Below are positions 1 through 64,000 of a stretch of 64,000 nt of DNA, piece after piece. The translations under genes were made by a program, and so were the position numbers. The stretch lies in the NCBI GenBank assembly GCA_017396395.1, contig JAFQMF010000013.1:41161-105160 (forward strand), in the 5' to 3' direction. Source of the DNA: Clostridia bacterium (lineage in GTDB: Bacteria > Bacillota > Clostridia > RUG12999). A model generated the notes under the pieces. That model did not search any database. It had not been told where the DNA came from and was given only the letters and a program-made list of their open reading frames with translations. Each line of letters begins with the position of its first letter. Within the stretch, counting starts at the first letter, position 1.

Positions 1-3
1 TAT

Positions 4-32
4 TGACTTTTTTTATTTTAGATGTTATAATT
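4..32 (+). promoter_or_regulatory. sigma-A type promoter upstream of thrS leader (TTGACT-17-TATAAT)
   Basis: TTGACT at 4-9, 17-nt spacer, TATAAT at 27-32, read directly from sequence. Confidence 0.5.
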
Positions 33-39
33 TACTTGT

Positions 40-288
40 ATTTTAATAAAAAGGCTATGACGGAAAGAGTAGCTTAGGATTCGCATTTAAAGAGAGAGAA
101 ACATTTGCTGGGAGTTTCTTAATGTGCCCTTAGTGAAGACCATTCCCGAGCTGCAGTGCCCAAAATTACAGTAAGTGCTGCCGTAGCACCCTGCGTTAAA
201 GGTGAAATTAAGTGAAATTCAAGGTGGAACCGTGCAAAAAGCACCCTTGTCTGCGGGATTATTCCCATATGACAAGGGTTTTTTATTT
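40..288 (+). promoter_or_regulatory. T-box riboswitch leader (Thr specifier ACC) with intrinsic terminator
   Basis: AGAGA-containing stem I region; GAAGACCATT specifier context gives ACC followed by a purine; T-box sequence AAGGTGGAACCGTGC at 222-236; terminator hairpin 244-278 followed by TTTTTTATTT; sits upstream of thrS. Confidence 0.75.
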
Positions 289-318
289 CGGCTGTCACCA
301 AAACAAGGAGTAGAGGAA

Positions 319-2082
319 ATGAAAATTATTTACAATGACGGACAGGTTATGGAATGTCCACAGGATCAAGAGCTTCATATTATTCGCCATACTGCTGCAC
401 ATATTATGGCACAAGCGATTAAAAGACTTTTCCCTGCAGCAGATTTTGCCTATGGCCCCGCTACAGAAAAAGGGTTTTATTATGATGTGGATTTTGGCGA
501 TGTTAAGCCCACTGACGAGGACCTTGTAAATATCGAAAAAGAAATGAAGAAAATCGTCAAAGAAAATCTTCCTATAAAATCATTTATTCTCCCTAGAGAA
601 GAAGCTATTGCTTTAATGGAAGAAAGAGGCGAAAAATATAAGGTTGAGCATATCGGTGACCTTGACCCTGACGCTAAAATCAGTTTTTATCAGCAGGGTG
701 AGTATATTGATATGTGTACAGGACCTCATCTTTGCTATACAAAGGCACTTAAGGCATTTAAAATTACTGGTCAGTCAGGTGCTTATTGGAAAAATGATAA
801 AAACAATACTATGCTTACCAGAATTAATGGTATTGCATTTCCCTCTCAGCAGGAGCTTGATGATTATCTTAAGCTTTTAGAGGAAGCTGAGAAAAGAGAC
901 CATCGTAAAATCGGTAAGGAAATGGGGCTGTTTATGATGGCAGACGAAGCTCCCGGTTTCCCCTTCTTCCTTCCAAAGGGTATGGCTTTGAAAAATGCTC
1001 TTATTGACTATTGGAGAAATATCCATACAAGAGAAAATTATGTGGAAGTTTCTACTCCACTTATTATGAACAGACATTTGTGGGAAACAAGCGGTCACTG
1101 GGACCATTACAAGGACAATATGTATTCCACACTTATTGACGAAGAAACCTACTGCGTAAAGCCTATGAACTGTCCCGGCGGTGTTATGGTATATGCTTCA
1201 AAGCCCCATAGCTATCGCGAGCTTCCTTTAAGAGTGGGCGAGCTTGGTCTTGTTCACCGTCACGAGCTTAGAGGTGCACTTCACGGTCTGTTCCGTGTTC
1301 GTTGCTTTACTCAGGATGATGCCCATATCTTTATGCGTCAGAGTCAGATCACAAATGAAATTGTAAATGTTGTACATCTTATAAATGAAGTTTATGAAAA
1401 GTTTGGCTTTAAGTATTTTGTTGAGCTTTCTACCCGTCCTGCGGACAGTATGGGAAGTGACGAGGATTGGGAAGCAGCAACAGAAGGTCTTAAAAATGCA
1501 CTTGAATCTCTTAACCTTCCCTATATTATAAATGAGGGTGACGGTGCATTCTACGGACCTAAAATTGACTTCCATTTAGAAGATTCTCTTGGAAGAACAT
1601 GGCAGTGCGGAACAATTCAGCTTGACTTCCAGATGCCTATAAACTTTGGTCTTGAATATGTGGACGAAAATGGAGAAAAGCAGCGTCCTATTATGATTCA
1701 CCGTGTATGCTTTGGCTCAATTGAACGCTTTATCGGTATTATTACAGAGCATTTTGCAGGTAAATTCCCTGTATGGCTTGCTCCTGTGCAGGCAAAGGTG
1801 CTATTGGTTTCCGAAAAGAGTGCTGATTATGCAAACGATATTTATGAGAAATTAAGAAATGCGGGAGTTCGTTGCGAGCTTGATGACAGAAATGAAAAAA
1901 TCGGTTATATGATTCGCGAAGCTCAGGTTGTGGACCGAGTTCCTTATATGCTTATTATCGGTCAGAGTGAAGTTGAAAACGGCAATATTTCCGTAAGAAA
2001 CAGAGATACTCTTGCAACTGAAACTATGACAATAGATGAGTTTATTGAAAAGATTACTAAGGAAATCAAGGAAAGAGTATAA
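319..2082 (+). CDS. thrS: threonine--tRNA ligase
   Basis: ORF 202-2082 translation has class II aaRS motifs and the ThrRS TGS/editing/catalytic/anticodon-binding order; start set at ATG 319 with AAGGAG RBS at 304-309, downstream of the T-box terminator. Confidence 0.93.
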   Translation: MKIIYNDGQVMECPQDQELHIIRHTAAHIMAQAIKRLFPAADFAYGPATEKGFYYDVDFGDVKPTDEDLVNIEKEMKKIVKENLPIKSFILPREEAIALMEERGEKYKVEHIGDLDPDAKISFYQQGEYIDMCTGPHLCYTKALKAFKITGQSGAYWKNDKNNTMLTRINGIAFPSQQELDDYLKLLEEAEKRDHRKIGKEMGLFMMADEAPGFPFFLPKGMALKNALIDYWRNIHTRENYVEVSTPLIMNRHLWETSGHWDHYKDNMYSTLIDEETYCVKPMNCPGGVMVYASKPHSYRELPLRVGELGLVHRHELRGALHGLFRVRCFTQDDAHIFMRQSQITNEIVNVVHLINEVYEKFGFKYFVELSTRPADSMGSDEDWEAATEGLKNALESLNLPYIINEGDGAFYGPKIDFHLEDSLGRTWQCGTIQLDFQMPINFGLEYVDENGEKQRPIMIHRVCFGSIERFIGIITEHFAGKFPVWLAPVQAKVLLVSEKSADYANDIYEKLRNAGVRCELDDRNEKIGYMIREAQVVDRVPYMLIIGQSEVENGNISVRNRDTLATETMTIDEFIEKITKEIKERV

Positions 2083-2083
2083 C

Positions 2084-2118
2084 AAAAAAAGCGGAGTTTT
2101 TTTAAAACTCCGCTTTCA
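2084..2118. terminator. bidirectional rho-independent terminator between thrS and mscL
   Basis: GCGGAGTTTTTTTAAAACTCCGC hairpin flanked by an A-run and a T-run. Confidence 0.8.
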
Positions 2119-2130
2119 TTATTATGTGAT

Positions 2131-2544
2131 TTATTTATTTTTTAAAATATCACGGATTTCTGTAAGTAAAACCTCTTCTTTTGAAGGCTCAGGTATTACT
2201 TCAACTACAGTCTCAGGTTCACTCTCTTTTTTCTTATGTAGTTTTGAAAGAAGCTTAATTACAATAAAAATGCTAAGTGCAATAATTACAAAATCCACAA
2301 TATTCTGCAAGAACATACCATATTTAAGCATAATTGGATTTTCAGGGTCTGCTGTGCTTAATGTGTATGCCATTTCAGACAAATTAACTTTTCCTGTAAT
2401 AAGGCTGATTGCAGGCATAATAATGTCCCCAACAAGTGATGTTACGATTTTACCGAAAGCACCACCGATAACAACACCTACAGCCATATCCACTACGTTG
2501 CCTTTCATAGCAAAGGCTTTAAATTCTTCAAAGAACTTTTTCAT
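2131..2544 (-). CDS. mscL: large-conductance mechanosensitive channel MscL
   Basis: [35 protein letters not shown]-terminus typical of MscL; start moved to internal ATG (2544) with AAGGAGAA RBS. Confidence 0.88.
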
Positions 2545-2560
2545 TTGTATATTTCTCCTT

Positions 2561-3400
2561 TTAAATACTAATTTTTTCTGTATGGTCACCTGTAACCTTA
2601 ATATAAATATGTTCTACAACATCACCTTTTTCGTTAGTATGAATAAATTCCAGAATTCCGTTTCCGGGATTTTCGATACCTTCGGGCGTAAACAAGGTGC
2701 GGTATGTGTGGAACACATCTTTATGCTTTTTTTCAGTACTGCCTATCCAGTCAGGATAATCTAAAAAGTATCTGTTTACAGAACTATAAGCAGTATCGGA
2801 AATAGGAAGCATTTCCACAGAATCCTCTTCTTGTGCAAACTGAAAGTCAACAGAAATCATATTATCCTGTTCAATTTTTCTTTCTTCCATATTGAAAAGT
2901 ATTTCTCTGTTATTATTCATTACCGTATGCCCGTTTTCAATACCAGGCATATTATCCTGAATAAATTTTGCTTTATCTGCCGGAAGATTTATATCTCTGG
3001 ATGATTTATAACCCATTACTGTAAATTTACCCTCTTTTTCCTGTAATGTTATTACAACACCATAGGGAGGGTATCCGTCTGACCGAGTGAGCTTTCCGTT
3101 GATAAAGGAATATCCACCAATAGAAGCAAGAAGATAAAAAATATGCTTGTCCCCTTTAACTTCCGTATTTGCAATTTCCTTATAAGCTGCCACTACTGCA
3201 CGACAATTTTCGCCTACTATGCCATAAGATTCTGCCATAATTGCATTATATATTACACTGTCGGTATCTGCACTGTCATACAATACTCCCTTTACAGGAA
3301 TATTATATATACCTAAGTTCTTTTGTGTGCAGGAACAAAAACATAGCATTAGAGAAGCACAAAGTATAGCATTTATAAACTTATTAATATGTTTTTTCAT
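2561..3400 (-). CDS. secreted/lipoprotein-like hypothetical protein
   Basis: N-terminal signal peptide ending in a Cys cluster ([11 protein letters not shown]); no recognisable catalytic motif. Confidence 0.65.
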
Positions 3401-3413
3401 TTGTCTTCCCCTC

Positions 3414-3845
3414 TTACAGCAAAAAGCTTTCCATTTCCCTTTTTTCTCTTTTTTCCTCTCTTGGTTTTTCTACAGGTGTTTCATCCAGTACCTCTACCTC
3501 CAGTTCAGGCTCGGATATTTCTATACCCAGATGCTTGGCAGTATAGAAATTTCCCCAATTTGCCATTGCATTAATAACAGGACGCAGAGTCTCACCTGTT
3601 TTAGTGAGAGAATATTCAACCTTTGGAGGTACCTGAGCATATACTTTTCTTTTTACAAGGCCTGTTTCCTCAAGCTCTCTCAAATTTTGTGCAAGAACCT
3701 TCTGGGTTACAGTTGCAAGACCTGTTTTAATTTCTCCAAACCTTTTTGTGCCCTCAAGCAGTTCGCGGATAATAAGAAACTTCCACTTGCTTCCCACCAT
3801 TGAAAGTGTTGTTTCAACTGCTCCTACAGGTAATTTCTTTTTCAT
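3414..3845 (-). CDS. HxlR-family (MarR-like winged helix) transcriptional regulator with EK-rich C-terminal tail
   Basis: SMVGSKWKFLIIRELLEGTKRFGEI...YSLTKTGETL matches the HxlR fold pattern. Confidence 0.8.
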   Translation of the reverse strand: MKKKLPVGAVETTLSMVGSKWKFLIIRELLEGTKRFGEIKTGLATVTQKVLAQNLRELEETGLVKRKVYAQVPPKVEYSLTKTGETLRPVINAMANWGNFYTAKHLGIEISEPELEVEVLDETPVEKPREEKREKREMESFLL

Positions 3846-3919
3846 AAAATTCCTCCTTTCTTACTGTAATTTTGCTTCTTAGTTTCTATTATATACTAAC
3901 TTACCCGAAAAATCAATAG

Positions 3920-5803
3920 TTATTTTCCATATTTTAATATTTTAAGACTATTTAATATTGCAATAAGGCAAACTCCCACATCTGCAAAAACTCCAGTCCA
4001 CATTCCCGCTACACCAAATATTCCTAAAACAAGCATCAAAACCTTAACTCCTAATGCAAATATAATATTTTCCTTTGCGGTTTTAAGAGTCTTTCTTGCA
4101 ATCTTTATAGCCAAAATCAATTTTTCAGGATTTTCACCCATAATTACAACATCTGCCATCTGAGATGCTGCCATTGAGCCTTTTCCCATAGCAATACCTG
4201 TATCAGCCGCAGCAATCGCAGGAGTATCGTTTATGCCATCACCCACAAAAATAACTTTTCCCTTATCTTTTTCTTCTTCTACATATTTTACCTTGTCCTG
4301 TGGTGTAAGAGAAGAAAATATCTTATCAATTCCTGCCTCTTTTCCCACGTTAATACAAGCTTCTTTTTTATCTCCGCTTAACATTACGGTTTTATTTATG
4401 CCTATTTTCTTTAATTTTTCCGAAATACCAATACTGCCTTCTTTTACTAAGTCACTAAAAACTATATAACCTAAAAATTTTCCGTCTAAAGCTACATACA
4501 CACAAGTGCCCTCATTTTCCGCCTCTTTATATGTGATGTTTTCCTCCTGTAAAAGTGCTTTATTTCCCGCTATAATTTTTTGCCCCTCAAAGCTTGCAAT
4601 AATCCCTTTTCCCGGAATTTCTTTAAAGTCCTGTATTTTTTCTTTTTCAATATCCTTGCCGTATTTTTCGATTATTGCATTAGCCAAAGGATGATTGGAC
4701 ATACTTTCTGCCAGGGCAGAATTTTTCAAAAGTTCCTCTTTTTTTATTTCAGAATAAATTATGCTTACCTTAAATTTACCATTGGTAAGTGTACCTGTTT
4801 TATCGAAAATAACTGTCTTTGCCTCTGATAAAGCATCAAAGGTATTTCCTCCCTTAACTAATATTCCAAGCTTTGATGCTCTTCCTATTCCTCCAAAAAA
4901 TGTAAGAGGAATAGAAATTACAAGAGCACAGGGACAGGACATTACAAGAAACACAAGTCCTTTGTAAATCCAGCTTTTAAAGTCTCCGATAAATATAGGA
5001 ATTACAAAAGCTATAATAAATGCTATTATTGTAACTATAGGCGTGTATCTGACAGAAAATCTGGTTATAAATTTTTCTGCTTTTGCTTTTTTCTCAGAAG
5101 CATTTTCCGCCATATCAATAATTTTTTTAACTGTAGAATTTTTATATTCTCCCGTAACTTTAATTTCAACACCGCCGGATAAATTAATATACCCGCTTAT
5201 TGCCTCATCCTTATATTGTACAGCTTTTGGCATAGCTTCTCCTGTTATAGCTGAAGTATCAAAGCTACTGGTACCTTTTATAATAACACCGTCAAGAGGC
5301 ACTCTTTCGCCTGGCTTTACAAGTATTATATCCCCTATTTTAACACTTTGGGGAGAAACTTTTATATAATCATTTTCCTTTTTTAAATTCGCGTATTCAG
5401 GGTTTAAATCAAGAAGTGCTGATATTGATTTACGGGATTTATCAACAGCATTATGCTGAAGTGCTTCCCCAATTTTATAAAGAAGCATAACAGCAATACC
5501 CTCTACATACTCTCCGATTATAATTGCACCCAAAGATGCTATAGACATAAGAAAATTTTCATCAAATATTTTTCCTTTTAAAATGCCTTTTACAGAATTT
5601 ATAATAACACTTCCCCCTGCAAGAAAATATGCTATTACAAAAACTCCTATATGAAAAAAGGAAAAAGACATATTTTTTTCAAATAAAAGCCCAACTACAA
5701 CAAGCAAGGCACTTAAAATCATAAAAATTTCATCCCATTTTCCATCATTATTATGGTGGTGATGGTGATGATGCTCATTACAGCAATTATTGTGATTTCC
5801 CAT
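3920..5803 (-). CDS. heavy-metal-translocating P1B-type ATPase (Zn/Cd/Pb-type, CPC motif) with His-rich N-terminus
   Basis: N-terminal NCCNEHHHHHHHNND; TM6 SCPCALVIS; DKTGTLT phosphorylation motif; GDGINDTPAIAAADTGIAMG hinge; no GMTCxxC HMA domain seen. Confidence 0.9.
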   Translation of the reverse strand: MGNHNNCCNEHHHHHHHNNDGKWDEIFMILSALLVVVGLLFEKNMSFSFFHIGVFVIAYFLAGGSVIINSVKGILKGKIFDENFLMSIASLGAIIIGEYVEGIAVMLLYKIGEALQHNAVDKSRKSISALLDLNPEYANLKKENDYIKVSPQSVKIGDIILVKPGERVPLDGVIIKGTSSFDTSAITGEAMPKAVQYKDEAISGYINLSGGVEIKVTGEYKNSTVKKIIDMAENASEKKAKAEKFITRFSVRYTPIVTIIAFIIAFVIPIFIGDFKSWIYKGLVFLVMSCPCALVISIPLTFFGGIGRASKLGILVKGGNTFDALSEAKTVIFDKTGTLTNGKFKVSIIYSEIKKEELLKNSALAESMSNHPLANAIIEKYGKDIEKEKIQDFKEIPGKGIIASFEGQKIIAGNKALLQEENITYKEAENEGTCVYVALDGKFLGYIVFSDLVKEGSIGISEKLKKIGINKTVMLSGDKKEACINVGKEAGIDKIFSSLTPQDKVKYVEEEKDKGKVIFVGDGINDTPAIAAADTGIAMGKGSMAASQMADVVIMGENPEKLILAIKIARKTLKTAKENIIFALGVKVLMLVLGIFGVAGMWTGVFADVGVCLIAILNSLKILKYGK

Positions 5804-5806
5804 AGC

Positions 5807-6151
5807 CTACTCCTTTTCGCAAATATGCTTATATCCTTGTTCAAAAATATTTTTAATATGCTTGTCCGCAAGAGCATAATAAATCTCCTTGCCCTCTCTT
5901 CTTGAAGTGACAAGGCGTGCATCTTTTAATGTTTTTAGTTGATGTGAAATGGCAGATTGTGTCATATTCAGAAGCTGGGCTATATGATTTACACACAGCT
6001 CACTTTCAAAAAGACCGTAAATAATTTTAATTCTTGTACAATCCCCAAAAACTTTAAACAAATCTGCCACGTCATATAATTTTTCTTCACAAGGCATTTT
6101 TTCAGATATTTCCAGTATAGACTTATGCTTGCATACATTTTCTTTTGTCAT
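5807..6151 (-). CDS. ArsR/SmtB-family metalloregulator (CadC/CzrA-like)
   Basis: HTH segment LCVNHIAQLLNMTQSAISHQLKTLKDARLV; Cys pairs at N-terminus and helix alpha-4; stop lies 4 bp before the ATPase start (operon). Confidence 0.85.
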   Translation of the reverse strand: MTKENVCKHKSILEISEKMPCEEKLYDVADLFKVFGDCTRIKIIYGLFESELCVNHIAQLLNMTQSAISHQLKTLKDARLVTSRREGKEIYYALADKHIKNIFEQGYKHICEKE

Positions 6152-6159
6152 ATTATTCT

Positions 6160-6210
6160 CCTTTCATATGAGCGTTTATTCATATGAATATTTTATCATA
6201 TGTTTTTCCT
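6160..6210. promoter_or_regulatory. candidate ArsR-family operator (repeated TCATATGA palindromes) in the promoter of the metal-efflux operon
   Basis: TCATATGAGCGTTTATTCATATGAATATTTTATCATATG lies immediately upstream of the regulator gene; the 12-bp ATTCATATGAAT palindrome is seen directly. Confidence 0.35.
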
Positions 6211-6214
6211 GCGG

Positions 6215-6985
6215 TCAAGTTTTTCTGCAAAAAAACTCTCCCTTTTCGTCTGTTCCTGCCATTACGCAGTAAAACATATCCTGTGCCACTCCATCTGAAG
6301 CAACTGAAAAAGCATATTGCTTGCAGTTGTCAAAGGGATTTTCTTCATTTTTTAAGGAAGGAATGGCAATTAAAAACCGAGTTTGCTTCTCTTCTGTTTT
6401 TTTGCCGAAAATATAATAACCGTAAGAGGTAATTCTTTGGTGCACTCCATTACAACCTAAAATGTATTCCAATATTTTACTTTTTTCCTTCAGGTAATAA
6501 CCGCCTATTTTTTCCGTGTGAAATCCTTTGCATATCATTAATAGTTTATCCTCAGCAGTATTTAAATACTCTTTTACATATTCCGGTTTTTCTTCAGTTA
6601 TATTTTCTTTTTTCATATCCTTTTTCGCAGATGAGGGTTCGGCAAGTCCCTTTGTAAAAAAATCTTGAGTTTCTGAAATTTTTCCTTCCTCCGCACAGCA
6701 GCAACAAATTTCCTCACTCCTGTCATCTTTTTTTGTAACCACAATTCCAAGAGGTGCTCCAAACTCTTTAAAATCAAAAATTCCCCTGTGGTCATCCAGT
6801 ACTCCTAAATAATGATTTTGCTCATTTTTATAACAAAGGGCGTAAGCCTTAAAAACCTCGCCTTCCTTTAAAGGTATTGAACCCTCTATAGTAATATCCG
6901 CTATAATACCCTTTCCACCGGGGATAAGCTTAACTGCACCGCATACTTTTTCCCCATTTAAAAGAATTAAATATTCTTTTTGCAT
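6215..6985 (-). CDS. hypothetical protein (CCCC motif), co-transcribed downstream of cwlD-like amidase
   Basis: ORF with AGGAGG RBS 6 nt upstream; stop of the upstream amidase lies 10 bp away; no recognised domain. Confidence 0.6.
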   Translation of the reverse strand: MQKEYLILLNGEKVCGAVKLIPGGKGIIADITIEGSIPLKEGEVFKAYALCYKNEQNHYLGVLDDHRGIFDFKEFGAPLGIVVTKKDDRSEEICCCCAEEGKISETQDFFTKGLAEPSSAKKDMKKENITEEKPEYVKEYLNTAEDKLLMICKGFHTEKIGGYYLKEKSKILEYILGCNGVHQRITSYGYYIFGKKTEEKQTRFLIAIPSLKNEENPFDNCKQYAFSVASDGVAQDMFYCVMAGTDEKGEFFCRKT

Positions 6986-6994
6986 AAAATCCTC

Positions 6995-7702
6995 CTAAAC
7001 TGTAAAATATTTAATTATTCCGCAGTATATTGCAAAAGCAAGCTTTTGCTGATAATTCTCGTCTGAAAGAAGCTTTTCCTCCTGCTCATTTGATAAAAAA
7101 CCGCACTCTGCCACAATAGATGGAATAGTTGCTCCTGACAGAATGTAAATACCATTATTTGCATCCTTTACCTCACGGGTGTTTTCAGGGTCAATCTGAC
7201 TCTTAAGCTCTCCCTGAACACATTTTGCAAGCTTTTGCGACTCAGGGCTGTCACTGGCATAAAATACCTGAGCTCCTTTATACTTAGGGTCTGTATATGT
7301 ATTCATATGAATACTTACAAAAATATCACCCTGATACTTTTCAGAAATTTTTTTCCTGTTGTCAAGGTCACTTATTTTTCTGTTGCCTTCCTTTTCTTCC
7401 CCAGGAGTATGCAGAGAAATATCCTCTGTCCTGGAGGTTATAACAGTGCAGCCGCTTTGCTCTAAAAGTGCCTGCAATTTTGTTGCTACCTTTAAATTTA
7501 TATCTTTTTCCACAATTCCCGATTTTCCCGATGCTCCCCCGTCTTCTCCTCCGTGCCCTGCATCTAAAATAACTACTTTGTTTGCAGCAGGAAGGGCAGA
7601 TGTTTGCAAAGATTCATCACTTGAAGCTATATTTACCCCGCCTATCAGCATAAGAAAAGCCATAAGTGTAAATATTGCTTTTTTTCTTAATACAATTACC
7701 AT
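6995..7702 (-). CDS. cwlD: N-acetylmuramoyl-L-alanine amidase, CwlD-like (spore cortex muramic-lactam formation)
   Basis: Amidase_3 motifs VVILDAGHGGEDGGASG, FVSIHMN and ECGFLSN; signal/anchor N-terminus; size and motifs match CwlD. Confidence 0.8.
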   Translation of the reverse strand: MVIVLRKKAIFTLMAFLMLIGGVNIASSDESLQTSALPAANKVVILDAGHGGEDGGASGKSGIVEKDINLKVATKLQALLEQSGCTVITSRTEDISLHTPGEEKEGNRKISDLDNRKKISEKYQGDIFVSIHMNTYTDPKYKGAQVFYASDSPESQKLAKCVQGELKSQIDPENTREVKDANNGIYILSGATIPSIVAECGFLSNEQEEKLLSDENYQQKLAFAIYCGIIKYFTV

Positions 7703-7788
7703 ATTTTATTCCTCCTGATTTAAAGGATAATATTTCTTGTAAAATTTATTCTCTGCACAGTATAAATATTACATCTGGGTTGTATTTC

Positions 7789-7817
7789 TTGACAAAAAGC
7801 AACTAAAATGTTATAAT
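7789..7817 (+). promoter_or_regulatory. sigma-A type promoter for leuA (TTGACA-17-TATAAT)
   Basis: exact consensus hexamers read from sequence. Confidence 0.55.
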
Positions 7818-7860
7818 TTTTTCAGGTATATCCATTTTTATAGTTGGAAGGGTAATAATT

Positions 7861-9519
7861 ATGAAAAATGCAGAAAAATATCAAAGACAATATTTTAATC
7901 CGCCTGTAAACGAGTACAATTGGACAAAAAAAGAATTTATTGATAAAGCTCCCATATGGTGCTCAGTTGACCTTCGTGACGGCAATCAGGCACTTATTAT
8001 TCCTATGTCTCTTGAAAAGAAGCTGGAATTTTTTAAGCTTCTAGTTAAAATTGGATTTAAAGAAATTGAGGTGGGCTTTCCTGCCGCTTCCGAAACTGAA
8101 TATACTTTTTTGCGTACTTTAATAGATAACAACTTAATTCCCGACGATGTTACTATTCAGGTGCTTACTCAATCAAGGGAACATATAATTAAAAAGACTT
8201 TCGAGGCACTTAAGGGTATAAAAAAAGCCATTGTTCACGTTATAAATCCCACTTCATATGTTCAGCGTAATCAGGTTTTTAAAGCTACCAAAGTAGAAAC
8301 TGTTTCTGTTGCTCGCGAAGGTGCAAGACTTTGTATGGAATATGCCAAAAAGCACACAGGTGATATTCGTTTTCAGTATTCTCCCGAATCCTTTACAGGT
8401 ACTGAGCCTGAATTTGCACTTCGTGCAATTAATGAGGTTTTAGAGGTATGGAAACCAACTCCCGAAAAAAAGGCAATAATAAACCTTCCTGTAACAGTTG
8501 AGCTTTCACTTCCTCATATATATGCAAATCAGGTAGAATACATATGTGAAAATATAAACTATCGTGACAGTGTAATAATATCACTTCATCCCCATAATGA
8601 CAGAGGCTGCAGTGTGGCAGACGCAGAGCTTGGACTTCTTGCAGGTGCTGACAGGGTAGAAGGTACTCTTTTTGGTAATGGTGAACGTACAGGTAATGTG
8701 GATATAGTTACACTTGCTCTTAATATGTATTGTCACGGTGTAGATCCACTGCTTGATTTTTCCAATTTGCCTGAAATTGCAAAAATATATGAGGAGCAAA
8801 CAGGCAGACCTATATATGACAGACAGCCTTATGCCGGAGAGCTTGTATTTGCGGCTTTTTCAGGTTCACATCAGGATGCTATTACCAAAAGTCTTAAATG
8901 GCATAACAGAAATAAACCTGACCATTGGAGCGTGCCCTATCTTCCCCTTAATCCCAGTGATATTGGCAGAGAATATGAATCGGATGTTATTCGTATCAAC
9001 TCTCAGTCCGGCAAGGGTGGCATAGGATATCTTCTGGAAACAGGTTTTGGATATGTACTTCCCGCTAAAATGCGTGAAGATGTAAGCTATAAGGTGAAAA
9101 GTGTTTCGGACAAAAAACGAGCAGAACTGCTTCCAACAGATGTGCTTGACATTTTCACCAGGTATTATATTAATATAGAAACCCCATACAAGCTTATTGA
9201 TTTCCATCATATCCGTGACGGCAAAGTAACTGCTGTAGTTACACTGGAGGACCACGGACAGCTTCGTGAAATAACGGGTACAGGTAACGGACGACTTGAC
9301 TCAGTAAGTAATGCTATCAAAACCCATCTTGGTATAGATTTTTCTGACCTTACCTATCAGGAACACGCCCTTTCTACAGGCTCCTCCTCACAGGCGGTTA
9401 CATATCTTAGTATTACTCTTCCCGACGGCAGTGTAAGCTGGGGTGCAGGAGTGCATGACGATATTATTACATCTTCTGTACTTGCTCTGTTCTCTGCAAT
9501 TAACCGAACACAAAAATAG
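7861..9519 (+). CDS. leuA: 2-isopropylmalate synthase (long form with C-terminal regulatory domain)
   Basis: DLRDGNQA, HPHNDRG and LFGNGERTGN motifs of the HMGL-like TIM barrel, plus a LeuA-dimer C-terminal region. Confidence 0.88.
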   Translation: MKNAEKYQRQYFNPPVNEYNWTKKEFIDKAPIWCSVDLRDGNQALIIPMSLEKKLEFFKLLVKIGFKEIEVGFPAASETEYTFLRTLIDNNLIPDDVTIQVLTQSREHIIKKTFEALKGIKKAIVHVINPTSYVQRNQVFKATKVETVSVAREGARLCMEYAKKHTGDIRFQYSPESFTGTEPEFALRAINEVLEVWKPTPEKKAIINLPVTVELSLPHIYANQVEYICENINYRDSVIISLHPHNDRGCSVADAELGLLAGADRVEGTLFGNGERTGNVDIVTLALNMYCHGVDPLLDFSNLPEIAKIYEEQTGRPIYDRQPYAGELVFAAFSGSHQDAITKSLKWHNRNKPDHWSVPYLPLNPSDIGREYESDVIRINSQSGKGGIGYLLETGFGYVLPAKMREDVSYKVKSVSDKKRAELLPTDVLDIFTRYYINIETPYKLIDFHHIRDGKVTAVVTLEDHGQLREITGTGNGRLDSVSNAIKTHLGIDFSDLTYQEHALSTGSSSQAVTYLSITLPDGSVSWGAGVHDDIITSSVLALFSAINRTQK

Positions 9520-9550
9520 AACAACTACCAAACTTAAAAGGAGGGATCTT

Positions 9551-11437
9551 ATGCATTTTAAAAAAATAATTTGCTTAGTTTTCTTTTTTGCACTTATTTT
9601 TATCCTTTGCACAAAAGCAGAAATCCTTCCTATAGATTTATCAATTCAGGGGCAGACTGCCGCACAAGGACAGGTTATTGAAGTTCCTGTTACTATTAGT
9701 GCTAACTCCAATGCAAGTGTAGGCACCTTCAGAATTGAATATGACTGTTCAGTGCTTGAATATATGAGTATGGTGCGTACAGGTTGTGTATCACTTGGTA
9801 ACTCAGGGCTTGACCCCATAATCGGAAACCCTGACCAGTTAGGTTTTTACTTTATTTCAAAAAATCTTGGCACAACTCCCCTTACTGCAGGAGGCAATCT
9901 TTTCTATCTACGATTTGCCGTAAAGGAGGATGCTCCAAACGGCAGTTACCCTATTTCCATTATTATACCACCTGGGTGCGGGCTTCAGGATATGGAAGGA
10001 AACGCCTTTTCACTACGCATTATAAATAGTCAAATTGAAATAGATACTCCCCCCGACGGCAAACATATTATCAAAACAGCCTTCGGCTCTGAAGGCGGAA
10101 GCAGTATTTCATACGGAGGAAGATACGGGCAGGGAGAAACACTATCCCTTTCTGCTACTCCTGCTACAGGCTACAGATTTTCCCATTGGGAATGTGAAAA
10201 TGGACATATTTCAAACCCCTATTCTGCCACCTCCACATATACTGCAGGAAATGAAAATGATACCATTTACGCACATTTTAAGCTTAAAACATTTTCTATT
10301 TCAGCATCTGTGGAAGGAAATCAAGGTGGCAGTATTGTGTGTGACAAAGAACATGCCCAATACAACTCAAGTGTTACTGTTACGCTTTTCCCTGATGAAG
10401 ATTATAAGGTTTCTGCCTTTACCGTAAACGGAAAGGATTACCTTGCTTCCCTTAATAATAACACTATAACATTAAATTCTATTCGCTCAGCTCAGGATAT
10501 TAAGGTAACATACAGCTGGTGCGGTGAAGAAATTATAGATAGTATTATTCCCCTCAGGGCAAGTCAAATTTCCTTTTCAAACCAATTAAAAACTATTGAT
10601 ATAACCGCAGATATAACCACTCCGTCTGTGGGATTTGCCCTTAATCTTCCTAACGATGCATATGTTCAGGAAACGGGCAAAAATATAATTACAGGTATGC
10701 TGGGGGATAAAAAATATTTAGTTGCAAAAAAAACAAAGGGGGAAAATCAATCCTTCCTTTTATATGTGAAAAGTGAAAATACTACTTATACATACACAGT
10801 AAATGTTTCCTTTACCCCAGAGTATTTATCAGAAAATATTATATCAGAAATAATCCCTCTTCGCAGTTACGATGCATCCTTCAATAATGAAACAAGGAGC
10901 ATTTTTGTAAAGGCAAGTCTTTTTGATTCTTCTGCAGGTTTTGCTCTTAACCTTTCAAATGGCAGTTATCAGGTGGAAAAGGGCAAAGGAATAGTGTGTG
11001 GCAAGGAAAACGGTAAGCTTTATCTTGTTGCCAAAAAGTCAAACGGACTTTCCCAGAGTTTTAAAGTATTTATAACAACTGAAAGCGGGTACGAATATAC
11101 CTACCATGCTACAATTGAATTTACTGGGGAAAATTACTCCTGTACAGATGTTATAACAGGAATATCTTTGCTAAGATGCGAAAACGGAAGCTTTTCAAAT
11201 GAAACAAGAACAGTTAACATAACCTCACTTAGCCAAGCTCCTTCTTGCGGTGTGTATATTCAAAGCGAAGGGGAAATTGCTGTTTCCACAGATAAAGGTA
11301 TTATTAAAGGCATAAAAGACGGCAAGCTATATTATGTAGTAAAAAGGGTAAATGGACAACAGCAAAACTTTGATATTTCCATTACTACAAATAAGGGGTA
11401 TAAATACACCTTTAATGTAACAGTGAATTTTTCTTAA
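9551..11437 (+). CDS. secreted cohesin-domain protein with Flg_new-like repeats and three tandem ~100-aa C-terminal repeats
   Basis: signal peptide MHFKKIICLVFFFALIFILCTKA; cohesin-like segment VIEVPVTISANSNASVGTFRIEYDCSVLEY...GSYPISII; GYRFSHWECENG repeat; three repeats beginning IIPLRASQISFSNQ / IIPLRSYDASFNNE / ISLLRCENGSFSNE; RBS AAAGGAGGG. Confidence 0.85.
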   Translation: MHFKKIICLVFFFALIFILCTKAEILPIDLSIQGQTAAQGQVIEVPVTISANSNASVGTFRIEYDCSVLEYMSMVRTGCVSLGNSGLDPIIGNPDQLGFYFISKNLGTTPLTAGGNLFYLRFAVKEDAPNGSYPISIIIPPGCGLQDMEGNAFSLRIINSQIEIDTPPDGKHIIKTAFGSEGGSSISYGGRYGQGETLSLSATPATGYRFSHWECENGHISNPYSATSTYTAGNENDTIYAHFKLKTFSISASVEGNQGGSIVCDKEHAQYNSSVTVTLFPDEDYKVSAFTVNGKDYLASLNNNTITLNSIRSAQDIKVTYSWCGEEIIDSIIPLRASQISFSNQLKTIDITADITTPSVGFALNLPNDAYVQETGKNIITGMLGDKKYLVAKKTKGENQSFLLYVKSENTTYTYTVNVSFTPEYLSENIISEIIPLRSYDASFNNETRSIFVKASLFDSSAGFALNLSNGSYQVEKGKGIVCGKENGKLYLVAKKSNGLSQSFKVFITTESGYEYTYHATIEFTGENYSCTDVITGISLLRCENGSFSNETRTVNITSLSQAPSCGVYIQSEGEIAVSTDKGIIKGIKDGKLYYVVKRVNGQQQNFDISITTNKGYKYTFNVTVNFS

Positions 11438-11451
11438 GAAAGGAATAAAAG

Positions 11452-11988
11452 ATGATAAAACAAAAGTATGATAAAAAGGTATATTTTACGTTAGTTGGAT
11501 TTATTCTTGTAGGAGTGCTTTTATTTGCTACAATTTTTGCCCGAAACTCCATGGAAATAGAAAAAAGTAAAGATGCCTTGGCAGATGCAAAAGGCAATAC
11601 TCCTATGAATGAACAGGCTTACTATGGCAGTGAAGCTGTTAAGCTTTTAGGGCAGGTATATGACAAAGAAGGTAACCTGCTGGATGTTTCTTCATTAAAG
11701 GAAGAAACATCATTTTTCTCAGCTGATGGCAAGGAGATAAACCCTCCAACAGTAAGCCCGTCAGAATATGAAAAAGCCGTAAAAGGCATCTCCTATGAGG
11801 ATTTGAAAAGCCTTATTGGTGGAGAAGGTGAAATAACAGGAGAAGTTGATAAACCTGGAGATGAATTTTATACAGTTTGTTACTATTACTATGGTGATAA
11901 AGCAAACTCCTCTGCATCCTTTATTTTTCAGGGCGACAGGCTTAAATCCAAAACCAATACGGGAATTATCCAAAAGGAAGATAAATAG
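11452..11988 (+). CDS. membrane-anchored hypothetical protein (N-terminal TM, extracytoplasmic domain)
   Basis: TM segment VYFTLVGFILVGVLLFATIF; lies 14 bp downstream of the cohesin gene and is followed by a terminator. Confidence 0.65.
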   Translation: MIKQKYDKKVYFTLVGFILVGVLLFATIFARNSMEIEKSKDALADAKGNTPMNEQAYYGSEAVKLLGQVYDKEGNLLDVSSLKEETSFFSADGKEINPPTVSPSEYEKAVKGISYEDLKSLIGGEGEITGEVDKPGDEFYTVCYYYYGDKANSSASFIFQGDRLKSKTNTGIIQKEDK

Positions 11989-12023
11989 CATATTACTGTA
12001 AAATAAATATGTTCTAAGATAGT

Positions 12024-12060
12024 AAAAACGCAGGACTGATTAATCAGTCCTGCGTTTTTA
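12024..12060. terminator. bidirectional rho-independent terminator
   Basis: ACGCAGGACTGATTAATCAGTCCTGCGT hairpin plus T-run. Confidence 0.8.
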
Positions 12061-12083
12061 TAGTTAAGTCAAATTTTATACGG

Positions 12084-13103
12084 TTATCTGAAAAGTTTCA
12101 TAAATGCCTTTGCCATATTAGGCGCAAAGGATTCTGCACCAGGCCCTAAAATAATAAGACCATTTCTACCATCGTCAAAATAATTTACCTTCTGGTTAAG
12201 TGCCTCTGCAATAGCTCTGAGAGGAAGTAAAGTTCTTCCGTTAATTATCTGTGCAGGCACATCAATGGGAATATTTTCACCGCAAACAGAAATTTCTTTT
12301 GCACCAATTTTTATAATAATGCCCGCTAAATCAGTTTCAATAATAACCTTGTTATTTGCTTCGTCAAATCTCACTACTGCACCAAGGCTTTCAGCAACAA
12401 ATCTTGCAGGAAGAAGTGTTCTTCCGTTTTTTACAACAGGAGCTACATCAAGAGGAGTCTCTACTCCCTTAATAAACGCCTTATTGCTTCCCACATACAT
12501 AATAATATTTTCGCTGTCTTCCGCGTCAGGAAGCACCTCTACAGGACCTTCTGCCGAAGCGGCTCCGCCAATAATAGTGGCATTTGCATCAGCATAACGA
12601 ACACGGCAATCAAAACAACCGGGAACTTCCGATCCGTTTACATAGCAGGTCTGTATAATTGCAGAATCAAGATTGTCATATACCGTTCTCCACACACCCA
12701 CTCGCTGTACAGGGTCAGAGATTGTCCACAAATACTGCCCCGCTGAAAATGCCTGCCCCGACCCAATTGAAATTCCAACCCAGGAATTGTCTTTAAAGTC
12801 AACCCATTCTCTTGTAGCAATGGGTTTTGTAGCAATAGTACTTTCATAACTATCTGCCCATACATAAAGTCTGATAGTAAGTGCACCTACAGAATCCCCA
12901 TAGCTGGGACAGTTCATATCAAAAGCCGAAAATGGTTTATCTATAGACAACTTTTGTGCTATTACAGTGCCTGTTTTTAATTCGTTTGCAGTATGGGTTG
13001 CAGCCGTATCATAAAGATATACAAGTTCACCTGCTGCCATAGTGGCTAATCCGCAACTGAATAAAATTGCAACAATTGTTAAAACAATAAAAAGTTTTTT
13101 CAT
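12084..13103 (-). CDS. copper amine oxidase N-terminal (stalk) domain repeat protein, secreted
   Basis: signal peptide MKKLFIVLTIVAILFSCG; two C-terminal repeats NGRTLLPARFVAESLGAVV / NGRTLLPLRAIAEALNQKV typical of the Cu_amine_oxidN1 domain; start set at internal ATG with GGAGG RBS. Confidence 0.8.
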   Translation of the reverse strand: MKKLFIVLTIVAILFSCGLATMAAGELVYLYDTAATHTANELKTGTVIAQKLSIDKPFSAFDMNCPSYGDSVGALTIRLYVWADSYESTIATKPIATREWVDFKDNSWVGISIGSGQAFSAGQYLWTISDPVQRVGVWRTVYDNLDSAIIQTCYVNGSEVPGCFDCRVRYADANATIIGGAASAEGPVEVLPDAEDSENIIMYVGSNKAFIKGVETPLDVAPVVKNGRTLLPARFVAESLGAVVRFDEANNKVIIETDLAGIIIKIGAKEISVCGENIPIDVPAQIINGRTLLPLRAIAEALNQKVNYFDDGRNGLIILGPGAESFAPNMAKAFMKLFR

Positions 13104-13398
13104 ATAGGAAATACCTCCAGGTGTGTTAATCATTATATATTTTATCATATTTTTATATAATTCACAATACTTTTTCCTTACAAAAAAAAACTAAAATTTT
13201 GTGCAGATTAACTAAAACAATATATCATATAAAAAACAACCAATTTTTTCGGTAATATGACTAATTTTTAACAAAATTTTTAGTTGTTATTCTATACTGG
13301 GATACTTGACGCAAATTACAAAAAGTAGTATAATATAAACTAATTACTATATATTATTTATAATCACAATAATTATAAAATATTTGGAGGTTTTAAAA

Positions 13399-14481
13399 AT
13401 GAAAAGAGTTTATAATTTTTCTGCCGGCCCATCTATGCTTCCCGAAGAAGTACTTAAAAAAGCTGCTGACCAGATGCTTTCTTACGAAGGCTGCGGAATG
13501 TCAGTTATGGAGATGAGTCATCGCTCAAAGGTATTTGAAAGCATTATTTACGGAGCTGAAGAATTACTTCGTGAGCTTATGAACATTCCTGAAGATTATC
13601 ACGTATTTTTCCTTCAGGGCGGAGCTTCAACACAGTTTTCAATGGTTCCCCTTAACCTTATGAATAAAAACAATAAGGCTGATTTCGTTATTACAGGTCA
13701 GTGGTCCAAGAAAGCTTTTTCTGAAGCTTCAAGATACGGTGATACACGCAAGGTAGCTTCCAGTGAGGACTCTGTTTTCTCATATATTCCCAAGCTCGAT
13801 AAATCTATGTTTGATATGGATGCTGACTATGTACATATCACACATAATAACACAATTTACGGTACAAGATACACAACATTACCCGACACAGGTAATGTTC
13901 CCCTTGTTGCTGATATTTCTTCTGATGTTCTTTCACAGAATATTGATGTTTCCAAGTTCGGACTTCTTTATGCAGGTGCACAGAAGAATATCGCCCCTGC
14001 AGGTGTTACTATTGTAATTGTTAAAAAAGACCTTGTAGGTAATGCTATGGAGTCAACTCCTGTAATGCTTAACTACTCAACTCATATTAAAGATCGTTCA
14101 ATGTACAATACTCCTCCTTGCTACTGCATTTACATTATGAAGCTTGTATTGGAATGGCTTAAAAATCTTGGTGGCGTATCTGCTATGCAGACAATTAACG
14201 AGGAAAAAGCCGCAATATTATATGATTTTCTTGACAACAGTGATATGTTTAAGGGTACTGTTGTAAAAGAAGACCGTTCTCTTATGAATGTTCCCTTCAT
14301 TTGCCCCACAGAAGAGCTTAACGCTAAGTTTATCTCAGAGGCTGCTGAAAAAGGGTTTGTTAACCTGAAAGGTCACAGAACTGTGGGCGGTATGAGAGCA
14401 AGTATATACAACGCAATGCCCAGAGAAGGCGTTGTTAAGTTGGTAGAATTTATGAAGGATTTTGAAAGCAAAAATAAATAA
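13399..14481 (+). CDS. serC: phosphoserine aminotransferase
   Basis: YNFSAGPSMLPEEVL N-terminus and class V aminotransferase motifs; GGAGG RBS. Confidence 0.93.
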   Translation: MKRVYNFSAGPSMLPEEVLKKAADQMLSYEGCGMSVMEMSHRSKVFESIIYGAEELLRELMNIPEDYHVFFLQGGASTQFSMVPLNLMNKNNKADFVITGQWSKKAFSEASRYGDTRKVASSEDSVFSYIPKLDKSMFDMDADYVHITHNNTIYGTRYTTLPDTGNVPLVADISSDVLSQNIDVSKFGLLYAGAQKNIAPAGVTIVIVKKDLVGNAMESTPVMLNYSTHIKDRSMYNTPPCYCIYIMKLVLEWLKNLGGVSAMQTINEEKAAILYDFLDNSDMFKGTVVKEDRSLMNVPFICPTEELNAKFISEAAEKGFVNLKGHRTVGGMRASIYNAMPREGVVKLVEFMKDFESKNK

Positions 14482-14506
14482 AATTATAGTTTTAGGATGT
14501 GAAAAA

Positions 14507-15670
14507 ATGATAAAAATTCAGACTCTTAATAAAATTGCAAAATGCGGTCTTGATAATTTTGATGCAAAATACGAAGTATCTGATACTGTTGAAAATCCCG
14601 ATGGTATTATTCTTCGCAGCTTTAAAATGCATGATATGACAGTTGGTGACAACCTTAAGGCTGTTGCCAGAGCAGGTGCTGGTACAAATAATATTCCCGT
14701 TGAGGAATATGCAAAAAAAGGTATTGTTGTGTTTAATACTCCAGGTGCTAATGCAAACGCAGTTAAGGAGCTTGCTCTTGCAGGTCTTTTCCTGGCTTCC
14801 AGAAAAATTACAAATGCAATTGACTGGACAAAAACACTTAAAGGCAACGGTGACGCAGTAGGTTCTATGGTTGAAAAAGGTAAATCTGCTTTTGCCGGCC
14901 CTGAAATCAAGGGTAAAACTCTTGGCGTAATCGGTCTTGGTGCAATTGGTGTTCTTGTTGCAAATGCTGCAGAAGCTCTTGGGATGAAGGTTATTGGTTA
15001 TGATCCCTTCCTTTCTGTAGAAGCAGCTTGGTCTATTGACAGTCGAATTAAAAAATCAGACGACATAAACAAGGTGTTTGCAGTAAGTGATTATGTAACT
15101 CTTCACCTTCCTCTTAATGACAATACAAGAGGTATGGTAAATGCAGACCTTCTTGAAAATGCTAATGATGGCATTAGAATTTTAAACTTTGCACGTGGCG
15201 AGCTTGTTGATGATAGTGCTCTTATTCCCGCTCTTGAAAGTGGCAAGGTTGCCGCTTATGTTACAGACTTCCCTTCAGATGCAGTTATCGGTGTTGAAAA
15301 TGTTGTTGCAATCCCTCATCTTGGAGCATCTACTCCTGAGTCTGAAGACAACTGTGCACAGATGGCAGGAGCACAGCTTGTTGATTACCTTGAAAATGGT
15401 AACATTAAAAACTCTGTAAACTATCCTAACTGCCAGATGCCAAGAACAGGTAACCAAAGAATTACAGTAGCTCACCTTAATCAACAGTCAATGCTTACAA
15501 ACATTTCTTCTATCATTTCAAATCATGGCATTAACATTGAGAATATGCTTAATAAGTCTAAAAAAGACTACGCTTATACAATACTTGATATTACAGGTGA
15601 TATTCCTGATAGTATCGTTGAAGAAATTTCTAAAATTGATGGTGTATTAAAGGTGCGTGTGTTAAAGTAA
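14507..15670 (+). CDS. serA: D-3-phosphoglycerate dehydrogenase with C-terminal ACT domain
   Basis: NAD-binding GLGAIG; 2-hydroxyacid dehydrogenase catalytic region; ACT-like tail. Confidence 0.9.
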   Translation: MIKIQTLNKIAKCGLDNFDAKYEVSDTVENPDGIILRSFKMHDMTVGDNLKAVARAGAGTNNIPVEEYAKKGIVVFNTPGANANAVKELALAGLFLASRKITNAIDWTKTLKGNGDAVGSMVEKGKSAFAGPEIKGKTLGVIGLGAIGVLVANAAEALGMKVIGYDPFLSVEAAWSIDSRIKKSDDINKVFAVSDYVTLHLPLNDNTRGMVNADLLENANDGIRILNFARGELVDDSALIPALESGKVAAYVTDFPSDAVIGVENVVAIPHLGASTPESEDNCAQMAGAQLVDYLENGNIKNSVNYPNCQMPRTGNQRITVAHLNQQSMLTNISSIISNHGINIENMLNKSKKDYAYTILDITGDIPDSIVEEISKIDGVLKVRVLK

Positions 15671-15775
15671 CTTTTAACCCCTTATAAAAATTCCATTTTG
15701 CTATTGATTTTTTATAAAAAATATGATATACTGTTAAAAGCAATTAAACTTATGAGAATTTAGGAGTGATTTAAA

Positions 15776-16204
15776 ATGGTTGATGTTTTAAAAACCGTTG
15801 TTACAATAATTCAGATTGTTGTTTCTGTTGTTCTTATTGCATCTGTTCTTATGCAGTCGGCAAAAAAGGAAGGAATGTCCGGCATTGTTGGCGGTGCTTC
15901 CGAAACCTTCTTTGGTAAAAACAAAGGCAGAACACTTGATGGTGTGTTTGCTGTTATTACAACTGTATCTGCTATTATTTTCCTTATTTCTTCTCTTTTT
16001 CTTTATTACGGAATTACCGCAATAGAAAACAGAATTGAAGGAAATAATGCACCTCAGACTGAAACACAGATTCCTCTTACAATGGATGAAGATGGTAACT
16101 ATATAAACCCTGAAACAGGTGAAATAGTTATATCTGCTGAAGATGTAGCAAACAGCCAGCAGGCTGAAGGTGAAACTGAAAATACAGAAACACCTGCTGA
16201 ATAA
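15776..16204 (+). CDS. secG: preprotein translocase subunit SecG with extended acidic C-terminal tail
   Basis: IVQIVVSVVLIASVLMQSAKKEGMSG...FFGKNKGRTLDGVF SecG signature; ~60 extra acidic residues at the C-terminus. Confidence 0.85.
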   Translation: MVDVLKTVVTIIQIVVSVVLIASVLMQSAKKEGMSGIVGGASETFFGKNKGRTLDGVFAVITTVSAIIFLISSLFLYYGITAIENRIEGNNAPQTETQIPLTMDEDGNYINPETGEIVISAEDVANSQQAEGETENTETPAE

Positions 16205-16220
16205 TTAAATTTCAAACAAC

Positions 16221-16254
16221 AAAAAACACCCTTTTTAAAAAGGGTGTTTTTTTA
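16221..16254. terminator. bidirectional rho-independent terminator
   Basis: ACACCCTTTTTAAAAAGGGTGT hairpin flanked by A and T runs. Confidence 0.8.
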
Positions 16255-16259
16255 TATTT

Positions 16260-17111
16260 TTATCTGATATCTTCTGCAACCGTTTCGGGTGGTAAATCCA
16301 AAAGCCAGGGTTTTTCTATATATTTTTTTATTTGTTTTAACGCCTCTGCATAGTAATGTCCGTCACAAATACGTTCATCACTTACAAAAGAAACTTCTAT
16401 TATTTTTCTCTCAATAACCTTTCCTGTTTCATCTATCATTAGCTTTTTCTTCCTTTTACCCATACCGATAAAAACAGGAATATTACCAAAATTATATAAA
16501 TGGTGATATATAGGTTCAATACCCAGCGATCCCATATTTGTTATAAACATTGAGCCATGAAAAGGACTTAAATTTACTAAAAATCTCGGAAGTAATCCGA
16601 AATAGTCCATAGTTTTCAAAAGCCACACGCATAATTTAAGAAGAACTCCCGGAATATAAGTAAGTATTCTGGCTGCTTTATCCATAGAGTTTCTGTCGCC
16701 CTCTTGTTTGTTTTCTTCAACAAGCTCTGTCACCTTTTTATAGATATCATCCAAAGTATCTGTTGGATTAGCATTAACTTTAATAACAGTTTCCTGTGCT
16801 TCAATAGTCATTTGCTTTTTTATAGCGAGGCACATAACAATACCGTTTCGTGCATATATATGCTGTCCCCTTATATATCTGTTAATACCCGGAAATTTAG
16901 AAATAGTTCTTACATAAGCTGACATAATTATATGCATATGACCAATATTTTTCATTCCGGACAATCTTTTTTCTCTTAAGAATTTTTCAGCCTCCGTAAT
17001 ATCGAAGCTTGTTTTAAAAAGATTAGAAGCTCCGTTACGCTCCGGCATAATAAAAGGTATTATAAAATTCATAGGATCAATTGACCTTATTCTTCTTCCC
17101 TCTTTTTTCAT
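16260..17111 (-). CDS. 2-oxoacid dehydrogenase E2 acyltransferase catalytic-domain-like protein (catalytic His replaced)
   Basis: C-terminal SFVSDERICDGHYYAEALKQIKKYIEKP aligns to the E2 motif SxxxDHRxxDGaxaaxFL with Glu in place of His; no lipoyl or E3-binding domain. Confidence 0.55.
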   Translation of the reverse strand: MKKEGRRIRSIDPMNFIIPFIMPERNGASNLFKTSFDITEAEKFLREKRLSGMKNIGHMHIIMSAYVRTISKFPGINRYIRGQHIYARNGIVMCLAIKKQMTIEAQETVIKVNANPTDTLDDIYKKVTELVEENKQEGDRNSMDKAARILTYIPGVLLKLCVWLLKTMDYFGLLPRFLVNLSPFHGSMFITNMGSLGIEPIYHHLYNFGNIPVFIGMGKRKKKLMIDETGKVIERKIIEVSFVSDERICDGHYYAEALKQIKKYIEKPWLLDLPPETVAEDIR

Positions 17112-17202
17112 ATTGCTACCCCTATTTTTTTACTTTTTTCGCTAATTTTTTCATATAATTATATTATAAAGTAACTACCGTTTTCTGTCAAGAAAATTTT
17201 GC

Positions 17203-17239
17203 AAGAAAAAAATCCCACTCTGTTTGTAGAGTGGGATTT
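17203..17239 (-). terminator. rho-independent terminator of solute-binding protein gene
   Basis: AATCCCACTCTGTTTGTAGAGTGGGATT hairpin with A-run on the plus strand (T-run on minus). Confidence 0.7.
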
Positions 17240-17251
17240 AATACTTAAATA

Positions 17252-18538
17252 TTAGTCTTCAAGTCCGCTTTCAGCTCTGTAATCTTCAAGCTTTCTGTTA
17301 AATTCATCCGCATATGTCTTCATTTTTGTAGCCATTTCGCTGATATATGTAGCAACAGGTTTACCGGATTTCATATTATCATAGAATAACAGGTGAGTAT
17401 GGTTAAATCCGTTAACTCCTCTGCCAAGAGGTTCTTCATCTTCCATAGCCTTTGTAAGAATTTCAAAGTCTTCATCGTTCATATTCTTCTTGTAGTAGTC
17501 AAGAATATAAGCTTTTCTTGATGCACCCATGCAAATACCAAGTTCTACAGCTGCAGCCTTAACATCAGGGTTACTACCTGTAGGTGTCATAAACTGAGCA
17601 TCTGTAAGGTAAAGATGAGGTCCAATCTTTTCAGGTCTTGCACTGGGAAGATAAATGTATCTGATTACATCATCTGTTTCAGTAGTTAAATTACCAACCA
17701 TAAGGTTAGGCATAACTTCTGCCTGCATAGCAACTTCTCTTCTTACTACTTTTGCTTTTGTAGCAAGCATATCATAGTCGTATATAATAGTTCTGTACTT
17801 ATCAAGAATCTGTCTTGTTTCGTTAGAATCAATAGTAATTTCTACTTCTGTGTAATCGTCATTCCAATCTGTAGCATAGTTCATAATCCAGTCAGGACGA
17901 AGGAAATTACCTGTATTAATCTTGAATCCTTTTTCATGAAGAGCTTTACAAATTTCCATGAAAGCATCAAAGTTCCACTTGTTTTCTTTGTAATATTCAT
18001 GAGGAGTCTTAATGCCGTTTTCTTTAAATAAGCTTTCGTTGTATGATAAGTAGTTTGCTTCATTCATAACTCTATTGGATACACCATAGTAATGACCATC
18101 AAAGTAACCACTCTTCATAGCATCTTCGTCTATTCTTTCATCATTAGGGTCATAGTATCCGTCAACAGGTTCGTAAAGACCATCAACTATATCTCCTGGT
18201 AATCTGGAACAAGTAAATACGTACTGTAAATCCCAAACATCGCCTGCTGCAATAGCAGATGCAATTGATTCAGGCTGGTGGTCACCAACAGTAAGGTATT
18301 CAACCTTTGTACCGGGATGATCTACCATAAACTGGTCAGCACCGTCTGCGTACTCATGGTTAAGGGGGTCATTGGAAAAATCTCTGTAAGCGGAAACTCT
18401 GAAAGTATAGCCTTTAATAGCTTCTTCATTAATTTCCTGAATTCCATTACCGCCCTTTTTGCAAGCTCCAAATGTAGCCGCAACCATAATGGCTGCAAGA
18501 GAAACTGCTATTCCCTTTGCTAAAAAGTTCTTTTTCAT
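17252..18538 (-). CDS. extracellular solute-binding lipoprotein (ABC transporter SBP, orphan)
   Basis: lipoprotein-type signal MKKNFLAKGIAVSLAAIMVAATFGAC; size and composition of SBP family 1; no permease or ATPase genes adjacent. Confidence 0.75.
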   Translation of the reverse strand: MKKNFLAKGIAVSLAAIMVAATFGACKKGGNGIQEINEEAIKGYTFRVSAYRDFSNDPLNHEYADGADQFMVDHPGTKVEYLTVGDHQPESIASAIAAGDVWDLQYVFTCSRLPGDIVDGLYEPVDGYYDPNDERIDEDAMKSGYFDGHYYGVSNRVMNEANYLSYNESLFKENGIKTPHEYYKENKWNFDAFMEICKALHEKGFKINTGNFLRPDWIMNYATDWNDDYTEVEITIDSNETRQILDKYRTIIYDYDMLATKAKVVRREVAMQAEVMPNLMVGNLTTETDDVIRYIYLPSARPEKIGPHLYLTDAQFMTPTGSNPDVKAAAVELGICMGASRKAYILDYYKKNMNDEDFEILTKAMEDEEPLGRGVNGFNHTHLLFYDNMKSGKPVATYISEMATKMKTYADEFNRKLEDYRAESGLED

Positions 18539-18781
18539 TTTTCATTTTCCTCCGTTTCGCCTTGTAAGGCATTTTTATTTTGAGTTTACTCATACAGGGA
18601 AAACCCGATTACAAAGGGATTTTATAAGATTTCGGCAGTAAATTTAAGATTATTTCACAACATTTAAAGCTTTAATGAAACATTCCATTCTTATGGTGAA
18701 AAACACCAAAAAAACTGCTAAAAAGCTCACCCCTTCTATTGATAATATTATATAACATTATTTTTCAATTGTCAAGGAGTG

Positions 18782-19132
18782 TTAGAAAATATTTTGAAGA
18801 GTGGGCTTCTCAAGACCTGAAATATGACTAAGAAGTTTCTCTATCCATTTAAGTTCGGCATTTAAGGATGATTTGTTTCCTGATTTCATATATTCCTTTC
18901 CTTTTGTTATGCTTTCATTTACCATATCAAGTTCTGCGTGATTTGTTGAAATTGCAAAATATTTTTCGGTTTTCTCCCACTTTTTTGCAAAGAAATCAAA
19001 ATCCATTTCCGTTTTAACTTCCCATATATCTCTTTTAAGTTCATTACATTTTTTTGTTACATAGCCCATATAAAAGGTTAACACAACCGGTATGCATATA
19101 AGTATGAGCAGTGCGAGATATACCCTTCTCAT
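18782..19132 (-). CDS. DUF4363-like small membrane protein
   Basis: N-terminal TM; 4-bp overlap with the upstream DUF421 gene, the usual DUF421/DUF4363 pairing. Confidence 0.55.
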   Translation of the reverse strand: MRRVYLALLILICIPVVLTFYMGYVTKKCNELKRDIWEVKTEMDFDFFAKKWEKTEKYFAISTNHAELDMVNESITKGKEYMKSGNKSSLNAELKWIEKLLSHISGLEKPTLQNIF

Positions 19133-19815
19133 TTTATTTCATCCTCCTTGTATCCTTGCAGATAAACTTCTCCTTTTTCATCTGCTGCAGCAAAAAACAC
19201 ATCCTTTTCTGATTTCATCCCTTTAGCCTTGATAATCGAAAGTATTTTTTCCTTTTCTATACCACATCTGTCTATTCCCTGATTATCAAATTCTCCATCG
19301 CTTATAACTGTAAAGAAAAAAGGCTCATCAGGAAGATTAACCTTAATATCCGATGCAGAAATAGGACGGTATTCGCTTTTTGGAATAATACTTAGTGTAC
19401 CATTTGTTTCGAGTATAGCATATTCAACCTGTCTTATATCTGTAATTCCCGCCTTTCTCAATTCTTCGGTAACATCATCTATATTATATCTCATCCTTTT
19501 CATTTCATTAATCTGCATTACGCTGTGTTTTATAATAATTACAGCATCTCCTTCCAAAATGCTTCTTGCCTTTTTACTTTTTAAAGACAGCACAGAAACT
19601 GCAATTTCCACTGCCATAAGAGTAAAAATAGGCAGTATTCCATACAAAAGAGGAATAGCCGTATCCTGCATAGGTATAGTTGCAAGTTCTGATAACATTA
19701 TGGCAATAACAAACTCTGATGGTTGAAGCTGCCCTATTTGTTTTTTACCCATAAGACGCATTGCAAGTACTACAGTTATATATAAAATTAAAGTTCTGAT
19801 ATAATTTATTAGCAC
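19129..19815 (-). CDS. DUF421 (YetF/YdfS-family) membrane protein
   Basis: MLINYIRTLILYITVVLAMRLMGKKQIGQLQPSEFV matches the YetF N-terminal pattern. Confidence 0.8.
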   Translation of the reverse strand: MLINYIRTLILYITVVLAMRLMGKKQIGQLQPSEFVIAIMLSELATIPMQDTAIPLLYGILPIFTLMAVEIAVSVLSLKSKKARSILEGDAVIIIKHSVMQINEMKRMRYNIDDVTEELRKAGITDIRQVEYAILETNGTLSIIPKSEYRPISASDIKVNLPDEPFFFTVISDGEFDNQGIDRCGIEKEKILSIIKAKGMKSEKDVFFAAADEKGEVYLQGYKEDEIK

Positions 19816-19899
19816 GGCAAAACCTCCTTGACATTACATTTTTTATGTTGTACAATTAATTTATAATTATTCAAAAAACAAATTAACAGGGTGATAAAA

Positions 19900-20694
19900 A
19901 TGGACAATTCTATTAACAAAAACTCTTCTTCCCCTATAGTTTTATCTTCCTGCAAACAAATTAATACTAGCTGTAAAAATGAAGTTTTTTTCAATAACCT
20001 TCATCTGCACAAACTATTTTATGTAAAAAGCGGAAAACTAACATTTACTATCAGCGGAAATACCGTTGAAACAAAGGCATCTGCGTTACTGTTTATAAAA
20101 AAATATACCCCCTATACCGTTAGTGTAAACTCAGAAAATTTTCATATTATAAAGGCGGATTTTTCTTATAACCCTTCTTTTAATAATAAGGAATTTTCTT
20201 TTTTGGAAGATAACTATAAATATGGTAATTACAGCATTATTTTTCCCGGACCAAAAACAAATTTAGCGGAGAATTTTATAAAAATTTCATCAGGCAGTGT
20301 AGATGCACTTGAAAAAACCATAAAGCTCATTTCTTTTGAGCAGGAAATCTCCCGCCACTACTATAAAAATCAGAATTCTGCTGTATGCGACTACATAAAA
20401 GAATACATTGACAGATACTATCTTCAGGAGATTACTGTATGGGATATGGCAAAGGATTTAGGTATGAGCGAAAGCTTTCTTTCCCATTCCTTTAAAGAAG
20501 CTTTTAAAATCAGCCCTAAAAAATATATTTTGCAAAAGCGTACAGAAAAAGCAAAAGAGCTTCTTTTAACTACAGATATGTCTTCGAAGGATATATCCCG
20601 GGCAGTAGGTTTTTCCAGTCCTCAGCGGTTTAATGATATCTTTAAAAAGTATCAAGGTGTATCCCCTCTTATTTTTAAAAAAACAAAAGAATAA
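19900..20694 (+). CDS. AraC-family transcriptional regulator (cupin-like N-domain plus HTH)
   Basis: C-terminal double HTH ITVWDMAKDLGMSESFLSHSFKEAFKISPKKY...SRAVGFSSPQRFNDIFKKYQGVSP. Confidence 0.85.
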   Translation: MDNSINKNSSSPIVLSSCKQINTSCKNEVFFNNLHLHKLFYVKSGKLTFTISGNTVETKASALLFIKKYTPYTVSVNSENFHIIKADFSYNPSFNNKEFSFLEDNYKYGNYSIIFPGPKTNLAENFIKISSGSVDALEKTIKLISFEQEISRHYYKNQNSAVCDYIKEYIDRYYLQEITVWDMAKDLGMSESFLSHSFKEAFKISPKKYILQKRTEKAKELLLTTDMSSKDISRAVGFSSPQRFNDIFKKYQGVSPLIFKKTKE

Positions 20695-20741
20695 TTTTTT
20701 TTAAACTGCCTAAAATAACCCTAAAAAGGAGGCAAAAACAA

Positions 20742-21047
20742 ATGAGTATTGAAAATTTAACTGAAAAAACTTTCAACAAAGCTTTAGAAACGGAAAAACC
20801 TGTAATTATTGATTTTTACGCTACCTGGTGTGGCTCCTGTAAATCATTGGAAGGTAATATACAGGAATTTGCACAGGAAAATCCTGATGTAGATGTTTAC
20901 AAAATTAATGTTGATGAAAATATGGATATTGCCGACAGGTATGGTATTATAAATGTTCCCACCCTTCTTGTTTTCTCAGGCAGAAAAATCAAAAACAAAG
21001 GTGTTGGATATATGTCAAAAAGAGAAATTGGAAATTTATTAAACTGA
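20742..21047 (+). CDS. thioredoxin-family protein (WCGSC active site)
   Basis: FYATWCGSCK motif; ~100 aa; AAAGGAGG RBS. Confidence 0.85.
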   Translation: MSIENLTEKTFNKALETEKPVIIDFYATWCGSCKSLEGNIQEFAQENPDVDVYKINVDENMDIADRYGIINVPTLLVFSGRKIKNKGVGYMSKREIGNLLN

Positions 21048-21050
21048 TAA

Positions 21051-21082
21051 AACAAAACCGCCATCTAGGGCGGTTTTCTTGT
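21051..21082 (+). terminator. rho-independent terminator
   Basis: AAAACCGCCATCTAGGGCGGTTTTCTTGTTT. Confidence 0.75.
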
Positions 21083-21148
21083 TTGACAATAGTTTTTATT
21101 TATGATAAAATATTTCTATACTTAAAAAATACGGATGTGAAAATAGTT

Positions 21149-23062
21149 ATGCTGATAAGCACAAGTGATATATGCAAATCTTATGGTACCGAGGTAATAC
21201 TGGAAAATGTGTCTTTTGATATGGCAGAAAAAGATAAAATAGGCTTAATAGGTTCAAACGGTGCAGGTAAAACAACCCTTTTTCGTATTCTCACTGATGA
21301 GGAATCTGCGGATAGCGGTGAAATTTACAAACAGAAAAATATACGGATTGGATATATGCGTCAGCATTCTGATTTTACTTCTAAGGAAACAGTTTATAAC
21401 GAAGTACTGAAAGTTTTTTCCCACCTTGTAAAAACGGAACGAGAATTGGAGGATATTGTTCTTAGTTTGGAAACAAAGGACGGAAACACTGATGAGCTTA
21501 TAAAAAGACAGGTATATCTCACTGAAAAGTTTAAAAACGATGGAGGGTATATTTATAAAAGCAAACTCCGTTCAGTTCTTATGGGTCTTGGATTTGGTGA
21601 GGATGATTTTCATATGCCCCTCAGCTCCTTAAGCGGTGGCCAGCGTACAAGACTATTACTTGCCAGACTATTATTGGAGGAGCCTGAACTTCTTTTACTG
21701 GATGAACCTACAAACCATCTTGATATCCCTTCTGTTTCATGGCTGGAGGATTACTTAATGTCATATAACGGCGGGCTTATTGTGATTTCTCACGACAGAT
21801 ATTTTCTTGATAAAGTAACAAATCGTACAATGGAAATTGAAGGACATAAACTAAGCTGTTATAAGGGTAATTATTCAAAATATCTTGTTCAGAAGCAAGA
21901 GCTTACATTACATAAAACAAGAGTTTTTGAGAATACAACTGCTGAAATTACCCGTCTGAAAGGAATTATTGAACAACAAAGACGTTGGAATAGAGAAAAA
22001 AATATCAAAACGGCAGAAAGTAAGCAGAAAATTGTAGATAAGCTTATCCGCGAACTGGAAGCTCCCCAAAAAGAGCAGGAAACTATGCAGTTTTCCTTTA
22101 AGGCAAACCGAACAAGCGGAAATGATGTGCTGAGTGTTCGCAATCTGAAAAAATCCTTTGAGGGAAAAGAGATATTTCGGGATGCAACTCTTGATGTAAG
22201 GCGAAAAGACAGAATATTTCTGCTTGGTCCTAACGGTTGCGGAAAAACTACATTTATCAAAACTCTTTTGTCAAAATATACTCCTAACGGAGGAGATTTT
22301 CGGTTTGGTGTAAATGTGGATGTAGGTTATTATGACCAATTAGGGGAAACTCTTACTCCCGAAAACACTATTATTGAGGAAGTGTGGGAAGCTTTCCCCT
22401 CACTTACCCATACACAGGTCCGCTGTGTTTGTGGTGCCTTTTTATTCAGCGGTGAAGATGTTTTTAAGCAAATCAAAGATTTAAGTGGCGGTGAAAAAGC
22501 CAGAGTAACTCTTATAAAGCTTAGTCTTTCGGGCAGTAATTTTCTTATTCTTGATGAACCTACAAATCATCTTGATATTGCCTCGCGTGAGGTTTTAGAG
22601 AAAGCTTTTTCAGAATACGAAGGAAGTATGCTGGTAATTTCCCATGACAGATATTTTATAAATAAACTGGCAACTACCATATGTGAAATGACTCCAAAGG
22701 GTATAAAAAGATATAACGGAAACTATGATTACTATTTAGAAAAATCTGTTTTTACGGAAAATAATAATTCTCCTTTAAAAGAGGAACGCAAACAAAGTAC
22801 AGGAAATGATTACAAGGAGCAAAAAGAACTGGTAAAACGGAAAAGAAAACTGGAAAATACCATTAAAAAATGCGAAGAAGAATTGGAAAAGCTGGACAAG
22901 GAAATAAGTGATTTAAAAAGCAAGCTGGAGCTTCCTGAAATCGGTACAGATTATACAAAAGCTATGGAAATTAGCGAAAAAATCGAAGAGCTTACCAATT
23001 TATACGAAGAAGAATTTTTAAGACTTGACGAGGCAGAAGCAGGTCTTAAAGATATGGAATAA
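21149..23062 (+). CDS. ABC-F family ATP-binding protein (two ABC domains, charged linker, C-terminal coiled coil)
   Basis: two Walker A motifs (GSNGAGKTT, GPNGCGKTT); two signatures (LSGGQRTR, LSGGEKAR); no TMD; coiled-coil tail. Confidence 0.9.
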   Translation: MLISTSDICKSYGTEVILENVSFDMAEKDKIGLIGSNGAGKTTLFRILTDEESADSGEIYKQKNIRIGYMRQHSDFTSKETVYNEVLKVFSHLVKTERELEDIVLSLETKDGNTDELIKRQVYLTEKFKNDGGYIYKSKLRSVLMGLGFGEDDFHMPLSSLSGGQRTRLLLARLLLEEPELLLLDEPTNHLDIPSVSWLEDYLMSYNGGLIVISHDRYFLDKVTNRTMEIEGHKLSCYKGNYSKYLVQKQELTLHKTRVFENTTAEITRLKGIIEQQRRWNREKNIKTAESKQKIVDKLIRELEAPQKEQETMQFSFKANRTSGNDVLSVRNLKKSFEGKEIFRDATLDVRRKDRIFLLGPNGCGKTTFIKTLLSKYTPNGGDFRFGVNVDVGYYDQLGETLTPENTIIEEVWEAFPSLTHTQVRCVCGAFLFSGEDVFKQIKDLSGGEKARVTLIKLSLSGSNFLILDEPTNHLDIASREVLEKAFSEYEGSMLVISHDRYFINKLATTICEMTPKGIKRYNGNYDYYLEKSVFTENNNSPLKEERKQSTGNDYKEQKELVKRKRKLENTIKKCEEELEKLDKEISDLKSKLELPEIGTDYTKAMEISEKIEELTNLYEEEFLRLDEAEAGLKDME

Positions 23063-23265
23063 TTGCAGGTATTTACCGTTTTGCTTGAGCAAACATTATA
23101 AAGTATAAGTAAAAGCTTTTTGGAAGAGCCAAGCCTTAGAGATATTTTATAATTTTTGTTTTGCAAAGCAAAACTTCCTTTTCTTTTCTCTATTCTCTCT
23201 TATCTTTTCTCTGGAAACGACAATTTTTAGAGAAGAGCAAAAAGAGAAAAGTGAATAGATAAGAG

Positions 23266-23310
23266 TACAAAAAGAAACGACAATCTTCTATCGAAAATTG
23301 TCGTTTTTTC
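23266..23310. terminator. bidirectional rho-independent terminator between ABC-F gene and tRNA-Arg
   Basis: AACGACAATCTTCTATCGAAAATTGTCGTT hairpin flanked by A-rich and T-rich runs. Confidence 0.6.
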
Positions 23311-23385
23311 TGGCACCCCTGACCGGAATCGAACCGATAACTAACCCTTAGGAGGGGTTTGTTATATCCATTTAACTACAGAGGC
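23311..23385 (-). tRNA. tRNA-Arg (anticodon CCU)
   Basis: manual cloverleaf: acceptor GCCTCTG/CAGGGGT (two GU pairs); D-arm GTTA-AATGGATA-TAAC; anticodon stem AACCC/GGGTT with loop CTCCTAA; T-arm ATCGG-TTCGATT-CCGGT; encoded CCA. Confidence 0.75.
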
Positions 23386-23403
23386 GTATTAAAAGGGGCA
23401 TAA

Positions 23404-23438
23404 CAAGGGTGGCAATATTTGCCACCCTATTATTTTGT
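23404..23438. terminator. hairpin terminator downstream of rex
   Basis: AGGGTGGCAATATTTGCCACCCT followed by a T-rich stretch. Confidence 0.5.
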
Positions 23439-23447
23439 CCACAATTT

Positions 23448-24080
23448 TTATTTTTCCATTCTTCCAATTTTACAAGAAAGAGTCATAAGGCTATCACTTA
23501 AGTGCACATTTTCTACCGCAAGCCCTTTTTCAGTAGGAATTTCCTTATGAGAAAAGTTCCATATGCCCTTAACTTTGCCTTTAATGGCAGGAAGCACTTC
23601 CTGTACACTTTCTTTTGGCATTGTAAGCACTGCAATATCCACAGAATGGGTATCTAAAAATTTTTCAAGTTCTGTAACGGGCATAACCTCTATCCCATTT
23701 ACACTTACTCCGTATAAATCAGGATTATGGTCAAAAAGTCCAATAATGTTAAAGCCTCTTTTTTTAAAATTACCATATCCTGCAATAGACATACCAAGTT
23801 TTCCTGTGCCTACTATTATCATATTTCTGCCTTTATGTATGCCCAAAATTTCACTGATTTCATTGTAAAGATATTCTACATTATAGCCATAACCCTGCTG
23901 ACCAAATCCACCAAAACAGTTAAAGTCCTGTCTTATCTGAGAAGCAGTAACATTCATCATTCTGCTGAGTTCTTTCGAAGATATCCTTACTATTCCGGCG
24001 GAAAGTAAATCGCCCAGGTATCTGTAGTATCTTGGAAGTCGTCTGATTACAACACTGGAAACCTTTTTGTCAACAGCCAC
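23448..24080 (-). CDS. rex: redox-sensing transcriptional repressor Rex
   Basis: RLPRYYRYL winged-helix N-terminus and Rossmann NADH-binding GTGKLG. Confidence 0.9.
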   Translation of the reverse strand: MAVDKKVSSVVIRRLPRYYRYLGDLLSAGIVRISSKELSRMMNVTASQIRQDFNCFGGFGQQGYGYNVEYLYNEISEILGIHKGRNMIIVGTGKLGMSIAGYGNFKKRGFNIIGLFDHNPDLYGVSVNGIEVMPVTELEKFLDTHSVDIAVLTMPKESVQEVLPAIKGKVKGIWNFSHKEIPTEKGLAVENVHLSDSLMTLSCKIGRMEK

Positions 24081-24104
24081 TTACCTTCACTCCTTTATTT
24101 GTTT

Positions 24105-26030
24105 TTAGTTATTTTCTTTTGTATAGTTTAAAAGTCCTCCTGCAAGCATCATTTCCACCTGTCTGCCTGAAAGAGATGTTTCTGTTACAATATCAATACC
24201 CTTTGTAATATTTCTTATAACAATATCACCGCCGACCTTAACTGCATTTATTGCATCTTTAATTTCCAACTGGTCATCTCGGTCAATCTTATCATAATCA
24301 TCGGGGTTTTTAAATGTTAATGGTAAAATACCTGAATTTATAAGGTTTGCAACGTGAATTCTTGCAAAGGATTTTACAACTACTGCCTTAATTCCAAGAT
24401 ATAAAGGAGCAAGTGCAGCGTGTTCACGACTGGAACCCTGTCCATAGTTGCTTCCGCCTATAATAAATCCTCCACCATTTGCCTTTGCTCTTGCAGGAAA
24501 TTCAGGGTCGCAGGGAACAAGACAAAACTCGGAAAGATATGGAATATTTGAACGAAATGGTAGCAATTTAGCGTTAGAAGGCATAATATGGTCAGTAGTG
24601 ATATTATCTTCCACTTTAATAAGTGCCTTACCTGAAATAGTATCACTCATAGGTTTGTTTACAGGAAAAGGTTTAATATTAGGTCCTCTTACTACCTGTA
24701 CATCATTATTTTCAGGAGCAGGACTTACTACCATATTATCATTAATCTTAAATAGCTTTGGCATTTCAATTTCAGGAGCATCACCCAAACTTCTGGGGTC
24801 TGTAAGTACACCTGTGATGGCACTTGCTGCAGCTGTTTCTGGACTTACCAGATAAACCTGAGCTGACTTTGTACCGCTTCTGCCTTCAAAATTTCTATTA
24901 AATGTTCTAAGAGATATTGCATCTGTTTTAGGTGCCTGACCCATACCTATGCAAGGTCCGCAGGCAGATTCAAGTATTCTGGCACCCGCTGCTACCATAT
25001 CAGCAAGAGCACCATTTTCTGCAAGCATTGTAAGCACCTGCTTTGAACCAGGAGCAATTACAAGACTCACGTCAGGATGAACTGTTTTACCCTTTAAAAT
25101 GCTTGCCACCTTCATCATATCCATATATGATGAGTTTGTACAGCTACCAATAGCAACCTGGTCAACCTTAATTGCACCGATATTTTCAATAGTATCAACA
25201 TTATCAGGCATATGAGGTTTTGCCGCCATAGGAGTAAGTCTGGATAAATCTATTGTAATTTCTTCATCATACTCAGCGTCTGTGTCAGGAAGAATTTCTG
25301 TAAAGTCTTCTGCCCTGCCCTGTGCAGTTAAAAATTCCTTTGTAATATTATCACTGGGGAAAATGGAAGTGGTAGCACCCAATTCTGCACCCATATTTGT
25401 AATAGTAGCACGTTCAGGAACAGTAAGAGTTTTTACACCCTCTCCTGCATATTCAATAATCTTGCCTACGCCACCTTTTACTGTGAGGATGCGAAGCACC
25501 TCTAATATAATATCTTTAGCTGCAACCCATGGTGAAAGCTTTCCTACAAGATTTACTTTACATACTTTTGGCATTGTAAGGAAGTAAGCACCGCCACCCA
25601 TAGCAACAGCAACATCCATACCGCCTGCACCTATTGCAAGCATACCAATACCTCCCCCTGTGGGAGTGTGACTGTCAGAACCAAGAAGTGTCATACCGGG
25701 AATTCCAAATCTTTCCAAATGAACCTGATGGCAAATACCGTTACCAGGTCTGGAAAAATATATTCCGTGCTTTGAGGTTACTGTCTGGATAAATTTATGG
25801 TCATCAGCATTTTCAAAGCCTGACTGTAATGTGTTATGGTCTATATAAGCAACGGATTTTTTCGTTTTGACTCTGGGCACTCCCATAGCCTCAAATTCAA
25901 GATACGCCATTGTACCTGTTGAGTCCTGAGTAAGTGTCTGGTCAATGCGAATGGAAATTTCTGTTCCCGCCTTCATTTCACCGCTGACTAAATGCTCTTT
26001 AATAATTTTCTGTGCCAAGTTTAAGCCCAT
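24105..26030 (-). CDS. aconitate hydratase (aconitase family, ~640 aa form)
   Basis: aconitase Fe-S cluster ligand motifs GSCTNSS and CGPCIGMGQ; swivel-domain SGTKSAQVYLVSPETAAASAITG. Confidence 0.9.
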   Translation of the reverse strand: MGLNLAQKIIKEHLVSGEMKAGTEISIRIDQTLTQDSTGTMAYLEFEAMGVPRVKTKKSVAYIDHNTLQSGFENADDHKFIQTVTSKHGIYFSRPGNGICHQVHLERFGIPGMTLLGSDSHTPTGGGIGMLAIGAGGMDVAVAMGGGAYFLTMPKVCKVNLVGKLSPWVAAKDIILEVLRILTVKGGVGKIIEYAGEGVKTLTVPERATITNMGAELGATTSIFPSDNITKEFLTAQGRAEDFTEILPDTDAEYDEEITIDLSRLTPMAAKPHMPDNVDTIENIGAIKVDQVAIGSCTNSSYMDMMKVASILKGKTVHPDVSLVIAPGSKQVLTMLAENGALADMVAAGARILESACGPCIGMGQAPKTDAISLRTFNRNFEGRSGTKSAQVYLVSPETAAASAITGVLTDPRSLGDAPEIEMPKLFKINDNMVVSPAPENNDVQVVRGPNIKPFPVNKPMSDTISGKALIKVEDNITTDHIMPSNAKLLPFRSNIPYLSEFCLVPCDPEFPARAKANGGGFIIGGSNYGQGSSREHAALAPLYLGIKAVVVKSFARIHVANLINSGILPLTFKNPDDYDKIDRDDQLEIKDAINAVKVGGDIVIRNITKGIDIVTETSLSGRQVEMMLAGGLLNYTKENN

Positions 26031-26126
26031 TATATTTTCCCTCCAAAAAACTTTTTTTATATTTTATTAAAAAACAGGAGGTTTGTCAAGAACTTTGACA
26101 TAATTTCCACAATCTTCATTAAAAGC

Positions 26127-26171
26127 AAGTGATTTTTTGTCACTTTTTATATTGAAAAGTGACATATAAAA
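26127..26171. promoter_or_regulatory. overlapping palindromic operator-like sequences (AAGTGA / GTCACTTTT-N7-AAAAGTGAC) in the aconitase / antiporter divergent promoter region
   Basis: AAGTGATTTTTTGTCACTTTTTATATTGAAAAGTGACAT read directly; TATAAT-like box follows at 26174-26180. Confidence 0.4.
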
Positions 26172-26207
26172 TGTTATAATGGTAAAGTTGAAAAGTTAGG
26201 AAAAGAG

Positions 26208-27401
26208 ATGAATCAAAAAATGTATGAAGAATTTTTGCCTATAGCCTTAATACTTGTATGTGCAAAGTTATTTGGTATGGGTTCAAGAAAAATCTTCCTG
26301 CCTCAGGTGGTGGGAATGCTGGTTGCAGGTATTTTCTTAAAAATTTGCGGTATTACCACAGGTCCTTTCATAGCTGAAATTGCAGAATTTGGCGTTATTA
26401 TGATAATGTTTACCGCAGGTCTGGAAACAAATATTGAAGATGTAAAAAATACAGGGTTTGCATCTTTAGTAGTGGCATCACTTGGAGTGCTTGTTCCTTT
26501 AGCAGGGGGATTTGTGCTTTATTCGCTGATGCATGGTGGTTTTGCACCTATCGGCAGTCCTGAATTTATATCAGCTGTGTTTACCGGCCTTATAATAACT
26601 GCCACATCTGTTAGTATAACTGTAGATGCACTTAGGGAAATGGGAAAACTGCATACTAAGGCAGGTACAATAATTTTAAGTGCTGCTATCATTGACGATG
26701 TTATAGGTGTTTTACTTCTGAGTATTGTACTTGGCCTGAGAAATCCCGATGTACACCCTTGGATGGTGCTTGTTAAAACTGTTACCTTCTTTGGAATCGT
26801 GGCCGTAAGCGGAGTTATTGCACATTACATTTTCAAATGGCTTGGAAAAAGGTATCCTCATAACAGACGTGTTCCCATTTTCGGTCTTGTATTTTGTCTG
26901 CTTCTTTCTTATATAGCAGAAAAATGGTTTGGCATTGCAGATATTACAGGTGCTTTTTTAGCAGGTATTGTCCTTTGTAACCTTCGCTCTGCAAAATATA
27001 TTGTGGAAAAAATTGACACCTCAGCTTATATGTTTTTTGCACCTATTTTCTTTGTAAATATTGGTCTTAAAACAGACTTTTCGGGTTTTTCTGGTAAAAT
27101 TTTAATTTTTGCGATTCTGTTTGTCATAGTTGCACTTCTTACGAAAATTATAGGTTGCGGAATTGGCGCTAAGCTTTGTAAATACTCTAATAAAGAAGCT
27201 CTCAGAATAGGCGTTGGTATGATGGCAAGAGGCGAAGTTTGTCTTATTATTGCGCAAAAAGGTCTTAGTATGGGACTATTTGAGGCATCTTATTTCCCTG
27301 CAATTATTTCACTTGTAATAGTGGCATCAATTTCTACACCTATTATTTTAAAGCTACTTTATAAAAACAAAAAAGAAGCTCCTTTAGAAAATTCAATATA
27401 G
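26208..27401 (+). CDS. cation:proton antiporter (CPA2 / Na+-H+ exchanger family)
   Basis: about 12 predicted TM helices; Na_H_exchanger family pattern. Confidence 0.85.
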   Translation: MNQKMYEEFLPIALILVCAKLFGMGSRKIFLPQVVGMLVAGIFLKICGITTGPFIAEIAEFGVIMIMFTAGLETNIEDVKNTGFASLVVASLGVLVPLAGGFVLYSLMHGGFAPIGSPEFISAVFTGLIITATSVSITVDALREMGKLHTKAGTIILSAAIIDDVIGVLLLSIVLGLRNPDVHPWMVLVKTVTFFGIVAVSGVIAHYIFKWLGKRYPHNRRVPIFGLVFCLLLSYIAEKWFGIADITGAFLAGIVLCNLRSAKYIVEKIDTSAYMFFAPIFFVNIGLKTDFSGFSGKILIFAILFVIVALLTKIIGCGIGAKLCKYSNKEALRIGVGMMARGEVCLIIAQKGLSMGLFEASYFPAIISLVIVASISTPIILKLLYKNKKEAPLENSI

Positions 27402-27427
27402 GGAGTAATGAAAGGACGGAATTTAAA

Positions 27428-28117
27428 ATGGTAGGTATTATAGGTGCTATGGATGTGGAAGTACAGGCACTTAAGGATGCAGTTTTAAATCCAGAGAGAA
27501 AAACGGTCAGCGGAATTGAATTTGTAAAAGGAACAATTTCGGGCAAAGATGTGGTTATAGCAAAAGCAGGTGTTGGAAAGGTTAATGCTGCAGTTTGTGC
27601 ACAAACAATGACTCTTTTATACTCTCCCGATGTTATTGTCAACACCGGTGTGGCAGGGTCACTTTCTGAACAAATATCCGTTGGGGATATTGTTATAGGA
27701 ACATCAACCTTGCAACATGATATGGATACCAGTCCCCTTGGTGACCCTGTAGGTTTTATTTCAGGAATTGATAAGGTTTTTATGGATTGCGACAAAGAGG
27801 TTCAAAAAAAGCTTCTTAAAGCCTCAGAAAAACTTACAAATATGAAAATAACCAGTGGAATTATTGCATCCGGAGATGTATTTTTAAATGACGGAGAAAA
27901 AAGAGAAAGAATTTCTTCTTTGTTTGGTGCTGTTGCAGGAGAAATGGAAGGAGCAAGTATAGGACAAGTGTGTGTAATCAATAATACACCCTACTGTGTT
28001 GTGCGTGCAATATCAGATAATGCAGACGGCAGTTCCCATGTGGATTACCCCACCTTTGTAAAAAAAGCAGCGGAAAATTCCACTAAGCTTATGATAGAGT
28101 TTATAAAGATATATTAA
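27428..28117 (+). CDS. mtnN: 5'-methylthioadenosine/S-adenosylhomocysteine nucleosidase
   Basis: MVGIIGAMDVEV...AGVGKVNAA...SDNADG motifs of the PNP_UDP_1 MTA/SAH nucleosidase. Confidence 0.9.
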   Translation: MVGIIGAMDVEVQALKDAVLNPERKTVSGIEFVKGTISGKDVVIAKAGVGKVNAAVCAQTMTLLYSPDVIVNTGVAGSLSEQISVGDIVIGTSTLQHDMDTSPLGDPVGFISGIDKVFMDCDKEVQKKLLKASEKLTNMKITSGIIASGDVFLNDGEKRERISSLFGAVAGEMEGASIGQVCVINNTPYCVVRAISDNADGSSHVDYPTFVKKAAENSTKLMIEFIKIY

Positions 28118-28137
28118 ATTTTGGTTAATATAAAGTT

Positions 28138-28172
28138 CAAAAAGCAGAGTTTTAAAAACTCTGCTTTTTTCG
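28138..28172. terminator. bidirectional rho-independent terminator
   Basis: AAAGCAGAGTTTTAAAAACTCTGCTTTTTT. Confidence 0.8.
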
Positions 28173-28185
28173 TTTTATATAATTT

Positions 28186-28587
28186 TTAAACTTCTGTAAA
28201 TACAAAGGATACTATCTGGCAGGTTGGAATAATTGCTGCAGAGCCGTACATACTACCATTGCAGTAATTTGAGTTCCAGAATAAACCGTTGTTGCATCCA
28301 CATTCTCCAAGAGGATTGGGTGGTGCTGAGGGAAGATTTGTTATGATTTTTACTGAATTTTTGTTTGCCCATACCAAAAGACCTGTAAAACCGCTGCCTG
28401 ATACGCCACCGCTGCTTGTAAAAATTGTTACAACTCTGCCAATGTTGTTGCAAAGTGTTTCTACAAGGGGCGAACCGCAAGAAGGTCCGCAGTCGCAGCC
28501 ACAAGAAGGGGCGTGGTCGCATCCGCAGGAAGGGCCATGGTCGCAGCCGTTGCCACAATATCCGCCGCTATTAAAATTGTTATACAT
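28186..28587 (-). CDS. small cysteine-rich protein with CGCDxxPSCGCD repeats; putative CotY/CotZ-like spore coat/exosporium protein
   Basis: translation MYNNFNSGGYCGNGCDHGPSCGCDHAPSCGCDCGPSCG...VVTIFTSSGG...ECGCNNGLFWNSNYCNG; AAGGAGG RBS 9 nt upstream of ATG at 28587; family assignment is tentative and rests on the architecture Cys-rich N-terminus, middle IFTS motif, Cys-rich C-terminus. Confidence 0.7.
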   Translation of the reverse strand: MYNNFNSGGYCGNGCDHGPSCGCDHAPSCGCDCGPSCGSPLVETLCNNIGRVVTIFTSSGGVSGSGFTGLLVWANKNSVKIITNLPSAPPNPLGECGCNNGLFWNSNYCNGSMYGSAAIIPTCQIVSFVFTEV

Positions 28588-28759
28588 ATATGTTTGCCTC
28601 CTTATAATATGTTTAAAGGCGTGTTCTAATCGCCACAGTATATTATATGAAAAGCAAAACTTTTTGACACAAAATAGAAATAAAAACATTAAAAACTGTT
28701 GCAGATAAAGCTAAATTGTGATAGAATAATGTTATACAAAGAAATGGAGGAAAATACAT

Positions 28760-29953
28760 ATGGCTAATATAAATAACAGAATGATGGAACTGGGAAAGGT
28801 TCGCTCGGTAATCCGCGAAACCTTTGAATATGGTAATAAAAGAGCAAAGGAAATCGGCAGAGAAAATGTCTATGACTTTTCTTTAGGCAATCCAAGTGTT
28901 CCGACTCCTGAAATTGTTGATAAGGAAATGGTAAATTTAATTAATGACAATACTGTTGCAGTTCACGGATATACCTCTGCTCAGGGTGCAGAGCCTACCA
29001 GAATTGCTATAGCTCAGGATATAAACCGCAGATTTTCCGCCGGCGTTACAAAGGATGATATTTATATGACCTGCGGTGCAGCTGCATCTCTTACAATTTC
29101 TATTTCCGCTTTATGTAACAAAGGAGATGAAATTATAGCTATTGCTCCCTTCTTTCCTGAATATAGGGTTTTTGTGGAATCTGCCGGAGCAAAGCTTGTG
29201 GTAGTGCCTGCTGATACAGAAAATTTTCAAATTAATTTTAAAGAGTTATCCAGACTTATTACACCTAAAACAAAAGGTATAATTATAAATACTCCCAACA
29301 ATCCTACAGGTGTTGTATTTTCTGAAAATACTATAAACCGTCTTTGTGATATTCTTCGAGAAAAATCAAAGGAATTTGGGAATCCTGTATATCTTATTAC
29401 AGATGAGCCTTATCGTGAGCTTGTGTATGATACTGATGCAAAGGTACCTTATCTTATTAACTGCTATGACCACACTCTGGTATGCTATTCTTACAGTAAA
29501 TCCCTTTCTCTTCCAGGCGACAGAATAGGTTATATTGTGGTTTCCAACAAAATGCCTGAACATGAGGATATTTATGCGGCAGTTTGCGGTGCAGGCAGAG
29601 CACTTGGTTTTGTGTGTGCTCCTTCCATTATGCAAAGGGCAATTCTTCCTGCTCTTGGAAAAACCTCTGACCTTTCTGTATATAAAAAGAACAGAGACCT
29701 TTTGTACGAGTCACTTACAAAAATGGGTTATACCTGTGTACATCCGGATGGTGCATTTTACCTGTTTGTAAAATCCCCTGTTCCCGATGCATCTGAGTTT
29801 TGCTTAAAGGCAAGAGAGTATGATATTCTTCTTGTTCCCTCTGACAGTTTTGGCTGTACAGGATATGTAAGAATTGCATACTGCGTAACAACCGAAATGA
29901 TACAGCGTAGCCTCCCTGCATTTGAAAAATTGGCAGAAAGCTATGGGTTATAA
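28760..29953 (+). CDS. pyridoxal-phosphate-dependent aminotransferase, class I/II (aspartate/aromatic aminotransferase-like)
   Basis: fold type I aminotransferase pattern including the Lys-containing YSYSKSLSLPGDRIGY. Confidence 0.88.
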   Translation: MANINNRMMELGKVRSVIRETFEYGNKRAKEIGRENVYDFSLGNPSVPTPEIVDKEMVNLINDNTVAVHGYTSAQGAEPTRIAIAQDINRRFSAGVTKDDIYMTCGAAASLTISISALCNKGDEIIAIAPFFPEYRVFVESAGAKLVVVPADTENFQINFKELSRLITPKTKGIIINTPNNPTGVVFSENTINRLCDILREKSKEFGNPVYLITDEPYRELVYDTDAKVPYLINCYDHTLVCYSYSKSLSLPGDRIGYIVVSNKMPEHEDIYAAVCGAGRALGFVCAPSIMQRAILPALGKTSDLSVYKKNRDLLYESLTKMGYTCVHPDGAFYLFVKSPVPDASEFCLKAREYDILLVPSDSFGCTGYVRIAYCVTTEMIQRSLPAFEKLAESYGL

Positions 29954-29954
29954 G

Positions 29955-29988
29955 AAAAAAAGCCGAGATTTATCTCGGCTTTTTTTAC
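29955..29988. terminator. bidirectional rho-independent terminator
   Basis: AAAAAAAGCCGAGATTTATCTCGGCTTTTTTT. Confidence 0.8.
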
Positions 29989-31070
29989 GCTACTTTATTT
30001 TCTCCGTTTGCGTAGTTTATAAAAACTCCCTGCTGTACATTATAGCAATATACGCAAAAAGACAAGCCTTTCCCCTTATCTTCTACTGAATAGGCTTCCA
30101 TTAAAACACCACTTGCTACAAGATTATCCCCCTGAAAAACAGGAGTTACTCTATACATAACGTGATTTCCTGTTTTGTCAATATAGCTGTCCACCATATT
30201 TTCAAAGGGTAACATTCCTTCCACGTTCATATACCTTGTGCCGGTAATTAAATTACGGGGATTGGCATTTTCTCCTGTTAACTGAAATCCCAGAAGGTGA
30301 CATCTGTTATAAAGGTATTTTCCCGAAATGAAATCATATTGTCTGTTTTTCCACCCTGTAGGCTTAATACTGCTTATATTCCCTCTTTTTTCAGTTGGCA
30401 TTGTATCCAAGGATACAGAAGCCACACATACATCGCATCTTCCAAGACCATCTAAACTGCTGTAATATTCAAAAGAGGCAGGAATAATTTCATAATCCTT
30501 AAAAAAAGGTTTATTATTATTTATTTTTATATACGCACTTTTGGAGTATTCTTTTAACTCTCCCAAAAGATAATCGTATTCCCCCTGCTGGAAAAGGTCA
30601 CGGATAATGTAAACCTTTTCTGTAGCTTCGTCCCATGCCACCCCAAGATTAAAGCTCTCTGCAATAAAACGGATGGGAAGCATCGTCCTGTCATTATAAA
30701 CAGAAGGAGCAACATCCAAAGTAAACAAGGCTCCGTTTAAATAAGCTTTTTTACTGTCTATAATAAGCTTTATAGTATCATTTTCAAGAGTAAGAACAGC
30801 CGTTTTCTCTTTTCCTTTCCAGTCCACCTTGCCACCAAAGGCTTCAATAATAGCACGAACAGGCACTAATGTTCTGCCTGTTTTTATTATAGGCTCTGTA
30901 CCTCTGCCTGGGTCAATTTCCTGATTTTCTCCGTTTACTGCCATTAAAGGATTGCCAATCTGCATACTTATTACAACATCTTCAGGCTTTTGGGATGCAA
31001 TTACATGAGGAGATAAAAGGAGGAAGCATATTAAAAATGCAAATACTCTATAAATTCTGTTTTTGTTCAT
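29985..31070 (-). CDS. secreted DNA/RNA non-specific endonuclease (EndA/Endonuclease_NS_2-like) fused to a copper amine oxidase N-terminal stalk domain
   Basis: signal peptide MNKNRIYRVFAFLICFLLLSPHVIAS; CuAO-N repeat RTLVPVRAIIEAFGGKV / RTMLPIRFIAESFNLGV; nuclease block YNRCHLLGFQLTGENANPRNLITGT aligns to the FDRGHLLGYAL...NPKNI region of EndA. Confidence 0.78.
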   Translation of the reverse strand: MNKNRIYRVFAFLICFLLLSPHVIASQKPEDVVISMQIGNPLMAVNGENQEIDPGRGTEPIIKTGRTLVPVRAIIEAFGGKVDWKGKEKTAVLTLENDTIKLIIDSKKAYLNGALFTLDVAPSVYNDRTMLPIRFIAESFNLGVAWDEATEKVYIIRDLFQQGEYDYLLGELKEYSKSAYIKINNNKPFFKDYEIIPASFEYYSSLDGLGRCDVCVASVSLDTMPTEKRGNISSIKPTGWKNRQYDFISGKYLYNRCHLLGFQLTGENANPRNLITGTRYMNVEGMLPFENMVDSYIDKTGNHVMYRVTPVFQGDNLVASGVLMEAYSVEDKGKGLSFCVYCYNVQQGVFINYANGENKVA

Positions 31071-31104
31071 TATAATTCTCCATTTTTCACTATGAGATTT
31101 CTTA

Positions 31105-32421
31105 TTATACTCTTCCCAATTTAAGAAGCTTTCTACGGTGTATATAGTAAGCTATTGCCATAGCTATACCTGAAATTGTCCATGAAATAGGGAAAGAATA
31201 ATATACCATAGGAAGTGTGGGATTAAAAGGCCATACAAGTGTTACCCACGCTACTCTTATTCCGCATATGCCTATAATATTAATTATTGTAGGAAGTATT
31301 CCCTTTCCCATTCCCCTGAGTGCACCGCTGTATATAACGCTAGGTACATATAGTACATACATACTTATTGCACTGTAAAACTGAACAAGTCCTATTTTTA
31401 CAACAGAGGCATCTTTTGTAAATATTCCTAAAATACCAGCGCCATTTAGCAGTAAAAACCCTGAAAAAGCAAATACCGTTATACTTGAAAATATAAGTGC
31501 ACAGTTTACAGATTTGTTTACCCTTTGAAGCTTGCCTGCACCTAAGTTTTGTCCTACAAAGCTGATTACTCCCTGCTCGCTTGAGCTGATTAATAAATAA
31601 CAAAAACCCATAAAGGTCCAGCTTATACTGTGTGCCGCAACAGTCAGCTTTCCAAAACTGTTTACCGCACTTTGAGTAATGGTATTTGAAAGGCTGAACA
31701 AAATACTGTTTAAACCTGAGGGTACACCTATAGCAAGTATCATAGAAAGTTCATTTTTAAAAATCTTAATTTTGCTAAGCTTATATTCGGGAATAAGCTT
31801 CCCTTTTGCAAAAATCCACACAACTGCTATTGCGGAGATAATCTGGGAAGCTATTGTACCTATTGCAACTCCCACCACATCAAGATGGAACACTATAACG
31901 CAAATAAGGTTTAAAACCACGTTTGCTGCTCCTGAAAATGTCAGAATATAAAGAGGGCGTTTAGTATCTCCCATAGCGCGAAGAACTGCTGAACCAAAGT
32001 TATATATAAGGGTAGCAGGGACGCCTAAAAAATATAGCTTCATATAAAGGGTAGCCAGTTTTATAACATCAGGAGGAGTGTTCATAAGTCCCAAAAAATA
32101 TTCCGAGAAAAACCAGCCTACAAGCATAAGCGGAATACCTAAAATTATTCCAAGTGACAAAGATGTGTGTAACGCTCTTTCAATACCATCATTATTTTTA
32201 GCGCCAAAAAATCTTGCACAAATTACATTTGTACCAACAGATAAGCCAATAAAAAAGTTCAGTATAAGGTGAATAAGGGAGGTTGTTGCACCAACTGCCG
32301 CTAATGCTCCTTCACCATCTACTGCATATCTGCCTACTACTATTGTGTCGGCAGTATTATAAAGCTGCTGCAAAAACCCCGATAAAATTATGGGAATTGC
32401 AAACAGGCAGAATTTTTTCAT
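31105..32421 (-). CDS. MATE-family efflux transporter
   Basis: 12-TM protein with the MatE N-terminal pattern FAIPIILSGFLQQLYNTADTIVVGR. Confidence 0.9.
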   Translation of the reverse strand: MKKFCLFAIPIILSGFLQQLYNTADTIVVGRYAVDGEGALAAVGATTSLIHLILNFFIGLSVGTNVICARFFGAKNNDGIERALHTSLSLGIILGIPLMLVGWFFSEYFLGLMNTPPDVIKLATLYMKLYFLGVPATLIYNFGSAVLRAMGDTKRPLYILTFSGAANVVLNLICVIVFHLDVVGVAIGTIASQIISAIAVVWIFAKGKLIPEYKLSKIKIFKNELSMILAIGVPSGLNSILFSLSNTITQSAVNSFGKLTVAAHSISWTFMGFCYLLISSSEQGVISFVGQNLGAGKLQRVNKSVNCALIFSSITVFAFSGFLLLNGAGILGIFTKDASVVKIGLVQFYSAISMYVLYVPSVIYSGALRGMGKGILPTIINIIGICGIRVAWVTLVWPFNPTLPMVYYSFPISWTISGIAMAIAYYIHRRKLLKLGRV

Positions 32422-32554
32422 TATTGACCCTTCTGTCAAATTTGTTCCTGTTTTCATTAGTAATCACGACCTACATTTTATTACTATAACTTTATACTTT
32501 GTAAAAAGAGTTGCCAATATAAAATAGAATAGTATTAATACTTTTATCTGCAAC

Positions 32555-33232
32555 TTAAAGTATGCCAAACAAAATAAACCCTACGGTATTTACACCAAAA
32601 TTTGCAAACATATGCACTGCCCAAGAGGTATATATACTCTCCTCTTTTTCATCTAGAAAATTAAATATCAGTCCTCCTGCAAAAAGTCCTGCAAATAGTA
32701 TCGGCAGTACCCATAAATCAAACATTATGGCAAGCATCCCTGTGTGATACAACGCAAACATACCTGCACTGAACATATGGGAAAATTTTCTTCCTCCAGC
32801 TTCCTTCAGATTTATAAAACCAACGCCCCTGAAGAAGAATTCCTCCAGAAAGGAATTTATAAGGGAAATATAAAGAGAAACATATATAAAGTTGTTTCCG
32901 TTTACTCCGTGATTTTCCGTAAGTCCCGTTACAACACTTGAAAAGTCAATAAAGCCTTTTGTTAAAAAATATCCTCCAATTATTACAGCATAAATTCCTA
33001 CACCTATAATTACCGCCTTAAAAAAACTTGCTTTTTTTACAATAAACAGCTTTTTTAAACTCTCTGCTTTGTTTTCCCGCAAAAAATATATTGCAGGTAC
33101 AACTAAAAACAGTAATATTTTTATAAGGGATTTTGTTATATATTCAGGCTTTATAACTGCATCTACAGCTGACATTATAATAGATGACAGTATTACCCAT
33201 ATTATAATATAAATGCCTGTGTTTCTTTTCAT
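32555..33232 (-). CDS. CPBP-family intramembrane metalloprotease (CAAX protease / Abi)
   Basis: EExxFRG, FxxxH and HxxxN/F motifs (EEFFFRGVGF, FALYH, WAVHMFANF). Confidence 0.85.
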   Translation of the reverse strand: MKRNTGIYIIIWVILSSIIMSAVDAVIKPEYITKSLIKILLFLVVPAIYFLRENKAESLKKLFIVKKASFFKAVIIGVGIYAVIIGGYFLTKGFIDFSSVVTGLTENHGVNGNNFIYVSLYISLINSFLEEFFFRGVGFINLKEAGGRKFSHMFSAGMFALYHTGMLAIMFDLWVLPILFAGLFAGGLIFNFLDEKEESIYTSWAVHMFANFGVNTVGFILFGIL

Positions 33233-33299
33233 AATTTATTCCTTCTTTCAAAGGTTTTTATATTGTAAAATCAGGGAACGATTTAGATGACAACATTTT

Positions 33300-33495
33300 T
33301 CGTCGATATGCAATCTTTGATTGCTCGATATTTTTACTTCTTAAAATTGATATGTTTTTTCGGTCAATTCGTGAATTGCCCCTACAAAAACTCGATATGA
33401 TATAAATCTCGTTGCGTCAGCAACATATCGAGCCGTTAGGATATATCGCACCGCAAGGTATATCGCAAATTCCGTCAGGAATTTATATCGCTGAG
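33300..33495. repeat. quasi-palindromic intergenic repeat element, copy A (phased CGATAT / ATATCG motifs around a GTTGC-N-GCAAC core)
   Basis: 4 forward CGATAT copies (33304, 33326, 33349, 33392) and 4 reverse ATATCG copies (33424, 33443, 33460, 33485) at ~20-bp spacing; its reverse complement aligns with 56041-56200. Confidence 0.6.
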
Positions 33496-33575
33496 TTTAA
33501 TCGTTTCACGATTAAACTCATTATACCATACCACTTTCCCTTTTTCAATATTTCATTTCATAATTTAAATACATA

Positions 33576-33611
33576 TTAAAAACCTTGCAAGAATTCTTGC
33601 AAGGTTTTTGT
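33576..33611 (-). terminator. rho-independent terminator downstream of purC
   Basis: AACCTTGCAAGAATTCTTGCAAGGTT hairpin; T-run on the minus strand. Confidence 0.75.
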
Positions 33612-33636
33612 GTTATTTAGCATATATTACTTTCAA

Positions 33637-34326
33637 TTAAAGTCCCATTTTTTCAAGTAACATCTTAGCACAGTCAATCTGATTAGGAATGTTACCATTT
33701 TCATCACGAACTCTCCAAATATCAGGAGTAATTTCATCAGCAACATACATTTTGCCGTTTTCGTCATATCCTATTTCAATTTTAAAGTCAATAAGAGTAA
33801 GTCCTAAAGGAGCAAGTTCATTTTTAAGAACTTCGCCAACTCTAACTAAAATATCTAAAGCTTCGTCGTACTGGCCTTCCTTTAAAAGACCCTTCATAAT
33901 GCAAATTCTTTCGCTGATAAGCGGGTCTCCCTGAATATCGTCCTTAAGAGTAACTTCGCTGTATGGAGGATTGAAAACAATTCCTTCGTCTAATGTAAAA
34001 CGACGGCACATACTTCCGGCTGTAAAATAACGAAGTACAAATTCAAGCTTGGGAACTGTAAGGTTACGAACCTGCATAAGTCCCTTTTCAATATCAGAGT
34101 TGATATAGTGTGTGGGAATACCGTTTTTCTCCATAAGCTCAAAGAAATACTTGGAAATTATAAGGCCTATTTTGCCTTTTCCTTCAACGCTGCCGCCAAC
34201 AGTGTTAGAACCTGGGTCAAATACGCCGTTTTCTCCTGTGGCACTGTCCTTGAATAAAAGGCTTACAATATTGGTTTCTTCATCAAGAAGAACATCTTTG
34301 GTTTTACCTGTGTAAAGTGTTTTCAT
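33637..34326 (-). CDS. purC: phosphoribosylaminoimidazole-succinocarboxamide synthase
   Basis: MKTLYTGKTKDV N-terminus and SAICAR synthetase motifs; start set at internal ATG with GGAGGAGA RBS. Confidence 0.9.
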   Translation of the reverse strand: MKTLYTGKTKDVLLDEETNIVSLLFKDSATGENGVFDPGSNTVGGSVEGKGKIGLIISKYFFELMEKNGIPTHYINSDIEKGLMQVRNLTVPKLEFVLRYFTAGSMCRRFTLDEGIVFNPPYSEVTLKDDIQGDPLISERICIMKGLLKEGQYDEALDILVRVGEVLKNELAPLGLTLIDFKIEIGYDENGKMYVADEITPDIWRVRDENGNIPNQIDCAKMLLEKMGL

Positions 34327-34349
34327 TTTTGTATCTCCTCCAAAATTTA

Positions 34350-35330
34350 TTATTCCCATTCGATAGTTCCAATGGGCTTGGGTGTTAAGTCAAGAAGTAC
34401 ACGGTTAATACCGGGAACCTCTGCAGTAATTCTGTCTGTAATTTTATGAAGAACATCATAAGGAATTTCCTCGATAGTTGCTGTCATAGCATCTACAGTA
34501 TTTACTGCACGAATAATTGCAGGCCATCCTTCATAACGCTTGTCGTCTTTTACGCCTACGCTTTTAAAATCAGGAACTGCAATAAAGTACTGCCATACTT
34601 TTCCTGCAAGTCCGCATTTATCAAACTCCTCACGAAGAATTGCATCAGCTTCACGAAGAGCACTTAGTCTGTCACGGGTAATAGCCCCAAGACAACGAAC
34701 ACCAAGACCAGGTCCAGGAAATGGCTGTCTTTCTACCATTTCTGCAGGAAGCCCAAGAGCCTTACCTACAACTCTTACTTCATCCTTATAAAGAAGCTTT
34801 ACAGGCTCAACAAGCTCCAGCTTCATATCCTCAGGAAGTCCGCCAACATTGTGGTGAGCCTTAACTCCATCACTTTCTAAAATATCAGGATAAATTGTTC
34901 CCTGAGCAAGAAAATCAACATCCGTAAGTTTTTTGGCTTCCTCATTGAAAACTTCAATAAATTCGCCGCCAATAATTTTTCTCTTCTTTTCGGGCTCTGC
35001 AACACCTTTCAGCAAATCAAGAAATCTGTCTGTTGCATCAATATAAATAAGGTTAGCGTCAAGTCCATTTTTAAAAACTTCAATAACCTGCTCGCTTTCC
35101 CCTTTACGCATAAGTCCGTGGTTAACATGAACACAAATAAGCTGTTTTCCGATTGCCTTTATTAAAAGTGCCGCAACAACAGAGCTATCCACACCGCCGG
35201 AAAGAGCAAGTAAAACCTTTTTATCTCCTACCTGATTACGAACAAGAGCAATCTGCTCTTCAATAAACTTGTCCGCAAGTTCCTTTGTGGTAATGCGTTG
35301 CATATTTTCAGGTCTAACATTTGGATTCAT
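34350..35330 (-). CDS. guaA: GMP synthase ATP-pyrophosphatase/dimerisation portion only (GuaA C-terminal domain, stand-alone)
   Basis: PP-loop SGGVDSSV; C-terminal ...KPIGTIEWE, the canonical GuaA end; no glutamine amidotransferase domain upstream in any frame; AAGGAGG RBS at the internal ATG. Confidence 0.82.
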   Translation of the reverse strand: MNPNVRPENMQRITTKELADKFIEEQIALVRNQVGDKKVLLALSGGVDSSVVAALLIKAIGKQLICVHVNHGLMRKGESEQVIEVFKNGLDANLIYIDATDRFLDLLKGVAEPEKKRKIIGGEFIEVFNEEAKKLTDVDFLAQGTIYPDILESDGVKAHHNVGGLPEDMKLELVEPVKLLYKDEVRVVGKALGLPAEMVERQPFPGPGLGVRCLGAITRDRLSALREADAILREEFDKCGLAGKVWQYFIAVPDFKSVGVKDDKRYEGWPAIIRAVNTVDAMTATIEEIPYDVLHKITDRITAEVPGINRVLLDLTPKPIGTIEWE

Positions 35331-35671
35331 TCTTTTTCCTCCTTTAAGTATATTATCCAAAAAAATAAGCAAAGAAAATATTTTCCAAAACCTGTTTGGT
35401 AAATATATAGAAGCTACCTTTATTATCCTATAAATATTATACATCAGTTTTTTTTACTTGTCCACAAAAATTTTTAATAATTTTACATAAATTTTTTCTT
35501 TGTTTTTTGGTGGATACCAATAATTGTGCATTTTCTAAAGATTCATAAGCTTTTTCAGGTTTATAAATTTCCATAATATATGTATTAAGCAGGCGTAAAT
35601 GTTTCTTTTTCAAGATTTTTGAACAAATATTACAATTTAATTAAATTTTTTTAAATTTTTTCAAAAAAAGA

Positions 35672-35700
35672 CTTGCAATTGTAATATTTATGTAGTAAAA
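35672..35700 (+). promoter_or_regulatory. sigma-A type promoter of the dcw cluster (TTGCAA-17-TAAAAT)
   Basis: hexamers read from sequence, 64 bp upstream of mraZ. Confidence 0.5.
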
Positions 35701-35707
35701 TAATAGT

Positions 35708-35760
35708 AAAGTGGATGAAAGTGGAGTTATAATAAACAAAAGTGGAGAAAGCGAGGTGGT
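35708..35760 (+). promoter_or_regulatory. MraZ-box direct repeats (AAAGTGGA x3 plus GGTGG) between promoter and mraZ
   Basis: GTGGA at 35711, 35721 and 35742, and GTGG at 35756; first two copies 10 bp apart; position matches the MraZ autoregulatory sites described in other bacteria. Confidence 0.55.
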
Positions 35761-35763
35761 AAT

Positions 35764-36273
35764 ATGGCACTCGAAGAAAAGAACGAAATAGTTTTGGAAG
35801 ATGCTTCTGCAAAAGAAGAAAATCTTGAAGGTTTAAGCTTTTCAGGAACTTATACTCCAAAAATTGACGAAAAGGGTCGTTTTTTCATTCCAGGCAAATT
35901 TAGGGATATTCTTGATAATGAGGGCACATGTACCATCACTCACGGACTTGACGGGTGTTTGTGGCTTTACAGCCAACCTGTATGGAAAAAGGTTTTTGCA
36001 AACCTTTCTAAGCTTTCTGATACAAAAAAAGGCGATAGATATTTAAAACGTTTCTTCCTTGGCGGTGCTAAGGAGTGCGAGCTTGATAAACAAGGGAGAG
36101 TTCTTATCCCCCCTGACCTTCGTGCTTTTGCAAATATTGAAGGTGATATTCAGCTTGTAGGCGTTGGAAATAAAATTGAAATATGGGCACAGGACAGCTG
36201 GACAGGCTATGGAGAAGATGATGATTTGGATGCAGAATACATAGCAGAAAATCTGGAAGAGCTTGAACTGTAA
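35764..36273 (+). CDS. mraZ: transcriptional regulator MraZ
   Basis: two MraZ (SpoVT-AbrB-like) repeats: KIDEKGRFFIPGKFRDIL and ELDKQGRVLIPPDLRAF; start may be slightly later than the annotated ATG. Confidence 0.85.
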   Translation: MALEEKNEIVLEDASAKEENLEGLSFSGTYTPKIDEKGRFFIPGKFRDILDNEGTCTITHGLDGCLWLYSQPVWKKVFANLSKLSDTKKGDRYLKRFFLGGAKECELDKQGRVLIPPDLRAFANIEGDIQLVGVGNKIEIWAQDSWTGYGEDDDLDAEYIAENLEELEL

Positions 36274-36298
36274 CCTATATTAATGAAAGGAAACTGTC

Positions 36299-37234
36299 AT
36301 GGAGTTTAAACATATACCCATAATGTTTGATGATTGCATAAATATGCTAAACATACAGCAAGACGGAATATATGTTGACGGAACTTTAGGCGGTGGCGGG
36401 CACAGCTACGGAATATGCAGTCGTTTGGGAGATAAGGGAAGGCTTATTGGTATTGACCGTGACTCAGAAGCTATTTCTGCTGCAAAAAAACGGTTGGAGA
36501 AATTTGAAGGTAAAGTAACCTTCGTAAACGACAACTATGCAAACATTAAGAATGTCCTTTCTAAAGAGGGACCGGTTCTCATAAACGGTGCCTTACTTGA
36601 TTTGGGTGTTTCTTCGTACCAGCTGGACAATCCTGAGCGAGGTTTTTCCTATATGCATAATGCCCCCTTGGATATGCGTATGAACGCTCAGGATGGCTTC
36701 AGCGCATATGAGCTTGTGAACACTTACAGCGAAAAGGACCTTTTCCGTGTAATAAAAGATTATGGTGAAGAAAAGTGGGCATCAAGAATTGCAAAATTTA
36801 TTGTGGAAGCAAGAAAAAAAGAGGATATTAAAACTACTTTTCAGCTTAACGATATAATAAAATCAGCAATTCCCGCAGGTGCAAGAAAAGATGGCGGACA
36901 TCCCTCCAAAAGAACTTTTCAGGCAATAAGAATTGAAGTAAACGGGGAAATTGAAAAGCTGAAAAATGCACTAAGTGATTTTTTTGATGTACTTGCTCCC
37001 GGAGGAGTGCTGGCGGTAATAACCTTCCACTCTCTAGAAGACAGAATAGTAAAACAGCTCTTTACTGAGCTTTCAACAGGTTGTACCTGTCCCCCAAGCT
37101 TTCCCATATGCGTATGCGGAAAAAAGCCAAGAGGAAAAATAATTAATAAAAAACCCATGGTGGCATCAGGAGAAGAAATTGAAAATAACAGCCGAAGCAA
37201 AAGCGCAAAGCTTCGCGGTATTACTAAACTATAA
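36299..37234 (+). CDS. rsmH: 16S rRNA (cytosine1402-N4)-methyltransferase
   Basis: [13 protein letters not shown]...[13 protein letters not shown]-binding signature. Confidence 0.95.
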
Positions 37235-37248
37235 AAGGCAGGAAGTGA

Positions 37249-37647
37249 TTGAAAATGGCAGATAATCTGGCGCGAATACTGGCAGATGACGGGCTGGCGT
37301 ACCAGCAAGAACTTTATGAGCGAAGACAAAGAAAAGCAAAGGCAAAAAGAACTGAACGTTTATCTGCTGTAGTAGGCATTATTCTTGCTTTTTCTCTTGC
37401 ATTTACCATTGTGTCAAGATATATGGCGATTGCAGAACAACAAAATGAAATCACAGCAGCAGAAAATAACCTTAATAATATAAAAAGCTCCAATGACCAA
37501 AAAGAGGTTATGTTGGAAAGTGCTATGACACTTGAGGAGCTGGAAGAAAACGCACGAGTACGACTTGGCATGAATAAGCCTGCCAACAATCAAATAGTAT
37601 ATGTATGCATTACTAAAGAAGATACCGCTTGCGTTGTGAAAAACTAA
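37249..37647 (+). CDS. ftsL: cell division protein FtsL (septum formation initiator family)
   Basis: small bitopic protein with a single TM (VVGIILAFSLAFTIV) followed by a coiled coil; positioned after rsmH. Confidence 0.75.
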   Translation: MKMADNLARILADDGLAYQQELYERRQRKAKAKRTERLSAVVGIILAFSLAFTIVSRYMAIAEQQNEITAAENNLNNIKSSNDQKEVMLESAMTLEELEENARVRLGMNKPANNQIVYVCITKEDTACVVKN

Positions 37648-37838
37648 AAAGTTTAGTGGTAATAATCAGAACTTTTTTTGCTTATACATAATATTACAGA
37701 ATATATTGATATCAACTAAAGGTAATGCTCGAAAATCCGGGCCTTGCCTTTTTTGAGATTTATAGAGTAAGGTATTAACCTTTAAAATTTAAACATTAAA
37801 TTAGATTTTGCCAAAAATATGGCGGACAGGAGCACAAA

Positions 37839-40028
37839 ATGGCCAGAGATAATTCCAAAACTATGATGCGTAATCGAATTCTCGCTTTTGCACTTATATT
37901 CCTTTCTGTAATAGTGTTTTTATGTGGACGTATTTTTTATATTCAGATGATTAAGGGCAATACCTACAAGGCTATGGCTCTTGACCAGCAAACAAAGGAA
38001 AAGGAAATTACTCCCAAAAGAGGAACTATATATGACAGAAACGGCAAAGAACTGGCTGTAAGTGCTACTGTTGATACTGTTGTAGCTGACCCTAAAATTA
38101 TTAAATCAAAGAAAAATGCCGAGGATATTGCCAACACACTTTCCCCTATTTTAGGTATGGAAAAAGCGGATATACTTGCTATTGTTAACAAAGAAAGCAG
38201 TTTTGAGTGGGTAGCAAAAAAGATTGATTCAGAAAAATCTGCTCAGATACGCAAATACATTTCCGGCAAGGATGAAAAAGGAAACAAGCTTTCCAAAAAG
38301 GAGATGGAAGGCCACGATTTAAGCGGTATTTCCCTTATTGAGGATACTAAAAGATTTTATCCAGGCGGCAGTCTTGCTTCCCATGTTATAGGCTTTACAG
38401 GCACTGATAATCAGGGACTGGAGGGCATTGAGGCAATTTATGACAAATTTTTAAAAGGTAATGCAGGCAAAATTGTAACCTCAAATAAAAGTACAGGCTC
38501 TCTTCCTCAGGATTATGAAAAATACTTTAATGCTCAGGACGGGGACAATATTGTTCTTACTATAGACTCAAATATTCAGCGTTTTGTAGAAAAGGCACTT
38601 GATGATGCATATTTAAAATATCAGGCTCTTGGTGGTGCTTGTGTACTTGTTACAAACCCTAACACGGGAGAAATTCTTGCTATGGCAACTCGCCCCACTT
38701 TTGACCTTAACAGTCCTCGTGTTCTTTCAACAGACCAGAGTGAGCCTGCAACACTTGAACAGCTTCAGGAGCGTTGGAGAAATAAAGTTGTTGTAGATGC
38801 TTATGAACCAGGTTCAGTATTTAAGCTTATTACCTGTTCTATTGCATTAGAGGAAAAGGTTACAAATCTTACTGACCCATATTTCTGCCCGGGATATCTG
38901 GTAGTAGGCGGACAAAAAATTCATTGTTTTAAAACTACAGGACACGGTGCGAGTAATCTTTTAAAGGGAACTGTGGATTCCTGTAACCCCGTTTATATGC
39001 AGGTTGCATCCAAAATCGGAAAAGATACTATGTTCAAATATTTTAAATCCTTTGGTTTCAGAGAAACTACAGGGTTTGACCTTCCCGGCGAGGCAGTAGG
39101 TTCATATTGGAACTATAATAATTATAACGAAACGGAGCTTGCCACCTCCTCCTTTGGTCAGGGTTTTACTGTTACACCATTACAGATGGCAACAGCAGTT
39201 GGTGCTCTTGTTAATGGCGGATATTTATATAAGCCCTTTATAGTTAAAGAAATTGTAGATAGCGAAGGAAATCGCGTTGAATCTACAACTCCTACACGCA
39301 TCAGACAGGTACTTTCCAAAGAAACATCTGATACTATGCGTTATATTATGCAAACGACTCTTGTGGAATCGGGAAGTCTTGCAAAGGTAGATGGCTACGA
39401 AATAGGCGGAAAAAGCGGAACAAGTGAAAAACTTCCCAGAGGAAACGGACAGTATATAGGCTCTTACTGCAGTGTAGCTCCTATAAATGATCCACAGATT
39501 TTATGCCTTGTTATTATTGACGACCCAAGAGGGGCAAGCTACTATGGCGGACAGACCGCTGCTCCTGTTGCAAGCAGTATTATGGAGCAGGTGCTTCAGT
39601 ATTATAAAGTTCAGCCAAACGGCGATCAAGTAAAAGCTTCTTCTGATGATACAGTAATTCCTTCAGTTATTGGAAAAACCGCAGAGGATGCAAAGAGAAT
39701 TGTTTCTTCCTTTGCACTTCAGTGTACTATATATGGTTCAGGTGATACTGTAATTTCCCAAGACCCCCCTGCAGGAACCCATGTGCGTAACAATTCCTAC
39801 GTTTCCATTACTCTTGGCACCTCTGCCGATGCTTCAGATGAGGTAGCAGTTCCCAGTCTTATAGGAAAAAGTATGGAGGAAGTAAATACAATAGTCGCAG
39901 AATCGGGACTTACTTTAAAGGTGGCAGGTGCATCAGGCGGAAATGTAATATCCCTTAATCAAAATCCTGTTGCAGGCAAAAAAGTAAAACGAGGAAGCAT
40001 GGTAACCGTAACATTTGGACAGCAATAA
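37839..40028 (+). CDS. class B penicillin-binding protein (FtsI/SpoVD family) with two C-terminal PASTA domains
   Basis: dimerisation domain; transpeptidase motifs SVFK, SCN, KSGT; two PASTA repeats at the C-terminus. Confidence 0.9.
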   Translation: MARDNSKTMMRNRILAFALIFLSVIVFLCGRIFYIQMIKGNTYKAMALDQQTKEKEITPKRGTIYDRNGKELAVSATVDTVVADPKIIKSKKNAEDIANTLSPILGMEKADILAIVNKESSFEWVAKKIDSEKSAQIRKYISGKDEKGNKLSKKEMEGHDLSGISLIEDTKRFYPGGSLASHVIGFTGTDNQGLEGIEAIYDKFLKGNAGKIVTSNKSTGSLPQDYEKYFNAQDGDNIVLTIDSNIQRFVEKALDDAYLKYQALGGACVLVTNPNTGEILAMATRPTFDLNSPRVLSTDQSEPATLEQLQERWRNKVVVDAYEPGSVFKLITCSIALEEKVTNLTDPYFCPGYLVVGGQKIHCFKTTGHGASNLLKGTVDSCNPVYMQVASKIGKDTMFKYFKSFGFRETTGFDLPGEAVGSYWNYNNYNETELATSSFGQGFTVTPLQMATAVGALVNGGYLYKPFIVKEIVDSEGNRVESTTPTRIRQVLSKETSDTMRYIMQTTLVESGSLAKVDGYEIGGKSGTSEKLPRGNGQYIGSYCSVAPINDPQILCLVIIDDPRGASYYGGQTAAPVASSIMEQVLQYYKVQPNGDQVKASSDDTVIPSVIGKTAEDAKRIVSSFALQCTIYGSGDTVISQDPPAGTHVRNNSYVSITLGTSADASDEVAVPSLIGKSMEEVNTIVAESGLTLKVAGASGGNVISLNQNPVAGKKVKRGSMVTVTFGQQ

Positions 40029-40048
40029 AAAGGACGGAGGAATTTCTC

Positions 40049-41476
40049 TTGTACTTAAGTGATTTACTAAAAAACATTGAATATATATCCTGTGATGCTA
40101 CTTTCGATCCTGAAATTCGCGAAATTACAAACAATTCGGGAGAAATTAAAGCAGGAGATGTTTTTGTGTGTATTGCGGGATTTAAAACAGACGGACATAA
40201 CTTTGCTTTAAATGCCCAGAAGGCAGGAGCATCTTGTATTATTGCTTCTGAAAAAATTGATGTATCTGTTCCTGTTATATACGTAGAAAACACAAGAAAA
40301 GCTCTTGCTCAAAGCTCAAAATTTATATATGGCGACCCTTCAAAAAAACTTAAAATAATAGGAATTACAGGAACAAACGGAAAAACTACCACCTGCTATC
40401 TTATTAAAAATATATTGGAGTCAGCAGGCAAAGTGGTGGGTTTAATTGGAACAAATGAAACTGTTGTAGGAAATACACGGATTCCCGCAATGCGTACTAC
40501 TCCTGAATCTTATCAGCTTAACAAGCTTTTTTCGGATATGCTTGATATGGGTGCACAGTACTGCGTAATGGAGGTTTCTTCCCACTCTCTTGACTTATTC
40601 AGAGTAGAAGGAATAAGCTTTACTGCCGGAGGATTTACTAACCTTACCCATGACCATCTTGATTTTCATAAAACTATGGAAAACTATTTTAATGCTAAAG
40701 CAAAGCTGTTTTCTATGTGTGAATTTGGATGTGTAAATGTTGACGATGACTGGGGTGCAAAGCTTCCCCAAAAAGCTAATGGAAGGGTTATTACATATTC
40801 TGTTAATTCTCCCTCTGATAACAAAGCAGAAAATATTATTTTTCATCAAGGCAGCAACGAATTTGATTTAAATGGAACTCATTTTACAATGAAAATTCCA
40901 GGACTTTTCTCTGTGTATAACGGTCTTCTGGCTATCTCAATCTGCTATGGTCTTGGTCTTAGCTATGTAGATATAGCAAAAGGTCTTTCAGATTCTATGG
41001 GTGCAGAAGGCAGAGCACAGGTATTAAATACTGATACAGATTATAAAGTAATTATAGATTATGCTCACACTCCCGATGGACTTTATAATATTCTTTCAAC
41101 ACTAAAAAAATTTGCTACAGGCAGAATAATATGTGTGTTTGGCGCAGCAGGTGAACGAGATTCTGTAAAGCGTCCCGATATGGGAGAAATAGTAGGAAAA
41201 TATGCAGATTTAGCTATTATTACTGCTGACAATCCCATAAATGAAGATTTAACTCTTATTTGTTCACAGGTAGAGGAAGGAATATTAAAAACTTCTTGTC
41301 CCTACAAAATAATTTATGACCGAAAAAATGCAATTATAGACGCTTTAACACTTGCACGCAAGGAGGATATAGTGCTTCTTGCAGGAAAAGGACACGAAAC
41401 ATATCAGCTTATAGGTGATGAAAAAGTTCCTTTTAGTGAAAAAAATATTGTTTTAGAATATCTTAATAAAAACTAA
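40049..41476 (+). CDS. murE: UDP-N-acetylmuramoyl-L-alanyl-D-glutamate--2,6-diaminopimelate ligase
   Basis: Mur ligase P-loop GITGTNGKTT; DNPR motif region; TTG start preceded by AGGACGGAGGA RBS. Confidence 0.9.
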   Translation: MYLSDLLKNIEYISCDATFDPEIREITNNSGEIKAGDVFVCIAGFKTDGHNFALNAQKAGASCIIASEKIDVSVPVIYVENTRKALAQSSKFIYGDPSKKLKIIGITGTNGKTTTCYLIKNILESAGKVVGLIGTNETVVGNTRIPAMRTTPESYQLNKLFSDMLDMGAQYCVMEVSSHSLDLFRVEGISFTAGGFTNLTHDHLDFHKTMENYFNAKAKLFSMCEFGCVNVDDDWGAKLPQKANGRVITYSVNSPSDNKAENIIFHQGSNEFDLNGTHFTMKIPGLFSVYNGLLAISICYGLGLSYVDIAKGLSDSMGAEGRAQVLNTDTDYKVIIDYAHTPDGLYNILSTLKKFATGRIICVFGAAGERDSVKRPDMGEIVGKYADLAIITADNPINEDLTLICSQVEEGILKTSCPYKIIYDRKNAIIDALTLARKEDIVLLAGKGHETYQLIGDEKVPFSEKNIVLEYLNKN

Positions 41477-41526
41477 CTCAGTCATATATAATTTACTTAT
41501 ATATGATATATCGAGGAGGATAAAAA

Positions 41527-42498
41527 GTGATTAATATACAAATGCTTATAGTTGGTTTTATAGCGGCTTTTATAATAGGTATTTTAATATCTCCGCCACT
41601 TATCAGCTTTTTTAAAAGATTAAAATGCGGGCAGGAAATTCGTGATGAAGGTCCATGCTGGCATGAATCAAAATCAGGCACTCCCACAATGGGAGGGATG
41701 ATTTTCATACTTGCCTCCGCAATTCCCGCAATAATAGTATCTAATAGAAACTTAGTTACAATAATGCTTATATTCCTTAGTGTTTCCTTTGGTGTAGTAG
41801 GCTTTGTAGATGATTTTATTAAAGTAAAATTCAAGAGGAATTTAGGTCTTACAGAGTTACAAAAGTTAGGACTTCAGATTGTTGCCTCCTGTCTTTTCGT
41901 ATGGGTGTTAAAAGATACTCTTATAAACACTCCCTTTATTATTCCCTTTACAAATATTTCAATTAATTTGGGAATATGGTATCTTCCTCTTTCAGTAATT
42001 GTAATTATCAGTTCAGTAAATGCTGTTAACTTAACTGACGGACTGGATGGTCTTGCATCCAGTGTTACAACTGTTGTGGCAATATTTTTTACGATTATTT
42101 CACTTATCACAAAAAATATTCCTGTAAGCATTTTCGGAAGTACCATAATTGGGGGGACAGGTGCATTTTTAATTTTCAATAAGTTCCCTGCAAAAATATT
42201 TATGGGAGATACCGGCTCGCTTTTTTTAGGCGGTGCTCTTGCTGGTATGGCAATATTGACCGGCACTCCGCTATTTTTACTGATTGCAGGAGGAATACTT
42301 GTTATTGAAGCTCTTTCCGTTATAATTCAGGTAGGCGTTTATAAATTAACTAAAAAAAGAGTTTTTAAAATGGCTCCTATTCACCATCATTTTGAAATGT
42401 CAGGCTTTAAAGAGCAGAAAATTGTAATAATCTTTACTCTTTGTTCTCTATTGCTTTGCATAATTGCTTACGGTGGTTTTTTAGTACACTTATCATAA
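41527..42498 (+). CDS. mraY: phospho-N-acetylmuramoyl-pentapeptide transferase
   Basis: MraY motifs incl. NAVNLTDGLDGLA and the PIHHHFE C-terminal loop; GTG start with GAGGAGGA RBS. Confidence 0.9.
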   Translation: MINIQMLIVGFIAAFIIGILISPPLISFFKRLKCGQEIRDEGPCWHESKSGTPTMGGMIFILASAIPAIIVSNRNLVTIMLIFLSVSFGVVGFVDDFIKVKFKRNLGLTELQKLGLQIVASCLFVWVLKDTLINTPFIIPFTNISINLGIWYLPLSVIVIISSVNAVNLTDGLDGLASSVTTVVAIFFTIISLITKNIPVSIFGSTIIGGTGAFLIFNKFPAKIFMGDTGSLFLGGALAGMAILTGTPLFLLIAGGILVIEALSVIIQVGVYKLTKKRVFKMAPIHHHFEMSGFKEQKIVIIFTLCSLLLCIIAYGGFLVHLS

Positions 42499-42525
42499 GT
42501 TTTAAATTTTTGGAGGGCGAAAGCA

Positions 42526-43701
42526 TTGGTTAAAAAAATACGCTTTAAAAGAAAAAATACATTCGGTATGCTTGATATCGAGCTATTGTCTATTATTTCC
42601 ATAATGGTGCTTTTCGGTCTTGTTATGGTAGGTAGTGCCAGCTCTGTTTCAGCACTTTACAAATATGGGGACAGTATGCTTTTTCTTCGCAAACAGCTTA
42701 TTGTAGCATTAGCAGGCTTTGTTGCTATGTATTTAATATCCCGAGTTGATTATCATAAAATTGCCTCTCCTCTTATGATTATGATAGGATATGGCATAGT
42801 ATGGGTGCTTATGGTACTGGCAGCTTTTATAGGCGAAGATATTAACGGTGCACACCGTTGGATTACCATAGGAGGAACAAGCTTACAGCCTTCTGAGCCT
42901 GCAAAAATTGTTCTGGTTGTTTTAACTGCATATGTTTGCTCCAGACAAAAAAAGGAAGCTTTGCGTACATTTAAAGGCGGTTTTTTAACATATGTAATTA
43001 TACTGGGTGTTTCTGTAATTCCTCTTATTTTGGAAAGACACAAAAGTGCCTGTATAATATTTGCCCTACTGGTTTTCTCTATAGCATTTATAGGCGGTGC
43101 AAATCTTAAATATTATTTTGCTGCTGCACCTGTTGCATTAGTGGGATTAATAGTTTGGTTTATGAGTGATACATACAGCAGCAACAGAATTATGTCTATG
43201 TTCAATCCCTTCCTTGATCCAAGAGGAACAGGTTATCAGGCTGTACAGTCCTTATATGCAATTGGTTCAGGCGGTCTTTTTGGACTGGGACTTGGACGTT
43301 CTCAGCAAAAAATTATGTATATTCCCGAACCTCAGAACGACTTTATATTCTCCATTATTTGCGAGGAGCTGGGTTTTATAGGTGCCATTGGAGTAATTAT
43401 GCTTTTTGTATTATTTATGTTCAGGTGTATAAAAATCGCCTCAGAAGCTCCCGATAAATTAGGAAAGCTTATTGCTATGGGACTTACAACACTTATTATG
43501 TCACAGTTTATAATTAATATAATGGTTGTAACTGCTACAGGCCCTGTAACAGGTATGCCACTTCCTTTTTTCAGTGCGGGAGGAACTAATCTTCTGTTTA
43601 CTCTTGCAGGTATGGGACTGCTCCTTAATATTTCAAGACAGTCGGTAAAAAGGGTAAAACAGCCTGTTAAAACTATTGAAACTAAAAAAAGATATATCTG
43701 A
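42526..43701 (+). CDS. SEDS-family peptidoglycan glycosyltransferase (FtsW / SpoVE)
   Basis: FtsW/RodA/SpoVE family 10-TM pattern with conserved PEPQNDFIFS; TTG start with TGGAGGG RBS. Confidence 0.88.
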   Translation: MVKKIRFKRKNTFGMLDIELLSIISIMVLFGLVMVGSASSVSALYKYGDSMLFLRKQLIVALAGFVAMYLISRVDYHKIASPLMIMIGYGIVWVLMVLAAFIGEDINGAHRWITIGGTSLQPSEPAKIVLVVLTAYVCSRQKKEALRTFKGGFLTYVIILGVSVIPLILERHKSACIIFALLVFSIAFIGGANLKYYFAAAPVALVGLIVWFMSDTYSSNRIMSMFNPFLDPRGTGYQAVQSLYAIGSGGLFGLGLGRSQQKIMYIPEPQNDFIFSIICEELGFIGAIGVIMLFVLFMFRCIKIASEAPDKLGKLIAMGLTTLIMSQFIINIMVVTATGPVTGMPLPFFSAGGTNLLFTLAGMGLLLNISRQSVKRVKQPVKTIETKKRYI

Positions 43702-43722
43702 TTTTCGGAGGTAAGTTTTTAT

Positions 43723-44814
43723 ATGCGTATTTTATTTGCAACAGGAGGTACAGGAGGACATATTAACCCTGCCATAGCTATAGCAAAAGAATTCAGAAAA
43801 AATCATCCCCAATGTGAAATACTTTTTGTTGGAACAAAACGTGGTCTTGAAGGAAAACTTGTTCCAAGAGAAGGTTTTGATATTAACTTTATTGAAACAG
43901 TGGGATTTAAACGCAAAATTACCCTTGAAAATATTGTAGTGGCATACAAGGCATTTACAAGTATGCTGCACACACGCAAAATACTAAAGGAATTTTCTCC
44001 TGATATTGTAATAGGTTGCGGCGGTTATACCAGCGGTCCTGTTGTAATGGAAGCCGCACTCAAGAAAATTCCTACTCTCATTCATGAACAAAATGCTTTT
44101 CCTGGCATAAGCAATAAAATGCTCAGCGGAAAGGTTAACACAGTATGTATAAGCTTTGAGGACACTGTAAAATATTTTCCCAAAGCTAAAAAAGTTGTTT
44201 ATACAGGTAATCCGGTACGTCCTTCAATGTTCAGTTATACCAAGGAAGAAGCCAGACAAAAGCTTGGTTTGGATTCCCGTCCTCTTTTTGTTTCTGTGGG
44301 AGGAAGTCTTGGTGCTGGCAGAATAAATGCTGAAATGAAAAAGCTGATAAAAAAGCTTCCTTCGGATATACAGATTATGTGGGCAACAGGCAACAGGGAA
44401 TATGAAGAAATTATTTCAGAAATTGGAGAAATTCCTTCTAATGTTACAATTTCTCCATACATCTACAATATGGAGGAAGTGCTGTCCGCTGCAGATCTTG
44501 TGTTATCCCGTTCAGGTGCAATTACTCTTACTGAGCTTTGTGCCTGCGGAACACCGTCAGTGCTTATTCCTTCTCCTAACGTAGCGGAAAATCATCAGGA
44601 AATTAATGCACGCACTCTGGAAGAAAAGGGTGCCTCAGTAGTGATATGCGAAAGGGAACTTGATGAAAATATACTTTTTGATACTGTAATAAGATTGATT
44701 TATGACACAAACCGTCTTAATAAAATGAGCGAAAAAGCAAAGCAGATGGCAAAGCCGGATGCTACATCTTTGATTTATACTGAATGTATCAGTCTGTTAG
44801 GGAATAAATCTTAA
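43723..44814 (+). CDS. murG: undecaprenyldiphospho-muramoylpentapeptide beta-N-acetylglucosaminyltransferase
   Basis: MRILFATGGTGGHINPAIAIAKEF N-terminus; GT28 domains. Confidence 0.92.
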   Translation: MRILFATGGTGGHINPAIAIAKEFRKNHPQCEILFVGTKRGLEGKLVPREGFDINFIETVGFKRKITLENIVVAYKAFTSMLHTRKILKEFSPDIVIGCGGYTSGPVVMEAALKKIPTLIHEQNAFPGISNKMLSGKVNTVCISFEDTVKYFPKAKKVVYTGNPVRPSMFSYTKEEARQKLGLDSRPLFVSVGGSLGAGRINAEMKKLIKKLPSDIQIMWATGNREYEEIISEIGEIPSNVTISPYIYNMEEVLSAADLVLSRSGAITLTELCACGTPSVLIPSPNVAENHQEINARTLEEKGASVVICERELDENILFDTVIRLIYDTNRLNKMSEKAKQMAKPDATSLIYTECISLLGNKS

Positions 44815-44903
44815 ACAGTAACCCCTCACCCCTCCTCAGCATAAAATATACTAATACCGCAATTTTTTTCGGTAATATTGCTGTTTGGAGGTTCGTAATA
44901 AAA

Positions 44904-46154
44904 ATGAGTACATATGTTGTTCACGGAGGCAACCTTCTTACCGGAGAAGTTCGCATTGGAGGTGCAAAAAATTCAGTACTGCCAATAATGGCTGCATCTC
45001 TTTTAAACCTATCCCAGACAAAGCTTCTTGATTGTCCAAACATTACCGATGTGGATATTTCAATCGAAATATTAAAGCATCTGGGTTGCAGTGTACATAG
45101 AGAAGGATATACAGCGGAAATTGATTCCTCCGAAATTAATAATTTCGAAATACCTCTTGAACTAATGAATAAAATGCGTTCCTCCTTTATTTTTTTAGGA
45201 GCAATGCTTGCTATTGGCGGAAAAGCTGTTTGCGGATATCCGGGAGGATGCGAGCTTGGTGCAAGGCCTATTGATTTACATTTAAAAGCATTTAAAAAAC
45301 TGGGCGTTCGCATAAAAGAAAAGGGCGGATACATATCTTGTGATTCCTCCCACTTTAAAGCCTGCAAGGTAGCACTGGATTTCCCTTCTGTGGGTGCTAC
45401 CGAAAACATAATGCTTCTTGCGTGTAAGCAAAAAGGAACTACCATAATAATAAATGCTGCAAGAGAGCCTGAAATAAAGGATTTGCAAAATTTTCTCAAC
45501 AGTATGGGTGCTCATATTTCAGGAGCAGGCAGCAGCAGAATACGTATTGAGGGTGTACCTTCTTTAAAATCTGTAAAAAAAAGAATAATGCCTGACAGAA
45601 TTGTTGCGGCAACTATGATGTTTGCAGTAGCAACTACAGGTGGAAATATAACTTTAAAAAATGTGGATTGCAGTCATCTTGAGTCTATAATTTTTCTTCT
45701 AAAGGATTGTGGTGCGGAAATTTACACCCACTGTGACAGTCTTGATATTAAATGTGTAGGCAGACTGAAATCTCCTGATACTCTTCAGACTATGCCCTAT
45801 CCTGGATTTCCCACAGATGCACAATCACAGGCACTTGCCTCATTTACTACAATGGAGGGCACAAGTATAGTAAAAGAAACTATATTTGAAAACAGGTTTA
45901 ATCAGACCAGTGAACTTAAGAAAATGGGAGCTGACATTACAATTGGTGACCGAATGGCAGTGATACGCGGCGTACCCCGACTGCACGGTGCTCATGTGTA
46001 TTCTCCCGATCTACGCGGTGGTGCGGCACTTGTTATTGCAGCACTTGGTGCAGAAGGTAAAACAATTGTGGACAATATTCACTACATAGACAGAGGTTAT
46101 GATAATTTAGAGAATATGATTTCCTCTCTTGGAGGAGATATTATAAGAGAATAG
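44904..46154 (+). CDS. murA: UDP-N-acetylglucosamine 1-carboxyvinyltransferase
   Basis: EPSP-synthase-fold MurA with the active-site Cys loop region PGGCELGARPIDLH. Confidence 0.92.
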   Translation: MSTYVVHGGNLLTGEVRIGGAKNSVLPIMAASLLNLSQTKLLDCPNITDVDISIEILKHLGCSVHREGYTAEIDSSEINNFEIPLELMNKMRSSFIFLGAMLAIGGKAVCGYPGGCELGARPIDLHLKAFKKLGVRIKEKGGYISCDSSHFKACKVALDFPSVGATENIMLLACKQKGTTIIINAAREPEIKDLQNFLNSMGAHISGAGSSRIRIEGVPSLKSVKKRIMPDRIVAATMMFAVATTGGNITLKNVDCSHLESIIFLLKDCGAEIYTHCDSLDIKCVGRLKSPDTLQTMPYPGFPTDAQSQALASFTTMEGTSIVKETIFENRFNQTSELKKMGADITIGDRMAVIRGVPRLHGAHVYSPDLRGGAALVIAALGAEGKTIVDNIHYIDRGYDNLENMISSLGGDIIRE

Positions 46155-46214
46155 TTTTACAGGCAAAAAATAACAGAGAGGAAGCTTTTTTGCAAAAAGC
46201 TAAGGTTTAAACTA

Positions 46215-46964
46215 ATGGATAATATTACAAAGGGCGACTTTAGAAAAGTCGCCCGTAAAAAAAGAAAAAAAAGGACAGGCAAAGGACTTCTTATTATAAT
46301 TGCCATAATGCTTATTATTTTTCTTTCCCCTCTTTTTAAAATAAAAGAAATCACTGTTGAGGGAACAGACAAACTTTCTCATGAATATATTATTTCTGCT
46401 TCTGGACTTACAACAGGAAAGCATCTTGTTTTTTCAGGACTTTCAAAAGCAGAAGATATTCTTAATAAAACCGCATATATTTCAGGCGCAAAAATTTCTT
46501 ACCATTTTCCCAGCAGTCTTGTAATTTCCGTAGAGGAAAAAATGCCTGTTGTATATTACAGCTTTGCAGACGGCTTCGTTGGGATAAATTCAGACGGAGT
46601 TGTAACTGATATTGTTCAGGATATGGATACTCCCCTTCCTGTTGCAGAGGGTATTACTCTTGCCTCTTACTCAATAGGCGAAAAACCTGATGTGGACGAA
46701 AGCTCAGATATGCAGATTTCCTGTCTTATTGAGGTAGCATCAGAAATATATAATCAGAAATTATCTGATGAAATTAAATATATTAATGTTTCAAAAATCA
46801 GCGATATTATATTAAAAACAAATAATGGTCTTATGGTAAAATGCGGAAATACCGAAGAGCTGTCCTATAAGCTGTCAATGCTTAAGGAGGTTATATCCGT
46901 TGCTGACACAGCAGGGGTGGTAGATATCAGCACTCCCAGCCGTGTAACATATGAAGTAACTTAA
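46215..46964 (+). CDS. divIB: cell division protein DivIB/FtsQ (POTRA domain)
   Basis: basic cytoplasmic N-terminus; single TM; POTRA-like KIKEITVEGTDKLSHEYI. Confidence 0.8.
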   Translation: MDNITKGDFRKVARKKRKKRTGKGLLIIIAIMLIIFLSPLFKIKEITVEGTDKLSHEYIISASGLTTGKHLVFSGLSKAEDILNKTAYISGAKISYHFPSSLVISVEEKMPVVYYSFADGFVGINSDGVVTDIVQDMDTPLPVAEGITLASYSIGEKPDVDESSDMQISCLIEVASEIYNQKLSDEIKYINVSKISDIILKTNNGLMVKCGNTEELSYKLSMLKEVISVADTAGVVDISTPSRVTYEVT

Positions 46965-47019
46965 AAATTTAATTGAAATTTTTCTACAAGGAATACATTT
47001 AGAAATAAAGGACAAGATT

Positions 47020-47769
47020 ATGAAAAATACAAATTCTTCCCTTGCTAAGCAGATTACTCTTACTATAATATGCCTTTTGCTTGGCTTTGCAATTACCCTT
47101 CAGTTTAAAAGTGTTCGTTTTAACAAAGGCCATTCTACAAATCTTCGTGCTCAGGAGCTTCAGGCTCAGCTAAATAACGAACAGGAAAAAAATGCAAGCC
47201 TGCAGGAGGATTTGGAGGAAGCAAAAAAACAGATAACAGAACTTCGTTCAGGAGCTGTATCCGAAGCTGTAACAGGTCAACTTTTAAATGCAGAAAGACT
47301 TGCCGGACTTATTCCTCTTACAGGACCCGGTGTTACAGTAACTCTTTCTGACTCAAAGGGTAGCAGTTCCAGTATTAACTCTGAAAACTTAATTATTCAC
47401 GATTCTGATATACGCACTGTTATTAATGAGCTTTTAGGATCAGGCGCAGAGGCTATTTCCATAAACGGCGAAAGAATAGTATCTACCAGCTCTATTAGAT
47501 GTGTAGGACCTACCGTAATTATAAATAACACAAGACTCAGTACCCCCTTTATAATTACTGCCATCGGAGACAGCAAAACTCTTGAGGCTGGTCTTATTGT
47601 CAAGGGCGGTGTAGTGGATTCTCTTACCCCCTGGGGTATAAATATTACTATAGCAGCTTCTGAAAAGCTGACTGTTCCTGCTTTTACAGGTTCTACCACA
47701 TTTAAATATGCAAAAATAGCAGAGGATGAAAAAAGCAAAACAGAAGAAAAGGTTAGGGGTGATAATTAA
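47020..47769 (+). CDS. DUF881 (YlxW/YlxX-family) division-associated protein
   Basis: N-terminal TM, coiled coil, then the DUF881 pattern; conserved position upstream of sbp-ftsZ. Confidence 0.78.
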   Translation: MKNTNSSLAKQITLTIICLLLGFAITLQFKSVRFNKGHSTNLRAQELQAQLNNEQEKNASLQEDLEEAKKQITELRSGAVSEAVTGQLLNAERLAGLIPLTGPGVTVTLSDSKGSSSSINSENLIIHDSDIRTVINELLGSGAEAISINGERIVSTSSIRCVGPTVIINNTRLSTPFIITAIGDSKTLEAGLIVKGGVVDSLTPWGINITIAASEKLTVPAFTGSTTFKYAKIAEDEKSKTEEKVRGDN

Positions 47770-48119
47770 TGTTTCCCATAATAGGTTTTTTGGCGGGAGT
47801 AATTTTAGCGTTGTTAATTAATTTTAATGTTCCTCCCACTTACACTGTATATCTTGCAATGGCAATTCTGGCAGCACTTGACTCTGTCTTTGGTGCTATT
47901 GTATCTACCATTAAGAATACATTTAAGCTAAGTATTTTTGTCACTGGCTTTTTTGGCAACGCATTTATAGCTGCCGCACTTACCTTTATAGGCAACTCTC
48001 TTGGTATGGATTTCAGCCTTGCGGCAATAGTTGTATTCGGTTCAAGAATGTTCAGCAACTTTGCTACAATACGCCGAATATTTATATATAATATAAATGC
48101 AAAAACAGAAACTGAATAA
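47769..48119 (+). CDS. sbp: small basic protein Sbp (DUF1290)
   Basis: ~115-aa hydrophobic protein overlapping the stop of the ylxW-like gene and preceding ftsZ. Confidence 0.7.
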   Translation: MFPIIGFLAGVILALLINFNVPPTYTVYLAMAILAALDSVFGAIVSTIKNTFKLSIFVTGFFGNAFIAAALTFIGNSLGMDFSLAAIVVFGSRMFSNFATIRRIFIYNINAKTETE

Positions 48120-48239
48120 GATTTCAAAATAATTTTAATATTATTACAATTATTTTTCAATTTAGTATTGAAATTCAAAAAAAAATATAGTATAATATAA
48201 CTATATATGTTAACCACTTACAATAAAGGGGGCAAAAAA

Positions 48240-49466
48240 ATGTTAGAACTTGAAACAGTTTCAACTAATGTTGTTGTTATGAAGGTTGTCGGCGTCGGTG
48301 GCGGCGGTAACAACGCAGTTAACAGAATGATTGACTGCGGACTTAAGGACATTGAATTTATCGCAGTTAATACAGATAAACAGGTACTTTTAACTTCTAA
48401 AGCTATTACCAAAATCCAGATTGGTGAAAAACTTACAAAGGGTCTTGGTGCAGGTGGAAATCCTGAAATCGGACAAAAGGCAGCAGAAGAAAGCCGTGAA
48501 GATATTATTGCGGCATTAAAGGGTGCTAACCTGGTATTTGTAACTGCAGGTATGGGTGGCGGAACAGGTACAGGTGCTGCTCCTGTTGTTGCATCTATTG
48601 CAAAAGAAATGGGCATACTTACAGTAGGTGTTGTTACAAAGCCCTTTATGACAGAAGGCAGAAGACGTGGTCTTCAGGCTGAAAGCGGTATTGAAGAGCT
48701 TAGCAAGGCTGTTGATACACTTGTTGTAATTCCTAACGACAGATTACTTATGATTTCGGACAAGCATACAAGCGTTATCGAAGCTTTCAAGAGTGCTGAT
48801 GATGTACTTCGCCAGTCAATTCAGGGTATTTCTGACGTTATTCGTCAGGAAGGTTGTATTAACCTTGACTTTGCTGATATTAAGTCCGTAATGAAAGACC
48901 GTGGACTTGCTCATATGGGTATTGGACATGCTAAGGGTGAAAATAAGGCTGAAGATGCTGTTAAAATGGCTATTAACAGTCCCCTTCTTGAAACATCTAT
49001 TGATGGTGCTAAGGGTGTACTTCTTCACGTTACAGGTGGCCCTGAACTTTCAATGATTGAAGCTAACGAGGTTGCAGACATTGTTCAGCAGCTTGTTGAT
49101 ATTGACGCTACATTTATTTATGGTATGGGAATTGATGAATCTCTTAAGGATGAAATCATCGTTACTGTTATTGCTACAGGCTTTGAAGCTAACCAGAAGC
49201 CTTCAGCAGGCAGAAAGCCAATAACAAGTATTCCTGATCCAAGACCTATCGGCGGTACTTCAGCAGAGCCTCAGGCTCAGTCACAGACCTACCCTTGGGA
49301 AAATCCTGTAGATAGATTTATCGACAGCTACGGCAGCAAAAAGACCGGTTCAGCAGCTGCTCCCAGAACTGTTACTCCTGCTCCCCTTCCTCCCATCGAT
49401 ATTAACGACGGCGAAAGTTCCAATGGAATAGAAATTCCTGAATGGCTTAAGGGTAACAGAAACTAA
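48240..49466 (+). CDS. ftsZ: cell division GTPase FtsZ
   Basis: [13 protein letters not shown] and tubulin signature GGGTGTG; start at ATG 48240 with AAAGGGGG RBS. Confidence 0.95.
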
Positions 49467-49476
49467 TATAACAATT

Positions 49477-49505
49477 AAAAGCCGTGAATTTTCACGGCTT
49501 TTTTG
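49477..49505 (+). terminator. rho-independent terminator after ftsZ
   Basis: AAAAGCCGTGAATTTTCACGGCTTTTTT. Confidence 0.8.
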
Positions 49506-49535
49506 CTACATCATATTGAAAGGCAGTTTAGGAAT

Positions 49536-50267
49536 ATGAAACTACAAAATATTTTAGTCGATATAATTTATCCACCAAAATGCTACAACTGCCATAAAAA
49601 TTTACATTTAGGCACAAGACCTTTATTATGCGAAAACTGCAAGGTTAAAATTTCTGCTTACACCAAAAAATGTGCCAGGTGCGGAAATGAGTTTCGGCTT
49701 AAAGAGGGCGTTTTGGTATGTGATACCTGTCACTCTCGCCGTCATCCTTTTGATGGAGTAATATCTGCCTACTTTTATAAAGAGGGTATAAGAGATACTA
49801 TAGTTTCACACAAATTTCAATTTGCATCAAATCACTCACCATTTTTAGCAACAGAAATTTCAAATTGTATTCTGGATTTTATTTCAGAATTTACTCAAAT
49901 GCCTGACGGAATAGTGTATATTCCCTCTCACAAGAAAAGGCTTAGAGATCGAGGTTATGATTCTCTGCTTGAAATTGCGGAAATTGTATCTTATAATACA
50001 AATCTTCCTATTTTAGATAATCTTATTATTCGTCATAAGCATGTTCCTCAGCAAAGTAAAATGTCACTTTCAGCCAGAATGAGAAATGTGCGTGGTTCTT
50101 TTAAAGTGACAGATAAATCCCTTGTTAAAGGAAAAAGCATTATTTTATTTGACGATGTTTATACATCCGGTGCAACTACAAGAGAATGTGCAAAGGTTCT
50201 TAAAAGAGCCGGTGCTAAATATATATTAATTGCAACTGTTGCAATTTCATCAAGATTTATGAGGTGA
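49536..50267 (+). CDS. comFC: ComF-family protein (double zinc ribbon plus phosphoribosyltransferase domain)
   Basis: CxxC...CxxC pairs at the N-terminus; C-terminal PRTase motif ILFDDVYTSGAT. Confidence 0.8.
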   Translation: MKLQNILVDIIYPPKCYNCHKNLHLGTRPLLCENCKVKISAYTKKCARCGNEFRLKEGVLVCDTCHSRRHPFDGVISAYFYKEGIRDTIVSHKFQFASNHSPFLATEISNCILDFISEFTQMPDGIVYIPSHKKRLRDRGYDSLLEIAEIVSYNTNLPILDNLIIRHKHVPQQSKMSLSARMRNVRGSFKVTDKSLVKGKSIILFDDVYTSGATTRECAKVLKRAGAKYILIATVAISSRFMR

Positions 50268-50271
50268 TAAA

Positions 50272-51108
50272 ATGTTAGACTTTTTACTTAGCTTTCTAAA
50301 ATCTTTACAAAGTATCTCAAATCCCTTTTTAGATATTTTTTTAACACTGTTTAACCTTCTAAGTCAGCAATATTTTCTCGTGCTATTAGTGGCAATAGTT
50401 TATTGGATATTGGATAAAAAGAAAGGACTTCAGCTTGCCTATTCCCTTATTTTTTCCGTAGCCTTCAGTTGTGGAATAAAAGGAGTTTTCAAAGTTCCCC
50501 GTCCATACAATTACGAAGGAATTATAGTAAAAAACAAGCACACTGCACCTGGTTTTTCTTTTCCCAGTGCAGACAGTACAGCGGCAGCAAGTGTAGCAGG
50601 AAGCTTTATGAGCTGGACAAAAAATAATATTTTCCGAATACTTTTTGTTATATATATGATACTAATTGCCTTTTCCAGAATGTATTTTGGATTACACTTC
50701 CCCACAGATGTTGTGGCAGGCCTTACAATTGGTATATTGATATCTTTTATAATCAGCAAGCTTCTTAACTCTCACCTTAATATGAATGTATGTTATATAG
50801 CATCAACACTAATATTGCTGATATTTATACCCTTTGGTCAGGAGCCTGATTTTTATAAAACTTTAGGACTTATGTTAGGTTCGGTAGCAGGATTACTTAT
50901 AGAACAACAGGTTAATTTTACTACAATAATTTCCAAACAAAAAAAGGTACTACGCCTGACAGTGGGACTGCTTGGAATAATCATTATTGCGGTTTTGTCT
51001 TCTATTTTTATGCCTGAAAACAACATTTGCTATTGTATAGAAAAATTTCTGTTAACATTTTTCGCGGTGGGAATTTATCCGCTAATATTTACAAAATTTA
51101 ACTTCTGA
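50272..51108 (+). CDS. PAP2-family membrane phosphatase (undecaprenyl/phosphatidic acid phosphatase-like)
   Basis: KxxxxxxRP (KVPRPY), PSxH-like (SFPSADS) and SRxxxxxHxxxD (SRMYFGLHFPTD) PAP2 motifs. Confidence 0.8.
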   Translation: MLDFLLSFLKSLQSISNPFLDIFLTLFNLLSQQYFLVLLVAIVYWILDKKKGLQLAYSLIFSVAFSCGIKGVFKVPRPYNYEGIIVKNKHTAPGFSFPSADSTAAASVAGSFMSWTKNNIFRILFVIYMILIAFSRMYFGLHFPTDVVAGLTIGILISFIISKLLNSHLNMNVCYIASTLILLIFIPFGQEPDFYKTLGLMLGSVAGLLIEQQVNFTTIISKQKKVLRLTVGLLGIIIIAVLSSIFMPENNICYCIEKFLLTFFAVGIYPLIFTKFNF

Positions 51109-51111
51109 TAC

Positions 51112-51145
51112 AAAAAGACCTGATATAAAATCAGGTCTTTTTTAC
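51112..51145. terminator. bidirectional rho-independent terminator (PAP2 gene / lysA)
   Basis: AAGACCTGATATAAAATCAGGTCTT hairpin with flanking A and T runs. Confidence 0.8.
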
Positions 51146-52440
51146 TATATATCATTTCTCACTATATCCTCTAAGGTTTCGCCTTTTACTGCAATATAGT
51201 CTTTTCCCTTTGACAGCATAATCACAGGAGGCTTTCCCACCCTGTTATAGTTGGATGCCATTGAGTAGTTATAAGCACCTGTTGTACAAACTGCTATAAT
51301 TTCTCCTCTTGTTGGCTTTACAAGGTTTACATTCTCCTGAATTATATCTCCGCTTTCACAGCACCTTCCCACTACACTGCATTTAAAGTCAGGGGTTTTA
51401 TCTGCTTTTGAGGCGTTTAATACTGTATAATCGGCTTTATACAGGGCATATCTTGGATTGTCCGTCATGCCTCCGTCAATTGAAACATATGACTTAAATC
51501 CAGGTATTTCCTTTACTGTTCCTGCAGTATATAAAGTCATTCCTGCATTTGCTACAATGCTTCTTCCCGGTTCCATAAGTATCTTTGGAATACTAAGTTT
51601 CTTTATTTCGCATATTTCTTTTATTGATTTTGCAACCTGCTTTATACTTCCGTCAATATCAAATACAGGGTCATTATTTGTATATCTTACTCCATATCCG
51701 CCACCAAGATTAAGCTGGGAAATTTCATAGCAGTATTTTTCTTTAATAAGGCTGATAAATTCCAGCATTACCTCTGCAGCCTTGTAAAAAGGCTCAGTTT
51801 CAAAAATCTGAGAGCCTATGTGACAATGAAAACCGCAAAGATTAATATTTTCCATTTCAAGTGCCTGACAAGTAATAATTTCAGCTTGACCTGTTTCTAT
51901 GGCAGAACCGAATTTAGAATCTACCTTCCCTGTAGAAATTGCCTCAAATGTATGAGGGTCAATTCCGGGGGTAAGTCGCAGAAGTATATCCTGCTTTTTG
52001 CCTTGTTTTCCCGCTTCAAAGTTTATTCTTTCAAGCTCCTGAATATTATCAACAACAAAATAACCAATTCCGTTTTGGATAGCAAATTCAATATCAAAAT
52101 CAGTCTTATTATTGCTGTGAAAATATGCATTTTTAAGGTCAAAACCTGCTTTTATCGCAGTATATACTTCCCCTGAGGAAACCACGTCAATGCCCATTTT
52201 TTCCTCTGCCATAATCTCATACAATCTTTTAAAAGAAGCTGATTTGCTTGCAAAAAGCGGAAGAGCATTTTCCCCAAAATATTTTGTAAAAGCATTTTTA
52301 TATATTCTGCAATTTTCACGGATTTTATCTTCATCCATTAAATATAAAGGCGTACCATACTTTTCAGCTAAAAGAGTGGTGTCTATCCCCGCAAAAGTTA
52401 AATGTCCCTCACAGTTTCCAATATTATCACAAATATACAT
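51145..52440 (-). CDS. lysA: diaminopimelate decarboxylase
   Basis: Orn/DAP/Arg decarboxylase family 2 pattern with PLP-binding region and EPGR motif (EPGRSIVANAG). Confidence 0.9.
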   Translation of the reverse strand: MYICDNIGNCEGHLTFAGIDTTLLAEKYGTPLYLMDEDKIRENCRIYKNAFTKYFGENALPLFASKSASFKRLYEIMAEEKMGIDVVSSGEVYTAIKAGFDLKNAYFHSNNKTDFDIEFAIQNGIGYFVVDNIQELERINFEAGKQGKKQDILLRLTPGIDPHTFEAISTGKVDSKFGSAIETGQAEIITCQALEMENINLCGFHCHIGSQIFETEPFYKAAEVMLEFISLIKEKYCYEISQLNLGGGYGVRYTNNDPVFDIDGSIKQVAKSIKEICEIKKLSIPKILMEPGRSIVANAGMTLYTAGTVKEIPGFKSYVSIDGGMTDNPRYALYKADYTVLNASKADKTPDFKCSVVGRCCESGDIIQENVNLVKPTRGEIIAVCTTGAYNYSMASNYNRVGKPPVIMLSKGKDYIAVKGETLEDIVRNDI

Positions 52441-52441
52441 T

Positions 52442-53182
52442 CTATTTACCTACCATATCATTCATATTATAAAGGCCTGCATCTTTATCTGCAATAAAGC
52501 TAGCTGCAGATATTGCACCTTCAGCAAAAAGAGCTCTGCTATGTGCCTCGTGCTTTAATGTAATAGTCTGAGAATCGGTGGAAACCAGCACCTCGTGGAT
52601 ACCTACAATATTCCCCCTTCTCACTGCGGAAATGCCTATTTCCCCTGACTGTCTTTTGCCTTCTCTTCCAAAAATAAGCTGAGCCTTTTCCCTGACCTCT
52701 TTAATAGCATTTGCTATTAATAAGGCTGTTCCGCTTGGAGCATCCAGTTTTCTGTTATGGTGTGTTTCTACAATTTCAATATCCGCTTCCGGCATAGTTT
52801 TTGCAACATTCTTAGCAAGCTCTACCAAAAGTGCTACACCAAGTGACATATTTGCAGACATAAAAACAGGTATGCTTTTACTTGCCTTTAATATATATTC
52901 TTTTTCATCTTCGCTGTGCCCTGTTGTTGCCATAACCACAGGAATACCTCTGCTTACTGCAAAATGCATAACATCTTTTGTAATACTGTGGTGAGAAAAG
53001 TCAATTATAACATCTGCATCTTCAATAATGTCATCAGGAGATGTATATGTGGGATAATTACAGCTTGCAGGCACATTTATATCCACTGCCGCCGCAAGAG
53101 AGCTTCCCATAACACCTTTTTCCAAAAGTGCTATAACTTCTTTTCCCATATAGCCATTTGAGCCAATAACAATTACTTTCAT
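52442..53182 (-). CDS. dapB: 4-hydroxy-tetrahydrodipicolinate reductase
   Basis: MKVIVIGSNGYMGKEV Rossmann N-terminus; DapB C-terminal domain; start at internal ATG with GGAAGAAA RBS. Confidence 0.88.
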   Translation of the reverse strand: MKVIVIGSNGYMGKEVIALLEKGVMGSSLAAAVDINVPASCNYPTYTSPDDIIEDADVIIDFSHHSITKDVMHFAVSRGIPVVMATTGHSEDEKEYILKASKSIPVFMSANMSLGVALLVELAKNVAKTMPEADIEIVETHHNRKLDAPSGTALLIANAIKEVREKAQLIFGREGKRQSGEIGISAVRRGNIVGIHEVLVSTDSQTITLKHEAHSRALFAEGAISAASFIADKDAGLYNMNDMVGK

Positions 53183-53198
53183 ACTTTTTCTTCCTTTG

Positions 53199-54086
53199 TT
53201 AGTTGATTGCTCCAAACTTTTTCATTAATTCATAGAGCTTGTTTGCATTTTCTTCTTCCATCTCAGTAAGAGGAAGTCTGAGAAAGTTTTTGCAAAATCC
53301 CATTTTTGCCATTGCTGCCTTAACCGGAATAGGGTTAACCTCACTAAACAGTGCGTTAATAAGAGGTAAAAATTCAAGCTGAAGCTTTGCACTTTCCTTA
53401 ATATTTCCTGCACGGAAATTGTCACAAATTGCAACCGTTTCCTTTGGAAGAACATTTGAAAGCACTGAAATTACACCTTTACCACCAAGAGACATAATAG
53501 GCACAATCTGGTCATCATTACCCGAATAAATATCCATTTTATCCCCTACAAGCGATGCAATTTCTGCAATTTGAGAAATATTGCCGCTTGCCTCTTTAAT
53601 AGCAGAAATATTAGGATGTTCTGACAATGCAAGACAAGTTTTGGGAGTAATATTCACTCCTGTGCGGGAAGGAACATTATATAAAATCACAGGTGCCGTA
53701 CTTTTGTCTGCAATTTGTGAAAACATTTTTATAAGTCCCTTTTGTGTTGCTTTGTTGTAGTATGGAGTAACAACTAAAACCCCGTCTGCACCTGCTTTAC
53801 AAGCATAATCGGTCAAGTCAAGAGCATAGTCCGTATCGTTACTTCCTGTGCCTGCAATTACCGGCACTCTGCCTGCTGATTTATCCACTACAAATTTAAT
53901 AGCTTCTTTATGCTCCTCATCAGTAAGAGTTGAGGATTCGCCTGTTGTTCCGCAAACCACAAGAGCATTTATCCCCTTTTCAATTTGCCAGTCAACAAGC
54001 TTTCCAAAAAGCTCATAATTTACTCCATTTTCATCTAAAGGAGTAATAAGAGCCGTTGCCACGCCTTCAAATACCGTTTTTTTCAT
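53199..54086 (-). CDS. dapA: 4-hydroxy-tetrahydrodipicolinate synthase
   Basis: DHDPS pattern GTTGES...AGTGSN... with the Schiff-base Lys region (NVPSRTGVNI). Confidence 0.9.
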   Translation of the reverse strand: MKKTVFEGVATALITPLDENGVNYELFGKLVDWQIEKGINALVVCGTTGESSTLTDEEHKEAIKFVVDKSAGRVPVIAGTGSNDTDYALDLTDYACKAGADGVLVVTPYYNKATQKGLIKMFSQIADKSTAPVILYNVPSRTGVNITPKTCLALSEHPNISAIKEASGNISQIAEIASLVGDKMDIYSGNDDQIVPIMSLGGKGVISVLSNVLPKETVAICDNFRAGNIKESAKLQLEFLPLINALFSEVNPIPVKAAMAKMGFCKNFLRLPLTEMEEENANKLYELMKKFGAIN

Positions 54087-54104
54087 TTTCTTTTTCCTCC
54101 AAAC

Positions 54105-54352
54105 AATAAAAAATAGTCGTATAAGCTACGACTATCATTACTTTTCTATTATACCCCTTAATGACAGGGGGAATATTTTCAAAAAGTAAGATAGCTCTCC
54201 GCTTAAAGCGACAACAAAGTAAATATTATTTTACTTTGCCAGATCAGACTTACGCCTCGCCTGTCTTCGGCACCTGTACCTTTCTTTACCGCTGACTTTT
54301 GCGAAAGCCCTTTTATAGCGGAAATACTATTTACAAAATGCACCTCTATCAC
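54105..54352 (-). promoter_or_regulatory. lysine riboswitch (L-box) with intrinsic terminator, leader of dapA-dapB-lysA
   Basis: on the minus strand: GATAGAGGTGC P1 start; conserved GGTGCCGAAG; closing GGAGAGCTATC; then terminator ATAGTCGTAGCTTATACGACTAT plus TTTTTTATT immediately before the dapA RBS. Confidence 0.7.
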
Positions 54353-54396
54353 TTTCTATATAATACCATATTTTTTTCTTTTTGTCAACTGTTTTA

Positions 54397-54723
54397 TTAC
54401 TGCAAGGCAATCTTTCCCCGCACTTTAAGCACGCATCCTTCTAAGGTTATCTGTGGAGAAGCATCAAGTCTTACTGTAATATTTGTTTTAGATATCCCTG
54501 TAAATATTCCAACGCCATATCCTTCTACAGTTTTTCTTCTTTCTTTTTTATTATAATATCTGATGCGTATGCCATAGTTTGCTTTTACCATACCTACACC
54601 ATTTAAAGTTCCGTAGGATATTCCTCTGTTAAAGAAAATAACCTGCTCAATTCTTTTTATATCAGGAATAACAAAAATGTCGTTTATGTATCTGTATATT
54701 TCAGGCTCTTTCTGCATATGCAT
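54397..54723 (-). CDS. hypothetical small protein (108 aa), downstream partner of DUF11 gene
   Basis: ORF with plausible coding composition; no recognised motif. Confidence 0.55.
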   Translation of the reverse strand: MHMQKEPEIYRYINDIFVIPDIKRIEQVIFFNRGISYGTLNGVGMVKANYGIRIRYYNKKERRKTVEGYGVGIFTGISKTNITVRLDASPQITLEGCVLKVRGKIALQ

Positions 54724-54786
54724 CCCCCCTTTTATTTAATAATATGTATTTACCCCCTCAAAAATGAGGGGGGTAAAGTTAAAAAA

Positions 54787-55641
54787 TCAAATTGTTCCTG
54801 TAATTGTAAGAGTTGCTGTGCCCGGTGTAACTATAAACTGTCCTGTTACATTTGACTGTGTAACAGTTGCAGCAGGCACTGTAATCTGACCTGGAACTGT
54901 TGCAAATTCACCTGTAGTCACAGCATAAGTGTAATTTGTATTAAGTCCCCATAGAGTACCATTGTAAGTTACTATAAGCTCTGTAAGTGCAGGATTTAAA
55001 ATGTCTGTAATCTGTATAGCATCCTCTGCATCTGCAACCGTTGTACTGTTGTTTACAATAGTAAAGGTATAGGTTATCTGCTGACCATCAATAACAGTAG
55101 TAGGTGTAAGAGCTTTTACAAGACTAAGGTCTGGCTCTGTTGTTACATTGATAGTTTCGTCTGCAACAACAGCAGGACTAAGACCTGTAGCAAAAATTGT
55201 AACTTGGTTACGGATAGTTCCTCCTACTGCAACAGGAGCAAATTCATTAGCAGTAGCTGTATATGCCACAATTGCATTTCCACCTGCGGGAATTGTAATA
55301 TTACTGATAGTAAGGGGTGGTCCTCCTGCTATCGTAACATTTGTCTGACGAACACCATTTACAAATACACTTGCTGTTTCATCTACATAGGTGAGAGGAA
55401 CTAAGTCCTCAGTGCCAAAGGTGTAAGCACCAAGGTCATCTGTTACTGTAATATCATTATAATCAGTAGTACCTGTGTTTAATATACTTACTATAAAAGT
55501 TATATTATCACCCTGATTGTAAGTGCTTTTTAAAGCGGATTTTGTAACAGAAATATCCTGGACAATAGTACCTGTTACAATGTTGGATAATACATTACCG
55601 CCTGTATAGGTTAAGTTAGCCTGGTTAGTAAAGGTTGCCAA
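54787..55641 (-). CDS. leaderless two-repeat DUF11-like (conserved repeat domain) Thr/Asn/Val-rich protein, possible spore-surface protein
   Basis: two repeats of the form ...KS.L....Y..GD.ITF.V...NTG...NDITVTD.L (ISVTKSALKSTYNQGDNITFIVSILNTGTTDYNDITVTD and LSLVKALTPTTVIDGQQITYTFTIVNNSTTVADAEDAIQITDIL); no signal peptide; TTG start 10 nt after AAGGAGG. Confidence 0.72.
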   Translation of the reverse strand: MATFTNQANLTYTGGNVLSNIVTGTIVQDISVTKSALKSTYNQGDNITFIVSILNTGTTDYNDITVTDDLGAYTFGTEDLVPLTYVDETASVFVNGVRQTNVTIAGGPPLTISNITIPAGGNAIVAYTATANEFAPVAVGGTIRNQVTIFATGLSPAVVADETINVTTEPDLSLVKALTPTTVIDGQQITYTFTIVNNSTTVADAEDAIQITDILNPALTELIVTYNGTLWGLNTNYTYAVTTGEFATVPGQITVPAATVTQSNVTGQFIVTPGTATLTITGTI

Positions 55642-55762
55642 TTTACATTTACCTCCTTTTTATATTTACGGGGATTTTCCCCCTTATTTATAATATTAAA
55701 TTTACAGGTAAAAAGTTCCTCAAATTTTTTTAAAAAAATATTGATATTTTTTTAAAAAGGTA

Positions 55763-55791
55763 TTGACAAACTTTTTTATACGTGGTATAAT
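55763..55791 (+). promoter_or_regulatory. consensus sigma-A promoter (TTGACA-17-TATAAT) of tRNA-Thr/tRNA-Tyr operon
   Basis: perfect hexamers with 17-nt spacer, 33 nt upstream of tRNA-Thr. Confidence 0.65.
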
Positions 55792-55824
55792 AAGAGGGTC
55801 AGTTAATGACAAACAAGAAAGTGT

Positions 55825-55900
55825 GCTGGTGTAGCTCAATTGGTAGAGCAGCTGATTTGTAATCAGCAGGTCGCGGGTTCGAGTCCCATCACCAGCTCCA
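55825..55900 (+). tRNA. tRNA-Thr (anticodon UGU)
   Basis: GCTGGTG acceptor pairing with CACCAGC; GCTCAATTGGTAGAGC D-arm; anticodon loop TTTGTAA; GGTTCGAGTCC T-arm; encoded CCA. Confidence 0.85.
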
Positions 55901-55922
55901 ATTTTTTGTTCAAATTTAATAT

Positions 55923-56007
55923 GGAGAGGTTCCCGAGTGGCCAAAGGGGACAGACTGTAAATCTGCTGCTTATTGCTTCGGTGGTTCGAATCCACCCCTC
56001 TCCACCA
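55923..56007 (+). tRNA. tRNA-Tyr (anticodon GUA), long variable arm
   Basis: GGAGAGG/CCTCTCC acceptor; anticodon loop CTGTAAA; 13-nt variable arm; GGTGGTTCGAATCCACC T-arm; encoded CCA; 85 nt like Bacillus tRNA-Tyr. Confidence 0.88.
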
Positions 56008-56043
56008 GAAAAAAGCGTACTGAAAATTCAGTACGCTTTTTTC
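56008..56043 (+). terminator. rho-independent terminator of tRNA operon
   Basis: AAAAGCGTACTGAAAATTCAGTACGCTTTTTT. Confidence 0.85.
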
Positions 56044-56200
56044 AGCGATATATACTCCGTACGCGATATATCTTGGATGCGATATGTTGCCTTACTGCAA
56101 CGAGAAAAGGAATTTATATCATATCGCAACAAGCGAAGTGGAGTTATATCGAATTTGCAAAGCAAATATATCGCACGAGCGTTAGCGAGTATATCGCCTA
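56041..56200. repeat. quasi-palindromic intergenic repeat element, copy B (3 GCGATATA + core GTTGC-N-GCAAC + 4 TATATCGC)
   Basis: motif copies at 56045, 56063, 56079 (forward) and 56122, 56146, 56167, 56191 (reverse); aligns to the reverse complement of 33300-33495. Confidence 0.6.
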
Positions 56201-56330
56201 AACATTGTCATCCAAACCATTCTGTTCTTCCAGAAAAAGTAAAACTTAAAACTCGCACCTTTAAATATAATCAGTCCCGAACACAAATGTGTTCGGGACT
56301 TTACTTTTTCAGCTATAAGCTTATTAAAGA

Positions 56331-57683
56331 TTAAACTACACCCTGAGCCTTCATAGCTTCTGCAACCTTAATAAAGCCTGCAATATTAGCACCTGCTACA
56401 AGGTCGTCTCCAAGACCGTATTCGTTAGCTGCCTTAACTGAAGATTCAAAAATATTCTTCATAATGCTCTTAAGTTTCTGGTCAACTTCTTCAGCAGACC
56501 AGCTGTAACGCATTGAGTTCTGAGACATTTCAAGACCAGAAACAGAAACACCGCCTGCGTTAACTGCCTTAGAAGGAGCTATGATAACGCCCTGCTCTTT
56601 AAGATAAGCAAGAGCTTCGTTTGTTGTAGGCATATTAGATACTTCAACATAGTATTTAACGCCGTTTGCAACAATCTGTTCAGCTTCTTTCATACCAACT
56701 TCGTTCTGGGTTGCACATGGCATAATAATATCAACCTTTGTTCCCCAAGGTTTCTGACCTGCATAGAAAGGAACACCGAACTTATCTGCATAATCCTGAA
56801 CTCTGTTTCTGCAGGATGCACGCATTTCAAGCAAGAAGTTAATCTTTTCTTCTGTGTTGACACCTGCTTCATCATAAATATATCCGTCAGGACCTGAAAT
56901 TGTAACAACCTTACCGCCAAGCTCTGTAATTTTCTTAGCTGTACCCCATGCAACATTACCAAAGCCTGAAAGTGCAACTGTTTTGCCTTTAATATCATCT
57001 CCAAAATAGTTAAGCATTTCTACTAAATAGTAAACTGCACCGAAACCTGTAGCCTCAGGACGGATAAGAGAACCACCATAAGGAATACCTTTGCCTGTAA
57101 GTACACCTGTAAACTCATTTCTGAGCCTTTTATACTGACCAAATAAGTAACCAATTTCTCTTGCACCAACACCGATATCCCCTGCAGGAACGTCAAGGTC
57201 AGCACCGATATGTCTGGAAAGCTCTGTCATAAAGCTCTGGCAAAATCTCATTACTTCTGCGTCGGATTTTCCCTGAGGGTCAAAGTCAGAACCACCTTTA
57301 CCGCCACCCATAGGAAGTGTGGTAAGGCTGTTTTTAAATGTCTGTTCAAAGCCAAGGAATTTGATAATACCGGAATATACATTGGGAGCAAATCTAAGAC
57401 CTCCCTTGTAAGGACCGATAGCTGAGTTAAACTGAACTCTGAAACCTCTGTTTACCTGTACTTTACCGTTATCATCCACCCAAGGAACACGGAAAGTAAT
57501 CTGTCTTTCAGGCTCTACCATTCTGTCAATAACCCCTGCCTCTACAAGGTCAGGTCTCTGTTCAACAACAGGCTCAATAGATTCAAGAACTTCTGTTACA
57601 GTCTGAATAAATTCAGGTTCTCCTGCGTTTCTCTTCTTAACTGTTTCTATAAGATTAAGAAGATATTCATTTTTTAATGCCAT
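56331..57683 (-). CDS. gdhA: NADP-specific glutamate dehydrogenase
   Basis: Glu/Leu/Phe/Val dehydrogenase motifs KGGLRFAP and GxGNVA; ~450 aa. Confidence 0.95.
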   Translation of the reverse strand: MALKNEYLLNLIETVKKRNAGEPEFIQTVTEVLESIEPVVEQRPDLVEAGVIDRMVEPERQITFRVPWVDDNGKVQVNRGFRVQFNSAIGPYKGGLRFAPNVYSGIIKFLGFEQTFKNSLTTLPMGGGKGGSDFDPQGKSDAEVMRFCQSFMTELSRHIGADLDVPAGDIGVGAREIGYLFGQYKRLRNEFTGVLTGKGIPYGGSLIRPEATGFGAVYYLVEMLNYFGDDIKGKTVALSGFGNVAWGTAKKITELGGKVVTISGPDGYIYDEAGVNTEEKINFLLEMRASCRNRVQDYADKFGVPFYAGQKPWGTKVDIIMPCATQNEVGMKEAEQIVANGVKYYVEVSNMPTTNEALAYLKEQGVIIAPSKAVNAGGVSVSGLEMSQNSMRYSWSAEEVDQKLKSIMKNIFESSVKAANEYGLGDDLVAGANIAGFIKVAEAMKAQGVV

Positions 57684-57730
57684 AATATTTACCTCCGTCT
57701 ATTTTATTTTCAAATAAATTATATGTTAAC

Positions 57731-57759
57731 ATTATACTGCAAAACCATCATTCTTGCAA
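57731..57759 (-). promoter_or_regulatory. sigma-A type promoter of gdhA (TTGCAA-17-TATAAT on minus strand)
   Basis: minus-strand reading CTTGCAAGAATGATGGTTTTGCAGTATAATG. Confidence 0.5.
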
Positions 57760-57923
57760 GTTTTTTATTACAATTTCTCCATTATGCACACAAGAAAGGA
57801 CATGATATTACCTTTTTTTATCAATTAAATTGAAAAAAATGTCATTTTTTCCTTTTACTTTATTTATAAAAGTTACATTATTTGCAAATACTTGTTACAA
57901 AAAACAAAAAAGGATTTGATAAT

Positions 57924-58364
57924 ATGAATGATGAACAATACAGCAAAATTGTAAATAATTATGCTCCTTCCTCTCCTCTTTTTACAGATATGCTTAAAGC
58001 GTTTTTTGCAGGGGGGATTTTGTGCCTGTTAGGGGAATTTTTCAGAAGTTTTCTGATTTCTGCGGATTTTTCCGTTACCACAGCCTCTACATGGGTTTCT
58101 ATAATGGTAATTATTATAGCTCAAATACTGTCAGGGTTTGGAATATATGAAAAAGCTGCAAAGTATGCAGGTGCGGGTTTTAGTGTGCCTATTTCAGGCT
58201 TTGCAAACTCTGTTGTTTCCCCTGCTATTGAATATCACACAGAAGGACTTATTCTTGGACTTGGTGCAAAGCTGTTTACAATTGCAGGTCCAGTAATTGT
58301 ATATGGAATTACTTCCTCTGTGGCGGCAGGAATAATTTATTATATAGGAGGGCTATTAAAATGA
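57924..58364 (+). CDS. spoVAC: stage V sporulation protein AC
   Basis: SpoVAC/SpoVAEB family membrane protein; 4-bp overlap with the following spoVAD. Confidence 0.88.
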   Translation: MNDEQYSKIVNNYAPSSPLFTDMLKAFFAGGILCLLGEFFRSFLISADFSVTTASTWVSIMVIIIAQILSGFGIYEKAAKYAGAGFSVPISGFANSVVSPAIEYHTEGLILGLGAKLFTIAGPVIVYGITSSVAAGIIYYIGGLLK

Positions 58365-59380
58365 CAAAAAAAACAGGTAAGCAAACAATAATTTTTAATA
58401 ATCCGCCTCATATTCTCTCCTATGTGGCGGTAGGCGGTAAGGAGGAGGCAAAAGGACCTCTGGGCAAGCATTTTGATACCATTTTCCCTGATCCCTACTT
58501 AGGCGAAGCAAGCTGGGAAAAAGCCGAGTGTAAGCTTCAATATTCTGCAGTAAAAACCTTGCTTGAAAAATCAAACTATCTGCCACAGGACATTGACATT
58601 ATGTTCGGAGGTGATCTTATAAACCAATGTACAAGCTCATATTTCGCTGCACGTGATTTACAGATTCCTCTGTATGGAATATACGGAGCCTGCTCCACTA
58701 TGGCTGAAGCTCTTCATTTAGGCTGTATGGCAATAGAGGGAGATTTTGCAGAAAATATTATTGCTGTTACCTCAAGTCACTTCTGTTCCTCTGAAAAACA
58801 GTTTCGGTTTCCTCTTGAATACGGCGGTCAGCGACCTCCTACTTCCCAGTGGACTGTAACAGCCTCAGGAGCAGTTCTTGTTACTAAAGAAACGGGTGAT
58901 ATTATAATTGATAAAATTACCACAGGGAAAATTGTTGATAAGGGTATTACGGATGCCAATAATATGGGGGCGGCGATGGCCCCTGCAGCGGCAGATACAA
59001 TTAAAACTCATTTTGAGGATACCAAACTCGACTACGATTATTACGATTTAATCGTTACAGGGGATTTAGGAAAGCTGGGAAAAACCCTTCTTGACAGACT
59101 TTTAAAAGAAGAAGGGATAGATTTATCAGAGCGTCTTGACGACTGCGGTTGTATGATTTATAACATTGACAAGCAGGACAAACACTGCGGAGGAAGCGGT
59201 TGTGGTTGCAGTGCTTCTGTGCTTGCCTCGTATATTCTCCCAATGGTAAAGGAAGAAAAATTCAAAAAGGTGCTTTTTGTACCCACAGGAGCGTTAATGA
59301 GTCCCCTTACCTGCAAGCAGGGCGAAAGCATTGCAGGAGTGGCTCACGCAGTCAGTATAACAAAAAGGGAGGAAAATTAA
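58361..59380 (+). CDS. spoVAD: stage V sporulation protein AD (thiolase-like fold)
   Basis: SpoVAD pattern LGGKEEAKGPLGKHFD...YGIYGACST; ~339 aa. Confidence 0.9.
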   Translation: MTKKTGKQTIIFNNPPHILSYVAVGGKEEAKGPLGKHFDTIFPDPYLGEASWEKAECKLQYSAVKTLLEKSNYLPQDIDIMFGGDLINQCTSSYFAARDLQIPLYGIYGACSTMAEALHLGCMAIEGDFAENIIAVTSSHFCSSEKQFRFPLEYGGQRPPTSQWTVTASGAVLVTKETGDIIIDKITTGKIVDKGITDANNMGAAMAPAAADTIKTHFEDTKLDYDYYDLIVTGDLGKLGKTLLDRLLKEEGIDLSERLDDCGCMIYNIDKQDKHCGGSGCGCSASVLASYILPMVKEEKFKKVLFVPTGALMSPLTCKQGESIAGVAHAVSITKREEN

Positions 59381-59381
59381 T

Positions 59382-59735
59382 ATGAATTATTTATGGGCGT
59401 TTATTGTAGGCGGACTGCTTTGTGCTATCGGTCAGCTACTGATAGATAAAACAAAGCTTACTCCTGCCAGAATTTTAGTTTTTTATGTAATTTCAGGAGT
59501 ATTTTTAACTGTTATTGGCGTATATGCACCTCTTGTAAAGCTGGCAGGGGCAGGAGCAACTCTTCCGCTTACAGGCTTTGGTTATGCCCTTGCAAACGGA
59601 GTTAAAAAAGCAGTGGAAGCTGATGGATTTTTAGGAATATTTACAGGGGGACTTACTGCTACTGCAGGAGGAATTACCGTTGCTGTAGTCTTTGGTTTTA
59701 TAATTGCTCTTATTTTCCGACCTCGTGAAAAATAG
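59382..59735 (+). CDS. spoVAE: stage V sporulation protein AE (SpoVAEB-type)
   Basis: 117-aa membrane protein homologous to SpoVAC, directly following spoVAD. Confidence 0.85.
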   Translation: MNYLWAFIVGGLLCAIGQLLIDKTKLTPARILVFYVISGVFLTVIGVYAPLVKLAGAGATLPLTGFGYALANGVKKAVEADGFLGIFTGGLTATAGGITVAVVFGFIIALIFRPREK

Positions 59736-59793
59736 TTGACTTTTAGCATAAATTTGTGCTATAATCGTAAAAAAATTATAAAGGACAAAATGT

Positions 59794-60612
59794 ATGTTTT
59801 ACGATTTTCATAATCACACAAATTATTCCCACGACAGCAAAAGTGATATAAATGATTTATGTAGAAGTGCAATAAGCAAAAATATTTCGGGAATACTTAT
59901 CTCTGACCATTACAATGGTCTGGACTGCAACACCAGAAATTTTAAAGAAATTATAACAAATTCTATTACTGCCGCTAAAAAAGCTAAACGGGATTTTCAA
60001 AATTCACTTGATGTTTTTACGGGAGTGGAAATTGCGGAATACTTTTTAAACACTTCTTTAACAGATGAAATACTACATTTAACACAGTATGATGCTGTTA
60101 TCGGGTCTGTTCACGCAATAAATTTTGAAGGTGCTCAGCAGGATTATTATTCTCATCCTGATTTTTCCCTGTGGGAAGAAAAGCTGATTCTAGCTCATCT
60201 TAATGCATATTTTGACAATTTGCTGATAGTTTCGGAGAAATGCGATTTTGATATACTTGCTCATCTTGACTGTCCCCTCAGATATATAAACGGAAAATAT
60301 AACAGAAAAATCAGTCTTGAACCTTTTTTTGATAAAATAGAAAAAATTTTAAAGGTAATAATTTCAAGGGAAAAATCACTTGAAATAAATACCTCGGGAA
60401 TAAATACTCCTTTTGACTCCTTTATGCCTCAAGCCCAAATACTGAAAATGTATCTTTCCCTTGGGGGAACTCTTATTACGGCAGGCTCGGACAGCCACTG
60501 TCCTGAGGGTGTAGGTAACGGCTTTGACAGACTTTCTTCCCTTCTTTCATCACTTGGCGTTTCACAGTGTTGCAGATATGAAAAACGAAAACCTATAATT
60601 TATAATTATTAA
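59794..60612 (+). CDS. PHP-family histidinol-phosphatase (HisK/HisJ-like)
   Basis: MFYDFHNHTNYSHDS PHP-domain metal-binding N-terminus and downstream His/Asp ligands. Confidence 0.78.
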   Translation: MFYDFHNHTNYSHDSKSDINDLCRSAISKNISGILISDHYNGLDCNTRNFKEIITNSITAAKKAKRDFQNSLDVFTGVEIAEYFLNTSLTDEILHLTQYDAVIGSVHAINFEGAQQDYYSHPDFSLWEEKLILAHLNAYFDNLLIVSEKCDFDILAHLDCPLRYINGKYNRKISLEPFFDKIEKILKVIISREKSLEINTSGINTPFDSFMPQAQILKMYLSLGGTLITAGSDSHCPEGVGNGFDRLSSLLSSLGVSQCCRYEKRKPIIYNY

Positions 60613-60697
60613 AAAACAGCTGAAGGAATTTATGAAGTGAACCTCAATAAGTCAGACACTTTTTGAGGCACATATCATTTCTCCTTCAGCCCTTTTT

Positions 60698-62218
60698 TTA
60701 CTTTTTAGGTATAAGAAGCATCATACCTTCTTTAATATTATCTCCGTCAATTTTATTAATCTGCTCAATATCTGAGATTTTACTGTGGTATCTTTTTGCA
60801 ATATTCCAGATATCGTCACCCTTTTGCACAAAATAAAGTACCACAACCGGAATATCCTTTTCCTCTTCTTCCGTTGCGGAAATATCTGTTACAACAGATA
60901 CTTTTTCCTCTTTTTCTGTCATAGTTATAAGGTTAATATTTCCCCGAAGTTCAATATTTCTTCCGCTGATTGAACAGTCGGCTTTTTCTCCTTCAACGCT
61001 TTTTACCATAACCTTACAGCCTTCCTCAACACTCTCTCCTGATATATTGGAAAAAGGAATTTCAAAAACGGCGGTTTGTACTCCCGAATCTTCTTTATCC
61101 GAAATATATGTAAGTGTACAGATAGCTGAGCCTTCTGTTTTAATATTCCCCTTTTCTGCCTTGCAGGAATTTATATGAGGCTTCATAGAAAGCTTATATA
61201 TTTTGGATATTTCCGGCATATCATCAGCTAAAGTTACAATTTCTCTTATTTCCACCTTTGAGCTGTAGGGCATACCTTTGTTTTTAAGAGAAATATTTCC
61301 TGTGGTGGGAGTAATACAGCATTTTGTTCCGTAAATATCACAAGGAGCAGTAAAGCTAACCTTTTCACCTGCGGTAATCTGAATTTTAATATTAACATCA
61401 AATTTAACTTCTCTGCCCTTTTCTGTATCAGCAATACTGCCGGAGGTATTTCCCACAAAAAACTTGATGTCATAGCTCATTTTTTCATTTATGCCATCTG
61501 CTGATTGTATTTCTGTAAAAGGAATTACTGTCTTTTCACATAATGGTCTGTCCTCGCTGTCAGAAAATAAAGCAAAAACTGTTATTTCCCCTTTTGCTAC
61601 AACCTTATTGGAGATTACTTTAATATCCCGAGAGGTTATTTCCGCATCTAATTTTAAAAGAGTTTCACCCCCTGAAGGCACCGGCATACTATTTGATATA
61701 TTGAAAAAACCCTGTGTAAATACAGTTGTATTTTCACCTTGCATAGTCTTTTCTCGTGTTTGTACATCCTCACCCTTTACTTCGCTTACATACTGAATTT
61801 CTCTTTTGCCTGCAAGAGAAAAATCCGACTCTGTAATAGCTTTAAGACTGATTTTTCTGCTGTTTAAAAGCTGAATCTCCATATGAGTAACCTCGCTTTG
61901 GGAGCTTACCATCATACCTTCCTTTGCATCTTTAACATTTTCACTGCAGGTAAAGGGCATTTCTCCGCTGATGCTTTTTACTCCCTTTGCATTATCCGGC
62001 ACATATAAAAGGTTATATACCACCTTTCCACGCACCGATACTTTTCCTGAAGTTACCGTTACTCCTTCGGTAATTGCTCTGCCTTCAGCCTGAAGTACTT
62101 TTAACGCATCAGGCATACTGTCCGGAACAATAATATCTGTCTGACACACGCTCTGACAGCTTCCTTCATAAACAGCTTCGTTAATTACAATGCTTGATTT
62201 CTTTATTTCGGGTAACAT
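60698..62218 (-). CDS. SipL-like spore morphogenetic protein (DUF3794/SPOCS repeats plus C-terminal LysM)
   Basis: C-terminal LysM YFVQKGDDIWNIAKRYHSKISDIEQINKIDGDNIKEGMMLLIP; N-terminal region with repeated beta-rich DUF3794-like segments. Confidence 0.65.
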   Translation of the reverse strand: MLPEIKKSSIVINEAVYEGSCQSVCQTDIIVPDSMPDALKVLQAEGRAITEGVTVTSGKVSVRGKVVYNLLYVPDNAKGVKSISGEMPFTCSENVKDAKEGMMVSSQSEVTHMEIQLLNSRKISLKAITESDFSLAGKREIQYVSEVKGEDVQTREKTMQGENTTVFTQGFFNISNSMPVPSGGETLLKLDAEITSRDIKVISNKVVAKGEITVFALFSDSEDRPLCEKTVIPFTEIQSADGINEKMSYDIKFFVGNTSGSIADTEKGREVKFDVNIKIQITAGEKVSFTAPCDIYGTKCCITPTTGNISLKNKGMPYSSKVEIREIVTLADDMPEISKIYKLSMKPHINSCKAEKGNIKTEGSAICTLTYISDKEDSGVQTAVFEIPFSNISGESVEEGCKVMVKSVEGEKADCSISGRNIELRGNINLITMTEKEEKVSVVTDISATEEEEKDIPVVVLYFVQKGDDIWNIAKRYHSKISDIEQINKIDGDNIKEGMMLLIPKK

Positions 62219-62256
62219 ATTCTATTCGCTCCTTATTCATTCTTTATAACAAATTA

Positions 62257-64000
62257 TTATGCTTTTGCTTTAACTTTTATACCTTTTCTGAAATATCTGC
62301 GTTTTGGAGATATAATAAAGTTTACTATCCCTTCAACTAACGAAAGCATAAATATAAAGGGTATAATTTCTTTTGATGGGGGCAGTACGGAAAAGATTTT
62401 TGCTACTGCAGGGATATATAAAACTCCCAGCATCAGCAAAAAAGAAAGGACTATTGCACCTGTTAAATACTTATTTTCAAACAGTGGTACTTTTTTTGTC
62501 CCCTCGCTTCGACATTCTAAGGCAAATATAAGCTCTGCTGTTATCATAACAATAAAACAAGCCGTTCTTGCAATCTGGATGCTGTTAAACACTCTCATAC
62601 CCAGTACAAAAGCTAACAAAGAGGCACATCCGATAATAAGCCCAGAAAAAATAATATTCCCCCCAAGCCCACCTGAAAACAGACTTTCTCTGGGATTTCT
62701 GGGTGGTTTTTGCATAATATCTTTTTCCCCTTTGCACATACCAAGTGCCAGAGAGGGAAGTCCATCTGTTACCAGGTTTACCCACAAAATCTGAATTGGT
62801 AAAAGGGGTACAGGCAGTCCCATAAAGGCGGCACACCCCATAAGCAAAATTTCACCTGAGTTACAGGCAAGAAGATATCGGATAAATTTACGGATATTGT
62901 TATAAATTGTTCTTCCTTCTTCTACCGCTGAAACTATAGTTGCAAAGTTATCATCTGTTAAAATAAGGTTGGCTGCCTCCTTTGCAACATCTGTACCATT
63001 TTTACCCATAGCTATTCCAATATCTGCTTCTTTTAAGGCAGGGGCATCATTTACCCCGTCCCCTGTCATAGCCACAATATTTCCCATATTTTTAAGAGCT
63101 TTTACAATTCTCAACTTGTGGGCTGGCGTTACTCTTGCATATACCGATATATCACAGGCACGCTTTTCAAGCTCTCTGTCAGATAACCCTTCCAGCTCCT
63201 CTCCGCTGATAACTCCTCCAGGTTTTATCTCCATTCCTACCATTTTTGCCACCTGAGAAGCCGTTGCCATATGGTCGCCTGTTATCATTACTATTTTTAT
63301 TCCCGCTTTTTTGCATTTTTTTACCGCCTCTATTGCTTCTTTTCTGGGAGGGTCCATAAGTCCCATTAGCCCTGCAAATATCAGGTTGTTTTCGTCTGAC
63401 TCCTGAAAATTATCACCATTAAAGGGTTTATATGCAAAAGCAATAACTCTTAGTGCCTGTGCTCCCATTTCCATACATTTATCATATACCTTTTCACGAT
63501 AGGAGGGGGTTATATCCCTTATCAAATCACCGTCAAACCATTTGTTGCATTTTGAAAGTATTTTGTCCCACGCACCTTTTACTGCCACTATCTGACCCTC
63601 AGAGGTGTCATACAAAACGCTCATCATCTTTCTGTCAGAATTAAAGGAAATTTCTTTTTTTCTTACACAGTTTGAAATGTCTGTTCTTCGGATTTTCCCC
63701 ACACTGAATATTGCTCTTTCCGTGGCTGTTCCCACTTTATCTGTAGTATCCTTCTCCAGACACATTTTTCCTATTTTACTAAGAAGTTCAAATTCCTTTC
63801 CTTCCTGGTTTGGATTATCCGTCTGTCTATTTCCTGCATAAAAGCTTACTGCTGTCATTTTATTCTGAGTAATTGTTCCCGTTTTATCACTACAAATAAC
63901 GGTAGTACATCCTAAAGTTTCTACTGCAGGAAGCTTTTTTACAAGAGCATTTTGTTTAAGCATCCTTCGCACTCCTATAGCAAGGCAAAGGGTTACTGTA
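62257..64000 (-). CDS. P2-type cation-transporting ATPase (Ca2+/Mg2+-type), 5' end beyond window
   Basis: DKTGTLTQNKMT phosphorylation site, TGDHMATA, GDGVNDAPALKEADIGIAMG, C-terminal TM bundle; ORF open to the window edge. Confidence 0.85.
   Translation of the reverse strand, partial: TVTLCLAIGVRRMLKQNALVKKLPAVETLGCTTVICSDKTGTITQNKMTAVSFYAGNRQTDNPNQEGKEFELLSKIGKMCLEKDTTDKVGTATERAIFSVGKIRRTDISNCVRKKEISFNSDRKMMSVLYDTSEGQIVAVKGAWDKILSKCNKWFDGDLIRDITPSYREKVYDKCMEMGAQALRVIAFAYKPFNGDNFQESDENNLIFAGLMGLMDPPRKEAIEAVKKCKKAGIKIVMITGDHMATASQVAKMVGMEIKPGGVISGEELEGLSDRELEKRACDISVYARVTPAHKLRIVKALKNMGNIVAMTGDGVNDAPALKEADIGIAMGKNGTDVAKEAANLILTDDNFATIVSAVEEGRTIYNNIRKFIRYLLACNSGEILLMGCAAFMGLPVPLLPIQILWVNLVTDGLPSLALGMCKGEKDIMQKPPRNPRESLFSGGLGGNIIFSGLIIGCASLLAFVLGMRVFNSIQIARTACFIVMITAELIFALECRSEGTKKVPLFENKYLTGAIVLSFLLMLGVLYIPAVAKIFSVLPPSKEIIPFIFMLSLVEGIVNFIISPKRRYFRKGIKVKAKA

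Follow-up and report, generated by a model that had tools for sequence, protein, structure and literature searches.

A rare C-terminal Ig-like triple repeat on a secreted single-cohesin protein of an uncultured ruminant-gut Clostridia bacterium, a candidate module for surface retention or targeting

Introduction

In gut and rumen bacteria, cohesin–dockerin assemblies are increasingly found beyond the classical cellulosomes, often without an account of their attachment to the cell; a use of the cohesin–dockerin pair beyond fibre degradation has been documented in the rumen (PMC6487960). The locus described here raises the question of attachment in a compact form. It belongs to an uncultured spore-forming Clostridia bacterium of the ruminant gut, and it encodes a secreted 628-aa protein with one cohesin near its N-terminus and three tandem repeats at its C-terminal end. 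What might the cohesin bind, and what might the repeats do for it? By “the window” we mean the whole 64-kb stretch of DNA that was analysed. A preliminary description of the locus had proposed a signal peptide, a cohesin, two Flg_new-type repeats, and a triple repeat not assigned to a known domain, and this architecture holds; the domains were examined with Pfam and NCBIfam.

The Gene and Its Product

The open reading frame at 9443-11437 of the forward strand has a well-placed start at 9551, where an ATG lies 7 nt 3' of AAAAGGAGGG and opens a protein of 628 aa. The features of the gene are as follows.

9551..11437, + strand, including the stop codon: gene of the 628-aa secreted cohesin / Flg_new_2 / triple-repeat protein (ORF, Pfam)
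9551..9619, + strand: signal peptide, aa 1-23, predicted SPase I cleavage after TKA (sequence, hydrophobicity, orthologues)
9635..9961, + strand: cohesin domain, Pfam match aa 29-137 (PF00963)
10082..10516, + strand: two Flg_new_2 (divergent InlB B-repeat) domains, aa 178-246 and approximately aa 247-322 (PF18998)
10526..10831, + strand: repeat R1, aa 326-427, Ig-like beta-sandwich (repeat comparison, family profile, three-repeat model)
10832..11140, + strand: repeat R2, aa 428-530, Ig-like beta-sandwich, the modelled unit (AF2, family profile)
11144..11434, + strand: repeat R3, aa 532-628, the protein's end (repeat comparison, family profile, three-repeat model)

The N-terminus, MHFKKIICLVFFFALIFILCTKA with E following the cut, is a signal of the Sec/SPase-I type; the hydrophobicity of the protein peaks there, and a C-x-A context with the cleavage before the next residue is common to the protein and its orthologues. 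Read from the sequence, the protein would leave the cell through Sec and lose its signal peptide by cleavage.

The cohesin gene is identical, with 0-1 nt differences, in five of the six metagenome contigs compared, which come from the ruminant gastrointestinal tract (XIEF21) and other samples. A 625-aa “variant” in locus L007 turned out to be an artefact of a scaffold N-gap. The profile search of representative genome contigs, with full-length alignment, found a single locus, that on the contig of P0006, which implies that the species of the window is absent from those representatives.

The best sigma-70-like promoter of the region lies upstream of leuA (7861-9519), and the next terminator lies past the second gene downstream.

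7789..7817, + strand: best sigma-70-like promoter, 12/12 consensus with a TG extension
12024..12059, no strand assigned: bidirectional intrinsic terminator with convergent genes on either side (A-run, 11-bp GC-rich stem, TTAA loop, T-run)

The terminator is strong: its hairpin, at 12029-12054, together with the T-run gives a dG of -28.8 kcal/mol and a z of -8.9. Because the 31-bp gap between leuA and the cohesin gene, as read, contains neither a promoter-like site nor a hairpin, leuA, the cohesin gene and the 178-aa gene that follows may be transcribed together; co-transcription of the last two is probable.

The Cohesin and Its Possible Dockerin Partners

As the preliminary description had it, the N-terminal domain is a cohesin: PF00963 matches at E 8.7e-14 and 52.3 bits, more than twice the Pfam cutoff of 24.1, over profile positions 2-114 of 139, and the fold probably runs on as far as about aa 165 (nt 10045). 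The orthologues score 34-49 bits, and the most conserved stretch across their family, LGFYFISKNLGxTPLT, falls within this domain. In a PDB sequence search the top eight matches are all cohesins (6kgc, 5nrk, 1g1k, 2vn5, 4ums and others), although weak ones at E 2e-3 to 0.2, and rank 9 is a non-cohesin. The closest solved relatives are the type-I cohesins of C. acetobutylicum CipA, A. cellulolyticus and C. cellulolyticum (E 2e-3 to 4e-2), and by its sequence the domain resembles type I more than type II or III.

The two domains that follow were also correctly recognized earlier, although Flg_new_2 (PF18998; E 2.9e-15, 56.4 bits against a cutoff of 23.6, in two stretches) is a better fit than the classic Flg_new PF09479; the boundary of the second domain was taken from the sequence by reading. 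They would serve as spacers.

For many cohesin-like modules outside cellulosomes a non-dockerin or structural role is suspected, and it could be asked whether the present domain, too, binds no dockerin at all, having some other ligand or a purely structural part to play. We regard this as unlikely. Its similarity to the solved cohesins is indeed weak (E 2e-3 at best), it is present in a single copy, and HMM, phmmer and regex searches found no dockerin in the 64-kb window, the 178-aa protein included. Against such a role stand the PF00963 score and the conservation of the block within the cohesin. About 1 kb and two genes away from the orthologue P0006 (GCA_045546415.1) is the gene of a 1412-aa SASA/CE4 esterase with a probable dockerin in two segments, GDIDFNGKVDIRD... 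and GDVTGDGRLTIDD...; the dockerin lies at aa 1101-1160, its Dockerin_1 match covers 1-56 of the 57 profile positions, and it lends indirect support to the earlier expectation of dockerin-bearing partners. At 21.7 bits this match is just under the cutoff of 22.9, a point in favour of the non-dockerin role, but the canonical two-segment motif adjoining an orthologue argues for docking, as do the three clear dockerins borne by P0047, a DUF7743/LRR_5 protein that is a remote match of the repeat profile. As far as family membership allows one to judge, the type-I-like cohesin would then dock a dockerin-bearing protein in a Ca-dependent manner.

The C-Terminal Repeats

The three repeats of about 100 aa are real, with a pairwise identity of 33-45%, slightly above the 30-40% estimated before. 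Each of them matches the family profile at E 1e-35 to 1e-40, and they are far beyond chance since they are kept in the orthologues. The family has motifs of its own, PLR, SAGF and YxVA(K/R)(K/R)xxGxxQxF, and a set of polar and aromatic residues, R11, S34, Y64, Q75 and Y89, is invariant across the repeats. The window protein is atypical in having the R1 type for all three repeats.

No Pfam or NCBIfam family was found above threshold on the repeats. Three candidates deserve mention. TraK_N (PF06586) reaches 24.2 bits on the whole protein against a cutoff of 24.8, and 2 of 15 repeats match it, at best with E 0.007 and only over a local hairpin of ~45 aa, which does not amount to membership. The cadherin-like PF12733 is matched by 1 of 15 repeats at E 0.017, and hhalign against PF12733 copies gives 42% probability over 38 columns. 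DUF7743 (PF24893) has no direct Pfam match among the repeats tested; Pfam calls it in 3 stretches of P0047, and hhalign of the repeat profile against the three repeat units of that protein yields a probability of 86% and an E of 5e-6 over 71 columns. Like the present repeats, DUF7743 and PF12733 occur in surface proteins of Firmicutes as repeated beta-sandwiches of ~90-120 aa; the repeat family differs from both in its own motifs and its strict C-terminal arrangement of three units.

The AF2 model of R2 (pLDDT 92.8) is a beta-sandwich of nine strands. Its closest folds are generic Ig and cadherin domains, with cadherin EC domains at TM ~0.5, and accessory beta-sandwich domains of glycoside hydrolases; SusE-like/utilisome proteins and cadherin/Rib adhesin domains are also among the neighbours. 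The model of all three repeats (pLDDT 86.5, pTM 0.43) has low-confidence linkers, and the repeats are predicted to be independent domains arranged as flexible beads and not as a packed trimer. The pI of the module ranges over 4.3-9.1 and is mostly 4.7-6.6; a basic charge signature of the kind that binds wall polymers was not seen, these values being mostly acidic to neutral. As the module is not basic, forms no pseudo-trimer in the model and has generic folds, a ligand-binding role or a spacer role is equally compatible with its structure.

The Repeat Module on Other Exoproteins

The preliminary description did not contain what is the most informative hint of the role of the triple repeat, namely that it is a common C-terminal module of unrelated exoproteins. 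The family is very rare, with 47 proteins at E<=1e-3 in a profile search among 1.84 billion (1.84e9) representatives. In most of the strong non-fragment matches, a module of the order R1-R2'-R3 forms the C-terminal end of the protein or is followed by one further repeat, and this order is kept in at least 6 architectures, with Peptidase_S8, Transglut_core, LRR_5, Big_2, PEGA and Cohesin (P0038, P0045) as partner domains. The module is found on at least 4 proteins of the metagenome-assembled genome (MAG) GCA_045546415.1 (P0006, P0031, P0029, P0039) and on at least 3 of GCA_054294905.1 (P0028, P0034, P0032). Its carriers in the sister genomes are the cohesin orthologue, a subtilase, transglutaminase-like proteins, a BspA-type LRR protein and a Big_2 protein, and two further cohesin architectures also end in it. 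The module-bearing proteins of both MAGs showed no SLH, CWB2 or LysM domain and no LPXTG anchor; in both, several unrelated exoproteins share one C-terminal module and no other anchor of these kinds. Inspection of the surroundings of the other module-bearing genes revealed no conserved neighbour, for example a sorting system dedicated to them. In a cluster look-up, every module protein was an unnamed singleton, and a homologue search with the module alignment recovered the window protein alone.

This distribution fits a common module for surface retention or targeting. It is because the three Ig-like repeats are the common C-terminal end of otherwise unrelated exoproteins in the sister genomes that we take them as the part that would retain or target these proteins, whether at the envelope of the cell or at a ligand they have in common, in a manner specific to the lineage. 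The 628-aa protein would then be a minimal surface protein resembling the anchoring scaffoldins, its cohesin docking a dockerin protein and its C-terminal module holding or targeting the whole at the envelope or a ligand, a proposal to which we give an even chance. Tentatively, and with rather less expectation, one may go further and see in the module R1-R2'-R3 a new class of non-covalent envelope anchor, a functional analogue of SLH and CWB2 with an unrelated fold; as such an anchor it might, with the same low expectation, display on the cell surface the cohesin as a docking site, along with proteases, transglutaminase-like enzymes and LRR adhesins.

The polarity might also be reversed. The module could be an adhesin-like or CBM-like binder of a plant, host or microbial polymer, taking the part fused to it, be it cohesin, protease, transglutaminase or LRR, to that substrate, which we find rather doubtful; that the proteins are free, or held at the cell by other means, for instance by the cohesin binding a cell-bound dockerin protein, seems to us doubtful to a similar degree. 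The fold neighbours among the glycoside hydrolase accessory, SusE-like/utilisome and cadherin/Rib adhesin domains point in this direction, and so do the acidic to neutral charge, the invariant residues R11, S34, Y64, Q75 and Y89, and the beads-on-a-string flexibility of the three domains.

The generic Ig-like fold, the flexible arrangement and the lack of a detectable family would also suit passive spacers on a soluble, released adaptor, the module having spread by domain shuffling with no function in common. Spacers, however, are normally placed between functional parts, and this module sits at the extreme C-terminus; its ordered R1-R2'-R3 arrangement is kept across at least 6 architectures, and the invariant polar residues argue for selection on function. 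We therefore hold passive spacers to be very improbable.

The Downstream 178-aa Gene

A second gene starts 14 bp past the stop codon of the cohesin gene.

11452..11988, + strand: gene of a 178-aa protein (ORF, own RBS)
11482-11544, + strand: N-terminal TM helix, aa ~11-31 (single hydrophobic helix)
11749-11976, + strand: extracytoplasmic DUF3862/BLIP-like C-terminal domain, aa ~100-175 (homologue matches)

The single-pass membrane protein described earlier at this distance, before a terminator, is confirmed by the ORF, its hydrophobicity and the hairpin. The window protein itself has no Pfam match at E<=1 and no PDB sequence match; DUF3862 (PF12978) is weakly matched by 9 of 12 homologues over the C-terminal ~75 aa (best E 2.6e-4), and precomputed tables list BLIP (PF07467). 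The TM segment is among the best-conserved parts of the family, which argues for a retained anchor; compared with the small extracytoplasmic DUF3862/BLIP proteins, the TM helix takes the place of the lipoprotein signal. A conserved pair YDxxG...(20 aa)...YDxxG was considered as a dockerin and rejected, since it does not match the dockerin Ca-loop pattern.

Is this protein the partner of the cohesin protein, as had been suggested? In a two-gene unit, the TM-anchored DUF3862/BLIP-like protein would act at the membrane as receptor or partner of the cohesin protein, tethering or regulating it. The 14-bp gap, the position of the terminator only past the second gene, and the high conservation of the TM helix would agree with such a unit, and the pair is still adjacent in the window despite differing flanking genes. 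In L009 and L010, orthologue, PALP, BLIP and galK genes form one same-strand cluster, and in L001 orthologues of both genes lie within 5 kb. Yet the synteny in relatives is loose: the gene of the PALP enzyme intervenes between the two, or ~5 kb with other inserts in L001, and the stretch of L002 that was read has no orthologue of the 178-aa gene. Nor does the BLIP-like gene accompany the other module-bearing genes, the protein has no dockerin signature, and shared ancestry alone could explain the synteny that there is. We think a two-gene unit, and with it the suggested partnership, quite unlikely.

Comparison with Known Systems

The nearest parallels to a surface protein of the proposed kind are SdbA and OlpA of Acetivibrio (Clostridium) thermocellus and ScaE of Ruminococcus flavefaciens, which share with the 628-aa protein secretion, N-terminal cohesin(s) and a spacer. 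These are single-cohesin anchoring scaffoldins, in which a dockerin protein docks on the cohesin and attachment to the cell surface falls to the C-terminal part, with either three SLH repeats or a sortase signal of the LPXTG type. The 628-aa protein ends instead in three Ig-like repeats of an undescribed family; it has no SLH or Gram_pos_anchor match in Pfam or NCBIfam, and its end, ...NVTVNFS, lacks a hydrophobic tail. In contrast to a classical primary scaffoldin, with several cohesins and a CBM3 and/or an X-dockerin, it has one cohesin, no CBM and no dockerin, and the 64-kb window contains no cellulosomal gene cluster. With its single cohesin, and with CBM, SLH and LPXTG all absent, the protein fits the earlier view of a surface scaffold or adhesin rather than a classical scaffoldin.

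Three tandem units at a protein terminus, common to many exoproteins of one genome, are also the pattern of the SLH and CWB2 triplets. SLH is helical and CWB2 alpha/beta, and both form a compact pseudo-trimer. The present repeats differ in having an unrelated fold, with three independent domains predicted (pTM 0.43) and no pseudo-trimer.

A closer likeness in composition is found in gut ruminococci, where cohesin proteins are joined to Flg, Ig-like and LRR domains with varied anchors, and where the anchors of these atypical scaffoldin-like proteins are C-terminal TM helices or LPXTG (bioRxiv 10.64898/2026.02.05.704116). They share with the 628-aa protein the combination of cohesin, Flg and Ig-like domains, a gut anaerobe as host, and non-canonical anchoring, and in both the function is probably not cellulolysis. 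The 628-aa protein differs in coming from another, uncultured Clostridia lineage, in its triple Ig-like module, and in having only one cohesin.

Significance

The cohesin and Flg_new parts of the protein are ordinary, and the value of the locus lies in the module and its distribution, whichever reading holds. What the locus defines is a C-terminal module, very rare and not catalogued before, with which a single lineage of uncultured Clostridia equips several kinds of exoproteins. If the module binds a ligand, it would point to one substrate targeted by the whole set of proteins. If it is truly an envelope anchor, it would represent a new route of protein display in Gram-positive anaerobes, give a sequence signature from which the surface proteome of the lineage could be predicted, and offer a new display tag.

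The cohesin gene and its setting

The cohesin gene, contained in an open reading frame of 9443-11437 on the + strand in the ORF list, starts with the ATG at 9551, 7 nt downstream of AAAAGGAGGG, and encodes 628 aa. Its N-terminus, MHFKKIICLVFFFALIFILCTKA followed after the cleavage point by EIL, is a typical Sec signal, in line with the signal peptide of the preliminary description, and the C-x-A cleavage context is common to the orthologues. The cohesin and the two Flg_new-type repeats claimed there are also borne out by Pfam, with Cohesin at aa 29-137 (E 8.7e-14; 52.3 bits versus a cutoff of 24.1) and Flg_new_2 in two stretches (E 2.9e-15); NCBIfam gave zero matches to the protein. The features of the locus are as follows.

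7861-9519: leuA, ending 31 bp ahead of the cohesin gene
9551-11437 (+): cohesin gene
10526-11434 (+): three C-terminal repeats (aa 326-427, 428-530 and 532-628), mutual identity 33-45%
11452-11988 (+): 178-aa protein gene, 14 bp past the cohesin stop, with its own Shine-Dalgarno sequence
12029-12054: GC-rich hairpin downstream of the 178-aa gene, with an A-run and a T-run either side (dG -28.8 kcal/mol, z -8.9), serving both genes that converge there

Because neither a promoter-like site nor a hairpin or terminator was found in the 31-bp gap behind leuA, and because the sole perfect sigma-70 consensus (7789-7817) lies ahead of leuA, the three genes may form one transcript. An amino-acid biosynthesis gene may in that case be transcribed together with two envelope protein genes.

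A small family of cohesin proteins

In a search of 5.8 billion clusters, only six full-length relatives were found, at ~38% identity and with lengths of 767-1089 aa. All six combine a cohesin, two Flg_new_2 repeats and three C-terminal units. Since their N-termini are longer by up to 440 residues that are absent here, the 628-aa protein is a minimal version. The family-wide peak of conservation falls within the cohesin (LGFYFISKNLGxTPLTxGG..Y.RF.VK), and the eight best matches of this region among solved structures are all cohesins. At their head stand 6kgc, 5nrk, 1g1k and 2vn5, type-I cohesins from mesophilic clostridia, though these matches are weak (E 2e-3 to 4e-2).

The C-terminal repeat module

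The three tandem repeats stand as originally described, with a measured identity slightly above the 30-40% first given, and the repeat-family profile scores each of them at E 1e-35 to 1e-40. They had also been placed outside known domains, and this holds: not one Pfam family was matched consistently by 15 repeat sequences (TraK_N by two, Cadherin-like by one), and neither the 2025 copy of Pfam nor NCBIfam r20 includes the module. By profile-profile comparison the repeats may be distantly related to those of P0047, a protein with DUF7743 calls in Pfam (hhalign, 86% probability over 71 columns); the match to Cadherin-like PF12733 is weaker (42% over 38 columns). To our knowledge, no function is known for either family. 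P0047 itself, a weak relative by the repeat profile, is a 1159-aa protein with three Dockerin_1 domains (E 8.9e-32), BspA LRR_5 and three DUF7743 units.

The module is rare. An exhaustive search of 1.84 billion representative proteins with the repeat HMM gave only 47 matches at E<=1e-3, 20 of them at E<=1e-10. Most strong non-fragment matches have the order R1 (a canonical unit), R2' (divergent and longer, ~120-140 aa) and R3 (canonical again), and R3 either closes the protein or has one more repeat after it. In the 628-aa protein, however, each repeat is closer to R1 of the homologous modules than to R2' or R3, and it seems from this that the ancestral R1-R2'-R3 order was swapped for three R1-type copies with the count of three kept. 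What precedes the module varies from protein to protein.

N-terminal parts of module-bearing proteins
P0031: subtilase S8
P0029, P0032: transglutaminase-like with PEGA or CarboxypepD_reg
P0034, P0037: BspA-type LRR_5
P0039: Big_2
P0033: PEGA
P0027, P0028, P0035: Flg_new_2
P0038, P0045: two further cohesin architectures

The module-bearing proteins checked for cluster membership are all singletons from one contig each, and they group by genome: GCA_045546415.1 carries the cohesin orthologue P0006 together with P0031, P0029 and P0039, and GCA_054294905.1 carries the orthologue P0028 together with P0034 and P0032. No SLH, CWB2 or LysM domain and no LPXTG anchor was found in these proteins, no further repeat copy elsewhere in the 64-kb window, and no conserved gene accompanying the module in the neighbourhoods of the genes that encode it.

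The 178-residue protein

As claimed, the gene 14 bp on encodes a single-pass membrane protein and is followed by a terminator. Its one strongly hydrophobic helix (aa ~11-31) is among the top-conserved segments of a 12-member alignment (L14, F17, V20, G21, L24 and F25 invariant), and this conservation argues for a retained membrane anchor, not a cleaved signal. The last ~75 aa are similar to DUF3862/BLIP-like domains. DUF3862 is matched weakly by nine of the 12 homologues and precomputed tables list PF07467 (BLIP), while a fresh hmmscan of the window protein itself gave zero matches at E<=1. No PDB relative was found. Between the helix and this domain lies a tandem (V/L)YDxxGxxx(D/N) motif, 20 aa apart (aa 68-107), in which G74, D78, G93, N97, P99 and T100 are invariant; it is not dockerin-like by HMM.

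The gene order at related loci is as follows.

L009 4854-9728 and L010 4828-9749, one strand: hydE-hydF-cohesin/Flg_new orthologue-PALP (310 aa)-BLIP-like gene (175-178 aa)-galK, gaps of 13-28 bp
L001: BLIP-like gene about 5 kb of other genes away from orthologue-PALP
L002: dockerin esterase gene inserted after PALP
Window: cohesin gene adjoining the 178-aa gene, PALP missing between, leuA and serC/serA flanking

The 178-aa protein had been proposed as a membrane-anchored partner of the cohesin protein. Adjacency and helix stand, and the two genes are repeatedly linked across related loci; however, the differing spacing and flanks make the linkage recurrent but loose, no BLIP-like gene was found beside other module-bearing genes, and inherited gene order could suffice. 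A partnership, which would be compatible with the other readings, is quite unlikely.

Dockerins

No dockerin occurs in the 64-kb window, which says little for a genome of several Mb. In the related loci, about 200 kb in all, there is one probable dockerin, in a 1412-aa secreted protein (L002, the same locus as L011, 9134-13369 (-); GCA_045546415.1, contig JAZQCS010000009.1) whose gene is convergent with, and two genes away from, that of P0006. The protein comprises a SASA-like esterase region, three ~150-aa repeats, Flg_new_2, the dockerin segment and a CE4 deacetylase domain. The segment (GDIDFNGKVDIRDAVDVLKTIAG...GDVTGDGRLTIDDAKKLLKYISR, aa 1101-1156) is internal and canonical-looking, and it covers positions 1-56 of the 57 in Dockerin_1 at 21.7 bits, just below the cutoff of 22.9. 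Among the representative proteins, P0047 too has three clear dockerins. A cohesin and a dockerin thus seem to occur together in one or more sister genomes of the lineage, and the carbohydrate esterase is a candidate cargo of the cohesin family. That the cohesin-like domain is not a dockerin binder, which is compatible with the other readings, we consider unlikely.

The host organism

Five of the six metagenome contigs compared, most of them labelled XIEF21, carry the same locus with 0-1 nt differences across the cohesin gene. A 625-aa "variant" without a Pfam record (L007 2587-4464) is an assembly artefact, the scaffold having a run of 10 N. The window (GC about 36%) also contains the following.

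54787-55641 (-), 60698-62218 (-) and 35764-49466 (+): DUF11 repeat protein, SipL (SPOCS)/LysM sporulation protein, spoVA-like genes and complete dcw cluster

The dcw cluster, spoVA-like genes and SipL/LysM protein are consistent with an uncultured spore-forming member of Clostridia. Cu_amine_oxidN1 looks like a further exoprotein module that recurs in the lineage: it occurs twice, with an N-terminal domain, in a secreted protein convergent with the cohesin and 178-aa genes (12084-13148 (-)), is joined to a non-specific DNA/RNA endonuclease in another (29985-31070 (-)), and is found in a 1100-aa protein near the module-bearing subtilase gene of L012.

A possible role of the module

The module is C-terminal, common to unrelated exoproteins of one genome and their sole candidate anchor, and its distribution therefore fits a surface-retention or targeting module. 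Three points speak against a wall anchor: the module is acidic to neutral, is not compact in the predicted structure and has no conserved neighbouring gene. It is doubtful, though conceivable, that the module binds a ligand in the manner of an adhesin or CBM, and very unlikely that the repeats are passive spacers. The reading to which we give about an even chance is that of a minimal anchoring-scaffoldin-like cohesin protein, which the three Ig-like repeats would retain at or target to the cell surface. Such a protein would be functionally like the single-cohesin anchoring scaffoldins SdbA, OlpA and ScaE, but their defining anchor (SLH or LPXTG) is absent from it. Nor is it a primary scaffoldin by the multi-cohesin/CBM definition, in line with the earlier view that it is no classical cellulosomal scaffoldin. 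Overall, the preliminary observation is confirmed, and its interpretation is partly supported.

Cohesin proteins of this kind are already known, since gut ruminococci were recently described to have cohesin proteins in which Flg, Ig-like and LRR domains are combined with unconventional anchors (bioRxiv 10.64898/2026.02.05.704116), and roles of cohesin-dockerin systems beyond fibre degradation have been described in the rumen (PMC6487960). The novelty lies in the C-terminal module and in how it is distributed at the genome level.

What the first reader, a model, noticed from the sequence alone, without database searches (positions are those of the whole stretch)
28186..28587. Small cysteine-rich protein with tandem CGCDH(G/A)PSCGCD repeats, candidate CotY/CotZ-like spore surface protein
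The 133-aa product has no signal peptide and an N-terminal run YCGNGCDHGPSCGCDHAPSCGCDCGPSCG encoded by near-perfect tandem nucleotide repeats. The middle block RVVTIFTSSGG...LLVWANKNSV and the second Cys cluster ECGCNNGLFWNSNYCNG...PTCQIV follow it. The layout (Cys-rich N-terminus, conserved middle IFTS/K block, Cys-rich C-terminus) recalls Bacillus CotY/CotZ/ExsY, which form disulfide cross-linked exosporium or crust lattices. The organism is a spore former (cwlD, spoVA, spoVD/E, SipL-like present). An upstream CATATAATA element resembles the -10 of mother-cell sigma (sigma-K: CATAnnnTA) promoters. The DNA-level repeats (CGCAGCCACAAGAAGGGGCGTGGTCGCATCCGCAGGAAGGGCCATGGTCGCAGCC on the plus strand) could vary in copy number between strains.
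Basis: partly seen in the sequence, partly recalled or inferred. Interest (0 to 1): 0.6.

Follow-up and report, generated by a model that had tools for sequence, protein, structure and literature searches.

The report
Clostridial Sm-fold cysteine-rich spore protein
This small cysteine-rich gene is real, but it is not a CotY/CotZ relative: it belongs to an unnamed protein family of spore-forming Clostridia with an Sm-type ring fold like the Bacillus spore-surface proteins GerQ, CgeA and MnxE/F, and it carries a late-sporulation (sigma-K type) promoter, so it is most likely a new kind of clostridial spore coat building block.

Summary
The ORF (28587..28186, minus strand, 133 aa, 13 Cys) and its three 24-nt repeats are real. 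The repeats are 75-79% identical, not near-perfect. The CotY/CotZ reading fails: there is no Pfam or NCBIfam hit, and hhalign against validated CotZ/CotY gives probability 0.1%.

The protein belongs to an unannotated family: 479 clusters at 90% identity, 364 representatives at 50%, no Pfam model, and every source name is 'hypothetical'. Its genome hits are almost all labelled Clostridia. Only a 68-residue core is conserved; the Cys-rich N-tail and the beta3-beta4 loop are hypervariable.

Across 83 family loci, 51 carry GTAACA-like-N15/16-CATAnnnT[A/G] upstream, against 0.085 expected from shuffles and 7/457 control genes. This matches mapped C. difficile sigma-K promoters and not sigma-E ones. 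The window's own -35 (GTGTCA) deviates and also reads as sigma-A-like.

Best reading: a late mother-cell spore coat or outer-layer protein that forms rings, with cross-linking or metal-binding Cys tails. The function is inferred, not shown.

The parts
28186..28587 (-). Coding sequence, 133 aa plus stop (ATG 28587..28585, TAA 28188..28186). It is a member of an unnamed Clostridia family.
   Evidence: The family HMM built from A2 hits this ORF at E 1.3e-38. There are 24 close relatives, 364 representatives at 50% identity and 479 clusters at 90% identity.
28474..28587 (-). N-terminal tail, residues 1-38. It is predicted disordered, rich in Cys/Gly/Asp/His, and hypervariable between orthologues.
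   Evidence: pLDDT is below 60. It is not alignable beyond close orthologues; tail length ranges 5-149 aa across the family.
28477..28548 (-). Three tandem 24-nt units encoding GCDHGPSC / GCDHAPSC / GCDCGPSC (residues 14-37).
   Evidence: TRF period 24, 3.0 copies, 78% matches. Units are 18-19/24 identical. The score exceeds all 600 shuffles.
28189..28473 (-). Sm-like core domain, residues 39-133. Elements: helix 40-47, strands 52-57, 67-74, 78-84, 116-121 and 125-130. It contains the family signature NIGRVVTIFTxSGGxSGxGFTGLL.
28243..28335 (-). Insertion between strands 3 and 4 (residues 85-115, LPSAPPNPLGECGCNNGLFWNSNYCNGSMYG). It is a low-confidence, Cys-containing loop at the position of the variable Sm1-Sm2 linker.
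   Evidence: pLDDT is 56-65. Across the family this loop is 16-111 aa long, with Cys 8.8%, Gly 14.9% and Asn 11.3%.
28641..28649 (-). -10 element CATATAATA, of the mother-cell sigma type. It is identical to the CATATAAT -10 of C. difficile sigK P2.
   Evidence: CATAnnnT[AG] occurs in 75/83 family upstreams, against 10.8 in shuffles and 70/457 controls. 'CA' precedes TA.[TA]AT in 41% of family cases against 6% of controls. PMC3789822.
28665..28670 (-). -35 element GTGTCA, 15 nt upstream of the -10. It is a diverged version of the family's GTAACA.
   Evidence: It keeps C-17 and A-16 but has G/T where the family has A and A/C. It also scores 10/12 as a sigma-A promoter with TATAAT.
28618..28634 (-). 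5' UTR stem-loop GGCG-N9-CGCC, just downstream of the predicted transcription start.
   Evidence: A stem-loop sits at the same position in most family UTRs: mean z -2.27 over 54 UTRs. The window UTR has z -2.08.
28597..28603 (-). Ribosome-binding site AAGGAGG.
   Evidence: It is conserved in all close orthologues.
28139..28169 (.). Palindromic intrinsic terminator shared with the convergent nucleosidase gene.
   Evidence: 14-pair stem with T-runs on both sides.

Best explanation
The gene encodes a 13.6-kDa cytoplasmic protein of an unnamed family whose genome hits are almost all Clostridia.

Shown:
- A conserved core of about 68 residues has a confidently predicted Sm-type fold: an N-terminal helix plus five strands.
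- The core is flanked by a hypervariable, disordered, Cys-rich N-terminal tail. In this protein the tail holds three GCDHxPSC repeats.
- The core is interrupted by a variable Cys/Gly/Asn-rich loop between strands 3 and 4.
- The gene is monocistronic, with a strong RBS, a 5' stem-loop and its own terminator.
- Across the family the genes carry a GTAACA-N15/16-CATAnnnTA promoter of the type mapped for sigma-K in C. difficile.

Inferred:
- The gene is transcribed late in the mother cell by sigma-K RNA polymerase.
- The protein assembles through its Sm core into rings, as GerQ (9-mer rings stacked into filaments), CgeA (hexamer) and MnxE3F3 (hexamer) do.
- The rings are deposited in the spore coat or outermost layer.
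- The exposed Cys-rich tail and loop lock the rings together or to partner proteins by disulfide bonds, or they bind metal ions.
- Adjacent paralogues in other species may form mixed rings.
For: Family:
- 24 close relatives, 364 representatives at 50% identity and 479 clusters at 90% identity. None has a Pfam model and every source name is 'hypothetical'.
- 169 genome hits; of the 79 loci kept, nearly all are labelled Clostridia or Bacillota (Ruminococcus, Oscillospiraceae, Eubacteriaceae, Defluviitaleaceae, Clostridium, Anaerocolumna).
- The window genome has spoVA and spoVD genes.

Fold:
- The AF2 core has pLDDT 87-97.
- Foldseek gives the same set.
- Weak Pfam hits of relatives are all to Sm/SH3-like models: RimP C-terminal domain in 34/146, SM-ATX in 4, Spore_GerQ in 2.
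- Ring assemblies of the three spore proteins are documented in PMC11405398, PMC13577073 and PMC5622069.

Promoter:
- The full bipartite motif occurs in 51/83 upstreams, against 0.085 in shuffles (maximum 2) and 7/457 controls.
- The unbiased top hexamer is TGTAAC, 31/83 against 8/457.
- GTAAC is present in 9/25 mapped C. difficile sigma-K promoters and 0/47 sigma-E promoters.

Coat-like traits:
- The tails and loops are low-complexity and rich in Cys/Gly/Asn/Tyr/Asp-Arg.
- Clusters of 2-4 paralogues occur in 29 loci.
- There is no conserved operon partner.
- The core is poor in basic residues: K+R 5.6%, net charge -0.3.
Against: - There are no expression, proteomic or localisation data for any family member.
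- There is no sequence-level homology to GerQ: hhalign probability 2%, E 0.025.
- The window's own -35 (GTGTCA) departs from the family consensus at two informative positions. With the embedded TATAAT it is also a 10/12 sigma-A-type promoter. One orthologue (L001) has AATATAAT instead of CATATAAT.
- Ring formation and disulfide cross-linking were not modelled.
- No known coat genes are consistently nearby.
Confidence: 0.55

Rival explanations
1. It is a CotY/CotZ/ExsY-family crust or exosporium lattice protein.
For: It is Cys-rich and small, sits in a spore former and has a CATA-type -10. It contains a short 'IFTS' string as CotZ does.
Against: There is no PF10612 hit at E<=10, and PF10612 is not among the 25 most-matched Pfam families in a scan of 146 relatives. 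hhalign against validated CotZ+CotY gives probability 0.1% and E 0.46 over 17 columns only. The Cys-rich regions are not conserved within its own family. The fold is Sm-like.
Confidence: 0.02
2. It is an Hfq/Lsm-like RNA-binding ring that acts as a post-transcriptional regulator in the sporulating cell. It is not a structural coat component.
Against: There is no Pfam Hfq or LSM hit. The core is nearly uncharged: K+R 5.6% and net charge -0.3, against 11.8% and pI 10 for the E. coli Hfq core. The HNAI motif is absent from the window protein (FVFTEV). Hypervariable Cys/Gly/Asn/Tyr-rich tails and loops, and clusters of 2-4 paralogues, are typical of coat proteins and not of RNA chaperones.
Confidence: 0.1
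3. It is a metal-binding accessory ring like MnxE/MnxF. The Cys/His/Asp tail (CGCDH repeats) would bind Cu, Zn or Fe and serve or scaffold a spore-surface enzyme, or buffer metals.
Against: No multicopper oxidase or other enzyme gene is adjacent in the window (PNP_UDP_1 and an aminotransferase flank it), and none recurs in relatives. The metal-ligand-like tail is not conserved in the family. There is no sequence similarity to MnxE/F.
Confidence: 0.1
4. It is a sigma-A-transcribed vegetative protein, for example related to stress or redox, that has nothing to do with spores.
For: The window promoter reads GTGTCA-17-TATAAT, 10/12 to the sigma-A consensus. TATAAT is kept in all 7 close orthologues, and one lacks the C of CATA.
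Against: Across the family, sigma-A-type scores are no better than for control genes. The CA before the TA and the TGTAAC -35 are specifically enriched, and both match mapped sigma-K promoters. The family's genome hits are almost all labelled Clostridia.
Confidence: 0.15
5. It is a precursor of a secreted Cys-rich peptide (bacteriocin or RiPP) or a metallothionein.
For: It is small and has Cys-rich repeats.
Against: It has no leader or signal peptide. No modification, transport or immunity genes are nearby. The conserved part is a folded 68-residue domain and the Cys-rich part is the non-conserved one. No family hits were found.
Confidence: 0.02

Closest known systems
GerQ (YwdL), Bacillus spore coat protein, Pfam PF09671, PDB 8zra
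   Different: There is no detectable sequence homology: hhalign probability 2%, and PF09671 is not hit by the window protein. GerQ's tail is a Tgl cross-linking substrate through Lys2, 4 and 5 (PMC11405398). Here the tail has no Lys and is Cys-rich. The family hits here are labelled Clostridia, whereas the named GerQ hits are mostly Bacillales. This family also has a long Cys-rich beta3-beta4 loop and the SGGxSGxGFTG signature.
CgeA, Bacillus subtilis spore crust protein, PDB 9l9d
   Different: No sequence similarity was found. CgeA is a glycosylated crust protein that is not Cys-rich. It is described in B. subtilis.
MnxE/MnxF accessory subunits of the Bacillus sp. PL-12 manganese oxidase, PDB 9bxa
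   Different: Mnx genes sit in an operon with the multicopper oxidase MnxG. No such partner is found here. There is no sequence similarity.
Hfq / Sm / Lsm RNA-binding rings
   Different: There are no Sm/Hfq sequence motifs and no Pfam hit. The core is nearly uncharged. It has Cys-rich low-complexity appendages and a sporulation-type promoter.
CotY / CotZ / ExsY (PF10612) and other Cys-rich spore lattice proteins (CsxA, CdeC)
   Same: They would be functional analogues if the Cys-rich tail cross-links a spore surface layer. All are small, Cys-rich and made in the mother cell.
   Different: They are unrelated in sequence. In this family the Cys-rich parts are the variable parts, not the conserved scaffold.

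Membership tests
CotY/CotZ/ExsY (Pfam PF10612 Spore-coat_CotZ) | Significant match to the family HMM or profile. | tested here: not met
   No hit at E<=10. PF10612 is not among the 25 most-matched families for 146 relatives. hhalign against CotZ+CotY gives probability 0.1%, E 0.46. The comparators were validated at 92 and 90 bits.
CotY/CotZ/ExsY (Pfam PF10612 Spore-coat_CotZ) | Conserved cysteine pattern that forms the cross-linked lattice. | tested here: not met
   The cysteines of the tail and loop are not conserved even within this protein's own family. The pattern is not alignable to CotZ.
GerQ (Pfam PF09671 Spore_GerQ) | Significant match to the family HMM or profile. | tested here: not met
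   There is no hit for the window protein. 2/146 relatives hit at E 0.044, below the cut-off. hhalign against a 54-sequence GerQ profile gives probability 2%, E 0.025.
GerQ (Pfam PF09671 Spore_GerQ) | Core fold as in the solved GerQ filament subunit. | tested here: met
GerQ (Pfam PF09671 Spore_GerQ) | N-terminal lysines used for Tgl cross-linking. | tested here: not met
   Residues 1-38 contain no Lys (sequence).
GerQ (Pfam PF09671 Spore_GerQ) | Role in recruiting CwlJ. | not testable with these tools
   A CwlJ link cannot be tested with these tools.
Sm / Lsm / Hfq superfamily (fold level) | N-terminal helix followed by five strongly bent antiparallel strands. | tested here: met
Sm / Lsm / Hfq superfamily (fold level) | Sm1/Sm2 or Hfq sequence motifs and a basic RNA-binding surface. 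| tested here: not met
   There are no LSM or Hfq Pfam hits. SM-ATX is hit by 4/146 at E>=0.037. Core K+R is 5.6% and net charge -0.3.
Sm / Lsm / Hfq superfamily (fold level) | Assembly into 6-9-membered rings. | not testable with these tools
Sigma-K regulon (late mother-cell genes) | -35 'AC' about 16-17 nt upstream of a CATAnnnTA -10. | tested here: inconclusive
   Family level: met in 51/83 upstreams against 7/457 controls, and it matches mapped C. difficile sigma-K promoters but not sigma-E ones. Window gene: the -10 is exact (CATATAATA), but the -35 is GTGTCA (TC instead of AC). It also scores 10/12 as sigma-A.
Sigma-K regulon (late mother-cell genes) | Expression that depends on sigK during sporulation. 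| not testable with these tools
   No transcriptome is available for any carrier organism.
MnxE/MnxF-type accessory ring | Encoded next to a multicopper oxidase partner. | tested here: not met
   The flanking genes are PNP_UDP_1 and an aminotransferase. There is no recurrent enzyme neighbour in 85 loci.
Unnamed Clostridia family (signature IGxTVTIFTxSGGxSGxGFTGxL ... GSVxxIPxxxIxxFxxNxI) | Match to the family profile over the full core. | tested here: met
   hmmsearch with the A2 profile gives E 1.3e-38 and 129 bits. The invariant residues G50, G60, G61, G64, G66, F67, T68, G69, P89, G115, I120, P121 and I125 are all present.

The most novel reading that the evidence does not exclude
This family is a widespread, previously unrecognised structural component of clostridial spore coats. 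Together with GerQ, CgeA and MnxE/F it would show that Sm-type rings are a general, recurrent building block of endospore surface layers in both Bacilli and Clostridia. The rings would carry lineage-specific hypervariable cross-linking appendages: Lys/Gln for transglutaminase in GerQ, and Cys, Tyr or Gly repeats here.
Probability: 0.4. Interest if true: 0.65.

Novelty: new variant of a known kind. Interest (0 to 1): 0.5.

Why it matters
To my knowledge, the spore coats of gut and rumen Clostridia (Ruminococcaceae, Oscillospiraceae, Lachnospiraceae, Defluviitaleaceae) are almost uncharacterised, and few Bacillus coat proteins have clostridial homologues.

This family has several hundred sequence clusters, a confident fold, a sporulation-type promoter and paralogue clusters. 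That makes it a concrete, testable candidate for a major coat or outer-layer component in these organisms.

It would link three recently solved Bacillus spore-surface proteins (GerQ, CgeA, MnxE/F) to a common Sm-ring architecture. A search of the paper library for 'Sm-like' with 'spore coat' or 'exosporium' listed no paper among its top 10 that uses 'Sm-like'.

The family signature and its promoter could also serve as markers of sporulation capacity in metagenome-assembled genomes.

Tried and rejected
- Pfam and NCBIfam scans of the protein found nothing.
- PDB sequence searches with the protein and with the 146-sequence profile found nothing.
- hhalign against GerQ, as a single sequence and as a profile, was not significant, although the aligned register is the structurally expected one.
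- hhalign against CotZ/CotY found nothing.
- The AFDB Foldseek library was not available.
- Source names for 120+ relatives and 10 cluster look-ups gave only 'hypothetical protein', apart from a few evident mis-labels.
- Neighbourhood clustering over 85 loci found no conserved partner. The largest 'cluster' was the antisense shadow ORF of the gene itself.
- Three extra genome neighbourhoods showed no coat genes.
- RNAalifold on 7 orthologous 5' UTRs gave no consensus because MAFFT did not align the stems. Single-sequence folding was used instead.
- Rfam found no family at the gathering score in 27900-29000.
- The bacteriocin/RiPP and metallothionein readings were rejected for lack of any family hit, leader or accessory genes.
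- Strain-level repeat copy-number variation was not seen in the single near-identical sequence.

Full report
**1. The observation**

- AAGGAGG lies at 28603..28597. Every close orthologue begins with the same MYNNF... residues behind the same RBS.
- Gene callers elsewhere used a longer 167-aa ORF that starts at 28689 (P0001). That ORF is mis-started, because it includes the promoter.
- The protein has 13 Cys, a calculated pI of 4.9 and no N-terminal hydrophobic segment.

The repeat is real. TRF finds three copies of a 24-nt unit at 28478..28548 (score 86, 78% matches).
- On the coding strand the units encode GCDHGPSC, GCDHAPSC and GCDCGPSC (residues 14-37). They share 18-19 of 24 nt.
- On the CDS alone the TRF score is 94. 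The maximum was 44 in 300 codon shuffles and 64 when only the tail codons were shuffled.
- So the repeat is real but imperfect, not 'near-perfect'.
- The only near-identical sequence in the databases has the same three units and one C37Y substitution. Copy-number variation between strains is therefore not documented.

**2. It is not CotY/CotZ**

- Pfam and NCBIfam give no hit at E<=10.
- PF10612 is not among the 25 most-matched Pfam families when 146 relatives are scanned.
hhalign of the family profile against them gives probability 0.1% and E 0.46.

**3. What family it is**

- A first search found 24 relatives.
- A profile search of 1.84 billion representatives found 364 clusters at E<=1e-3, of which 261 were at E<=1e-10.
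- A profile search of the 90% clusters found 479.
- None carries a Pfam domain. Nearly every source name is 'hypothetical protein', apart from a few evident mis-labels.
- In one genome per species, 169 places encode a relative. Of the 79 loci kept, nearly all are labelled Ruminococcus, Oscillospiraceae, Eubacteriaceae, Defluviitaleaceae, Clostridium, Anaerocolumna or other Clostridia/Bacillota. Two non-Firmicute MAG labels are probably binning errors.
- The window itself encodes SpoVAC, SpoVAD, SpoVAE and a SpoVD-type PBP.

The alignments show that only a core is conserved: L..L...IG(R/Q)(V/T)VT(I/V)FTxSGGxSGxGFTG(L/V)L...(N/D)...(V/I)(K/R)L... then ...G(S/T)xxxIPxxxIxxFxxNxI.
- The N-terminal tail is 5-149 aa long and is not conserved.
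- The segment between the two core halves is 16-111 aa long and is not conserved. Its composition is Cys 8.8%, Gly 14.9% and Asn 11.3%.
- In different lineages these segments are Cys-rich, Gly/Tyr/Asn-rich or Asp/Arg-rich.

**4. Fold**

- With the 146-sequence alignment, AlphaFold2 gives pLDDT 87-97 for residues 40-95 and 112-133.
- The elements are helix 40-47 and strands 52-57, 67-74, 78-84, 116-121 and 125-130. This is the Sm topology.
- The Cys-containing loop (residues 85-115) sits at the position of the variable Sm1-Sm2 linker.

Structure searches:

| Search | Match | Score |
|---|---|---|
| Foldseek | MnxF | E 3.9e-3 |
| Foldseek | GerQ | E 2e-2 |
| Foldseek | Hfq/Sm | E 2e-2 to 1e-1 |

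- No Foldseek match reaches E 1e-3.
- The weak Pfam hits among relatives point the same way: RimP C-terminal SH3/Sm-like domain in 34/146, SM-ATX in 4 and Spore_GerQ in 2.
- I recovered the true GerQ core sequence from the PDB and built a 54-sequence GerQ profile. hhalign against it gives only probability 2% and E 0.025, although in the structurally expected register.
- The relationship to GerQ is therefore at fold level only.
- GerQ forms nine-subunit rings that stack into filaments (PMC11405398). CgeA is a ring-shaped hexamer (PMC13577073). MnxE3F3 is a copper-binding alternating hexamer (PMC5622069).

**5. Expression signals**

I located the start codons of 82 relatives and compared the 150 nt upstream of 83 family genes (82 relatives plus the window).

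| Test | Family | Shuffles | Control genes in the same loci |
|---|---|---|---|
| GT[AGC][ATC]C[AC]-N14-17-CATAnnnT[AG], spacers found 15 or 16 | 51/83 | mean 0.085, max 2 (200 dinucleotide shuffles) | 7/457 |
| -10 alone | 75/83 | 10.8 | 70/457 |
| 'CA' preceding TA.[TA]AT | 41% of occurrences | not run | 6% of occurrences |
| Hexamer TGTAAC, the most enriched | 31/83 | not run | 8/457 |

- Sigma-A-type scores are no higher in the family than in controls.
- The logo is tGTAACa-N15/16-CATAnTAT(A/G).
- In their Table S7 of mapped promoters, GTAAC occurs in 9/25 sigma-K promoters, including cotA and cotE, and in 0/47 sigma-E promoters. My family pattern hits 6/25 and 0/47 respectively.
- The family promoter is therefore of the sigma-K type.

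The window gene needs a caveat.
- Its -10 is CATATAATA (28649..28641). This contains the CATATAAT -10 of C. difficile sigK P2.
- Its -35 is GTGTCA (28670..28665). It keeps C-17 and A-16 but not the preceding A and A/C.
- The pair GTGTCA-17-TATAAT also scores 10/12 as a sigma-A promoter.
- Among the seven closest orthologues the -35 is GTGTCA (five), GTGACA (one) or TTAACA (one). One orthologue has AATATAAT instead of CATATAAT.
- Sigma-K dependence of this particular gene is therefore inferred from the family, not shown.

Other signals:
- Most family 5' UTRs start with a stem-loop a few nucleotides after the -10. Over 54 UTRs the mean z is -2.27, and 70% fall below -1.5. The stem sequences differ between lineages.
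- In the window this stem-loop is GGCG-N9-CGCC at 28634..28618; the whole UTR folds with z -2.08. It looks like a 5' mRNA stabiliser.
- A palindromic terminator at 28139..28169 closes the gene.
- The flanking genes are a convergent nucleosidase (PNP_UDP_1) and a divergent aminotransferase. Both are housekeeping genes.
- No known RNA family reaches its gathering score in 27900-29000.

**6. Genomic context in relatives**

- The genes are monocistronic or lie in clusters of 2-4 paralogues in tandem, divergent or convergent orientation. This is seen in 29 loci, and four Clostridium loci have four copies.
- Clustering all neighbours within 4 kb gave no recurrent partner. The biggest cluster is the antisense shadow ORF of the gene itself.
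- Single observations that might be meaningful but were not pursued: a Tgl transglutaminase gene 6 kb away in L005/L006, and a thioredoxin gene divergent from the pair in Anaerocolumna.

**7. Interpretation**

Shown:
- The gene is real, and so is its imperfect three-unit Cys repeat.
- It belongs to an unannotated family whose genome hits are almost all Clostridia.
- The core has a confidently predicted Sm fold.
- Its closest solved structure is a spore coat protein.
- The family carries a sigma-K-type promoter.

Inferred:
- The protein is made late in the mother cell.
- It assembles into rings through the Sm core.
- It becomes part of the coat or outermost spore layer.
- Its Cys-rich tail and loop act as cross-linking or metal-binding appendages.

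I put this at about 0.55.

The main rivals are a sigma-A-driven non-spore function (0.15), an Hfq-like RNA-binding role (0.10) and an MnxE/F-like metal-binding accessory ring (0.10).
- The RNA-binding role is weakened by the nearly uncharged core, with K+R 5.6% against 11.8% in Hfq, and by the coat-like low-complexity appendages.
- The accessory-ring reading is a sub-variant of the spore-surface reading. It is weakened by the absence of any partner enzyme gene.

CotY/CotZ membership and the bacteriocin/metallothionein readings are effectively excluded.

**8. Novelty and score**

- Sm-like ring proteins on spore surfaces are a known kind, but only through three recent Bacillus structures. The top 10 results of a library search for 'Sm-like' with 'spore coat' or 'exosporium' contain no paper that uses 'Sm-like'.
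- This clostridial family has no model in Pfam or NCBIfam and no characterised member that I could find.
- I rate it a new variant of a known kind, with interest 0.5. It is a solid, testable lead into the poorly known coats of gut and rumen Clostridia, but its function is still inferred.

Noticed in passing
window 28618-28634 (-), and the 5' UTRs of L002, L008-L011, L022, L036, L052, L057, L058, L064, L077 and others: A stem-loop starts a few nucleotides after the -10 in most family genes. The stem sequences are lineage-specific: GGACaagGGTCC in Clostridium, GGAGTgtacaACTCC in Defluviitaleaceae, GTGG..CCAC and GGCG..CGCC in the window clade. Mean folding z is -2.27 over 54 UTRs. It is probably a 5' mRNA stabiliser.
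   Followed up: partly
window 28588-28636 (-): In the window's UTR the minimum-energy fold pairs GCCUUU with AAGGAG of the ribosome-binding site (z -2.08). This is a possible alternative, translation-masking structure.
   Followed up: no
L058, L060, L066, L077 (four copies each); 29 loci in all: Family genes occur as clusters of 2-4 adjacent paralogues in tandem, divergent or convergent orientation. This suggests hetero-oligomeric rings, as in MnxE3F3. The window has a single copy in 64 kb.
   Followed up: partly
L005/L006 1141-1905; L087 6069-6383: A Tgl spore-coat transglutaminase gene (PF20085) lies 6 kb from a convergent family pair. A thioredoxin gene is divergent from the family pair in Anaerocolumna sp. 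AGMB13020. Each is a single case.
   Followed up: no
window 28588-28689 (-): Gene callers elsewhere used the 167-aa ORF that starts at 28689 (P0001). That start lies upstream of the predicted promoter, has no RBS and is not conserved. The true start is 28587.
   Followed up: yes
window 28289-28708 (+): This 139-aa antisense ORF recurs in relatives only because it shadows the conserved gene. It formed the largest 'neighbour' cluster and is an artefact.
   Followed up: yes
window 57882-59735 (+) and 37839-40028 (+): A spoVAC-spoVAD-spoVAE operon and a SpoVD-type penicillin-binding protein are present. The SpoVD match scores 622 bits against a cut-off of 688 and lies in a cell-division gene cluster. 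They confirm an endospore-forming host.
   Followed up: yes
window 29985-31070 (-) and 12084-13148 (-): Two proteins carry copper amine oxidase N-terminal-like domains (PF07833). One is fused to a non-specific DNA/RNA endonuclease domain (PF13930).
   Followed up: no
L061 (Ignavibacteriales MAG) and P0234 (Anaerolineaceae MAG): Family members occur on contigs binned to non-Firmicute MAGs. This is probably binning contamination, but lateral transfer was not excluded.
   Followed up: no
family alignment A2, C-termini: Many relatives end in FVHNAI or FTHNAI, sometimes followed by GSGW. This recalls the YKHAI motif of Hfq. The window clade has FVFxE(I/V) instead. The significance is unknown.
   Followed up: no

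What the first reader, a model, noticed from the sequence alone, without database searches (positions are those of the whole stretch)
33300..33495. Dispersed ~200-bp quasi-palindromic repeat built from phased GCGATATA/TATATCGC motifs (copy A; partner at 56041-56200)
Two intergenic loci carry the same architecture. Each has 3-4 forward copies of (G)CGATAT spaced 16-23 bp apart, a conserved central palindrome GTTGC-N4-7-GCAACGAGA...TTTATATCATATCG, then 4 reverse copies (TATATCGC). The reverse complement of 33385-33500 aligns base-for-base in long stretches with 56041-56130 (CAGCGATATA..., CGATATGTTGC, GCAACGAGA, TTTATATCATATCG). The two copies are therefore homologous and in opposite orientation. 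Both sit immediately downstream of an intrinsic terminator (purC terminator; tRNA-Tyr terminator) in non-coding DNA. The ~2-helical-turn phasing of an 8-bp motif on both arms looks like an array of binding sites for a dimeric DNA-binding protein (iteron-like). It could also be a MITE or REP-type element that forms a long hairpin when transcribed. I do not recognise it as a named element.
Basis: seen in the sequence. Interest (0 to 1): 0.68.

Follow-up and report, generated by a model that had tools for sequence, protein, structure and literature searches.

The report
Gut-1-like hairpin-ladder RNA element
The two repeats are real, diverged copies of a conserved ~180-nt element of gut Clostridia that most likely folds, as RNA, into a ladder of hairpins; it is an unrecognised relative of the orphan "Gut-1" RNA motif and is specifically linked to genes for Avd-like four-helix-bundle proteins of unknown function.

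Summary
Window 33302-33492 (- strand) and 56014/56044-56198 (+) are homologous, oppositely oriented copies. They score 129 and 102 bits with a covariance model, and the window holds no third copy.

They are not an iteron array. All seven spacers between the CGATAT/ATATCG words are small hairpins that keep pairing through many compensatory changes (93 copies, 0/500 shuffles). That requires single-stranded nucleic acid.

The core occurs in at least 119 loci of at least 57 uncultured gut Clostridia assemblies. It was not found on phages or plasmids. Copies within one genome are old paralogues.

Four 5' words can zip onto four 3' words to form a four-rung ladder. A conserved central 12-mer is the exact complement of the 5' end, which gives an alternative helix that covaries.

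Copy A has a near-consensus sigma-A promoter (11/12, TG-extended). Copy B follows the tRNA-Tyr terminator and has lost its first unit.

The closest known relative is Rfam Gut-1 (RF01706), which models only one arm and misses these copies. Sister families use other junction words.

Two clades of PF05635/TIGR02436 proteins are each preceded by their own ladder family. This suggests a cognate protein-RNA pair. Function is inferred, not shown.

The parts
33520..33548 (-). Copy A: sigma-A promoter TTGAAA-17 nt-TATAAT with a TG extension (-35 at 33543-33548, -10 at 33520-33525).
   Evidence: The promoter scan gives 11/12 matches with TG. The same layout is seen in 29 copies elsewhere: TTG lies exactly 23 nt before the -10 in 24/29, and TG at -15/-14 in 24/29, while the spacers are not conserved.
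33493..33519 (-). Copy A: P0 hairpin GAGTTTAATCG-TGAAA-CGATTAAACTC, immediately before the first word.
   Evidence: Perfect 13-nt inverted repeat (I5). A P0 hairpin precedes L1 in all classes, and its stem covaries between copies.
33302..33492 (-). Copy A: the ladder element. It has four CGATAT words, hp1-hp4, the centre, then four ATATCG words (R2 degenerate) with hp5-hp7. It is a chimera of the G-type 5' arm and the T-type 3' arm, and hp5 carries an extra inserted hairpin.
   Evidence: Covariance model hit of 129.2 bits, E 1.7e-31, full length; the reverse strand scores only 46 bits. Alignments.
33399..33410 (-). Copy A: central 12-mer GAGATTTATATC, the 3' strand of the alternative helix Alt-1. 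Its partner is GATATAAATTCC at 33478-33489, with 10/12 complementary in this copy.
   Evidence: In 67/76 copies the 12-mer is perfectly complementary to L1 plus the hp1 5' strand, and it covaries between subfamilies.
33262..33291 (-). Copy A: tail box GTCATCTAAATCGTTCCCTGATTT followed by TACAAT. Homology to the closest relative (L050) ends just after it. The start codon of the CAAX-protease gene (32555-33232, -) follows 30 nt later.
   Evidence: Pairwise alignment with L050; tail statistics; Pfam Rce1-like hit.
56008..56043 (+). Copy B: the bidirectional terminator of the tRNA-Thr/tRNA-Tyr unit. It occupies the P0 position of the element.
   Evidence: 17-nt perfect inverted repeat with an A-run and a T-run (I1). 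tRNA genes lie at 55825-56007. 19 of 23 terminator-class copies follow a ...CCA + A-run + hairpin + T-run.
56044..56198 (+). Copy B: the ladder element, G-type. It has three CGATAT words (L1 and hp1 were lost), hp4 at 56086-56101, the centre GAGAAAAGGAATTTATATC at 56102-56120, and four ATATCG words at 56121, 56146, 56168 and 56191.
   Evidence: Covariance model hit at 56014-56198, 102.1 bits, E 1.3e-24. Orthologous tRNA-Tyr-linked copies in other species keep L1 and hp1.
56207..56233 (+). Copy B: tail GTCATCCAAACCATTCTGTTCTTCCAG. The convergent glutamate dehydrogenase gene (56331-57683, -) and its terminator (56273-56300) follow.
   Evidence: Alignment with copy A; the same tail is seen in L008, L034, L105 and L111; Pfam and terminator scans.

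Best explanation
Both loci are copies of a conserved, chromosomal, roughly 180-nt structured element of a clade of gut Clostridia. It acts as single-stranded nucleic acid, most likely RNA.

Architecture, read 5' to 3':
- A hairpin P0.
- Four units of (CGAUAU + small hairpin).
- An apical hairpin (GUUGC...GCAAC).
- A conserved 12-19-nt centre.
- Four units of (AUAUCG + small hairpin).
- A tail box.

Two global folds compete. In the 'ladder', each CGAUAU pairs with an AUAUCG. This gives four rungs separated by three four-way junctions, with the centre bulged out. In 'Alt-1', the centre pairs over 12 nt with the 5' end (L1 plus the 5' strand of hairpin 1). This closes the 5' half on itself and frees the 3' arm.

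How each copy is made (inferred):
- Copy A is transcribed from its own near-consensus sigma-A promoter as the leader of a CAAX-protease/MATE operon.
- Copy B can only be made by read-through of the tRNA-Thr/Tyr terminator. It is a deletion derivative lacking L1/hp1.

Proposed partner (inferred, not shown): the repeated word is the recognition site of a cognate pentameric Avd-like four-helix-bundle protein (PF05635/TIGR02436). That protein's own gene is preceded by a copy of the same element family. Binding to the five AUAUC(G) repeats of the 3' arm would shift the ladder/Alt-1 balance and so the fate (stability, processing or translation) of the attached transcript. The window copies would be 'orphan' targets of a protein encoded elsewhere in the genome.

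The family is a divergent sister of the Gut-1 RNA motif.
For: Shown:
- Homology of A and B, and no other copy in the window.
- All seven local hairpins covary. 93.7% of cells are paired against 83.9 +/- 0.2 shuffled. 665 cells have double changes against 209 +/- 14. The covariation score is 0.279 against 0.113, reached by 0/500 shuffles, and slid controls score at most 0.06 (raw stems).
- The outermost pair of the L4/R1 rung switches U-A to G-C between subfamilies (62 UA, 23 GC, 6 other).
- The MFE of a canonical copy is the ladder, -70.8 kcal/mol. Canonical copies have z from -4 to -10; window A has -3.0 and B -4.7.
- Alt-1: 67/76 copies are 12/12 complementary, mean 11.75 against 11.16 +/- 0.08 shuffled. 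GAGATTT pairs with AAATCTC in one subfamily and GGAATTT with AAATTCC in the other. The 5' half alone folds into Alt-1. The same relation holds in four sister families with unrelated sequences.
- Directionality: textbook sigma-A promoters with non-conserved spacers in 29 copies, including A.
- 27/29 promoter-class copies face a co-directional gene.
- RBS and ATG lie 8-17 nt after the last word in the four-helix-bundle loci.
- The tail is present on one side only.
- G-U exceeds A-C in P0 and in hp6/hp7 on this strand.
- Old paralogues: the best match is usually in another species.
- Relation to Gut-1: true Gut-1 hits on both arms of a neighbouring element in L034 (56 and 52 bits). That element scores 53.6 bits with my model. 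Gut-1 seed sequences show the full two-arm layout, GUGAUAU variants and the tRNA-terminator context.

Protein link:
- Clade A four-helix-bundle genes follow CGATAT-type elements in 18 element-selected loci and in both protein-selected contexts.
- Clade B (56% identical) follows GCTAAAT-type elements with their own promoters in 3 unrelated contexts plus L003.
- Relatives are pentamers, and Avd binds a defined RNA element (PDB 2RLD has 5 chains; bioRxiv 10.1101/2023.10.23.563531).
Against: - No expression data exist, so RNA versus ssDNA is not settled.
- The predicted transcription start (7th nt after TATAAT) falls inside the 5' strand of P0, although the outer P0 pairs covary.
- Hairpin loops are T..C in the 5' arm and G..A in the 3' arm, always closed by C-G. 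Triloops (GAA, GGA) dominate in the 3' arm. This fits stable DNA minihairpins on opposite strands of the two arms better than a one-strand RNA.
- The six core positions of each rung never vary, so the ladder rungs have covariation support only at their outer pair. For L3/R2 and L1/R4 that support is weak.
- Both strands fold equally well.
- Protein binding is inferred from gene adjacency only. One more distant four-helix-bundle gene (L101, 46% identical) has no ladder upstream.
- The window encodes no such protein.
- Both window copies are non-canonical. A is a chimera with 10/12 in Alt-1 and one degenerate word. B lacks a unit. They may be decaying.
Confidence: 0.5

Rival explanations
1. A REP/REPIN-like genomic repeat that works as single-stranded DNA. 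Each arm folds into stable minihairpins on the strand that runs 5' to 3' away from the centre, for example on the lagging-strand template. It is recognised there by a structure- and word-specific protein. Transcription through it is incidental.
For: - Loop bias is dyad-symmetric. The 5' arm has T..C loops (hp1 65/93, hp4 57/93) and the 3' arm has G..A loops (hp5 46, hp6 59, hp7 54), with essentially none of the opposite kind.
- Loops are closed by C-G and triloops are frequent. The same bias holds in sister families.
- In left-arm hairpins A-C exceeds G-T (20 vs 10), while in hp6/hp7 G-T exceeds A-C (15 vs 3).
- P0 covaries although it overlaps the predicted transcription start.
- The element sits right next to terminators, and tandem arrays, chimeras and unit deletions occur.
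- From established knowledge, d(cGNAg) and d(cGNNAg) are the most stable DNA mini-loops.
Against: - The unit is directional: promoter on one side, tail and RBS on the other, and Alt-1 has no mirror counterpart.
- Orientation is biased toward flanking genes, 60 vs 32 overall and 27/29 for promoter copies.
- Copy number per genome is low and the copies are old.
- No HUH/RAYT-like or other transposase gene recurs in 119 loci.
- Wobble counts are small and not phylogenetically independent.
Confidence: 0.2
2. A trans-acting small RNA family (as Rfam files Gut-1), made from its own strong promoter or released from tRNA-operon read-through. It would act independently of the four-helix-bundle protein, for example as a sponge or scaffold presenting eight or nine identical single-stranded words, or by multimerising through them.
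For: - Near-consensus promoters typical of abundant stable RNAs.
- Position next to tRNA operons.
- Several diverged paralogues per genome that are conserved across species.
- Weinberg et al. 2010 rated Gut-1 'RNA: Y, cis-regulatory: n'.
- All words in one element are identical, which pairing alone does not require.
Against: - No terminator follows the element in promoter-class copies, and a gene follows within 30-130 nt in 27/29.
- The RBS abuts the last word in the four-helix-bundle loci.
- Terminator-class copies have no promoter of their own.
Confidence: 0.15
3. Remnants of a small mobile cassette (promoter + ladder + four-helix-bundle gene, sometimes + HNH). The window copies would be non-autonomous, MITE-like or 'mobile promoter' derivatives with no function of their own.
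For: - The clade-B cassette (92-95% identical protein) sits in three unrelated neighbourhoods, with homology limited to promoter, ladder and gene.
- Copy A and its closest relative L050 (83% over 280 nt, from -35 to tail) precede unrelated genes.
- An HNH gene overlaps the end of the four-helix-bundle gene in L209.
- PF05635 genes are known cargo of rRNA intervening sequences.
- Both window copies are defective.
Against: - No terminal inverted repeats beyond the words themselves and no target duplications.
- No near-identical copies within genomes.
- Absent from 2.9 M viral contigs, PLSDB and INPHARED.
- Strong purifying selection on structure in orphan copies across species.
- The tRNA-Tyr-linked copy is syntenic in many species.
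Confidence: 0.1
4. One reading: an iteron-like array of double-stranded DNA binding sites for a dimeric protein, spaced about two helical turns apart.
For: - The same 6-8-bp word is repeated 7-9 times in two inverted arrays.
- The word is family-specific.
Against: - Spacers covary as hairpins, which duplex DNA sites do not require.
- Spacing varies from 16 to 29 nt.
- Hairpins differ between copies of one genome (L073).
- Not on plasmids or phages, and no rep-like neighbour.
Confidence: 0.04

Closest known systems
Gut-1 RNA motif (Rfam RF01706; Weinberg et al. 2010, Genome Biol 11:R31, PMC2864571)
   Same: - The same building plan: small covarying hairpins separated by one repeated 6-7-nt word (GUGAAAU or GUGAUAU there, (U/G)CGAUAU here).
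- The same habitat (gut Clostridia metagenomes).
- The same context after a tRNA gene and its terminator.
- The same loop bias.
- The same centre/5'-end complementarity, visible in the seed sequences and in L034.
- My model scores a Gut-1 element at 53.6 bits.
   Different: - The Rfam model covers one arm only (3 hairpins, 77 positions). It gives 18 bits on copy A, against a gathering score of 50, and nothing on copy B.
- The junction word differs.
- The two-arm ladder, Alt-1, the promoter, the tail and the protein link are not part of the published description, which says only that the motif is found in human gut sequences.
REP/BIME/REPIN, ERIC, BOX and Correia-type intergenic repeats
   Same: - Dispersed, non-coding and dyad-symmetric.
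- Found at 5', 3' and intercistronic positions of unrelated genes, often beside terminators.
- Can carry promoters.
- Fold into hairpins when transcribed.
   Different: - Few copies per genome, each an old paralogue conserved across species.
- Internal hairpins are individually maintained by compensation.
- No RAYT or transposase partner was seen.
- No target duplication.
Avd-DGR RNA complex, and PF05635 genes inside 23S rRNA intervening sequences
   Same: A PF05635/TIGR02436 four-helix-bundle gene lies physically next to a highly structured RNA. Avd is a pentamer that binds a defined RNA element.
   Different: - No reverse transcriptase and no template/variable repeats here.
- The gene lies 3' of the structure, not inside a stem.
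- The RNA is a repeat-word ladder.
Multimeric repeat-reading RNA-binding regulators (TRAP with 11 GAG/UAG repeats; HutP; type III toxin-antitoxin ToxIN repeat RNA)
   Same: This is what the element may work like. A ring-shaped homo-oligomer reads several identical short words spaced along a leader RNA and switches between alternative RNA folds. The layout is promoter, then repeat RNA, then a small protein gene.
   Different: - The proteins are unrelated.
- The words are separated by obligatory hairpins and have complementary partners.
- There is no terminator/antiterminator pair and no identical tandem units.
- No PADLOC hit.

Membership tests
Gut-1 RNA motif (RF01706) | Scores at or above the curated gathering threshold (50 bits) with the Rfam covariance model | tested here: not met
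   Copy A left arm scores 18 bits, E 0.58. Copy B has no hit. 18 further loci scanned at gathering threshold give Gut-1 hits only on the TGAAAT-type neighbour in L034.
Gut-1 RNA motif (RF01706) | Three or more short covarying hairpins separated by one repeated single-stranded word | tested here: met
   Hairpins hp1-hp7 covary. The word is CGAUAU instead of GUGAAAU/GUGAUAU.
Gut-1 RNA motif (RF01706) | Gut-metagenome Clostridia; the same flanks (tRNA + terminator upstream, inverted second arm downstream) | tested here: met
   Record titles of 119 loci; seed sequences BAAZ01025322 and BAAZ01000095; L034.
MITE | Terminal inverted repeats plus target-site duplication | tested here: not met
   Only the words themselves (8-13 nt) are inverted at the ends. 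No duplication flanks any of 76 copies inspected.
MITE | Many near-identical copies in one genome, with a related transposase | tested here: not met
   Within-genome identity is 45-95%, median about 72%, and the best match is usually in another species. No transposase-like cluster was found among 860 ORFs of 119 loci.
REP/BIME/REPIN | Short palindromic unit with a conserved flanking word, in inverted doublets, recognised as ssDNA by a RAYT | tested here: inconclusive
   The inverted arrays and strand-symmetric loop bias fit. No RAYT was seen near the elements, but whole genomes were not searched.
Iterons of a replication origin | Identical 17-22-bp direct repeats next to a rep gene or AT-rich region on a replicon | tested here: not met
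   Only 6-8 nt are conserved, the arrays are inverted and the spacers are hairpins. No plasmid or phage matches.
Riboswitch / gene-class-specific leader | Consistently upstream of one functional class of genes | tested here: not met
   Downstream genes include CAAX protease, tsaC-like, MATE, ROK kinase, EamA, LacI, luxS, queH-like, RNase HII, DUF559 and four-helix-bundle genes.
Type III toxin-antitoxin | Identical tandem RNA repeats, a terminator, then a ToxN/AbiQ-type endoribonuclease gene | tested here: not met
   The units are not identical, there is no terminator before the gene, the protein is PF05635, and there is no PADLOC hit.
Diversity-generating retroelement | Avd-like gene together with a reverse transcriptase and template/variable repeats | tested here: not met
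   Neighbours of the four-helix-bundle genes are m5U methyltransferase, NUDIX, HNH, acetyltransferase and others. No reverse transcriptase appears in any listed locus.

The most novel reading that the evidence does not exclude
Ladder RNAs and Avd-like four-helix-bundle pentamers form a previously unrecognised, sequence-coded RNA-protein system. Each protein clade reads its own 6-7-nt word (CGAUAU, GCUAAAU, UGAAAU and others), displayed five times between hairpins. Binding toggles the RNA between the ladder and Alt-1 folds. The protein autoregulates through the copy in its own leader and controls or marks 'orphan' copies such as the two in this window. This would give the first function for the large PF05635/TIGR02436 family outside DGRs, and for the Gut-1 motif.
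Probability: 0.3. Interest if true: 0.85.

Novelty: new variant of a known kind. Interest (0 to 1): 0.72.

Why it matters
Gut-1 has been an orphan RNA motif since 2010. PF05635/TIGR02436 'four helix bundle / 23S rRNA intervening-sequence' proteins are a very large family (thousands of close relatives), with no known role outside DGR Avd.

The window copies lead to four advances:
- A full-length model for this class of element: a two-arm ladder, a covarying alternative helix and a promoter.
- A set of sister families that differ in one repeated word.
- A one-to-one pairing between word families and protein clades.
- Directly testable experiments that follow from these: binding and word-swap assays, and reporter fusions.

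The element also matters for annotation. Gene callers often extend the downstream ORF through it (157-188-aa calls), and the curated Rfam model misses it.

Tried and rejected
- **Rfam, both thresholds.** No family matches except a sub-threshold Gut-1 hit.
- **Kissing loops between arms.** Loops of the two arms are not complementary within copies.
- **Sigma-D promoter.** TAAA-N15-CGATAT from L1 to L2 resembles the sigma-28 consensus as I remember it. It is absent from sister families and not otherwise supported, so I dropped it.
- **Sigma-54 reading of the tail** (TGGCAT-N5-TTGT). The GG/GC positions vary between copies, so I rejected it.
- **Divergent promoters in the centre.** The bottom strand reads TGATATAAA, but that sequence was fixed by my search pattern, and the rightward spacing is not conserved between subfamilies. 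Not supported.
- **Empty-site search.** 80 metagenome loci with PurC relatives (75-93% identical) hold no element beside purC. However, synteny downstream of purC is not kept, so no boundary could be defined.
- **Mobility vehicles.** No copies in viral contigs, plasmids or phages.
- **Recurrent neighbouring genes.** Clustering 860 ORFs found only the four-helix-bundle gene, its syntenic m5U methyltransferase, MATE transporters, an AraC-like gene and DUF559. No transposase was found.
- **Literature.** There is no follow-up on Gut-1, and hits for 'GT-1 motif' concern plant promoters.
- **Weak Pfam and PADLOC scans of the four-helix-bundle proteins.** Nothing beyond PF05635.
- **Folding energy of the window copies alone.** It is unimpressive (z from -0.8 to -2.4). 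Only the comparative data reveal the structure.
Full report
**1. The observation**

On the - strand, copy A runs as follows: a 13-bp-stem hairpin; AGCGATATA; a hairpin AAATTCC-TGAC-GGAATTT; GCGATATA; two short spacers, each followed by another CGATAT word; GTTGC-TGAC-GCAAC; GAGATTTATATC. Four ATATCG words then follow (one degenerate, ATATCA), separated by hairpins.

Copy B on the + strand has the same order with three 5' words and four 3' words.

The statistics support this:
- CGATATA is enriched: 12 occurrences against 4.5 +/- 2.1 expected, 8 of them in these loci.
- blastn links the two loci at E = 2e-5.
- MAFFT aligns them from the first word to a shared tail TTGTCATC(T/C)AAA.
- A covariance model built later from copies in other genomes scores A at 129 bits and B at 102 bits. 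It finds nothing else in the window.

**2. Context in the window**

The host is a spore-forming, 36.7% G+C Firmicute. It has SpoVA genes, a T-box and a lysine riboswitch.

Copy A lies between the purC terminator (33578-33609) and the start of a CAAX-protease gene (32555-33232, -), which is followed by a MATE transporter gene. Directly 5' of copy A on the - strand is TTGAAA-17 nt-TATAAT with a TG extension, 11 of 12 consensus positions.

Copy B begins one base after the T-run of the tRNA-Thr/tRNA-Tyr terminator. It faces the terminator of a convergent glutamate dehydrogenase gene.

**3. The element is widespread and conserved**

The 80 listed loci come from 57 different assemblies, all uncultured gut or rumen Clostridia (Oscillospiraceae, Acutalibacteraceae, 'Eubacteriales', Ca. 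Ornithomonoglobus).

The same pattern is absent from 2.9 million viral contigs. A full copy finds nothing in PLSDB or INPHARED.

Of 98 copies with complete flanks, 76 have the canonical four plus four words.

Copies inside one genome are 45-95% identical (median about 72%). For most, the best match (87-99%) is in another species. These are old paralogues kept by selection, not a recent burst.

The window's own species is not among the loci. The tRNA-Tyr-linked copy is syntenic in several species. Copy A's closest relative (L050, 83% over 280 nt) sits in front of a different gene.

**4. The spacers are hairpins**

Every spacer between words is a small hairpin, and its stem sequence changes while pairing is kept. 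Hairpin 2, for example, occurs as GTCA/TGAC, GTGC/GCAC, GTTCC/GGAAC, GCCA/TGGC and ACC/GGT.

On 93 copies aligned to the model:
- 93.7% of cells are standard pairs, against 83.9 +/- 0.2 after shuffling.
- 38 of 67 pairs show changes on both sides.
- 665 cells carry such changes, against 209 +/- 14.
- The covariation score is 0.279 against 0.113, reached by 0 of 500 shuffles.
- Sliding the partners by 1-3 columns drops the score to 0.06 or less.

Hairpin 5 and the G-type hairpin 7 keep a tandem G.A internal loop.

Such short stems with 3-4-nt loops cannot be sites in duplex DNA. The element must act in single-stranded form. This removes the iteron reading.

**5. Global folds**

The 5' words (CGAUAU) are complementary to the 3' words (AUAUCG). 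Pairing L1:R4, L2:R3, L3:R2 and L4:R1 gives a nested 'ladder' with three four-way junctions.
- It is the minimum-free-energy structure of a canonical copy, at -70.8 kcal/mol.
- Canonical copies fold far better than shuffles, with z from -4 to -10. The two window copies are weaker, with z of -3.0 and -4.7.
- The six core positions of every rung never vary. Covariation exists only at the outer pair: U-A in the 'T-type' subfamily and G-C in the 'G-type'. This is clear for L4:R1 (62 UA, 23 GC, 6 other) and weaker for the other rungs.

A second helix is better supported. The conserved centre (GAGAUUUAUAUC) is the exact reverse complement of the 5' end (GAUAUAAAUCUC, that is, L1 plus the 5' strand of hairpin 1).
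- In the G-type the centre reads GGAAUUUAUAUC and the 5' end reads GAUAUAAAUUCC.
- 67 of 76 copies match 12/12. The mean is 11.75 against 11.16 +/- 0.08 when centres are shuffled among copies.
- Sister families with unrelated sequences keep the same relation: AAAUUUGC/GCAAAUUU, AAGUUUGC/GCAAACUU, UAAAUUCGC/GCGAAUUUA. In Gut-1 seeds it is UUAUAUUCGCC/GGCGAAUAUAA.

This 'Alt-1' helix excludes hairpin 1 and, topologically, the ladder.
- The 5' half alone folds into Alt-1, at -33.3 kcal/mol.
- The full length prefers the ladder, at -70.8 against -52.9.

So the element has the anatomy of a conformational switch.

**6. Direction and transcription**

Three flank classes exist.

(i) Promoter class, 29 copies including A. 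TTG lies exactly 23 nt before the -10 in 24/29, TG at -15/-14 in 24/29, TRTG in 23/29, and the spacers are unrelated. These are genuine, selected sigma-A promoters. 27 of 29 face a co-directional gene.

(ii) Terminator class, 23 copies including B. The element starts 1-3 nt after the T-run of a bidirectional terminator. In 19 cases that terminator follows a tRNA 3' end or a tRNA-like tail. The next gene is more often convergent (13 vs 6).

(iii) Intercistronic class. P0 is formed by the last codons (HVECYVRLCRT*) of an m5U RNA methyltransferase gene. An RBS and ATG follow the last word by 8-17 nt.

The downstream genes of class (i) are functionally unrelated. This is not a metabolite riboswitch.

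A tail box, (T)GCATCTAAAYYRTTC, follows many copies and is shared with sister families. In ten copies a TAYAAT lies 16-18 nt after it. Its role is open.

**7. Relation to known families**

Rfam at gathering thresholds finds nothing at either locus. At permissive thresholds, the only related hit is Gut-1 (RF01706) on the 5' arm of copy A, at 18 bits against a threshold of 50.

In locus L034 a true Gut-1 pair of hits (56 bits on +, 52 bits on -) marks the two arms of a neighbouring element. That element has the same architecture but uses the word UGAAAU/AUUUCA. My model scores it at 53.6 bits.

The published Gut-1 seed sequences, read beyond the modelled 77 positions, show the second arm, GUGAUAU variants, the centre complementarity and the tRNA-terminator context.

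The paper itself says only that the motif is found in human gut sequences. It rates it as an RNA that is not cis-regulatory. No later literature was found.

A word-agnostic detector found further sister families in the fetched loci: GCTAAAT, ATGATG and GTGAAGT.

I therefore file the window element as a divergent sister or subfamily of Gut-1. It fails the curated score test but shares every architectural feature.

**8. The protein link**

The most frequent gene directly 3' of the element is a 116-121-aa protein of PF05635 / TIGR02436 ('23S rRNA intervening sequence protein', 'four helix bundle protein'). It occurs in 18-21 of 119 loci.

Starting from the protein side gave the following:
- Two clade-A orthologues in different neighbourhoods (after an m5U methyltransferase; after an MFS transporter) are both preceded by CGATAT-type elements, at 71 and 116 bits.
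- A second clade (56% identical; N-terminus MAESIM...) is preceded by GCTAAAT-type ladders with their own TTG-17-TATAAT promoters. This holds in three unrelated neighbourhoods (nagB/NUDIX, pfl/alaS-like, glnA/acetyltransferase) and in L003.
- A more distant member (46% identical, L101) has no ladder.

Relatives of this family are pentamers. PDB 2RLD holds five chains. The DGR protein Avd is a positively charged pentameric barrel 'similar to S23 ribosomal proteins' that contacts a defined Avd-binding RNA element (bioRxiv 10.1101/2023.10.23.563531; PMC10053308).

The 3' arm of the element displays five AUAUC(G) words, counting the one in the centre.

The inference is that each protein clade recognises the word of its own ladder family, autoregulates through its leader, and acts on orphan copies. 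This rests on adjacency and on what is known of Avd. Nothing here shows binding.

The window encodes no such protein.

**9. What does not fit**

(a) Hairpin loops are T..C in the 5' arm and G..A in the 3' arm. They are always closed by C-G, with many GAA/GGA triloops. Wobble pairs lean the same way. Read on the strand that runs outward from the centre, all loops are cGNAg/cGNNAg, which are the classic stable DNA minihairpins. This dyad-symmetric strand use is what a REPIN-like ssDNA element would show. It is the main reason I keep that rival at 0.2.

(b) In promoter-class copies the expected start site lies inside the 5' strand of P0, yet the outer P0 pairs covary.

(c) All words in one element are identical, which pairing alone does not demand.

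(d) Both window copies are imperfect. A is a G-type/T-type chimera with 10/12 in Alt-1, one degenerate word and an extra hairpin in hp5 that it shares with L050. B has lost L1 and hairpin 1, and with them the 5' partner of Alt-1.

**10. Verdict**

- The finding is real and not ordinary.
- The iteron interpretation is rejected. The 'dispersed hairpin-forming repeat' interpretation is partly right.
- Best explanation (confidence 0.5): a structured RNA of the Gut-1 superfamily with two competing folds. It is made as a leader (A) or a trailer (B), and is probably the ligand of an Avd-like four-helix-bundle pentamer.
- Novelty: a new variant of a known but uncharacterised kind.
- Interest: 0.72. 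It ties an orphan RNA motif to an orphan protein family and makes both testable.

Noticed in passing
L003:3380-3551 (-), L021:2694-2840, L034:4171-4334, L079:6093-6236; L200, L203, L206 near 1005-1195: Sister elements with the same four-plus-four hairpin architecture but other junction words: GCTAAAT, ATGATG, TGAAAT (= Rfam Gut-1) and GTGAAGT. Several sit in the same genomes and the same kinds of site as the CGATAT type.
   Followed up: partly
L209:1554-1988: An HNH endonuclease gene overlaps the stop codon of the clade-A four-helix-bundle gene. In L203 and L204 an unannotated 107-aa ORF overlaps the stop of the clade-B gene.
   Followed up: no
L026, L084, L091 (downstream of elements): Small DUF559-like ORFs (MDRKHNIKLVPFAKELRKNMTKEERHLWYDFLR...) recur directly after promoter-class elements in three loci. 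I named them from memory of the motif and did not verify this with Pfam.
   Followed up: no
window 33467-33492 (-) and all canonical copies: From L1 to L2 the sequence reads TAAA-N15-(T/G)CGATAT. This resembles the sigma-D/sigma-28 promoter consensus TAAA-N15-GCCGATAT as I remember it. It is absent from sister families.
   Followed up: partly
Promoter-class P0 hairpins, e.g. L097:6370-6393, L018: P0 of most promoter-class CGATAT elements reads GATTTCA-N7-9-TGAAATC. It therefore contains the Gut-1-type word pair ATTTCA/TGAAAT around a mini-hairpin. This could be coincidence or a trace of hybrid ancestry.
   Followed up: no
window 33410-33425 (-): The terminator scan flags the apical hairpin hp4 plus the U-rich centre (GUUGCUGACGCAAC GAGAUUUAUAU) as terminator-like. 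If it is real, Alt-1 or the ladder could modulate termination inside the element.
   Followed up: no
window 48-251 (+), 54184-54356 (-): A T-box leader (104 bits) and a lysine riboswitch (81 bits) are present in the window. These are ordinary Firmicute cis-regulators.
   Followed up: no
window 54787-55641 (-): A 284-aa DUF11/DUF7507 repeat protein gene lies just upstream of the tRNA-Thr/Tyr pair. A 361-aa protein (29985-31070, -) combines a copper-amine-oxidase N-terminal domain with a non-specific endonuclease domain.
   Followed up: no
Proteins P0002, P0003, P0010, P0016 and others: Many database entries for the clade-A four-helix-bundle protein are 157-188 aa instead of about 117. Gene callers appear to extend the ORF upstream through the ladder element. 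The same spurious ORFs formed the largest 'protein' cluster.
   Followed up: partly
L013:1783-2232, L099:703-1116, L119:2002-2453, L003:2078-2496: Tandem arrays of two elements occur, each with its own P0. In L013 the terminators flanking the first element are reverse complements of each other (loop CATTATTG vs CAATAATG).
   Followed up: no
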